A DNA stretch of 32,000 nucleotides from Thermofilum pendens Hrk 5 (GCF_000015225.1 NC_008698.1:990001-1022000); one strand, 5' to 3'; counted from the first letter of the stretch, positions 1 to 32,000 are shown. Program-made: numbers and translations. Notes: generated from the sequence alone by a model not told the origin.

Positions 1-714
1 GGAGTTAGGATCATGCCGACCGTGGAGACCGTGGCGCGCGACCTTTTGGCGAGGGCGGGGCTGAGCGGGGGGCTAGAGGTCAGGGTTGACGTATCGGTCC
101 CCGTGGGCGGAGGCCTGGGGACTAGCGGTGCGAGCGCGCTCGCAACGGCTCTAGCGCTGGGCAAGCTCCTCGGGTTAAAGCTCGGCTACATGGAGCTCGC
201 GAGGGTCGCCCACGTAGCGGAGGTAAAGAACAGGACGGGCCTGGGGACGGTATCGGGGCTAGTGGTGGGAGGCGCCGTCGTAGTCCTGAAGCCCGGGGCC
301 CCGGGCTTCGACGCTGTAGACAGGATACTCTTCGACGACGTAAAGGTCGTAGTGGGCTTCTTCGGCGCGGTGCCGAAGCCCAGCATACTCTCCTCGAAGA
401 ACCTCGCGGAGATAGACCGGGTGGGGAGAAGGCTCGTAGACGAGCTAGCCCGAGAAATGACTATCGAGAAGTTCGCCGAGGTCTCCAAGAGGTTCTCGCT
501 CGAAACCGGGCTCGCGACGCCCAACGTGAGGAAAGCCTTCAAGCTCGCAGAAGAACTGGGGGCGGTGGGCGCCGGGCAGGCACAGATAGGGGACACGGCG
601 TTCCTCCTGGTCTACGAGGACAAGGTGGAGCGAGCCTCGCGCGCCCTCTCGGAGATGGGCGCAAGGGTCGTTGTCTCGGAGATAAGCTGGGAGCCTGCGC
701 ACGTGCTCGCGTAG
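1..714 (+). CDS. GHMP-family kinase, best fit archaeal pantoate kinase; 5' end probably outside the window
   Basis: Frame 1 is open from base 1 (G-V-R-I precedes the first Met at 13), with stop TAG at 712-714. It has GHMP motif II '[20 protein letters not shown]' and a C-terminal glycine-rich '[15 protein letters not shown]'. A T6 tract (723-728) follows the stop. Confidence 0.55.
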
Positions 715-805
715 CGAAAGCCTTTTTTCCCTCGGCGGGCTACTTAAGGAGAGGTGGTCTGCCATCGCTGTTGGTAGCGGTGTTTCGGGGCGTGGCCAGC
801 GCCTC

Positions 806-1078
806 GTGAGGGCGCACATATACGTCTCGGGTCTCGTTCAAGGGGTGTTCTTCAGGGCGTCGATGCAGGAGGTGGCGAGGAGCCTCGGCGTGAACGGCTG
901 GGTCCGCAACCTGCCGGACGGGAGGGTGGAGGCTGTGCTGGAAGGCGAGGAGGGCGCGGTTCTCAAGGTCATCGAGTGGGCGAGGCGGGGACCGCCGCTG
1001 GCTAGGGTGGAGCGCGTGGACGTCGAGTGGGAGGAGTACAGGGGAGAGTTCAGGGACTTCTACATCAAGTACAGGTGA
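806..1078 (+). CDS. acyP: acylphosphatase
   Basis: 90 aa with a GTG start. Both acylphosphatase signatures are present: '[11 protein letters not shown]' (phosphate loop) and '[17 protein letters not shown]'. Confidence 0.9.
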
Positions 1079-1093
1079 CGCGGTATTAGGGAG

Positions 1094-2287
1094 TTGCACA
1101 GCGTCGGCAGGGTTCTCGGGGAGGTTTCCGGCCTCCTCTCCCGGCCGCCCGCAGAGAGCGTGCCGGTCCTCGACTCTCTCGGTAGGTACTCCGCCGAGAC
1201 CGTAGTGTCGTCCTTCAAGCTCCCCCCTGCCCCGAAGAGCGTGGTAGACGGCTACGCCGTCAGAGCTGAAGACGTGGAGCCCGCGTCTCCGGGCGCCCCG
1301 GTTACCCTGAGGTTGCTGGAAGGAGTCCTGAGGCCCGGCTCAACCGAGGGGTTCGAGTTGCCGAGGGGCTCCGCGGTAAGGGTTGAGACGGGCGCTCTTC
1401 TACCGGTGGGCGCGGACGCCGTCGTGCCCGTCGAGGACGCCTTGGAGGAGGACGGCAGGGTCCACCTGTTCAGGAGGGTCGCGAGGTACGAGAACGTCTC
1501 CCTGCCGGGCGAGGAGTACGAGGAGGGAGTCCCCATAGTTAGGGTGGGCGACCGCATCCAGCCGCACCACCTCTCGGCCCTCGTGCTCGAGGGGAGGAGC
1601 CACGTGAACGTGTTCAGAGTCGAGGCGAGCATCCTCAACGTGGGCGACGAGATAGTGGGGGGCACGTACTTCAGGCCGTTCACGCACTTCCTCGTAGCCT
1701 CCTGGCTGAGGAGCCTGGGCTTCAGGGTGACCGACGTCTCCGTGGCCCCCGACTCCCCCGAGGCAGTGGCGGAGTGGGCGGGGAGCAGGGGTGAGTGGCT
1801 CGTCGTGATCCTAGGCGGGACCTCGATGGGTGGGCACGACTTCACCGTTAAGGCGCTCGAATCCCTAGGGCCCGAGTACATCGTGCACGGGCTCGCGCTT
1901 CAACCGGGCAAAACGGCTTGCGTAGCCGTGAAGGGCGGCCGCCTCTACCTCGCAGCTAGCGGGCTCCCCGTGGCAGCCCTCTCCACGCTCGAGGTCTTCC
2001 TGAGGCCCCTCCTCAGACGCGTAGGCCTGAAGGTCCCGCTACTCCCGAGGGTGAAGGCGAGGCTAACGAGGAGGATCACCGTCAAGGCCGGCGTGGTCGG
2101 GTTCGCCAGGGTCAGGGTGTACAGGGAGGGAGGCACCCTTCTAGCTGAGCCTGTCATGCTGGGCGGCTCCGGGGCGCTTGCGAGCCTTTTGAGGGGCAAC
2201 GGCTACGTGATCGTGCCGGAGGGCCTAGAGGGCTACGACGAGGGAGAAGAGGTCGAGGTACACCTCTACGGGGAGGTCGAGGAGTGA
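1094..2287 (+). CDS. moeA: molybdopterin molybdenum/tungsten transferase MoeA, paralogue 1
   Basis: 397 aa with a TTG start. MoeA motifs present: 'VDGYAVRAED', 'VETGALLPVGADAVVPVE', the MoCF-binding core 'VVILGGTSMGGHDF' and 'LALQPGKT'. Confidence 0.85.
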   Translation: MHSVGRVLGEVSGLLSRPPAESVPVLDSLGRYSAETVVSSFKLPPAPKSVVDGYAVRAEDVEPASPGAPVTLRLLEGVLRPGSTEGFELPRGSAVRVETGALLPVGADAVVPVEDALEEDGRVHLFRRVARYENVSLPGEEYEEGVPIVRVGDRIQPHHLSALVLEGRSHVNVFRVEASILNVGDEIVGGTYFRPFTHFLVASWLRSLGFRVTDVSVAPDSPEAVAEWAGSRGEWLVVILGGTSMGGHDFTVKALESLGPEYIVHGLALQPGKTACVAVKGGRLYLAASGLPVAALSTLEVFLRPLLRRVGLKVPLLPRVKARLTRRITVKAGVVGFARVRVYREGGTLLAEPVMLGGSGALASLLRGNGYVIVPEGLEGYDEGEEVEVHLYGEVEE

Positions 2288-4242
2288 TGCAGCGCAAGAT
2301 CTACAGGAGCCTGGTTGGGGTGGACGAGGTTCTACCCATCATAGAGTCGTACAGGCCGCTGGTACCCCTCGGAGTCGTCGAGCTACCGGTGTCCGAGGCT
2401 GTCGGGAGGGTTCTCGCGGAGAACGTTTTCTCCCCGCTCAACTACCCGCCCTACACGCGGGCCCTCGTAGACGGCTACGCCGTTCGCAGCGACGACCTCG
2501 TCGGCGTATACGAGGATAGGCCAAGGAAGCTGAGGCTTGTAGGCAAGGTTTCGACTGGGGAGACTAGGCTCGTCACGATAGGCAGGGGCGAGTGCGTCGA
2601 GGTATCCACGGGGGCGGTAGTCCCCTACCCCGCGGACGCCGTTGTTCCGGTCGAGTACACCCACCAGGAGGGGGGAGAGGTCACTTTCTACAGGTCGGTC
2701 GCGCGCGGCGAAAACGTGGACGCCGCCGGCTCGGACGTAGCCGAGGGCGAAGTCGTAGCCTGGAAGGGCACCCAGCTTACCCCCACGCTCGCCGCGACGC
2801 TCGCCGCGCTCGGAGTTCGAACAGTGAAGGTCTACAGGCCCGTAAGGCTCGGCATAGTCCCCACGGGGAACGAGCTCAGGCAGCCGGGAGAACCGCTGGA
2901 GTACGGCCAGGTGTACGACTCGAACTCCACGATGGTGTACGCCTACGCGAAGCTAGCGGGCGCCGAGCCCAAAGTGTACCCCCGTGCGCGCGACGAACTC
3001 GGAGAAGTCGAGGAGGTCCTGCACAGAGCCCTCGACGAGAACGACGTCGTAGCCACGATCGGCGGGACCTCAGCGGGGCCCGAGGACCTAGTATACAGGG
3101 CCCTTTCGAGGCTGGACCCGGGGATAATCCTCCACGGAGTCCGCGAGAAGCCCGGGAGGCCCCTCGCCGTCGCCCTGCACGGCGAGAAGATAGTCTTCAG
3201 CCTGCCCGGCTTCCCGATGTCCTGCCTCCTAACGGTCAACCTGTACCTGCTACCCGTAATCCTCAGGCTTCAGGGAGTGTCTCCCCAGCAGCTCCCCCGG
3301 AGGAGGGCGGTCATCGCTACGCCGCTCCGCGGCGAGGCCGGGATAAGGGTCTTTGTCCCGGTGATACTGGCGGAGAGGGGTGGGCGCCAGGCGGCTTTCC
3401 CGTTGCCGGGGCACAGCGGGAGAGTATCCTTGATGGTCCTCGTCGACGGCTTCGCGGTGATCCCGGAGAACCTCGAGTACGCCCCCGAGGGGAGCGAGCT
3501 GGAAGTAGTGCTGAACCCGTTCCAGAGGGCTTACCGGGTGAACATCATCGGGAGCCACGACCCGTTGCTCCAGTCGATAGTAGCCAGTATCCCGGAGGCC
3601 GGGGAAGTGCGCGTGGTGAACGTGGGTAGCCTCGCCGGGCTACAGGCGGTGAAGTCTGGCGTAGCGGATATCGCCGGCACACACCTCCTCGACCCCGAGA
3701 CGGGGGAGTACAACGTCCCCTACGTTAAGCGCCTCGGGATAAGGGACGCCGTCCTCGTGAAGGGCTACAAGCGCGAGCAAGGATTCGTCTACAGGAAAGA
3801 GGTAGGCCCGGTATCGAGCTTCGCGGAGGTAATAGAGGGGGGCTACAGGTTCGTGAACAGGAACCCCGGGAGCGGTACCCGGGTACTCGTAGACCACCTC
3901 CTAGAGGAGGAAGCCAGGGGGAAAGGCGTCGACGCGGCGGAGCTCAAGGAGAGGCTTAAAGGCTACTCGTTCGAGGTTAAAACCCACGAAGCCGTAGCCT
4001 ACCTCGTAAGCCGGGGAGTAGCCGACGTCGGCGTAGCCGTGAGGTACGTTGCGGAGCGCTACGGGCTGGGCTTCACGTACCTGGCGAGCGAGGAGTACGA
4101 CCTCCTAGTCAGGAAGGAGTCCCTCGAAAAAAGCGCGGTGAAGCGGATTATCGAGGCTTTAAGGGAGCTTTCCCGCAGGGGAGACGCCGGCTTAAAGGGC
4201 TACATCGTGGGCCCGGAGACGGGCAGTATAATCGAGCTCTGA
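2284..4242 (+). CDS. moeA: MoeA paralogue 2 fused to a C-terminal periplasmic-binding-protein-like (oxyanion-binding-type) domain
   Basis: 652 aa. GTG 2284 overlaps the upstream TGA (2285-2287); ATG 2287 is an alternative start. MoeA motifs present: 'VDGYAVRSDD', 'VSTGAVVPYPADAVVPVE', 'VATIGGTSAGPEDL', 'VREKPGRP'. From about nt 3538 there is an extra ~230 aa ('NIIGSHDPLL...GSLAGLQAVKSGVADIAGTHL...') with the look of a type-2 PBP fold. Confidence 0.8.
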   Translation: MMQRKIYRSLVGVDEVLPIIESYRPLVPLGVVELPVSEAVGRVLAENVFSPLNYPPYTRALVDGYAVRSDDLVGVYEDRPRKLRLVGKVSTGETRLVTIGRGECVEVSTGAVVPYPADAVVPVEYTHQEGGEVTFYRSVARGENVDAAGSDVAEGEVVAWKGTQLTPTLAATLAALGVRTVKVYRPVRLGIVPTGNELRQPGEPLEYGQVYDSNSTMVYAYAKLAGAEPKVYPRARDELGEVEEVLHRALDENDVVATIGGTSAGPEDLVYRALSRLDPGIILHGVREKPGRPLAVALHGEKIVFSLPGFPMSCLLTVNLYLLPVILRLQGVSPQQLPRRRAVIATPLRGEAGIRVFVPVILAERGGRQAAFPLPGHSGRVSLMVLVDGFAVIPENLEYAPEGSELEVVLNPFQRAYRVNIIGSHDPLLQSIVASIPEAGEVRVVNVGSLAGLQAVKSGVADIAGTHLLDPETGEYNVPYVKRLGIRDAVLVKGYKREQGFVYRKEVGPVSSFAEVIEGGYRFVNRNPGSGTRVLVDHLLEEEARGKGVDAAELKERLKGYSFEVKTHEAVAYLVSRGVADVGVAVRYVAERYGLGFTYLASEEYDLLVRKESLEKSAVKRIIEALRELSRRGDAGLKGYIVGPETGSIIEL

Positions 4243-4301
4243 CTTAGCATTATTTAAAAGGAATTAGAAAAGTTTATAAGAAGGAATATAATTGTATACC
4301 C
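4243..4301 (+). promoter_or_regulatory. AT-rich promoter island for the sugar ABC operon
   Basis: This is a 59-nt AT-rich gap in a GC-rich context. TATA-like 'tttataa' at 4273-4279 lies 23-29 nt before GTG 4302, consistent with a leaderless or short-leader archaeal mRNA. Confidence 0.5.
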
Positions 4302-5558
4302 GTGGCGGCGCAGGAAAAGGGAAAGAAGGGAGTAAACAAGCTTCTTATCGCCGTTGCTGTACTGGTTATCGTAGCACTAGCGGCTGTAGCCCTCTACCCG
4401 ATGTTCGCTCCTAAACCGGCGCCTAAACAGGTAAAGATAACTATATGGACGGCGTGGACTGGCGGAGAGTACGACGCACTTAAAGCCGTTATAGACGATT
4501 TCAGGGCGAAGAACCCCAACTACCAGATAGACATAGTCAACGTCCCCTTCGACCAGCTCAAGAACAAGGTTATACAGGCGGTACCGGTCGGCGAAGGGCC
4601 GGACCTCTTCACCGGCCCGCACGACTGGACGGGCGAGCTCGTCCAGGCGGGCGCTCTCGTAGACATCACGGACAAAGTCTCCGCCTTTAAGGGAGAGTAC
4701 ATGGAGAGCGCCCTCCAGGGAGTAACGCTGAAGGGCAAGATCTACGGGCTACCCGAGAGCATCAAGCTACCGGCCTTGATAGTGAACAAGAAGCTCCTAG
4801 CCACTCCCCCGAAGACGCTCGACGAGCTGTGGAGCATAATGGACCAGTTCAAGGCTAAGGGGATGTACGGCCTCGCGTACGACGTGCAGAACGCGTACTT
4901 CAGTAGCTGCTGGTTCTACGGGCTCGGAGCCTACTACCTCGACCCCAACACCCTGGAGACAGCGCTGGACAGCCCCGGCGCCGTCCAGGCGTTCCAGATA
5001 ATCGCCAAGTTCAGCAAGTACCTCCCGCCGGACATCAGCTACGACATGATGACCAACCTCTTCATGAACGGTAAAGCCGCGATGGCCATAAACGGTCCAT
5101 GGTGGATCGGAGACCTCAAAAAGGCTTTCGGCGAGAACCTCGCGGACATCGAGATAACCCTCATACCGGCTATAGACCCGGCGCACCCGGCCAGGCCCTT
5201 CATGACGGTGGAGGCGGTCTTCGTGACTAAGAACGCCGCCGAGAGGGGCGTCCTCGACGAAGCAATAGCGCTGGCGCACTACATAACGGGCGAAGCCTCC
5301 GTAAAGCTCGCCAAGATGGCTGGACACGTACCCACGTGGAAGAACGCCATGAAGGACCCGGCAGTCTCCGGTGACAAGGTTATCAGCGCGTTCTTCAAGC
5401 AGGCCGAGTACGGCGTACCGATGCCGAACGTACCCGAGGTCGCGCAGATGTGGAACGTCGTGCCGAAGTACATAAGCCAGGTCTACCAGGGACAGCTATC
5501 CCCGCAGGACGCGGCGAAGGCGGCGGCCCAGGAGCTAAGAGCGGCCCTGAAGAAATGA
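4302..5558 (+). CDS. ABC transporter substrate-binding protein, MalE-like (maltodextrin/trehalose-type sugar)
   Basis: 418 aa. The N-terminus has basic residues followed by a single TM anchor ('KKGVNKLLIAVAVLVIVALAAVAL'). Family-1 SBP blocks present: 'KITIWTAW', 'GPDLFTGPHDW', 'GKIYGLPESI', 'AMAINGPWWIGDL'. Confidence 0.8.
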   Translation: MAAQEKGKKGVNKLLIAVAVLVIVALAAVALYPMFAPKPAPKQVKITIWTAWTGGEYDALKAVIDDFRAKNPNYQIDIVNVPFDQLKNKVIQAVPVGEGPDLFTGPHDWTGELVQAGALVDITDKVSAFKGEYMESALQGVTLKGKIYGLPESIKLPALIVNKKLLATPPKTLDELWSIMDQFKAKGMYGLAYDVQNAYFSSCWFYGLGAYYLDPNTLETALDSPGAVQAFQIIAKFSKYLPPDISYDMMTNLFMNGKAAMAINGPWWIGDLKKAFGENLADIEITLIPAIDPAHPARPFMTVEAVFVTKNAAERGVLDEAIALAHYITGEASVKLAKMAGHVPTWKNAMKDPAVSGDKVISAFFKQAEYGVPMPNVPEVAQMWNVVPKYISQVYQGQLSPQDAAKAAAQELRAALKK

Positions 5559-5567
5559 GTTAAAAAC

Positions 5568-5577
5568 TTTTTTATTT
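5568..5577 (+). terminator. oligo-T tract between the SBP gene and the first permease gene (possible partial terminator)
   Basis: 'ttttttattt' lies 10 nt after the SBP stop (TGA 5556-5558) and 11 nt before the permease start at 5588. Confidence 0.4.
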
Positions 5578-5587
5578 ACCGTTTTCA

Positions 5588-6544
5588 TTGGTGGTGGTTT
5601 GTTTGCCCGTATCCTCCGTTAAGAAGTATAGCGCCCCCATACTCTTCCTCCTACCGGCGCTCGTAGTGCTCGCCATGGTAAGCTTCTACCCACTAGTATT
5701 CGGCTTCTACATGGCGTTCACGGACATGTCCACAACGAAGGGTAAGTGGATCTCCTGGGACTTCGTAGGCCTCGAGAACTTCCGGAGAATAGTGGAGGAG
5801 CTGCTAACGCCCGAGCTCGGCCTGGGTAGAGCCTTGCTCAACACAGTGTTCTTCACGGTGGTAAACGTCGCCCTGCAGGTACTAGTCGGGGTAGCCTTCG
5901 CCTTCATGCTTAACTCGGACAAGCTACTCTGGCGCAGGTTCTGGCAGGCTGTGTTCATCGTTCCCTGGGCCGTCCCAGGCTATATAAGCATAATGGCGTG
6001 GTTCTTCCTCTACCAGTACTCCTACGGCTACTTCAACCAGATACTCATGAACCTGGGGCTCGAGAGAATAGACTGGCTCGGGCAGAGGCTGGACACGTTC
6101 TGGCCCTGGGTGTCCATCAACGCTACGAATGTCTGGCTGGCGTACCCCTTCATAATGACGGTCACCCTGGCGGCTCTGCAAACGCTTCCGAGGGACCTGC
6201 TGGACGCGGCGAAGGTCGACGGCGCGGGCGGGTGGCAGACGTTCCGCTACGTAGTGCTCCCGCACATAAAGCCGCCCCTAACGATCGCGACGGTTTTGAC
6301 TACGATAACGACCTTCCAGCAGTTCGGCGTAGTGTGGCTCTTGACGGGGGGAGGCCCGCAGATATTCGTGAAGGCTATCGGCACCACCATCTACGTTACC
6401 GACCTGCTCATGACCTATGGCTACAGGACGATATGGCAGTTCGGGGACTACGGCTACGGAGCGGCCTTCTCCATATTCCTGGCACTGCTCGTAGTACCGG
6501 CCAGCATATACGCCATGAAGAAGCTGAGAGTCGTGGGTGAGTAG
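5588..6544 (+). CDS. ABC sugar transporter permease, MalF/UgpA-like
   Basis: 318 aa polytopic protein. It has the EAA-loop region 'AAKVDGAGGWQTFRYVVLPHIKP' typical of binding-protein-dependent transport inner-membrane components. TTG 5588 is the start, with GTG 5591/5594 as alternatives. Confidence 0.85.
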   Translation: MVVVCLPVSSVKKYSAPILFLLPALVVLAMVSFYPLVFGFYMAFTDMSTTKGKWISWDFVGLENFRRIVEELLTPELGLGRALLNTVFFTVVNVALQVLVGVAFAFMLNSDKLLWRRFWQAVFIVPWAVPGYISIMAWFFLYQYSYGYFNQILMNLGLERIDWLGQRLDTFWPWVSINATNVWLAYPFIMTVTLAALQTLPRDLLDAAKVDGAGGWQTFRYVVLPHIKPPLTIATVLTTITTFQQFGVVWLLTGGGPQIFVKAIGTTIYVTDLLMTYGYRTIWQFGDYGYGAAFSIFLALLVVPASIYAMKKLRVVGE

Positions 6545-6547
6545 GCG

Positions 6548-7462
6548 GTGGCGAAGGCGCACTCCCTGGCGCAGAGGATCGCCCTCCTAGTCCTCGTCGC
6601 CGTGCTGAGCTACGCAATCGTCTACCCGGTCACGTGGGTTGTCCTGACGAGCCTGAGGAAGTTCGGGGCCTCGCTACCCACGGAGAAGATAAGCCTCTTG
6701 GACGCCCTGTTCCCGAAGCCGGACTCTCTGCCCTCCTCAATTGAGGAGACGACCTACTACATGTTACTCTTTAAGACGAAGTTCCCGCTATTCATGTGGA
6801 ACAGCGTTTACGTGAGCACCTTGACCATGCTGCTCGCCGTCCTCGTCGGCACGATGTCGGGCTACGCTTTCAGCAGGTACAACTTCCCGGGCAAGAGGAA
6901 GCTACTCTGGACGCTCCTCGTACTCAACAGCATACCCGGGCTCGTAACGTTCATACCGCTATACAGGCTCCTGGTGTTCTACGACCAGACGTTCAGGGCC
7001 ATAGGGTTGCCCAAGGGGACCTTCCTGGGCCCCGGGGGCCTGATACTCGTGTACCTAGCGGGCGCTATACCGTACTCGTCCTGGTTCCTGAAGTCCTTCT
7101 TCGACACCATCCCGCGGGAGCTAGACGAGCAGGCGCTCGTAGACGGGGCTACGCCGTTCCAGATCTTCTGGAAGATTACCCTCCCGCTCGCGCTACCCGG
7201 GATAGCCACGATAGCGATACTGGTCTTCCTAGGCGCTTGGAACGAGTTCATGCTCGCCACGCTCCTTCTCAGCAACGAGAACTACTACACCCTACCGGTG
7301 TTCATAACCCAGCTTAGAAACCAGCAGTACGCCAGCACCTACGGAGGGATACCCGCGTTCGCCGCGGCAAGCTTCATGGCATCGATACCAGTCGTCATAC
7401 TCTTCGTGGTGAGTCAGAAGTACCTGAAGTCAGGGCTTACGATGGGCGCAGTGAAAGGGTAG
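6548..7462 (+). CDS. ABC sugar transporter permease, MalG/UgpE-like
   Basis: 304 aa with a GTG start 3 nt after the upstream stop. It has the EAA loop 'EQALVDGATPFQIFWKITLPLALPG' and multiple TM segments. Confidence 0.85.
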   Translation: MAKAHSLAQRIALLVLVAVLSYAIVYPVTWVVLTSLRKFGASLPTEKISLLDALFPKPDSLPSSIEETTYYMLLFKTKFPLFMWNSVYVSTLTMLLAVLVGTMSGYAFSRYNFPGKRKLLWTLLVLNSIPGLVTFIPLYRLLVFYDQTFRAIGLPKGTFLGPGGLILVYLAGAIPYSSWFLKSFFDTIPRELDEQALVDGATPFQIFWKITLPLALPGIATIAILVFLGAWNEFMLATLLLSNENYYTLPVFITQLRNQQYASTYGGIPAFAAASFMASIPVVILFVVSQKYLKSGLTMGAVKG

Positions 7463-7563
7463 CGCCTAGAGAGGCTCCATCGTTATAAATATTTTTGGGC
7501 TCAAATAGATAATATATATAGAAAGCCTTATTAGCTACATAGATTTTCTCCAGCTCGGTATAC
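7463..7563 (+). promoter_or_regulatory. AT-rich promoter region of pstS
   Basis: This is a 101-nt AT-rich gap. TATA-like elements: 'gttataaatattttt' (7482-7496), 'aatatatatag' (7511-7521) and 'ccttattagc' about 30 nt before ATG 7564. Confidence 0.5.
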
Positions 7564-8667
7564 ATGCCGCTAACAAGTAGAGGAGCCGCGCTGACCGTAC
7601 TCCTAGTGGGGCTCGCGCTAGCGGCGGTACTATGGATAGGCTCGCAGCAGGCGCAGCGAGAGGTCCTCCTCAAGGGTAGCGGGGCCACATTCCCCATGCC
7701 CCAGATACAGGCCTGGGCGTACAGGTTTACCTCGAAGCACCCCGGCATCAAGATCGAGTACGCCGGCGTAGGCTCGGGGCAGGGGATAAGCGACTTCTTA
7801 AACGGCATCGTCGACTTCGCGGGGAGCGATGTACCACTCAACGACCAGCAGTACAGCGCCGCCCGGAGCAGGTTCGGCGAGGTATACCAGCTACCTTACA
7901 TCCTCGGCGGCGTGGCAGTGGTGTACAACGTGCCTGAGATCAAGGGGGCAGGCAACCTCAGGCTTACCGGGGAGGTTCTTGCCGACATACTGCTCGGCAA
8001 GATAGCGTACTGGGACGACCCGAGAATAAGGGAGCTGAACCCCGGCCTTAACCTGCCGCACAAGGAGATAGTACTCGTGTACAGAAGCGACGCGAGCGGC
8101 ACGAACGAAGTCTTCACGAAGTACTTGTCCTACGTCTCGCCGGAGTGGAGGAAAACCGTGGGGGCGGGTAAAACCGTGCAGTGGCCCCTCGCAGGGCTCG
8201 GCCGCGCGGTGGGCGCGAAGGGGAACCCCGGAGTAGCCCAGGCTGTGAACAGCACGCCCTACGCTTTAGGGTACGTGGAGCTCGCGTACACGAAGGGCCT
8301 CGGCGTCGCGGCTATAAGAAACAAGTCCGGAAACTTCGTTCTACCGACACCGAGAAGCGTTACGATCGCCGCCTCAGCCCTCCCAGCGCTCGACCCCTCC
8401 TCGAGCATAGCCGGCGTAAACTACCTAGAGGCGATATTCGGAAACCCCGACCCAGACGCCTACCCCATATCCACTCCCACCTTCCTGGTAGTCAAAGGCC
8501 CGAAGAACTACGACCCCCCGAAGGCTAAAGCCCTGGCACTCTTCCTAAAGTACATAGCCACGGAGGGTCAGAGCCCCGAGAGCATCGTAGAGGGCTATGC
8601 CCCCGTACCGCAGCAGTTGCGCGAAGCAATACTCAGGGTCGCCGCCATCCTCGAGGCTGGGGGCTAA
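7564..8667 (+). CDS. pstS: phosphate ABC transporter substrate-binding protein
   Basis: 367 aa with an N-terminal signal/anchor ('AALTVLLVGLALAAVLWIG'). PstS blocks present: 'GSGATFPMPQIQAW', 'YAGVGSGQGISDF', 'FAGSDVPL', 'YRSDASGTNEVFT'. Confidence 0.9.
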   Translation: MPLTSRGAALTVLLVGLALAAVLWIGSQQAQREVLLKGSGATFPMPQIQAWAYRFTSKHPGIKIEYAGVGSGQGISDFLNGIVDFAGSDVPLNDQQYSAARSRFGEVYQLPYILGGVAVVYNVPEIKGAGNLRLTGEVLADILLGKIAYWDDPRIRELNPGLNLPHKEIVLVYRSDASGTNEVFTKYLSYVSPEWRKTVGAGKTVQWPLAGLGRAVGAKGNPGVAQAVNSTPYALGYVELAYTKGLGVAAIRNKSGNFVLPTPRSVTIAASALPALDPSSSIAGVNYLEAIFGNPDPDAYPISTPTFLVVKGPKNYDPPKAKALALFLKYIATEGQSPESIVEGYAPVPQQLREAILRVAAILEAGG

Positions 8668-8765
8668 CTTTAAAAACTATATATTTTTTGCAATAACTTT
8701 CTATTACGTTCAATTACTAAAGAAAGCTATATAAGTGGAGCTGCGGCGATATAACTGGGACCTCC
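8668..8765 (+). promoter_or_regulatory. pstS-pstC spacer: T6 tract (8684-8689) followed by a TATA-like internal promoter
   Basis: This is a 98-nt AT-rich gap. 'atattttttg' lies just after the pstS stop. 'ctatataag' at 8727-8735 lies 31-39 nt before ATG 8766. Confidence 0.45.
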
Positions 8766-9662
8766 ATGGAGCTGGACGCTTTACGCCTCGTGCTTGCACC
8801 CGTAGCCCTCGTCCTTCTACTCGCCGTGGGCTCTATGGTTGTCGTGCTCGCCCGTGAGTCCATCCCGGTGTTAGCGCGCGAGGGTCTCGCGATCCTTACC
8901 AGCAATGCCTGGAGGCCCTCCGAAGACCCCTCCGAGGAGCTCTACGGCGTCGCTGTCCCAGTTCTTGGTTCGCTGTACACTGCGGCGTTGGCGCTCGCGC
9001 TCGTAGCGCTATTCTCGCTATCGCTGACTGTTTTCGTCGAGGAAGTGGCTCCGCGCCCCCTAAGGGCGGCGCTCGAGGAGGCGCTAAACGTCGCCGCGTC
9101 CGTCCCCACGGTGGTGTACGGGCTCTGGGGCTTATCCACAGTGGTCCCGGCCGTGAGGTGGCTCGGGAGAACCCTGGGGATGGAGGGAGTCAGCGGTCCG
9201 AGCATACTCTCGGCTTCCATCGTACTGGCCACGATGATAACGCCTTACGCTGCGGCAATGATGCTCGTAGCTTACAAGTCGGTCCCGCTCGCGTACGTAG
9301 AGGCGGTGACGAGCCTCGGCGCCACGAGGGTTGAGCGTGCCCGGATAATTCTCGGAATGATCCGCGGCTTCTTCGCGGCTTCGCTCCTCATAGGTTTCGG
9401 CAGGGCGGTTGGAGAGACGACGGCTGTCAGCATGGTCGTCGGGAACGTCTACAACCTCTCTCCCAACGTCTTCGAGCCATCCTACACGGTTACAAGCCTA
9501 ATAGCGAACCAGTTCGGCATGGCGTACTACTACAGGTACCTGCCGAGCGCCCTCTACTTCGCCGCCCTCCTCCTACTCGCCGTGAGCTCGATTGCAACGT
9601 ACGCTGGGCTGAGGCTAGCCTCAAGGGCGGGGCTCCCGGCGCACAGAGGTGGTGGCAGGTGA
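8766..9662 (+). CDS. pstC: phosphate ABC transporter permease PstC
   Basis: 298 aa polytopic protein with the EAA-type loop 'YVEAVTSLGATRVERARIILGMIR'. It sits between pstS and pstA. Confidence 0.85.
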   Translation: MELDALRLVLAPVALVLLLAVGSMVVVLARESIPVLAREGLAILTSNAWRPSEDPSEELYGVAVPVLGSLYTAALALALVALFSLSLTVFVEEVAPRPLRAALEEALNVAASVPTVVYGLWGLSTVVPAVRWLGRTLGMEGVSGPSILSASIVLATMITPYAAAMMLVAYKSVPLAYVEAVTSLGATRVERARIILGMIRGFFAASLLIGFGRAVGETTAVSMVVGNVYNLSPNVFEPSYTVTSLIANQFGMAYYYRYLPSALYFAALLLLAVSSIATYAGLRLASRAGLPAHRGGGR

Positions 9663-10498
9663 ACAGGAGGAGGCTCGTGAACACCGCTGTAGCCGCAGGT
9701 GCAACCGTGTTCTCAGCGACGGTGTTCCTGCTCATAGCACTCCTCGTGGCCAAGCCGCTGTACGCAGGCGCCTCGGTGGTGCTGAGAAGAGGCATCTCGT
9801 TCTTCACGGAACCCCCCGCTCCCCCAGGGGTGGGGGAGACGGGAGGAGTCATCTACGCGCTGCTCGGAACCCTGCTTATGACCCTGATAGCAGTCCTCGT
9901 GTCCTCGCCTCTAGGCGTCCTGACGGGGATATACGTGAGCGAGTACCCCCGAGACCCCCTCGCCAGGCTGGCGGAGCACGCGTCCCAGTTCCTCAGCGAG
10001 GTACCAAGCGTGCTTCTAGGCGTATTCGTATACGGGGCGGTCGTAGTGTACACGAAGAGCCCCTCTCTGCTGGCAGGCGCGCTGAGTCTCTCCCTGGTGG
10101 TAACGCCGTACATCGTGGTGCATACGAAGGAGATTCTCTCCTCCATACCGTTCGCCTACAGAGAGGCTGCCTTCGCGCTAGGCCTCCCAAAGTGGAAGAC
10201 CGTGCTACTAGTCCTGCTACCGATGAACCTCAGGGGCATAGCGAGCTCCCTCCTCGCGGCCTACTTCAGGGCCCTCGGGGAAACAGCGCCGGTGCTCTTC
10301 ACGGCGGGCGCCGCGTTCAACGGCTTCTACGGGTTGCTCGGCCCTTCGAGCACGCTCTCGCTACTCGTGTGGACGTACGGGCAGAGCCCCTTCGAGAACT
10401 GGCAGGAGCTCGCCTGGGGGGCGGCCTTCATCCTCGTAGCATTCACGCTCGCCGCGTCTATCGCCCTGAGAGTCTCGGTGAGGGAGGTGAGGCTATGA
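9659..10498 (+). CDS. pstA: phosphate ABC transporter permease PstA
   Basis: 279 aa. The GTG start overlaps the pstC stop (GTGA). It has the EAA loop 'YREAAFALGLPKWKTVLLVLLP' and multiple TM segments. Confidence 0.85.
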   Translation: MNRRRLVNTAVAAGATVFSATVFLLIALLVAKPLYAGASVVLRRGISFFTEPPAPPGVGETGGVIYALLGTLLMTLIAVLVSSPLGVLTGIYVSEYPRDPLARLAEHASQFLSEVPSVLLGVFVYGAVVVYTKSPSLLAGALSLSLVVTPYIVVHTKEILSSIPFAYREAAFALGLPKWKTVLLVLLPMNLRGIASSLLAAYFRALGETAPVLFTAGAAFNGFYGLLGPSSTLSLLVWTYGQSPFENWQELAWGAAFILVAFTLAASIALRVSVREVRL

Positions 10499-11268
10499 GC
10501 GACCCAGCGGTCAGAACAGTGAACCTGAACGTGTACTACGGCAAGGAGCAAGTACTCTTCGACGTGAACATCTCCGTCCCGCGGAGAGGGATATACGCGG
10601 TAATGGGGCCCAGCGGCTGCGGCAAGTCGACGCTTCTCAGAACGATAAACAGGCTTATCGAGCTGAGGCCCGAGGCGAGGGTTAAGGGGAGGGTCGAGGT
10701 CAACGGGCTGGACGTCTACAGGGATCTAAGCCCAGAGCAAGTAGCGAGGATGGTCGGCATGGTCTTCCAGACGCCCAACCCGCTCCCCCACCTCTCGATC
10801 TACGACAACGTCGCCCTGGGACCGCGCCTCCACGGCTTGGCGAGGGGGAGGCAGCTCGACGCCATCGTCCGCGAGGCACTGGAGCAGGCAGCCCTCTGGG
10901 ACGAGGTCAAAGACAAGCTCAGAAAGCCGGCGACAACGCTGAGCGGCGGGCAACAGCAACGCCTATGCATAGCCAGGGCCCTCGCGCTTAAGCCCTCCGT
11001 ACTCTTAATGGACGAGCCGACCGCCAACCTAGACCCCGTGAACGCCGCGAAGATAGAAGACCTCGTGAAGAGCCTCTCAAGGGAGATAACGGTGATAATA
11101 GTGACGCACGACCCGGAGCAAGCCCTGCGGCTCGCGTCGAGGGGCGCCCTACTCTTCAAGGGGAGGGTAGTGAGGGAGGGTGTTCTGAGCTCCGTGATCA
11201 CGAGTAGCCGCGAGTACTACGACATCCTTCGAAGGCTGGCAGTCGAGACCCCGGTAGCACGCGCGTAG
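10495..11268 (+). CDS. pstB: phosphate ABC transporter ATP-binding protein PstB
   Basis: ATG 10495 overlaps the pstA stop (ATGA). Motifs present: Walker A 'GPSGCGKST', signature 'LSGGQQQRLCIARALA', Walker B 'LLMDEPTANLD', H-loop 'VTHD'. The 539-aa track ORF starting at 9649 is an out-of-frame, Arg-rich 5' extension lying over pstA. Confidence 0.9.
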   Translation: MSDPAVRTVNLNVYYGKEQVLFDVNISVPRRGIYAVMGPSGCGKSTLLRTINRLIELRPEARVKGRVEVNGLDVYRDLSPEQVARMVGMVFQTPNPLPHLSIYDNVALGPRLHGLARGRQLDAIVREALEQAALWDEVKDKLRKPATTLSGGQQQRLCIARALALKPSVLLMDEPTANLDPVNAAKIEDLVKSLSREITVIIVTHDPEQALRLASRGALLFKGRVVREGVLSSVITSSREYYDILRRLAVETPVARA

Positions 11269-11272
11269 CGCG

Positions 11273-12877
11273 CTACTCGTACTCGATCGTGGCCGGGGGT
11301 TTATGCGTGATGTCGTAGAGGACCCTGTTGACTCCTTCTACCTCGTTGACTAGCCGCTCGGCTAAGCGCTCGAGGAAATCCCACGGTAGCTTCGCGAAGC
11401 TCGCCGTCATCGCGTCTTCGCTGTAGACGACCCTCAGCGCTACCGCGTACTCATAGCTCCTAGAGTCCCCCTTCACCCCGACGGTCTTCACGGGGAGAAG
11501 CACGGGGAACGCCTGCCACACCTCCCTGTAAAGCCCGCTCTTCTTGAACTCCTCCTCCACTATGCTCGTAGCCCTGCGCAGTATCCTGAGCTTCTCCTCG
11601 GTTACCTCGCCTACAACCCTGACGGCGAGGCCCGGCCCGGGGAACGGGTGCTGGTACACGATGTCCTCCGGGACCCCGAGCAGGAGCGCTATCCTCCTCA
11701 CCTCGTCCTTGTAGAAATCGGCCAGAGGCTCGACGAGCTCCACGCCTGGAACCTCGCCCATCACGACGTTGTGGTGGCTCTTGATCTTTGCGGTTGCCTT
11801 GCCAGTCCTCCCGCTCTCCACCCTGTCCGGGTAGATCGTGCCCTGAGCCAGGAACCTGAAGGGGCCGTACCTCTCCTCTATTTCCCTTATCTTCTCCGAG
11901 AAAACCTCGGCGAATGTCTCCGCGATAATGCGCCTCTTCTCCTCGGGGTCCGTCACCCCCCTAAGCCTCTCGAGGAACCTCCTGCTGGCGTCGACGTAGT
12001 GTACGTGCCTGAACCCTAGCCTGGAGAGTGTCTCCAGGACTCTCTCCGGCTCACCCTCCCTGAGGAGGCCGGTGTTCACGTATACTACGTGGACGGGGTC
12101 GGGCCCCAGCGCTTTGAGCAGGAGGACCGCCGTAGTTGTCGAGTCGACGCCGCCGCTCACCGCTATCAGCACGTTCCCCTTAACCTTCTCCCTGATCTCC
12201 CTGATCTTCTCCTCCACGAGGTTCTCTACGAACCAGTTGGGCTTGGCGCCTGCGACTTCGGAGAGGAAGTTTCTCAGAATTGCGAGCCCGTACGCCGTGT
12301 GCCTTACCTCGGGGTGGAACTGTACCCCGTATATAGGCTTGGATCTGTGCCGGAAAGCCGCTATGAAGGAGTAATCCGTCTCCGCTATCCTGACGGCGTC
12401 TGGGGGTAGCTCGACGACGGCGTCCCTGTGGGACATCCAGACGTCCTGCTCGCCCGGCGTGCCCTTGAAGAGCGGGTCCTCCGAGACCACCCTAAGCCTG
12501 CTTATACCGTACTCCGCCTTCTCCCGCCTCTCCACCTTCCCGCCGAGAGCCCTCGCCAGCAACTGGTGCCCGTAGCATATACCCAGCACCGCGACGCTCC
12601 CCGAGAGAAGCCACTCCAGCACCTCCCTCCTGGGCCACGGGCTCCCCTCCTCGTAGATACTGGAGGGCCCCCCGGAGAGGATTACCGCTACTGGCTTCAG
12701 GGAGAGCACATCCTCGAGGGGTGAGTCGTAGTCAACGAGTAGCGAGCGGTAGTTGAGCTCGCGCACCCTCCTGGCGATCAGGTGGGCGTACTGCCCCCCG
12801 AAGTCCAGGACGACAACGCTATACTCCGTGCTTCTCGAAGGCCCTCTTAACCCTCTCCCGCTTGACTCTCTCGACAT
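11273..12877 (-). CDS. guaA: GMP synthase (glutamine-hydrolysing), fused GATase and ATP-pyrophosphatase
   Basis: 534 aa. Motifs present: GATase 'LGICYGHQLL' and 'VQFHPEV', the PP-loop 'AVSGGVDSTT', and the typical C-terminal end 'PPATIEYE'. No in-frame ATG/GTG/TTG exists between ATG 12877 and the conserved 'VVVLDFGGQY', so the 59-nt overlap with the upstream gene looks real. Confidence 0.9.
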   Translation of the reverse strand: MSRESSGRGLRGPSRSTEYSVVVLDFGGQYAHLIARRVRELNYRSLLVDYDSPLEDVLSLKPVAVILSGGPSSIYEEGSPWPRREVLEWLLSGSVAVLGICYGHQLLARALGGKVERREKAEYGISRLRVVSEDPLFKGTPGEQDVWMSHRDAVVELPPDAVRIAETDYSFIAAFRHRSKPIYGVQFHPEVRHTAYGLAILRNFLSEVAGAKPNWFVENLVEEKIREIREKVKGNVLIAVSGGVDSTTTAVLLLKALGPDPVHVVYVNTGLLREGEPERVLETLSRLGFRHVHYVDASRRFLERLRGVTDPEEKRRIIAETFAEVFSEKIREIEERYGPFRFLAQGTIYPDRVESGRTGKATAKIKSHHNVVMGEVPGVELVEPLADFYKDEVRRIALLLGVPEDIVYQHPFPGPGLAVRVVGEVTEEKLRILRRATSIVEEEFKKSGLYREVWQAFPVLLPVKTVGVKGDSRSYEYAVALRVVYSEDAMTASFAKLPWDFLERLAERLVNEVEGVNRVLYDITHKPPATIEYE

Positions 12878-13916
12878 CGTCCCTCCCCAGCTCGTAGCCC
12901 GCGATCACGCCCTCCCTCACCAGCAGCCTTCCACCGATAAAAACGTGGCTAGGCCTGGCCTCGCCTCTAACCACCCTTGAAAGCGGCTCGTCGAACGCGG
13001 CGAGGTCTCCCTCGGGCTTAAACCCCAGCAACAGGTAGCCGCCCAGGGTCGCCCTCTCCAGTAGCCTGTACGACGGCCCGTGCACGGCCACCGCGTCCCC
13101 GTACGTCTTGAGGAGGGTGCCCGTTACCAGCGGCCAGTCGCTCCCGAGAGAGTCGAAGTACTCGAGCCCGCGGAGAGTCCTCCCGTAGAGGTAGAGGTTC
13201 GAGGTTGGGCAGTGCACCACCCTGAGCCCGTGCCTCCTGCACTTCTCCGCGCCCTCGAAGCAGTGAACAGCGATAACGCCCCGCGTATCGCCCTCCAAGG
13301 CCTCAACAAGCTCGTCAGCCTCGTCCACTCCCTCCGACAGGTGGAGCGCGAAGGGGACGCCGAGCCTCTCCGCCATCCTCTTCGAGGCCCTCAGCATGGA
13401 CCTGTCAGCCATCCTCAGGGAGTGCACGAAGAACCCCAGCGAGTAGTACCCGTCCCACATGCTCAGGTTCTTCACGTACTTCACGTATATACTCTCGGGG
13501 AGGCTCCAGCCCTCGCCCCTCATAACCGTGGGTAGAAGCACCGTTCGGGGGGCTACCTTCAGCCTCCTAACGGCCTCTATGTTGCCCTCGAGGCTACCTG
13601 TCAGCGCCACCAGCGTGACCCCGTCGAGCAGGGAGAGGAGCAGGGCTACCTCCGCGAGCTCAGCCGATGTCTCCGCGTCCCGCCTAAGCGACGCCTCGTT
13701 TACGCGTAGACGCCTCCCCTCTATCCACTCGTACGAGTTCCTCCACCTACCCCCCTCGCCTACGTCCACTACTTGGGGGTGGGCGTGGGCATCGCTGAAG
13801 CCAGGGGACACTGCGGACTCGAAGTAAAAGTCCTCGGAGACCCCCGGCATGACGAGCCTAGCCCTCTCCAGGACCCTCCCGCCCGCGAACAGCTCTCCTA
13901 CCTCGACTACCCCCAT
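12819..13916 (-). CDS. amidohydrolase-superfamily metallo-hydrolase, deaminase/chlorohydrolase-like subgroup
   Basis: 365 aa. Motifs present: metal ligands 'SDAHAHP' (HxH), 'ALHLSEG' (His plus catalytic-type Glu), 'AVHCF' and 'LGSDWP' (Asp). The start ATG (13914-13916) overlaps the stop of the upstream guaB-like gene (ATGA). Confidence 0.7.
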   Translation of the reverse strand: MGVVEVGELFAGGRVLERARLVMPGVSEDFYFESAVSPGFSDAHAHPQVVDVGEGGRWRNSYEWIEGRRLRVNEASLRRDAETSAELAEVALLLSLLDGVTLVALTGSLEGNIEAVRRLKVAPRTVLLPTVMRGEGWSLPESIYVKYVKNLSMWDGYYSLGFFVHSLRMADRSMLRASKRMAERLGVPFALHLSEGVDEADELVEALEGDTRGVIAVHCFEGAEKCRRHGLRVVHCPTSNLYLYGRTLRGLEYFDSLGSDWPLVTGTLLKTYGDAVAVHGPSYRLLERATLGGYLLLGFKPEGDLAAFDEPLSRVVRGEARPSHVFIGGRLLVREGVIAGYELGRDDVERVKRERVKRAFEKHGV

Positions 13917-14965
13917 CAGTACTTCACCTCCAGTAGCCCCCTGGGGCCGCTCTCCCTCACACCCGCGTGCGTAAGCCTCACGAACTCCGCCTTTACGCGT
14001 AGCTCCTCCAGGTTCCTCGCGCCGACGTAGCCCATACCCTGCTTAAGCCCGTTCACCAGGAACTCCACCACGCCCTCGACGGGACCCCTGCACGGCACGA
14101 GCCCCTCCACCCCCTCGGGTACCCGCTTGAACTCGCCGTAGCGTGTCGAGCCGCTCCGAAGAGCCCCCCTACTACCCATGCCCCTGTACACCTTGAAGCA
14201 TTCCCCGCCGCGTACAACGACGTGCCCCGGTGCCTCGTCGCTTCCGGCGAGCAGATAGCCAAGCATGACGGCGTCCGCCCCGGCTGCGAGCGCCTTGACG
14301 ATGTCCGCGGGCTTCTCTATGCCGCCGTCCGCCACTACCGAGACTCCGTGGCTCCTAGCGGCGTCCGCGACTTTCGCGACCGCCGATAGCTGGGGGTACC
14401 CGACGCCGGCTACCTCCCGGGTGGTACACGCGTGCCCGGGACCAACGCCTACCCTCAGGGATACAGCCCCGGCGCCTATCAAGTCTAGGGCAGCCTCTGC
14501 CGTCACTATGTTCCCGGCCATGACCTCGGCCCCCATACCCGCGTACCTACGCGTAGCCTCCAAGACGTTCCTGCTGTGGCCGTGCGCCGTGTCGATGACT
14601 ATTATCGAGGCGCCGGCGTCTAGGGCCTTCGAAACCCTCTCATCGTCGAAGGGTCCTACGGCTACGCCGACGGGGAGGTTTTCCCCGGAGATCTTCTTAA
14701 CGTACTCGACGACGGCGTCCAGGGGGATATTCCTCGGTAGAACGCCGAGCCCCCCGAGCTCGCCGAGCTTTCTCGCCATCTCGAAGCCGGTTACGGTGTC
14801 CATGGGGCTACTGATTATGGGGATCTTGAGGAGGAGGTTTTTCGTAAGCCTTGTCGACACGTCTACCTCGTCTATCCTCACGTCGGAGTACTTGGGGACT
14901 AGTAGAACGTCGTCGAAGCTCAGCCCCAGCTCGGAGTTTTTAATCTTCTCTTCGAATAGCCCCAT
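13916..14965 (-). CDS. guaB: IMP dehydrogenase family protein lacking the CBS (Bateman) subdomain
   Basis: Motifs present: 'LSFDDVLLVP', 'IISSPMDTV', catalytic loop 'GVGPGHACTTR', 'VADGGI', flap 'GSTRYGEF' with the Arg-Tyr dyad, and 'VPEGVEG'. Only about 25 residues lie between 'GGLGVL' and 'VGVAVG', where the ~120-aa CBS pair normally sits. I prefer ATG 14965 ('MGLFEEKIK', 349 aa), because a TATA-like 'ctttatttc' lies 21-29 nt upstream on this strand. The track ORF extends to 15109 through the promoter island. Confidence 0.8.
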   Translation of the reverse strand: MGLFEEKIKNSELGLSFDDVLLVPKYSDVRIDEVDVSTRLTKNLLLKIPIISSPMDTVTGFEMARKLGELGGLGVLPRNIPLDAVVEYVKKISGENLPVGVAVGPFDDERVSKALDAGASIIVIDTAHGHSRNVLEATRRYAGMGAEVMAGNIVTAEAALDLIGAGAVSLRVGVGPGHACTTREVAGVGYPQLSAVAKVADAARSHGVSVVADGGIEKPADIVKALAAGADAVMLGYLLAGSDEAPGHVVVRGGECFKVYRGMGSRGALRSGSTRYGEFKRVPEGVEGLVPCRGPVEGVVEFLVNGLKQGMGYVGARNLEELRVKAEFVRLTHAGVRESGPRGLLEVKY

Positions 14966-15038
14966 ACAAAGTAAACCCAGGCCTAGAAATAAAGCGTTTC
15001 GTATAAACAGTAAGTATTTATCCATGTAAGTATATACC
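14966..15038. promoter_or_regulatory. divergent AT-rich promoter island (guaB-like operon on the minus strand, AbrB-PhoU gene on the plus strand)
   Basis: This is a 73-nt AT-rich gap. It holds 'gaaataaag' (14986-14994, minus-strand TATA) and 'agtatttat' (15013-21, plus-strand TATA). Each lies about 20-30 nt from its start codon. Confidence 0.5.
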
Positions 15039-15989
15039 TTGCTCGTGGCGTACGCGAGGAAGCTCATAAGGCTCGGGAAGTCGAGCCTCGCGGTAACCCT
15101 TCCGTCCAAGTGGCTGAAGAGGCACTCGCTACGAGAGGGCGACGTGGTGTACCTGGAGGAGAGGGAGGAAGGCTTGCTCGTAGCCCCGGGCCTCCGGGAG
15201 CAACGCGAGCGGCTGGAGCAAGCCAGGGTGGAGCTCGCCCCGGGAGAGGAAGAGTCGGCGGAGAGGATGATAATCTCCTTCTACCAGGCGGGCTACTCGG
15301 AGATAAGGATCGTGTACAGCGGTGGGAGGATGCCCGCGGGGCTTCTGAGCCAGGTGAGAGGCTCCCTGGCTAGGCTCGTGGGCTTAGAGGTGTTCGAGGA
15401 AGGTGAGAACTACGTCCAGCTCCAGATGGTTGCCGACACGTCTACGATGAGCCTCGAGAGGATACTCTCTAGGATGGAGATCTTGGTCAAGAACGACGTG
15501 AGAGACCTCGAAGACTACTACGAGGAAAAGGACTCCTCGTACCTGCGCAGCGTCGTCGAGAGAGACGTAGAGCTCGACAAGTTCTACTTCCTCCTGAGCA
15601 GGCAGGTAGCCCTCTCGCTGAAGTCCTCCTCGTACGCGGAGAAGATAGGCGTGAAGAGTAGACCTCTCCTCCTACCGTACTTTAACTACGGGAAGACTCT
15701 CGAAAGGGTGGGCGACGTCCTCGTCAGCATCGCAAGAGCCCTCCTGGCGGGTGAAAGCATCGCGAAGTCTCACCTCTACACCGCTCGGAGAGCCGTGGAG
15801 AACGGGATAAACGTGTTCAGAACGGGGGACAAGGCGAGCAAGTCGAGTCTCGTGAACCTCTACTCAAGGTACTTCTCGACGACCCATAGGCAGAGCCTGG
15901 TAGACTACCTCGTAGGGAACCTTCTCTCGCTCTCGCTGGACATGCTGGAGTCCAGGATCGACCTAGAAGCCCTCGAGAAAATCGCCTAG
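15039..15989 (+). CDS. AbrB/SpoVT-domain plus PhoU-domain protein (archaeal 'phosphate uptake regulator'-type), paralogue 1
   Basis: 316 aa with TTG 15039 as the start, or GTG 15045. The N-terminus 'RKLIRLGKSSLAVTLPSKWLKRHSLREGDVVYLEE' is an AbrB swapped-hairpin. The rest is helical with PhoU-type repeats, for example 'ERDVELDKFYFLLSRQ'. Confidence 0.75.
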   Translation: MLVAYARKLIRLGKSSLAVTLPSKWLKRHSLREGDVVYLEEREEGLLVAPGLREQRERLEQARVELAPGEEESAERMIISFYQAGYSEIRIVYSGGRMPAGLLSQVRGSLARLVGLEVFEEGENYVQLQMVADTSTMSLERILSRMEILVKNDVRDLEDYYEEKDSSYLRSVVERDVELDKFYFLLSRQVALSLKSSSYAEKIGVKSRPLLLPYFNYGKTLERVGDVLVSIARALLAGESIAKSHLYTARRAVENGINVFRTGDKASKSSLVNLYSRYFSTTHRQSLVDYLVGNLLSLSLDMLESRIDLEALEKIA

Positions 15990-16085
15990 GAGTAGCCGGA
16001 GAAGCGCGCAGTAGTTAAGAGAAAAGTATTTATGTGTGATCATTTTTGTAGACTTATGCAAGTTTATGTCGCAAAGATAGCTTTT

Positions 16086-16493
16086 ATGAGCATAGGTAGC
16101 CTGAAGCCCCACGAGGAGTTCTCCGAGGAAAGAGTGGAGGAGCTTCTCCGCGACATGCTCGAGAGGGGGGTGCTAATCAAGCCTATCGCTGCCGAGTCGA
16201 GGTACGGAGTGATCCTGGACGGCCACCACAGGGTGGAGGCGCTTAGAAGGCTCGGGGTGAAGGAGGTTCCGGTCGCGCTGGTAGACTACGACGACGAGCG
16301 CATAGTCGTGCGGTCGTGGAGAGAGGGGTTTAGCCCGTCGAAGAGAGAGGTTATCGAGAGGGCTCTTAAGGGGAGCCTGTACCCCTACAAGACCACGAGG
16401 CACGTGGTAGTCATAGACGGGAAGGAGCTCCACATCTCGGAGGTCGTTCCCAATGTGTACTACAAGCTCAAGCCTCTGCTTGTACAAGATTAA
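16086..16493 (+). CDS. ParB/sulfiredoxin-like domain protein
   Basis: 'LKPHEEFSEERVEELLRDMLERGVLIKPI...VILDGHHRVEALRRLGVKEVPVALVDY' matches the ParB N-terminal/Srx fold pattern (the DGHHR box). I prefer ATG 16086 (135 aa), because the track start at 16032 lies inside the TATA-like 'aaaagtatttatg'. Confidence 0.65.
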   Translation: MSIGSLKPHEEFSEERVEELLRDMLERGVLIKPIAAESRYGVILDGHHRVEALRRLGVKEVPVALVDYDDERIVVRSWREGFSPSKREVIERALKGSLYPYKTTRHVVVIDGKELHISEVVPNVYYKLKPLLVQD

Positions 16494-16875
16494 TCAGGCT
16501 TGAAGCATCGTACCAACCGCAACTAGTAATCTTCTCCAGGTCGACCCTCCCCTCGACCGTTATCGAGACCTTCTCGTCGAGGAGAGGAAGGCTCAGCTCT
16601 ATCCTCCTATGCGTGTCCGACGACACGAACGTGACGCTGTACCAGACCCCGCCGGGCCTCATCCCCTCGAACCCGCTCGGCCCAGCCTTCGCGAGGATGG
16701 TTAGCCTCTCCCTGAACTCCACCTCCGCCTCCCCGCTGAAGCCGCCCCGCGCATCCCTCTCCGCGAGGTTCTTCACCATCCTACCGTCGGCGAAGACCAC
16801 GAAGTAGGCTCGCACGACCCCTCTACCCACACGCCTCCTAGCAAGGAACACTCCTCCCATCTTCACCGTCGTCAA
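16468..16875 (-). CDS. hypothetical protein
   Basis: 135-aa ORF with no motif I recognise. The composition looks protein-like, whereas the antisense 64-aa ORF is Ser/Pro-rich junk. A palindromic 'tttaaa' TATA (16909-16914) lies about 35 nt upstream. The 3' end overlaps the convergent ParB-like gene by 26 nt. Confidence 0.45.
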   Translation of the reverse strand: MTTVKMGGVFLARRRVGRGVVRAYFVVFADGRMVKNLAERDARGGFSGEAEVEFRERLTILAKAGPSGFEGMRPGGVWYSVTFVSSDTHRRIELSLPLLDEKVSITVEGRVDLEKITSCGWYDASSLINLVQAEA

Positions 16876-17023
16876 GTGGCTTCAAGCCCTGTCTAGCGCA
16901 TACGCACGTTTAAATCGATAACGATTTTTCCGCGTAGCGCGCGAGTTTCTGGAGGACCCTCTCACTCTCTATGATAGTTAGCCGGAAAAAGGTTTTTTAT
17001 GAGATCCCCGGCTCGTAATCTTC

Positions 17024-17353
17024 GTGGAGTTCAAAGTAACAGAGGTCGCTACTAGCGGTGTGCGCATCTCCATTGTCGATGGAAGAGAGGTAGCCCACTG
17101 CTACATCTACCTGATCAAAAACGATCTTCACCCGGAGCCTTACGCGTTACTAGAGGATGTCTACGTCGACGAGGAGTACAGGGGGAGGGGTATAGGGACG
17201 GAGCTCGTGAAGAAGGCAATCGAAGTGGCTAGGAGTATGAACTGCTACAAGATAATAGCGACCAGCAGGTTCGAGCGCGAAGCTGTGCACAAGTGGTACG
17301 AGAAGCTAGGCTTCAAGAGGTATGGGTACGAGTTCAGGCTCAACCTCAAGTGA
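17024..17353 (+). CDS. small GNAT-family N-acetyltransferase
   Basis: 109 aa with a GTG start; the frame is closed by TGA at 17000-17002. It has the acetyl-CoA motif A 'VDEEYRGRGIGTELVKKAIEVA' and a C-terminal 'YEKLGFKR'. TATA-like 'ggttttttatgag' lies 20-30 nt upstream. Confidence 0.75.
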   Translation: MEFKVTEVATSGVRISIVDGREVAHCYIYLIKNDLHPEPYALLEDVYVDEEYRGRGIGTELVKKAIEVARSMNCYKIIATSRFEREAVHKWYEKLGFKRYGYEFRLNLK

Positions 17354-17395
17354 ACCAAAAAGGCTCCCAGAACCCGGTTTTTTCGCTACAGCGCG
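17354..17395. terminator. bidirectional oligo-T terminator region between convergent genes
   Basis: T6 at 17378-17383 serves the plus-strand GNAT gene. A5 at 17357-17361 reads as T5 on the minus strand and serves the AbrB-PhoU gene. Confidence 0.45.
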
Positions 17396-18418
17396 CTAGG
17401 TTATGTCGTGCAGGTCTATCGTAGCTTCAAGGATGTCTGTACTGTAGTCGAAGATCCTACGGTAGCTACCAACCATCAGCCTAACTGCTAGAATCTCCTC
17501 GGGAATCCTCCTGGCGAGCTCGTCGAATACTTTCCTCTCCAGGGCTTTTAGCTTCTCCGCGTCGACGTCGAGCAGTCTGTTTGCAGTCGTCTTGTCCCTG
17601 TCGAGGAACACGTGTACAGAGGCTGTGAAGAACTCGGATACCTTGTCGGAAAGCGTCGAGATGGGATTCTTGATCTTCTCTGCCTCCCTTACATGCGGCA
17701 AGGCCTGTGCGATCGAGGCGGCGTGGTCGGCTATGCGCTCGATGTTCTTAAGAACCATGCCGTGCGGCAACACTTCCTCCACCTTCCTTAGCCCGATCTC
17801 CTCGAGACCGACGTAGCCCCTCAGCGCGGCGTGTAGCTGGCGTAGACCGTAGAGGTATAGCTTATCCACGATGTCGTCCCTCGAGACTATCTCGGAGGCT
17901 ATCTTCTCCACGTCTCCCCCTCCGAGCGCCGCCTTTACGTCTTCAAGCATACCCGTGACCGCGTCGCGCATCTTGGTTATAATCGTGGAGACGGGGAGGT
18001 CCTCCACGTTCACGAGAACCTGGAGAACGACCTCCCTGGAGTCCTCGTGTAGTATTTCGACGCCTATAAGCTTCCTCGCGATCGTGTCTTTCAACACGTG
18101 CCTAAACTCCGGGTCGTCCCGCTCGAATACAACCCTTATCATCTTGTACCCCATCAGGTACTTGGACATTACCTCGCGGAGCGCAGCCCCCCGCGTCGTA
18201 TCCTCTCTAACAGAGACCTCGGCGGACGAGAGGGCTTCGGGGCGCTTGAGGCTCGGAACTATGCGTATAGACCCGTCGTTCTCGAGCGACAGCACGAGCA
18301 GGCTCCCCTTCCCTATGCTCAGCTTTTCTGCCCACTCCTTGGGTATTGAGACTATAAACGTTGAACCGCCTGTTAACTGAACCCTCCTAACTACTTTATT
18401 GCTCGTCATTTCTCTCAA
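17396..18418 (-). CDS. AbrB/SpoVT-domain plus PhoU-domain protein, paralogue 2
   Basis: 340 aa from TTG 18418; ATG 18409 ('MTSNKVV') is an equally plausible start. The N-terminus 'VRRVQLTGGSTFIVSIPKEWAEKLSIGKGSLLVLS' is an AbrB hairpin. PhoU-type repeats follow, for example 'SRDDIVDKLYLYGLRQL' and 'NIERIADHAASIA'. Confidence 0.75.
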   Translation of the reverse strand: MREMTSNKVVRRVQLTGGSTFIVSIPKEWAEKLSIGKGSLLVLSLENDGSIRIVPSLKRPEALSSAEVSVREDTTRGAALREVMSKYLMGYKMIRVVFERDDPEFRHVLKDTIARKLIGVEILHEDSREVVLQVLVNVEDLPVSTIITKMRDAVTGMLEDVKAALGGGDVEKIASEIVSRDDIVDKLYLYGLRQLHAALRGYVGLEEIGLRKVEEVLPHGMVLKNIERIADHAASIAQALPHVREAEKIKNPISTLSDKVSEFFTASVHVFLDRDKTTANRLLDVDAEKLKALERKVFDELARRIPEEILAVRLMVGSYRRIFDYSTDILEATIDLHDIT

Positions 18419-18679
18419 TAATGCTCCGTTGCAGATAACATATATATTTTTCTATATTCTTTCTTGTCGCGTACAGTCAAAGCCTCGGGGCGCGGCGTGG
18501 AAGAGCAGCACGTACATTCCCTGTAACATAGGTAAAAGATAAATTGATGTTTGTCTAGGCAGTTGTGGAGGATTCCAAGCATTTTTTAGTATTACGTAAA
18601 AATATGAAGGGCGCGTTATAAAAGATTATTAACATGCGGTAATAAATCTAGTACATATATGTTTTTTGAAATGTAGTTT
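18419..18679. promoter_or_regulatory. 261-nt AT-rich divergent control region (AbrB-PhoU paralogue 2 on the minus strand, hydrogenase-type operon on the plus strand)
   Basis: This is the longest non-coding gap in the window. The minus-strand TATA is 'aaaatatatatg' (plus-strand coordinates about 18440-18452). The plus-strand TATA candidates are 'gttataaaag' (18615-18624), 'aataaatc' (18641-18648) and 'catatatg' (18654-18661). A GC-rich island at about 18467-18530 lies in between. Confidence 0.5.
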
Positions 18680-18691
18680 TTGAGACATGTC

Positions 18692-19120
18692 ATGAGGGGA
18701 GATCTGGGCTTTCGGCGTAAAAGCCTCTGGGTATATCACTTTAACTCTGGTGGGTGCAACGGGTGCGACATAGAGTTTGTCGCTGCTCTTACGCCCCGCT
18801 TCGACCTTGAAAGGCTCGGGGTACAGCTTGTGCCCAGTCCTAGGCATGCGGATGTCCTGGTTGTAACTGGCCCCGTGACGAGGGCTTCTGCGGATGCCTT
18901 GAAGACTATATACGACCAGGTGCCGGAGCCTAGGATCGTGGTAGCCTTCGGGACGTGCGCGTGTAGCGGGGGTGTATTCTCCAATTGCTACAATGTTCTG
19001 GGGGGTGCCGACAAGGTTCTCCCGGTGGACGTGAAGATCCCGGGGTGTCCTCCCAAGCCTGAAAGCTTGCTTCACGCCTTGTCAAGGATAGTTCTGGGTG
19101 AGGCTAATGGGGGGAGGTAG
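18692..19120 (+). CDS. group 4 [NiFe]-hydrogenase small subunit (NuoB/MbhJ/HycG-like, one [4Fe-4S])
   Basis: Cluster ligands present: 'GGCNGCDIE', 'GTCACSGG', 'GCPPKPE'. ATG 18692 is preferred; the TTG 18680 given in the ORF track is possible. Confidence 0.85.
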   Translation: MRGDLGFRRKSLWVYHFNSGGCNGCDIEFVAALTPRFDLERLGVQLVPSPRHADVLVVTGPVTRASADALKTIYDQVPEPRIVVAFGTCACSGGVFSNCYNVLGGADKVLPVDVKIPGCPPKPESLLHALSRIVLGEANGGR

Positions 19121-20720
19121 GATACAGGGTAAGGTTCAGGTTCCTCCCGAAGGCATACGGGAAGCTGTTAGAAGGCTCGTCGCCGAAGGTTACGCTCACC
19201 TAACGGCGATAACGGCGGTCGACCTCCAGGACTCCATAGAGCTGATATACCACTTCGACGGGGGCGGCGGCTACAGACACGTCTCCGTGAAGCTACCCAG
19301 GGCTAACCCGACCCTTCCCTCCATCGCCCAGGTAGTCCCCGGCGCCGACTACTACGAGAAAGAGGTACGCGACTTGTTCGGCGTCAACTTCCAGGACGGC
19401 GCGGAGAAGAGGCGCTTCATACTCCCGGAGTGCTACCCGCCCGACGCGCCTCCCCCCTTACTAAAGGACGTCGACCCTGCCTCGGTGAAAGCGCTAGTCG
19501 CCGAGGCGCCGACGTGCCAGGTTGACGCCGTGGGTTTGCACGCGCCTCTTTCCCCAGAAAGCGTGGTCGTACCCGTAGGCCCGTACCACCCGGCCTTCAA
19601 GGAGCCGGAGTACTTCAGCCTGGTGGTAGACGGGGAGAGGATAGTGAAGGCCTTTGTACGCATAGGGTTCGTGCACAGGGGTATAGAGAAGGCTGCGGAG
19701 TCTAGGAGCTTCTTCAGGGACATCTTCCTCGTGGAGAGGATATGCGGGATATGCAGTACTTCCCACGCGTGGTGCTTCGTAGAGGCTGTCGAGAGGCTCT
19801 TAAACATGGAGGTGCCCAGGAGGGCGGCCTACCTTCGAACCCTCGTCGCGGAGCTGGAGAGAATACACTCCCACGCTCTCTGGCTGGGCCTCGTGGGCTA
19901 CTGGACGGGCTTCGAGACAATGTTCATGTGGGTCTGGGGGCTCCGAGAGACCATAATGGACCTACTCGAGGAGATCTCCGGGAACAGGGTCCACAAGTCC
20001 TTCGTAACCATAGGCGGGGTGCGGCGCGACGTTCCCGACGCCCTGCTGAGACGCGTCTCCGAGAGGGTTGAGACGTTCCGCAGGGAGTTCGAGTCCCTGC
20101 TTGAAAGCCTGTCGTACTCCGAGGAGATAATCTCCAGGACGAAGGGGATAGGGAGGTACAGCCTGGATGATGCCAGGAAGTACTGCGCTGTGGGGCCTGT
20201 TAGGAGGGCTGCGGGAGACCCGTTCGACGTGAGAAGAATAGAGCCCTACGGGGCCTACCCGGAGGTGGAATTCGAGGTCCCCACGTCCAACGAGGGAGAC
20301 GTGTACAACCTCATTAGGGTCCGAGTAAAGGAGGTCGTAGAGTCGGCCAGCATAATCCAGCAGTTGGTCGAAAAGATGCCTTCGGGCAACCCCGTACCTC
20401 CTAAGCCGTTCATGGGCACGGTTCCCGAGGGTGAGGCTTACAGCAGGATCGAGGCTCCGAGGGGCGAGCTGTTCTACTACGTAAAGGCGAATAACACACA
20501 CAACCCCTACAGGGTTAAGGTTAGAACCCCGACCCTGGCGAACATCCAGCTCGCGGCGAAGATCCTCGAGGGGCAGACGCTGTCCGACTTCCCAGTCGTC
20601 GTCACGAGCATAGACCCCTGCTTCAGCTGTATGGACAGGGTGACTATAATCGACTTGTCCGGGAAGAGAAGGGAAGTTTCTTCCAAGTTTTTCGAGTCGC
20701 TTAGAGGGGTGAGGAGATGA
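19098..20720 (+). CDS. group 4 [NiFe]-hydrogenase large subunit fused to an N-terminal NuoC/MbhK-like domain (HycE/HyfG-type architecture)
   Basis: 540 aa. The N-terminal ~140 aa are NuoC-like ('HLTAITAVDL...ELIYHF...YYEKEVRDLFGVNF'). It has the L1 motif 'RICGICSTSH' (nt 19737-19766; Cys216, Cys219) and the L2 motif 'DPCFSCMDR' (nt 20613-20639; Cys508, Cys511). A 26-aa tail follows. The start is GTG 19098 or ATG 19107, and both overlap the small-subunit gene. Confidence 0.85.
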   Translation: MRLMGGGRIQGKVQVPPEGIREAVRRLVAEGYAHLTAITAVDLQDSIELIYHFDGGGGYRHVSVKLPRANPTLPSIAQVVPGADYYEKEVRDLFGVNFQDGAEKRRFILPECYPPDAPPPLLKDVDPASVKALVAEAPTCQVDAVGLHAPLSPESVVVPVGPYHPAFKEPEYFSLVVDGERIVKAFVRIGFVHRGIEKAAESRSFFRDIFLVERICGICSTSHAWCFVEAVERLLNMEVPRRAAYLRTLVAELERIHSHALWLGLVGYWTGFETMFMWVWGLRETIMDLLEEISGNRVHKSFVTIGGVRRDVPDALLRRVSERVETFRREFESLLESLSYSEEIISRTKGIGRYSLDDARKYCAVGPVRRAAGDPFDVRRIEPYGAYPEVEFEVPTSNEGDVYNLIRVRVKEVVESASIIQQLVEKMPSGNPVPPKPFMGTVPEGEAYSRIEAPRGELFYYVKANNTHNPYRVKVRTPTLANIQLAAKILEGQTLSDFPVVVTSIDPCFSCMDRVTIIDLSGKRREVSSKFFESLRGVRR

Positions 20721-21418
20721 ACAAGTATAGGAGTAAGCTGGAAATACTAAAAACCGCCGTTAAAAGCCTCTTACAGCCGCCGCTAACCGTACCTTATACA
20801 GGCCACCTCAACAACTCGTTCATAAGGGGGGCGCCGCTCCTCGATAGGGACAAGTGCCTGGGATGCAGCCTCTGCGCGAGGTCCTGCCCCTCGGGTGCTA
20901 TAACGATGGTCCCCGGGGGGAAGAAGGTTGTAGGTGGGAAGGAGGTCGAGCGGAAAATACCCTCTTTCAACTACTACCAGTGCATATACTGCGGGGTATG
21001 CGCGGAGGTATGCCCCGGCCGGGCGATAAGCATGGTTAAAAAGCAACCCGTGGAGATAATTTCCCTCGCCTCCCTCCTCCCGCTCGCAACGGGCGAGCCA
21101 GAGGCGCTCAAGGTGCTTTTTTCCTTCCTTCTACTCCTCGTAGCCGTAAGCTTTGCGTACTGGCTTTCGGGTAGGGTCGCCGCCAGGGGGAAGCACACTG
21201 AGAAGGCGCGGGAGCCGTTCACGGGCGGTGTAGCCCCCAGGTTGCCCACCTACAGGTACCACGTAGAGGAGCTCTACACGTTCGTGATCCTCTTCGTAAT
21301 GCTCGAGATCACCGCCTTTACCATGATCCTTGAAAGGGACGCCTCGGTAATCCTGCCCTGCCTCCTCTTCCTGGCTTACCTGTTACTACTCGCGTCCCCG
21401 GCTACCCGGGGGAGGTGA
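20717..21418 (+). CDS. 2x[4Fe-4S] ferredoxin subunit (NuoI/MbhN/HycF-like) fused to a C-terminal 3-TM NuoA-like domain
   Basis: 233 aa with an ATGA overlap with the upstream gene. It has two cluster motifs, 'CLGCSLCARSCP' and 'CIYCGVCAEVCP'. Residues ~127-233 have three hydrophobic helices and a TM1-TM2 loop 'KAREPFTGGVAPRLPTYRYH'. This parallels the NuoA in this window ('KRKRYEAGNPPSGEAKTQLPYQYY'). Confidence 0.75.
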   Translation: MNKYRSKLEILKTAVKSLLQPPLTVPYTGHLNNSFIRGAPLLDRDKCLGCSLCARSCPSGAITMVPGGKKVVGGKEVERKIPSFNYYQCIYCGVCAEVCPGRAISMVKKQPVEIISLASLLPLATGEPEALKVLFSFLLLLVAVSFAYWLSGRVAARGKHTEKAREPFTGGVAPRLPTYRYHVEELYTFVILFVMLEITAFTMILERDASVILPCLLFLAYLLLLASPATRGR

Positions 21419-22392
21419 CCGCAGTGCTCGACATTGTCCTCGGCGTCCTGGTCTTCCCCGGGCTCCTGTTCACCGTGGCTATGGGCTTCTGGTTCGAGTA
21501 CCTCGAGAGAAAAGTTACCGCGAGGATCCAGAGAAGGGTGGGCCCCTTGTACGCGGGCCCCCACGGGCTTCTCCAACCCGTCTACGACTTCTTCAAGCTT
21601 CTCTTGAAGGAGGAGATAGTCCCTGGGTGGACCGACGTCTTTACGTTCAGGGTCGCGCCGATCCTAGCCGTAACCATACCTGTCTTCGGTATGTGCGTCC
21701 TCCCGGTGGCGAGCACCAAGGGCCTGCTGTCGTTCGAAGGTGACTTCGCGCTAGTTTTCCTTTTGCTGGCGCTCGGCGTGCTGACCCTGTCCCTCACCGG
21801 CTACTCCGTCCTAAGCCCCTACACGGCGATAGGTGTTGGAAGGCTCCTCGTGCAGTACTCGATGTACGAAGGGGTGTTCCTCTTAAGCCTTGCGTCGGCC
21901 GCCCTGCAGGCGAAGACAATGAGCTTCGAAGGCATACTCGCGTACCAGGAGTCCCACGGCTTCCTCGGTCTCTACCAGCCGGTCTCGCTCGCCGCCGCGC
22001 TCGTCGCGCTACTAGCTAAGCTCGAGAAGCGCCCCTTCGACCTCCCCCACGCCAAGCAGGAGGTCGTAGCGGGCTGGATGACCGAGCTCAGCGGGAGGGG
22101 TCTAGCCTTCATGAGGCTCTACGAGGACTTGAGCATGGTTTGGGGGATAGCGCTCATAGTCGTAGTTTTCCTCGGGGGACCGCTGGGCCCCGGCTACAAG
22201 GAGCTGGGCGCGCTGGCCGGTTTCGCGTGGTTCGCGCTGAAATCGCTAATCGTCGCACTTGCAGTCATCCTCGTTAGCGCGACTACGAGTAGAGTCAGGG
22301 TCTATGGGCTCGCGGAGGTCTTCTGGAAGAGGGTTTACCCGCTAGTCCTGCTCCAGCTAGTCGTGGCGTTCCTTCTGGGGTGGTGGGCGTGA
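21415..22392 (+). CDS. NuoH/MbhM/HycD-like membrane subunit
   Basis: 325 aa with a GTGA overlap. It has 'ERKVTARIQRRVGPLYAGPHGLLQPVYDFFKLLLKEEIVP', the NuoH family N-terminal signature, plus 'EKRPFDLPHAKQEVVAGWMTELSG'. Confidence 0.85.
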   Translation: MTAVLDIVLGVLVFPGLLFTVAMGFWFEYLERKVTARIQRRVGPLYAGPHGLLQPVYDFFKLLLKEEIVPGWTDVFTFRVAPILAVTIPVFGMCVLPVASTKGLLSFEGDFALVFLLLALGVLTLSLTGYSVLSPYTAIGVGRLLVQYSMYEGVFLLSLASAALQAKTMSFEGILAYQESHGFLGLYQPVSLAAALVALLAKLEKRPFDLPHAKQEVVAGWMTELSGRGLAFMRLYEDLSMVWGIALIVVVFLGGPLGPGYKELGALAGFAWFALKSLIVALAVILVSATTSRVRVYGLAEVFWKRVYPLVLLQLVVAFLLGWWA

Positions 22393-22829
22393 TCGAGGAG
22401 CTTCTCTCCGTTCTCGGCGCAGTGATAATCGTGGGAGCCCTCTACTCCAAGAGGGTCTCTCTATCGCTGTTGCTACTCTCCCTCGGCACGGTTCTCGTAG
22501 CCATGTCTATAGGTCTTCTCGTAGGCGCGACGGCGGGCATCCTTGTGGCTACGGTGTTCGCGGGGGCACTGGTAGCGCTTTTATCGCTCTGGCTGATAGT
22601 CACGGAGAAAGAGGAGGCGAGAGCAGACTCGATCTACGTGGTGGCGGCAGTATTCTTCGTGTTGATAACGGTGGCTTTCGCCGTGCTCCTCGCATTCGCC
22701 TATAGGCTCTCCCCGGTACCCGTTATCCTCAGGAAGTTTACGGCGGAGGACGCTTACCTGCTCCTCACGTTGCTCCTCGTCTCCGTTACAAGTTCAATCT
22801 ACGTTTTGAGGGGTGATAGAGTTGCCTGA
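22380..22829 (+). CDS. NuoJ-like small membrane subunit
   Basis: 149 aa with about 5 TM segments. Its position and pattern ('VGALYSKRV..SLLLLSLGTVLVAMSIGLL...VFAGALVALLSLWLIV') parallel the NuoJ at 30266. Three alternative GTG starts exist (22380/22383/22389). Confidence 0.6.
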   Translation: MVGVIEELLSVLGAVIIVGALYSKRVSLSLLLLSLGTVLVAMSIGLLVGATAGILVATVFAGALVALLSLWLIVTEKEEARADSIYVVAAVFFVLITVAFAVLLAFAYRLSPVPVILRKFTAEDAYLLLTLLLVSVTSSIYVLRGDRVA

Positions 22830-23121
22830 AAGTATCGTGCTATTAGGCGTTGGGGGATTGCTCGTCATCGCCGGTGCAACCTCGGTAGCCGCTACCAGGA
22901 ACCTCGTAAAGGTGGCTATGGGGCTTCAGGCAATGATTCTAGGCTCGTTACTCATACTGTCCACTGCTGTTGGGTCGTCGCCTACCCCCTCCGTCGACCC
23001 CGTACTCCTGGTGGTCGCGGCCGCCGGAGCATCGGAGGTCGTGTCGATCTCTGTGCTTTACCTGGCGTGGAGTAGGCACAGGACGATAGACCCCCACAGG
23101 ATCTCAGAGCTGAAGGGGTGA
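22813..23121 (+). CDS. NuoK/MnhC/HyfE-like small membrane subunit
   Basis: 102 aa with 3 TM segments. 'RNLVKVAMGLQAMILGSLLIL' aligns with NuoK 'RSVVKVMISLEIMFNGVLLAL' at 30748. The TM3 Glu is kept ('GASEVVS'). Confidence 0.7.
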   Translation: MIELPESIVLLGVGGLLVIAGATSVAATRNLVKVAMGLQAMILGSLLILSTAVGSSPTPSVDPVLLVVAAAGASEVVSISVLYLAWSRHRTIDPHRISELKG

Positions 23122-24788
23122 TAGGCGTGGGTGTAGCAGTTGTACCGGCTTTACTGATACTTTCGAGCCTCGTATGCGCTGTGCTAGGACCGCTGTCGCG
23201 TCGTCTATGCGAGGCTCTCGCGGTGCTCGCAACGTTCGTAGGCGCCTGCCTATCCGCCGCTTTCTTCGCCGGATACCTGCCACCGGGCCCCGGAGCTTAC
23301 GGGGACTGGATTTCCCGCCTGATGCTAGCCGTAGTGAACGTCCTAGGCTTCCTCATAACGCTGTACAGCGTCGGCTACATGTCGGGAGAGGCCGGCTACG
23401 TCCGCTACTACTCGCTGATACTCCTGTTCATAGGCTCGATGTCGGGGCTCGTCCTCACCGAGGACCTAGTCCTCCTCTACTTGTTCTGGGAGCTCGTAGG
23501 GGTATGTAGCGCACTGCTCATCGCGTACTGGTGGGAGAAGCCGGAAGCAAGGAGGGCGGGCCTCAAGGCGTTCACCGTGACGAGAGTGGGAGACGTAGGG
23601 CTCCTACTGGCTCTGGCAACGGTAATCCAAGCTACCGGGACGACGCGCATCCCCGGGGTGATCGCCTCCCTCTCGGGCAACGCGCAGCTAGCCCTGACGG
23701 TGTGCAGTCTCCTGCTCGTAGCGGCTGTGGGCAAGTCCGCTCAATTCCCCCTCTTCGTCTGGTTGCCGGACGCAATGGAGGGGCCCACGTCTGTCAGCGC
23801 CCTGATACACGCCGCGACAATGGTCAAGGCCGGTGTCTACCTGCTCGCGCGCTTCTACCCGCTCCTACAGGTTGCGCCCGGGCTAGGCGAGCTCGTTGTC
23901 TACCTGTCCGTATTCACGGCTCTACTCTCGGCGCTCGCAGCCCTGGGAGCCTCTGACCTGAAGAAGGTATTAGCGTATAGCACGATAAACCACCTAGCGC
24001 TAATGTTCCTGGCGATAGGTGCAGGCGCACTCGGAGCGGCGATGTACCACTTGCTCGCGCACTCGATGTTCAAAGCGCTCCTATTCCTCTGCGCCGGTCT
24101 AATAATCCATGAGACGAAGACGAGGAGCCTTGACAAGCTCGAAGGGCTTTGGGACGCCGGGCTGAAGTTTACCGCTGTGGCGTTCCTCGTCGGGGCGCTA
24201 AGCCTTGCCGGGCTACCCCCGCTCCCCGGCTTCTTCACCAAGGAGGCTGTCCTCGCCTCGCTGGAAAGCGCTATACACGGCGAGGCTGTCCTAGCCCTCT
24301 GCTTCGCGCTGAGTGCTCTCTCCTCCCTATACATCTTCAGGCTGTTCTTCAGGCTATTCACTGGTTGTTGCTTCAGGCCTCTACACGAGGAGCTCGACGC
24401 GATGACTGTGCCTATAGCTGTGCTCGCAGTACTTACCGCCCTAGGGCTACCAGTGTTACAGGCTGTGCATGCCTACCTCGGAGTTCCCCTCGAGCTCTCC
24501 GAGGTGAACCTCCCGGCCGTCGTCGGCGCTTTCGCCGGGCTAGCCGTTTCGTACGCGGTGTGGGGTAGGCACGCTCTCGCCGAGCTGAGGCTGTTCCTGA
24601 GACCCCTAGCGCGGGTAGCGGACAGGGGCTTCTACTTCGACGACCTCTACACCTTCCTGGCAAAGAGGGTAGTCAGCATTCTCTCGGGCACGTTTACGAG
24701 GCTTCAGTACGGCAACCCAGCTGTTAACACCCTGTGGCTCCTCGGCTTCCTCCTCGTCTTGTTGATAGTTGTCCTGGGGGTGATCTAG
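23118..24788 (+). CDS. NuoL/MnhA-like antiporter-type subunit
   Basis: 556 aa with a GTGA overlap. Motifs present: 'LFWELVGVCSALLIAYW', 'GKSAQFPLFVWLPDAMEGPTSVSALIHAATMVKAG', 'YSTINHL'. The C-terminal 'RGFYFDDLY...' segment plus a final TM helix resembles the NuoL lateral helix and its anchor. Confidence 0.85.
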   Translation: MIGVGVAVVPALLILSSLVCAVLGPLSRRLCEALAVLATFVGACLSAAFFAGYLPPGPGAYGDWISRLMLAVVNVLGFLITLYSVGYMSGEAGYVRYYSLILLFIGSMSGLVLTEDLVLLYLFWELVGVCSALLIAYWWEKPEARRAGLKAFTVTRVGDVGLLLALATVIQATGTTRIPGVIASLSGNAQLALTVCSLLLVAAVGKSAQFPLFVWLPDAMEGPTSVSALIHAATMVKAGVYLLARFYPLLQVAPGLGELVVYLSVFTALLSALAALGASDLKKVLAYSTINHLALMFLAIGAGALGAAMYHLLAHSMFKALLFLCAGLIIHETKTRSLDKLEGLWDAGLKFTAVAFLVGALSLAGLPPLPGFFTKEAVLASLESAIHGEAVLALCFALSALSSLYIFRLFFRLFTGCCFRPLHEELDAMTVPIAVLAVLTALGLPVLQAVHAYLGVPLELSEVNLPAVVGAFAGLAVSYAVWGRHALAELRLFLRPLARVADRGFYFDDLYTFLAKRVVSILSGTFTRLQYGNPAVNTLWLLGFLLVLLIVVLGVI

Positions 24789-26081
24789 GTGGAGAAGGAG
24801 ATTGTAACCCTTGTCTTTGCGGGGTCCCTGGCCATCCTTTCCTCGGGCTTCCTCCCGGGGAAAGCGTCTAGATACGCGTCCACGGCTCTTTCATCGGCAG
24901 TGATGCTGGCACTCCTGTATATAAGCCTGGGAAACCCCGGGCTAGCGGGGTACGTGGGCTTCGTTTCCTCGGTGATAGGGCTCGCCGCCGTGATCTCCGG
25001 CTTGGACCTCGTAGAGGAGTCTAAACCCCTGCACGACGCGCTGGTCACCGTGCTTACAGCCAGCCTGCCCCTCCTGCTCCTACTCGGCGACCTGCTCAGG
25101 CTGTTCGTGGCGTGGGAAACTATCAGCGTCTGTATACTCGCGTTGACGGCTTTCCACAGGGATAGGGAGAGCGCCGAGGCCGCGGTAAAGTACATCATGC
25201 TGTGCGGAGTGGCATCTCTGCTCGCGCTTGCAGGCATAGCGCTATCCTACTTGGAGACAGGCTCCCTGTCCGTCGAGTCCTTCGCTAAGGCAAGCCTCGC
25301 GGCGAAAATGCTCGTAGTAGTGGGCTTCGGCGCCGAGGCCGCGGTGTTTCCGCTCCACTTCTGGCTACCGGATGCGCACATGGTGGCACCGAGCACTGCG
25401 AGTGCAGTCCTTTCGGGGATAACGATAGAGGCGGCAGGGCTACTCGTCTACAGGCTAGTAGGCTCTGAGCCCATCCTACTGAGGCTCCTCTCGGTGTTGG
25501 CAGTGGCTGGCGCACTTCTCGGAAACTTCTCAGCGTACAGGCAGGTCGACGTCAAGAGGCTACTGGCGTACAGCTCGGTTGCAAACGTAGGCTACATCTT
25601 CCTCGGGTTAACCTCCGGGAATGCTACCGCGAGGACAGCCGCCTACCTCCACGTAGCGGGCCACGGCTTCCTAAAGGCTGCCCTCTTCATACTCTCGGGC
25701 GTGCTCCTGGCGGACTTCGGCTCAAGGAGGCTCGACAAGCTTCAAGGCTCCCTCTCGGGGAGCAAGGTCCTCAAGGCCGTGCTCGTAGTGGCCGCGCTCG
25801 GCTTAACGGGGGCACCGCTAGCCCTCACATTTTGGTCGGAGCTCTACATAATAGTCGGAGTTGCCCAGTCATCGCTACTGCTAGCGCTCCTAGCCTTAAC
25901 GGCGGTAATAGCCTCTTTCGGCTACTACTTCAACCTGGTATACGCGCTCTGCGTAGGGGAAGGCTCCAGGCCTTCTGGGAAGCCTAGGCTCGCGGCAGAA
26001 CTCTCCATCGTGGGGCTCGTCGCTCTCTCCGCCTCGTTGCTAGTGCTCTACGGATGGATCGCCGGCTACTTCGCTCTCTGA
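24789..26081 (+). CDS. NuoN/NuoM/MnhD-like antiporter-type subunit
   Basis: 430 aa; the GTG start directly abuts the upstream stop. Motifs present: 'FPLHFWLPDAHMVAPSTASAVLSG' and 'LLAYSSVANVGYIFLG'. Confidence 0.8.
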   Translation: MEKEIVTLVFAGSLAILSSGFLPGKASRYASTALSSAVMLALLYISLGNPGLAGYVGFVSSVIGLAAVISGLDLVEESKPLHDALVTVLTASLPLLLLLGDLLRLFVAWETISVCILALTAFHRDRESAEAAVKYIMLCGVASLLALAGIALSYLETGSLSVESFAKASLAAKMLVVVGFGAEAAVFPLHFWLPDAHMVAPSTASAVLSGITIEAAGLLVYRLVGSEPILLRLLSVLAVAGALLGNFSAYRQVDVKRLLAYSSVANVGYIFLGLTSGNATARTAAYLHVAGHGFLKAALFILSGVLLADFGSRRLDKLQGSLSGSKVLKAVLVVAALGLTGAPLALTFWSELYIIVGVAQSSLLLALLALTAVIASFGYYFNLVYALCVGEGSRPSGKPRLAAELSIVGLVALSASLLVLYGWIAGYFAL

Positions 26082-26242
26082 CGCGCAGTATCCCTGAAGG
26101 CAAAGCGAGGCTAGACTTTACCGGAAGCCTCTTTTTTACTTTGGTCAAGCGCTTTCTTTACCGCCCAGCTGAAACAGATATATCAAGATTATTAGCTATT
26201 AACGTAAAGATTTAAATCCTCGGGTCAAAGGTTTTTAAAGAG
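26082..26242 (+). promoter_or_regulatory. inter-operon spacer: T6 terminator tract (26132-26137) then the TATA-like promoter of the nuo-type operon
   Basis: 'cctcttttttac' lies after the stop of the last hydrogenase-type gene. 'aaagatttaaatcc' (tttaaat at 26211-26217) lies 26-32 nt before GTG 26243. Confidence 0.5.
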
Positions 26243-26614
26243 GTGTACGCGGTGTCTCCTTCGAGTACACTCGCGTTGACCCTGTTCTTGGGGATCGTAG
26301 CGGGGCTACTAGTAGTCGTCCTGGCGCTCATACTCGTTAAGGGGCCCGAGGGTAAGTTTAAGAGGAAGAGGTACGAGGCTGGGAACCCTCCCAGCGGCGA
26401 GGCTAAGACGCAGCTACCCTACCAGTACTACGGGTACCTCCTACTCTACCTGACGGTAGAGCCTCTGCTGGCGTTCCTGTACCTTTACCCGGGCGTTCCA
26501 AGGGAACAAGCCTTACCCTCTTTCCTCGTGCTCCTCTCCGCGTTCCTGTTCCTCGCCCCCCTCGTCGCCTGGGGCGTAAAAGCCGCCGATGAGCTGGAGA
26601 GGTGGAGAGCTTGA
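26243..26614 (+). CDS. nuoA: NADH-quinone oxidoreductase subunit A-like
   Basis: 123 aa with 3 TM segments. It has the loop 'KRKRYEAGNPPSG' (the YECG-type motif) and an acidic residue in TM2 ('LTVEPLLAF'). GTG is the start. Confidence 0.8.
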   Translation: MYAVSPSSTLALTLFLGIVAGLLVVVLALILVKGPEGKFKRKRYEAGNPPSGEAKTQLPYQYYGYLLLYLTVEPLLAFLYLYPGVPREQALPSFLVLLSAFLFLAPLVAWGVKAADELERWRA

Positions 26615-27126
26615 GCTGCCCCCTCGGCTTCGTAATGGTGGGTAGGCTCGAAGAGTCCGCCAGAAAGGCTGCGCAGTGGCTCGTAGAGAAAACGCCGATA
26701 AGGTCCCTGAGGGACTGGGCGATAACATTCAGCCTGTGGCCTGTCCACTTCACCACTTCTTGTTGCGGCGCGGAATTTGCCGCTACCTCTGCTCCGCGCT
26801 TCGACGCCGAGAGGTTCGGCTTCCTACCGTTCAACTCGCCCCGCCAGACGAACCTGATGGTTATTGAGGGTACTCTTACGAAGAAGATGGGGGAGGCCGC
26901 CAAGATAGTCTATGACCAGATGCCGTGGCCAAAGTTCGTCATAGCCATGGGTGCATGCGCGATAGACGGCGGCCTGTTCTACAACAGCTATAACATAGTG
27001 AGGCCTAAGGACATACTCCCCGTGGAGTACTTCATTCCCGGTTGCCCGCCCAGGCCCGAGGCAGTAGCCCAGGCGATAATCATGCTTCAAGAGAAGGTGA
27101 GGAAGGGTGAGTGGAGAAAAGCCTAG
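26602..27126 (+). CDS. nuoB: NADH-quinone oxidoreductase subunit B-like (N2 [4Fe-4S])
   Basis: It has tandem cysteines 'TTSCCGAEF', then 'MGACAIDGG' and 'PGCPPRPE'. The start is GTG 26602 (13-nt overlap with nuoA) or ATG 26635. Confidence 0.9.
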   Translation: MESLSCPLGFVMVGRLEESARKAAQWLVEKTPIRSLRDWAITFSLWPVHFTTSCCGAEFAATSAPRFDAERFGFLPFNSPRQTNLMVIEGTLTKKMGEAAKIVYDQMPWPKFVIAMGACAIDGGLFYNSYNIVRPKDILPVEYFIPGCPPRPEAVAQAIIMLQEKVRKGEWRKA

Positions 27127-27592
27127 CTGGCTGGTAGCCCTGGAGGGCAGGTTGAGGGAGCTGGGCGCGGAGCTCGAGGTACAGGGGAGCATACTCAGGG
27201 TGAGGCCAGCGCCGGGCAAAGTCCGGGAAGTAGCCGCGGCGGCCGTGGAGGCGGGCTTCGACCACCTAGCCTCCGTCGAGGGCATCGACTGGCCGTCCAA
27301 GGGGGTTATCGAGGTGGTTTACCACGCCGAGAGCTACGAGCCTGAGAAGAGGAGGTTCCTCTTCGAGGTCAGGGTGCAGTTGCCGCGCGAGAAGCCCGTT
27401 ACCCCGTCTCTCTTCGACGTATGGCCGAACGCGCTCTTCATGGAGAGGGAGACCTGGGAAATGCTGGGGGTAATCTTCGAGGGGCACCCGGAGCTCCGCA
27501 GGCTACTACTGCCCCCGGGCTGGGAGGGGCCCCCGCCCTTGAGGAAGGACTTCAAGGTTGTAGAGGAGGGTATATATGTTGAGTACGAGTAG
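27107..27592 (+). CDS. nuoC: NADH-quinone oxidoreductase subunit C-like
   Basis: 161 aa. 'FDHLASVEGIDW...EVVYH...FMERETWEMLGVIFEGHPELRRLLLP' is the NuoC/30-kDa signature. Confidence 0.85.
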   Translation: MSGEKPSWLVALEGRLRELGAELEVQGSILRVRPAPGKVREVAAAAVEAGFDHLASVEGIDWPSKGVIEVVYHAESYEPEKRRFLFEVRVQLPREKPVTPSLFDVWPNALFMERETWEMLGVIFEGHPELRRLLLPPGWEGPPPLRKDFKVVEEGIYVEYE

Positions 27593-28790
27593 CGGTGTCG
27601 TATACTCGAGGCTGTTACTCAGGGAGGGCGACGAGTCCGTCTACGAGCTCTTCATAGGGCCGCAACACCCATCCTCGGGCCACATGAGGTTCATAGTGAG
27701 GCTTCAGGGAGACGTAATAGTGTCCGTCGACCCGGACATAGGCTACGTGCACCGCACGATGGAGAAGCTCGCCGAGGGGCGGGAGGCCATAAAGGCGATA
27801 CCGCTCCTCGAAAGGCTGACGATAATAGACTCGCATAACGCCACGGTAGGCCTGGTAACGGCGATGGAGAGGCTTCTCGACGTGGAGCCTCCGCCGCGGG
27901 CCCTCTACCTCAGGACTCTTCTCTCGGAGATAAACAGGATAGCGAGCCACCTGTACGGGATGGGCATAGCCGGGATCATGCTGAACCACTCGACGATGTT
28001 CATGTGGGCGTTCGGGGACCGCGAGGTGTGGCTCCAGCTCGCCGAGGAATTGACGGGGGCCAGGCTCACACACACCTACAGCGTGCCAGGGGGTGTGAGG
28101 AGGGATCTTCCGCAGGGCTTCGGGGAGAAGTTCGAGAAAGCAGCTAGGTACATGGAGAGGAGGTTGCAGGATTACATGAGGATCTTCCTGGAGAACCCCC
28201 AGGTGGTCGCGAGGTACGAAGGCGTAGGGGTGTTGAAGAAGTCCGAGGCCTCCAGGCTCGGGGTCGTGGGCCCGAACCTACGCGCGAGCGGCGTGAAATA
28301 CGACGCTAGGCTCGCGGACGACTACGGTGCCTACAAGGACCTCGAGTTCGAGGTTCCAACCCGAGAGGAGGGCGACTGTATGGCTAGGATGCTGGTTAGA
28401 GTGGAGGAGATAAAGCAGAGCATCTCGATCATACGCCAAGTACTCCGGAAGATGCCGGATGGACCCATACTCTCCGAGAAGTACCTCAAGCTCCTGCCGC
28501 CCAAGACTCGCGAGAGGGTTTTGCAGGAGGGGAGGGTCAAGTTCCCGGCGCTCTTCGCCTCCCTGAAGTTGCCCGCCGGCGAAGCCGTGGCTAGGGCCGA
28601 GATGGGGCACGGCGAGATATTCTACCACATCACGGGGGACGGGTCGGCGAAGCCGTACAGGCTCCGGGTCGTAACGCCCTCCTTCAGGAACGTCATACTG
28701 TTCAGGTACCTGGCCCCCGGTCACAGGTTTATGGATTTCCCCGCGATATACGGTTCTCTGGACTACTTCCCTCCCGAGGCGGATAGGTGA
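27576..28790 (+). CDS. nuoD: NADH-quinone oxidoreductase subunit D-like (49-kDa family, no Ni-Fe ligands)
   Basis: 404 aa. Motifs present: 'GPQHPSSGHMRF', 'DIGYVHRTMEKL', 'PGGVRRDLP'. The positions of the hydrogenase L1/L2 cysteines read 'ERLTIID' and 'LDYFPPEADR', followed directly by the stop. Confidence 0.85.
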   Translation: MLSTSSGVVYSRLLLREGDESVYELFIGPQHPSSGHMRFIVRLQGDVIVSVDPDIGYVHRTMEKLAEGREAIKAIPLLERLTIIDSHNATVGLVTAMERLLDVEPPPRALYLRTLLSEINRIASHLYGMGIAGIMLNHSTMFMWAFGDREVWLQLAEELTGARLTHTYSVPGGVRRDLPQGFGEKFEKAARYMERRLQDYMRIFLENPQVVARYEGVGVLKKSEASRLGVVGPNLRASGVKYDARLADDYGAYKDLEFEVPTREEGDCMARMLVRVEEIKQSISIIRQVLRKMPDGPILSEKYLKLLPPKTRERVLQEGRVKFPALFASLKLPAGEAVARAEMGHGEIFYHITGDGSAKPYRLRVVTPSFRNVILFRYLAPGHRFMDFPAIYGSLDYFPPEADR

Positions 28791-28796
28791 TCCTGT

Positions 28797-29810
28797 ATGG
28801 GGCTAGTCGAGTGGATAGTAAGGCTCGTGCTCTCCCCCGGGGTGTTCGCCCCGGTGATATTCCCGGGTTTGCTCACAGCGCTGGCGGTACTGCTCATAGT
28901 AATATGGGCCGAGAGAAAGATAGCCGCTAGGGTCCAGATGCGCGTTGGACCCCTCTACGTTACGAGGCACTTCGGAGGAGTACTGCAGATGCTGGCCGAT
29001 GGTACGCGCTACATGTTCCAGGAGTTCATCGTACCGGAGACCGCGGACAAGGTTCCCTACATGCTTGCACCGGCGCTCGCGCTAACCCTGGCTATAGCCC
29101 CCTTCGCCCTGATACCCTCTGCTCCGGGCTTCGCGCCGGTAAAGTCTCCGTACTCCCTCCCCGCCCTGCTGGCTATCCTGGCGAGCACGCCGCTCTCAGT
29201 CCTGCTCATGGGCTGGTCTTCTAACAACAAGTTCAGCATACAGGGCGCTGTCAGGGAGGCGTTCATGACTCTAGCCTACGAGGTCCCCCTCTTCCTGTCG
29301 GCTCTCTCCATGGCTATACTCTACGGGTCGATGGATCTCGAAGAGATCGTTGGCAGGCAGTTCCTGCCCGGAGCGCTCCTGAACCCCGTCGCGGCCTTCA
29401 CCTTCTTCGTCGCGATGGTCATGAGCTCCGGGAGGCTACCCTTCGACATTGTTGAGGGCGAACAGGAGATAGTGGCAGGCCCCTACGTCGAGTACACGGG
29501 GATCGTTTTCGGGATAGGCATGGGCTTAGCGTACCTAAAGCTCTACGCCCTCTCGCTACTCTACTCGCTACTCTTTCTGTCGGGCTGGGAGCCCCTGCCC
29601 CGCGCCCTCTACTCGGTGTACCCCGGGCTCGCCGGCGTATGGCTCTTCGCGAAAGCGTTTACGCTGATGCTGTTCGTAGTCTTCCTCAGGTCCGTGTACG
29701 GGAGGTACAGGCTGGACCAGGCTCTCCGCGCAGGGTGGAGGGTGTACCTGGTCCTAGCCGTTGTTTCGATTCTTCTTTCATGCTTGCTTAGGGTGGTGGT
29801 GAATGTCTAG
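28797..29810 (+). CDS. nuoH: NADH-quinone oxidoreductase subunit H-like
   Basis: 337 aa. Motifs present: 'ERKIAARVQMRVGPLYV...GGVLQMLADGTRYMFQEFIVP' and 'GRLPFDIVEGEQEIVAGPYVEYTG'. Confidence 0.9.
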   Translation: MGLVEWIVRLVLSPGVFAPVIFPGLLTALAVLLIVIWAERKIAARVQMRVGPLYVTRHFGGVLQMLADGTRYMFQEFIVPETADKVPYMLAPALALTLAIAPFALIPSAPGFAPVKSPYSLPALLAILASTPLSVLLMGWSSNNKFSIQGAVREAFMTLAYEVPLFLSALSMAILYGSMDLEEIVGRQFLPGALLNPVAAFTFFVAMVMSSGRLPFDIVEGEQEIVAGPYVEYTGIVFGIGMGLAYLKLYALSLLYSLLFLSGWEPLPRALYSVYPGLAGVWLFAKAFTLMLFVVFLRSVYGRYRLDQALRAGWRVYLVLAVVSILLSCLLRVVVNV

Positions 29811-30273
29811 CTACGTGAAGAACTTTGGGGGGCACGTGAGGGCGGTCCTCACGGGGCTAAAGTACCTCGTGAAGCCCAACAGGATCACGGTCTACTACCC
29901 GGAGTACTACGTGGAGCCCCCGGAAGGCTACAGGGGCATGATCAAGTACTACCCGGAGAAATGCATCCAGTGCGGCCTCTGCGCTATGATATGCCCGGCG
30001 GGCGCCATGAAGATGTACGTCAAGAAGGGCGAGAAGAAGGGCAGGCCGGGAGTGAACTACCAGCGGTGTATCTTCTGCGGCTTCTGCGTGGACATTTGCC
30101 CCCAGGACGCCCTGGAGATGACGAAGGTCCACGATGTCGCTTTCTCCAGCTTGGAGGAGCTAGTCTTCCCGCCGGAAAAGCTGGCAGTCGAGGTGCAGTC
30201 CCCCGCGCTTCTGAGGGGCGCCGTCAAGGTGAAGCCTGTTTTCGACGAGGAGAGGGGGTTGAGGCATGAGTAG
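29803..30273 (+). CDS. nuoI: NADH-quinone oxidoreductase subunit I-like (2x[4Fe-4S])
   Basis: 156 aa. Motifs present: 'CIQCGLCAMICP' and 'CIFCGFCVDICP'. It overlaps nuoH by 8 nt. Confidence 0.9.
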   Translation: MSSYVKNFGGHVRAVLTGLKYLVKPNRITVYYPEYYVEPPEGYRGMIKYYPEKCIQCGLCAMICPAGAMKMYVKKGEKKGRPGVNYQRCIFCGFCVDICPQDALEMTKVHDVAFSSLEELVFPPEKLAVEVQSPALLRGAVKVKPVFDEERGLRHE

Positions 30274-30751
30274 CCTGTTGCTCGTATACGTGTTGATCTC
30301 GTGCGCCGTCGCGGTGGCGTCCTCCCTGCTCGCGGTGAAGGTGAAGGAGGACTTCTACGCCGCAGTACTGCTCGGCTTCGTTGGCCTCTCGGTAGCCTCG
30401 CTGATAGCACTGCTCGGCTTTACCTACGTCGCCGTGTTCCACGCGCTAGTCTACGTCGGCGCCACGGTGCTCTTCGTGATAATGGGGGTGATATTCATAG
30501 GCAGGGGGCTGGGCTACGAGAGGAGGATGCTCGCCGCCGGGGTGCTCACATCGGTGTTTGCAGGCTCCCTCTTCTACTACGCGCTCCAGAGCTCCGCGGC
30601 CAGCGGGAGCCCCGCCCCCAGAGTCGGCGTCGACCTGCAACAGCTCTCCCAGGCAGTCCTGCAGAACCAGGTCGCCCTCGTCTTTCTGGTGTTCGCCCTC
30701 GCCCTCCTCCTCGTCGCGGGTTTACCCGTTGCTAGGGGTGATGCTAGATGA
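30266..30751 (+). CDS. nuoJ: NADH-quinone oxidoreductase subunit J-like
   Basis: 161 aa with 5 TM segments. It has 'VAVFHALVYVGATVLFVIMGVIFI' (the NuoJ 'VYxGA' block) and sits between I and K. Confidence 0.75.
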   Translation: MSSLLLVYVLISCAVAVASSLLAVKVKEDFYAAVLLGFVGLSVASLIALLGFTYVAVFHALVYVGATVLFVIMGVIFIGRGLGYERRMLAAGVLTSVFAGSLFYYALQSSAASGSPAPRVGVDLQQLSQAVLQNQVALVFLVFALALLLVAGLPVARGDAR

Positions 30752-31053
30752 TTGAAGCCCTGTACGCCTACCTAGCGGCGTCCGCCGCCCTCTTCGGCAT
30801 CGGAGCACTAGGGGCGGTTGTAAGCAGGAGCGTGGTGAAGGTGATGATATCCCTCGAGATAATGTTCAACGGGGTACTGCTAGCGTTGCTAACTCTAGCC
30901 AGCATGGGCAACCCGCTCGTAGGCTATACTCTCTCCCTCTTCGCGATAGCTTTGAGCTCGGTCGAGGTGGGCTTACTCGTTTCTGTTTTCATCCTCCTCT
31001 ACAGGAGGACTAGAAGTTTGGACGTTTATGAGATTCCCGGTTTAGGTGAGTAG
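30748..31053 (+). CDS. nuoK: NADH-quinone oxidoreductase subunit K-like
   Basis: 101 aa with an ATGA overlap and 3 TM segments. Both conserved glutamates are present ('SLEIMFNG' in TM2 and 'SSVEVGLL' in TM3). Confidence 0.85.
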   Translation: MIEALYAYLAASAALFGIGALGAVVSRSVVKVMISLEIMFNGVLLALLTLASMGNPLVGYTLSLFAIALSSVEVGLLVSVFILLYRRTRSLDVYEIPGLGE

Positions 31054-31054
31054 T

Positions 31055-32000
31055 ATGGGTGTACCGTACCTCTGGTTGGCGTTGCTGGTACCCTTAGCGG
31101 CGTCACTGGCCTCGCTGGCGTTAAAGAGCAGGAAAGCTCTAGCCGCGCTGAACTCCTCTGCCCTAGCGTTCTCGGCCGCCGTCCTCCTCCTACTCTACCT
31201 CACCAACGGCTCGAACAGGTGGTTCGACCCCCTCTCGTTCAAGCTGGGAAGCCTGGGGACTTTCTCGCTGGTTATGGACCCCATGGTATTCCTGGTAGCG
31301 TTCAGCGTGGCGGTTACAACCTCTGTCATCGCGCTCTACAGCTCCCCCTACATGGAGCATAGATTCGAGGAGCTTGAACGCGAAGGGGTCTCGGCGCCCG
31401 GGTGGGGGGCCTACTACTTCCTCTACACGCTCTTTGCCCTCTCGATGATGGGCACCGTCATGTCCACGAACATAATTGAGTTCTACGTGTTCCTCGAGCT
31501 AACGCTCATCCCCAGCTTCCTGCTGATAGCCTTCTACGGCTACGGCGAGAGGCTGAAGATAGCCATAATGTACCTCATCTGGACCCACGTGGGCGCCCTC
31601 CTCTTCCTCATAGGTGCGCTGACCGTGGGCTCCAAGGTGGGCTTCGACTTCGTAGATCCCGAGAAGGGCTTCCTCCTGGGGCTGGGCGAAGGCGTGGGCG
31701 TGCTCGCCTTCTGGCTTATGGTGGTAGGGCTCTCGGTGAAGCTAGCGGCGGCGGGCCTGCACATGTGGCTCCCCTACGCCCACGCTGAGGCCCCCACGCC
31801 CATCTCGGCGCTCCTAAGCCCGAACCTCATCGGGCTGGGAGGAGCGATGATGTTCCGCGTCGTCTACGTGCTTTTCCCGAAAACCTTCGCCGCCGCCTCG
31901 CCGGTACTGATGGCGTGGGCCCTCGTAACGATGATCTACGGCGGGCTTATGGCGCTGAGCCAGTCCGATTTCAAGAGGCTCCTCGCGTACAGTAGCATCA
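31055..32000 (+). CDS. nuoM: NuoM-like antiporter-type subunit, 3'-truncated by the window end
   Basis: This gene is not in the ORF track because it has no stop in the window. My hand translation from ATG 31055 gives 'MGVPYLWLALLVPLAAS...EFYVFLELTLIPSFLLIAFYGYGERLKIAIMYLIWTHVGALLFL...AAAGLHMWLPYAHAEAPTPISALLS...FKRLLAYSSI'. The 'EFYVFxELxLIP...YG..ER' block is NuoM-type rather than NuoL-type. Confidence 0.75.
   Translation, partial: MGVPYLWLALLVPLAASLASLALKSRKALAALNSSALAFSAAVLLLLYLTNGSNRWFDPLSFKLGSLGTFSLVMDPMVFLVAFSVAVTTSVIALYSSPYMEHRFEELEREGVSAPGWGAYYFLYTLFALSMMGTVMSTNIIEFYVFLELTLIPSFLLIAFYGYGERLKIAIMYLIWTHVGALLFLIGALTVGSKVGFDFVDPEKGFLLGLGEGVGVLAFWLMVVGLSVKLAAAGLHMWLPYAHAEAPTPISALLSPNLIGLGGAMMFRVVYVLFPKTFAAASPVLMAWALVTMIYGGLMALSQSDFKRLLAYSSI

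Follow-up and report, generated by a model that had tools for sequence, protein, structure and literature searches.

The question raised by this locus is whether eight adjacent genes of Thermofilum pendens Hrk 5, found in a stretch of 32,000 nucleotides analysed as a whole (the window), encode a respiratory complex I, as public annotation has it, or a [NiFe]-hydrogenase built on the same plan. We consider that they probably code for a membrane-bound, energy-converting group 4 [NiFe]-hydrogenase of the complex-I-like "Hfo" or 4g kind. The novelty implied by the preliminary description of the locus was overstated, since [NiFe]-hydrogenases that are colinear with complex I are already in print: Loh, Herve and Brune (2021) named them "Hfo" (HydDB subgroup 4g) and described them in Bathyarchaeia, Pyrodictium delaneyi and Ca. 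Methanomethylicus (PMC7886697). The 4g enzymes are known from genes alone (PMC7886697), and the published reading is that they are ferredoxin-coupled and ion-translocating (PMC7886697; PMC5037454).

Layout of the operon and its neighbour

Translation of the window gives the following features.

18419-18679, +, AT-rich intergenic region (36% GC; sequence read)
18680-19120, +, NuoB/HycG-like small subunit, 146 aa (PF01058 at 5e-35)
19098-20720, +, catalytic large subunit, a NuoC-NuoD fusion (Pfam Complex1_30kDa, NiFeSe_Hases and Complex1_49kDa)
20717-21418, +, NuoI-like 2x[4Fe-4S] domain fused to a NuoA/ND3-like module, 233 aa (TIGR01971 and Fer4 matches)
21415-22392, +, NuoH-like subunit, 325 aa (PF00146 at 1e-72)
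22380-22829, +, hydrophobic protein at the NuoJ position, 149 aa (position, size, hydrophobicity, weak profile matches)
22813-23121, +, NuoK-like subunit, 102 aa (PF00420 at 4e-8)
23118-24788, +, NuoL-type antiporter-like subunit, 556 aa (NuoL NF005141 at 2.8e-125)
24789-26081, +, second antiporter-like subunit, NuoN/M/MbsH-like, 430 aa (PF00361 at 9e-55)
26130-26142, +, T-rich tract (T6), 50 nt past the stop codon (sequence read)
26243-32000, +, separate canonical nuo-type operon (ORFs; Pfam for NuoA; translations and BLAST)
26243-26614, +, nuoA (Pfam)
26602-27126, +, nuoB, with a CC motif (ORF, translation)
27107-27592, +, nuoC (ORF, translation)
27576-28790, +, nuoD, without Ni-Fe cysteines (ORF, translation)
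28797-29810, +, nuoH (ORF, translation)
29803-30273, +, nuoI (ORF, translation)
30266-30751, +, nuoJ (ORF, translation)
30748-31053, +, nuoK (ORF, translation)
about 31046 to beyond the window end, +, antiporter-like gene of the nuo operon (ORF)

The eight + strand genes at 18680-26081 were recovered exactly where the preliminary description had placed them. Successive genes overlap by 23, 4, 4, 13, 17 and 4 nt and the last junction is a 0-nt gap; ATGA or GTGA is present at four junctions. ATG 18692 is the probable start codon of the small subunit and lies about 30 nt downstream of TATA-like elements; the AT-rich region is a probable promoter, shared divergently with a PhoU/AbrB-type gene at 17396-18418 on the - strand. 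The T6 tract is a possible archaeal terminator between the two operons.

Pfam and NCBIfam matches identify NuoB, NuoC plus NuoD plus NiFeSe_Hases, Fer4/NuoI, NuoH, NuoK, NuoL and NuoM/N-type proteins. The gene order, B-CD-(I-A)-H-J-K-L-N, follows fpo and nuo in part: it departs from them in having I ahead of H and A joined to the end of I. The order given earlier (B-CD-I-H-J-K-L-N), which was likened to nuo, lacked the NuoA module. The eight genes hold ten modules; that ten of the eleven complex I core modules are present follows from the "ferredoxin" gene being a NuoI-NuoA fusion. One operon combines a NuoH-like subunit (PF00146) with two PF00361 antiporter-like proteins, which is a trait of group 4.

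As the preliminary description had noted, the 32-kb window contains no Mrp small subunits of the MbhA-G type, formate dehydrogenase or CODH (ORF translations, Pfam of flanking ORFs) and no hyp or hycI gene (tblastn with Hyp and HycI references, Pfam on flanking ORFs). An F420 or NADH input module was not found either by ORF inspection, Pfam and NCBIfam. The relatives' loci, too, encode no FDH, CODH or HycB-like partner. Database searches of low sensitivity or lacking organism names located neither Hyp nor HycI genes of T. pendens, which counts against the hydrogenase reading as absence of evidence only. Maturation genes do lie beside related operons: hycI is immediately upstream of the orthologous operon in Infirmifilum sp. 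KC_020, hycI, hypA and a ParA-type gene adjoin the Fervidicoccaceae orthologue, and the clade C operons (see below) have hycI, hypC and hypA nearby.

The canonical nuo operon, overlooked earlier, begins 161 nt downstream of the hydrogenase operon and has its own TTTAAAT element (26211-26217). The same tandem occurs in Infirmifilum sp. NZ and in a Thermofilum sp. MAG. The hydrogenase proteins are only 32-44% identical to the neighbouring T. pendens Nuo proteins, so the hydrogenase operon is not a recent duplicate.

The subunits and their relatives

The large subunit is 100% identical to T. pendens ABL78470.1. The preliminary description was right about the fusion and about both Ni-Fe motifs; the length of 540 aa that it gave is that of the maximal ORF, and the public model has 537 aa, from ATG 19107. 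Motif L1, RICGICSTSH, is at aa 214-223 (nt 19737-19766) and L2, DPCFSCMDR, at aa 506-514 (nt 20613-20639). The group 4 consensus is C[GS][ILV]C[AGNS]xxH for L1 and [DE][PL]Cx[AGST]Cx[DE][RL] for L2 (PMC7886697), and CGICSTSH and DPCFSCMDR match it fully. In HMMER alignments the four cysteines coincide with the Ni-Fe ligands of the solved structures of HycE (7z0s_E; RVCGICGFAH and DPCYSCTDR) and MbhL (6cfw_L; CGICSFSH and DPCLSCTDR), and they are present in 120/120 of the closest database relatives; together these results bear out the earlier assignment of the cysteines. The L1 His and the L2 Arg are likewise conserved throughout the clade. DPCxxCxxR is followed by a HycE-like C-terminal extension of 26 aa (20640-20717). 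The top solved-structure match of the full-length protein is HycE (292 bits), while that of the D-part is MbhL (271 bits, 41% identity).

In the small subunit, GGCNGC (18749-18766), GTCACSGG (18950-18973) and GCPP (19043-19054) were all found as previously quoted. C26, C29, C93 and C123 align with HycG, HyfI and EchC. The first cluster site is CxxC, as in these three proteins, where NuoB has SCC, and the identity is 50% to E. coli HycG versus 42-44% to NuoB. The subunit is thus predicted to hold one proximal [4Fe-4S] site with a hydrogenase-type CxxC motif, another trait of group 4.

A neighbour-joining tree with bootstrap, computed from sequences that do not include P. delaneyi, places the large subunit in a crenarchaeal clade A (98%), which joins clade C at 96%. 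All four-Cys proteins are split from Nuo and Mbs at 100%, and Hyc plus Hyf form a separate clade, also at 100%. EchE is 42% identical and falls outside clade A. The earlier proposal that the large subunit lies outside the characterised subgroups 4a, 4d and 4e agrees with this tree, in which Hyc/Hyf, Mbh and Ech served as references. Clades A and C are sister to the bathyarchaeal clade B with a bootstrap of 41% only. The closest relatives include bathyarchaeal and Methanomethylicus proteins (41-51% identity), Ca. Methanomethylicus mesodigestus being a tblastn relative at 41%. Gene clusters of the nearest relatives are in complex I order. The cassette of eight genes recurs in Infirmifilum, Thermofilum sp. 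and Thermogladius, and in the Fervidicoccaceae orthologue the genes stand in the canonical order, (A)-B-CD-H-I-J-K-L-N. Two antiporter-like subunits are also found in the clade C and Fervidicoccaceae relatives. The Cys alignment, the relatives with their flanking maturation genes and the tree all support the earlier assignment to the group 4 [NiFe]-hydrogenases, with nearly all of the complex I core but neither Mrp subunits nor an FDH or CODH partner.

The third gene had been described as a 2x[4Fe-4S] ferredoxin. Its two CxxCxxCxxxCP motifs are indeed there, in a NuoI-like domain (aa 1 to about 108), but its C-terminal part (aa about 128-233) is a three-helix NuoA/ND3-like module that had been overlooked. 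This tail, with the motif EPFTGG...LFVMLE, aligns with NuoA and with the free 114/115-aa proteins encoded by the first gene in relatives (hhalign probability 75%, E = 2.6e-5), and its profile matches ND3 in the PDB (E = 1.5e-4). We note that the fusion poses a problem of membrane topology, which counts against the Hfo/4g reading.

The NuoH-like subunit resembles E. coli NuoH (116 bits) more than HycD (75 bits). Alignment shows that its E-channel acidic residues are mostly conserved, the equivalent of E216 being substituted; in the NuoK-like subunit, the first conserved Glu is replaced by Gln and the second is retained. Because of these two substitutions, coupling may differ from that of complex I. 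The 149-aa protein has no significant Pfam or NCBIfam match, an hhalign probability of 32% against NuoJ, and a single PDB profile match, to NdhG (E = 4.3). Its place in the operon is conserved in all relatives; position, size and hydrophobicity make it a tentative NuoJ-like subunit, as described before.

The NuoL-type subunit is 42% identical to E. coli NuoL versus 29% to HycC, and its best PDB matches are NdhF, Nqo12 and NuoL. The NuoL signature residues are all present in the alignment, including the D178 and K399/D400 equivalents, as are a lateral helix of about 30 aa (GFYFDDLY...), some 25 residues shorter than that of E. coli NuoL, and a terminal anchor helix. Pump residues are conserved in both antiporter-like subunits. 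In the second one the TM7 Lys is replaced by a Glu that is conserved in 6/6 orthologues; the best PDB match, MbsH (6u8y_H), has the same TM7 Glu.

Proposed function and alternatives

The complex most likely evolves H2 at the expense of reduced ferredoxin and pumps ions in doing so, possibly reversibly. Judging from homology, ferredoxin reduced by the 2-oxoacid and aldehyde ferredoxin oxidoreductases of T. pendens would be oxidised at the NuoI-like domain with its two [4Fe-4S] clusters. The electrons would travel on by way of the one [4Fe-4S] cluster in the small subunit to the Ni-Fe site of the NuoCD-type large subunit, where they would turn protons into H2. The NuoA/H/J/K-like junction would hand the free energy on to the two antiporter-like subunits, with the MbsH-like "N" presumably adjoining the junction and the NuoL-type "L" distal; the short lateral helix of L would clamp both pumps, and H+ or Na+ would be exported. 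In the reverse mode, the ion gradient may drive ferredoxin reduction by H2. The ferredoxin partner, direction, pumped ion, subunit arrangement and the activity itself are inferred. T. pendens is described as sulfur-dependent (PMC2678158), and net H2 evolution may therefore be minor or conditional.

It is highly improbable that the operon encodes another respiratory complex I that works as a quinone reductase and in which the cysteines would be a relic. NCBI does name the large subunit "NADH-quinone oxidoreductase subunit D", its NCBIfam NuoD score (347.6 bits) is just below the cut-off of 360 bits, and the membrane subunits are nearest to Nuo. However, the Ni-Fe Cys ligands are kept in the entire clade along with the His of L1 and the Arg of L2; the tree separates the four-Cys proteins from Nuo with full support; the C terminus carries an extension for processing, and orthologous operons have a linked hycI; and the small subunit has CxxC while the true NuoB next door has CC, just as the neighbouring true NuoD lacks the Ni-Fe cysteines. 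Public databases mislabel the T. pendens hydrogenase as complex I.

The hydrogenase reading itself leaves two alternatives as to function. In the first, the operon would be the hydrogenase half of a formate hydrogenlyase: an unlinked FDH would feed it electrons and formate oxidation would yield H2, as in E. coli FHL/Hyf. The 2008 T. pendens genome paper reportedly suggested a formate hydrogen lyase. HycE is the best solved-structure match and likewise has C and D fused and an extended C terminus, the small subunit is half identical to HycG, and formate dehydrogenases are encoded elsewhere in the genome (PMC2678158). We nevertheless find this unlikely, since neither the operon nor the rest of the 32-kb window nor the surroundings of any orthologous operon examined hold an FdhH- or HycB-like gene, the D-part is 37-38% identical to HycE/HyfG versus 52-56% to clade C, Hyc and Hyf branch separately, and the membrane arm is Nuo-like, not Hyc-like. 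A shade less doubtful is the idea that H2 uptake is the physiological direction, the ion gradient driving ferredoxin reduction to supply low-potential electrons. Group 4 enzymes are in principle reversible, sulfur and H2 are available where T. pendens lives, and the adjacent Nuo-type complex could already handle ferredoxin oxidation; against this, characterised group 4 enzymes (Mbh, Ech, FHL) mostly evolve H2, and fermentative carriers of the cassette (Thermogladius, Fervidicoccaceae) are likely H2 producers. Uptake was proposed by Loh et al. for bathyarchaeal Hfo (PMC7886697), but in T. pendens, a heterotroph in which most biosynthetic capacity is gone, there is no obvious use for additional reduced ferredoxin (PMC2678158).

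Comparison with known systems

The archaeal 11-subunit complex I (Nuo/Fpo-like, without NuoEFG), of which the paralogous operon next door is an example, has the same module set in nearly the same order as the T. pendens hydrogenase, and the two have in common the NuoL signature residues, the lateral helix and the NuoH acidic residues. The hydrogenase differs by a Ni-Fe site where the quinone pocket would be, by CxxC instead of CC in the small subunit, and by one antiporter-like subunit fewer. Membership in respiratory complex I was rejected: the Ni-Fe cysteines are present, the NuoB tandem-Cys N2 motif is absent, and the genuine NuoB and NuoD are encoded at 26602-28790.

E. coli Hyd-3 (HycBCDEFG, 7z0s) and Hyd-4 (Hyf), of group 4a, share with T. 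pendens the NuoC-NuoD fusion, the C-terminal extension (cleaved by HycI in Hyd-3 and Hyd-4) and a small subunit that is 48-50% identical; several antiporter-like subunits together with a NuoK-like protein occur in Hyf too. The gene order differs, however, and the membrane arm of T. pendens is of the NuoA/H/J/K/L type. Group 4a was rejected on account of the missing FdhH or HycB/HyfA partner and the fully supported separation of the Hyc+Hyf clade.

Pyrococcus furiosus MBH (6cfw, 4d) and its sulfane-reducing sister MBS (6u8y) have the ferredoxin-type input through a NuoI-like subunit that is proposed for T. pendens, and the second antiporter-like subunit of T. pendens is nearest to MbsH, with which it shares the TM7 Glu. 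Unlike these systems, T. pendens has fused C and D and a NuoL-type subunit with a lateral helix; unlike MbsL, its large subunit retains all Ni-Fe cysteines. The Mbh type (4d) was rejected since the Mrp-derived MbhA-G-like subunits are absent. The Ech type (4e; reference, Butyrivibrio echABCDEF) was also rejected: the operon is not a six-subunit echABCDEF with a single antiporter-like subunit, and EchE does not belong to clade A.

Hfo (4g) resembles the T. pendens complex in its intact L1 and L2 Ni-Fe motifs, in subunits that all belong to the core of complex I (A, B, C, D, H, I, J, K, L, N), in having neither the Mrp Na+ module nor an FDH or CODH partner, and in its frequent mis-annotation as Nuo. 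There are differences: Hfo is defined by eleven subunits (A, B, C, D, H, I, J, K, L, M, N), three of them antiporter-like, whereas T. pendens has eight genes, ten modules and two such subunits; nuoA comes first in Hfo, whereas in T. pendens NuoI is ahead of NuoH and fused to NuoA; the bathyarchaeal clade, with which T. pendens groups at a bootstrap of only 41%, lacks the 26-aa extension. The predicted proteins would make the T. pendens enzyme a variant of Hfo characterised by two pump subunits, a short lateral helix and two fusions.

Gene content and the Ni–Fe site

The preliminary description placed eight plus-strand genes at 18680–26081 and read them as a hydrogenase operon colinear with complex I. 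The eight open reading frames are present exactly there, each of the motifs that were quoted is found where it was reported, and from each gene to the next there is an overlap (23, 4, 4, 13, 17 and 4 nt in turn) or, at the last junction, a gap of 0 nt.

Hydrogenase operon, with Pfam/NCBIfam matches
18680–19120, +, NuoB
19098–20720, +, NuoC + NiFeSe_Hases + NuoD (large subunit)
20717–21418, +, NuoI/Fer4
21415–22392, +, NuoH
22380–22829, +, 149-aa product, no family match
22813–23121, +, NuoK
23118–24788, +, NuoL
24789–26081, +, NuoM/N type

The position of the 149-aa protein, its hydrophobicity and weak profile matches suggest that it may be NuoJ-like.

The large-subunit frame is 100% identical to T. 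pendens ABL78470.1 (WP_011752735.1, A1RZ40). Its four cysteines align onto the Ni–Fe ligand cysteines of HycE (7z0s_E) and MbhL (6cfw_L), the histidine of the first Ni–Fe motif (L1) and the arginine of the second (L2) are likewise conserved, and the Ni–Fe cysteines are kept in all 120 of the 120 closest database proteins. A 26-aa extension follows the L2 arginine, as in HycE, whose C-terminal extension is cut by HycI. The small subunit has the hydrogenase-type CxxC cluster motif common to HycG, HyfI and EchC. The operon is real, and together with the maturation genes of orthologous operons these observations support its reading as that of a hydrogenase.

Across the 32-kb window there are no Mrp small subunits, formate dehydrogenase, CODH, hyp or hycI genes, as had been noted. 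Orthologous operons do have maturation genes as neighbors: in Infirmifilum sp. KC_020 hycI (locus L020, 782–1276; verified with Pfam) lies immediately upstream of the same eight genes, the Fervidicoccaceae operon is flanked by hycI, hypA and a ParA-type gene, and hycI, hypC and hypA are found near the operons of clade C, in which D is unfused. For a HycI of T. pendens itself, an insensitive word-indexed search with the Fervidicoccaceae HycI gave only two matches, and a full HMMER scan gave 924, without organism names; the 20 clusters that were checked by name included Fervidicoccaceae, Ignisphaera, Desulfurococcus and Staphylothermus, and not Thermofilum. A HycI profile search with names returned no Thermofilum entry, and it also missed most of its own query sequences. 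In another archaeal MAG (locus L017, 5544–10136), a HycI-like gene stands right before a group 4-type cluster of another make-up, with two antiporter-like genes, one for a 109-aa product and one of NuoH type, which shows more architectural variety near this protease subfamily.

The window also encodes two paralogous AbrB/MazE–PhoU domain proteins, at 15039–15989 (+) and 17396–18418 (−). The latter gene and the hydrogenase operon diverge from an AT-rich region of 261 nt, and the position of this gene is kept in Infirmifilum sp. NZ (locus L001, 8273–9286) and in a Thermofilum sp. MAG (locus L014, 8328–9350); its product may be a regulator, or may be connected with pstSCAB, which lies nearby at 7564–11268. 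Between a ParB_N-like gene and a GNAT gene, a 135-aa frame without Pfam match (16468–16875, −) has a counterpart of equal length in the corresponding region of the same MAG (L014, 6438–6845). An Rfam scan of the whole window gave no match.

A NuoI–NuoA fusion and a membrane arm with two pumps

The gene that had been described as a ferredoxin does encode a 2x[4Fe–4S] domain, but its 233-aa product is not a plain ferredoxin. The NuoI-like domain covers residues 1 to about 108, and residues ~128–233 form a three-helix module that aligns with NuoA and with the free 114/115-aa proteins encoded by the first gene of orthologous operons. Profile–profile comparison with NuoA gives a probability of 75% (E = 2.6e-5), and ND3/NuoA chains are the only significant matches of the module's profile in the PDB (E = 1.5e-4). 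Since a NuoA module is fused to NuoI, the complex has 10 of the 11 modules of minimal complex I, the sole missing one being an antiporter-like subunit. The fused gene is also found in Infirmifilum sp. NZ (L001, 11626–12318), Thermogladius (L002, 11625–12326) and the Thermofilum sp. MAG (L014, 11608–12300), while Fervidicoccaceae and clade C encode NuoI and NuoA separately.

The topology of this fusion is puzzling. In complex I structures, the N-terminus of NuoA is outside the cell and the loop between its first two helices is inside, adjoining the active-site cavity; an extra membrane crossing would be needed here because NuoA is placed behind a cytoplasmic domain, yet the protein offers just three strongly hydrophobic segments, besides a linker of ~15 residues whose hydrophobicity is weak. 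The single-sequence AlphaFold2 model (pLDDT 49) is too poor to inform on topology.

The NuoL-type subunit, HfoL, keeps all NuoL signature residues, including the TM5 glutamate, the equivalent of the NuoL-specific Asp178 and the TM7 lysine, as well as the TM11 His/His/Lys and the TM12 Lys–acidic pair. Its identity to E. coli NuoL is 42%, and in the PDB it matches NdhF, Nqo12 and NuoL best. It ends in the motif GFYFDDLY, a helix of ~30 residues and one last transmembrane helix. Because this lateral helix is about 25 residues shorter than that of E. coli NuoL, it would fit a clamp across one neighboring pump subunit rather than two.

The closest match of the second pump (24789–26081) is MbsH of the P. 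furiosus MBS (6u8y_H), with which it shares a glutamate in place of the canonical TM7 lysine. This glutamate is conserved in six of six orthologues of clades A (that of T. pendens) and C, namely those of T. pendens and of loci L001, L002, L005, L006 and L014; in the Thermofilaceae members, the position equivalent to NuoM K265 is also a glutamate. E183 and E214 are the residues in question in the T. pendens subunit. The NuoK-like subunit has a glutamine in place of the first conserved glutamate, and the equivalent of E216 in the NuoH-like subunit is a histidine.

The neighboring nuo operon and the place of the large subunit

A canonical nuo operon, which the preliminary description missed, starts 161 nt downstream of the hydrogenase operon.

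Downstream operon, from open reading frames
26243–32000, +, nuoA-B-C-D-H-I-J-K and an antiporter-like gene that runs off the window

Of its proteins, NuoD is devoid of the Ni–Fe cysteines and NuoB shows the CC motif of complex I. Between the two operons lie a T6 tract and, ~30 nt ahead of nuoA, a separate TATA-like element (TTTAAAT), and the intergenic region upstream of the hydrogenase operon is AT-rich (36% GC) with TATA-like elements of its own, from which we infer that the two operons are transcribed separately. Their tandem placement is kept in the Thermofilum sp. MAG and in Infirmifilum sp. NZ, and is absent from the Infirmifilum sp. KC_020 and Thermogladius loci. That the hydrogenase operon is a recent duplicate of its neighbor was considered and rejected: identities are 32–44%, and the B and CD proteins are nearer to Hyc.

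The NuoD-like portion (D-part) of the large subunit was placed in a tree by neighbor-joining only (numpy distances, 357 columns, 300 bootstraps), with E. coli HycE, HyfG and NuoCD, P. furiosus MbhL and MbsL, EchE of a Butyrivibrio echABCDEF operon and an Azospirillum Coo-like protein as references. Clade A (Thermofilaceae, Thermogladius, Fervidicoccaceae, Desulfurococcaceae) has a bootstrap of 98%; it groups with clade C, whose operons are A-B-C-D-H-I-J-K-L-N with D unfused, at 96%, and both with the CD-fused bathyarchaeal clade B at 41%. All four-cysteine proteins separate from Nuo/Mbs at 100%, and Hyc joins Hyf at 100%. D-part identity to T. pendens is 52–56% in clade C, 47–51% in Bathyarchaeia, 44% for the Coo-like protein, 42% for EchE, 41% for MbhL, 37–38% for HycE/HyfG and 37% for the neighboring NuoD. 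On the basis of this tree and these identities, the enzyme lies outside the characterized subgroups 4a, 4d and 4e as represented by the references used, in agreement with the earlier suggestion of a poorly characterized subgroup.

A genome scan with the large subunit, in whose results T. pendens itself does not appear, found relatives in Ca. Methanomethylicus and in many TACK and Asgard MAGs. Two close relatives are on short contigs binned as Candidatus Saccharibacteria (CAZUSK010000041.1, 59% identical) and Krumholzibacteriaceae (DATKLC010000116.1, 47% identical); the probable cause is wrong binning of archaeal contigs, not the presence of the gene in bacteria.

Function and relation to known enzymes

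The complex is modular in its sequence affinities: B (50% identity to HycG) and CD are nearest to Hyc, whereas H and L are nearest to Nuo. The Hyc side would suit a formate hydrogenlyase with an unlinked formate dehydrogenase, an unlikely rival; ferredoxin is the inferred partner because there is a NuoI-like input domain and no other input module in all loci examined. The Nuo side would suit a true complex I, a very unlikely rival, and RefSeq names the large subunit NADH-quinone oxidoreductase subunit D; this protein scores 347.6 bits against the NCBIfam NuoD equivalog, whose cut-off is 360, and it has the intact Ni–Fe ligands. Most likely, ferredoxin oxidation would drive H2 evolution, coupled to ion export by the two pump modules. 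This reaction may also run backwards, and H2 uptake that reduces ferredoxin would then be the alternative, less likely physiological direction; both the direction and the exported ion are at the level of a proposal.

The name is part of a systematic mis-annotation, through which H2 metabolism goes unseen when the metabolism of Thermoproteota is reconstructed. Subunit C is the name of many MAG orthologues, and the Pyrodictium delaneyi genome paper describes two Nuo clusters, the hydrogenase cluster being the second. The depositors of the Thermogladius orthologue did call it a membrane-bound hydrogenase.

The origin of complex I from membrane-bound hydrogenases is a long-standing question, for which the most informative of living forms are enzymes that join a working Ni–Fe site to a membrane arm of the complex I type; to our knowledge, none has been purified or solved. 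It is conceivable, although we consider it rather unlikely, that clade A and its sister clade C are a distinct two-pump grade of complex-I-like hydrogenase, with the Thermofilaceae tandem as a possible switch. Such a grade may be marked by a true NuoL whose lateral helix is of half length, an MbsH-like Glu-for-Lys second pump and a NuoA module, and if it is real, this combination would be an extant intermediate between small hydrogenases and the complete membrane arm of complex I. By analogy with Mbh/Mbs of Pyrococcus, the tandem of a hydrogenase and a cysteine-less Nuo could switch ferredoxin re-oxidation between proton reduction to H2 and quinone- or sulfur-linked respiration. The two-pump reading is open to biochemical and structural testing, for T. 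pendens, Thermogladius and Infirmifilum are cultured.

Whether the architecture was new had been left open in the preliminary description; it is not. Under the name Hfo, a [NiFe] hydrogenase of Bathyarchaeia was described that has the subunits of Fpo/Nuo in the same gene order and intact L1 and L2 motifs (Loh, Herve, Brune 2021; PMC7886697), a paper whose text does not name T. pendens; Hfo is class 4g in HydDB, of which no enzyme has been characterized (PMC7886697) and which is polyphyletic according to a 2026 study. Among the papers searched, none cites the accessions of the T. pendens large subunit. The T. pendens operon is thus a further case of a known, so far uncharacterized kind of enzyme, and its variant traits (two pumps, a short lateral helix, CD and I–A fusions, the MbsH-like glutamate, the Nuo tandem) are worth recording. 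The bathyarchaeal hosts of Hfo are uncultured; this operon places that kind of enzyme in cultured hyperthermophiles too, in a simpler form with two pumps, and these organisms are thus a practical source for biochemistry and cryo-EM.
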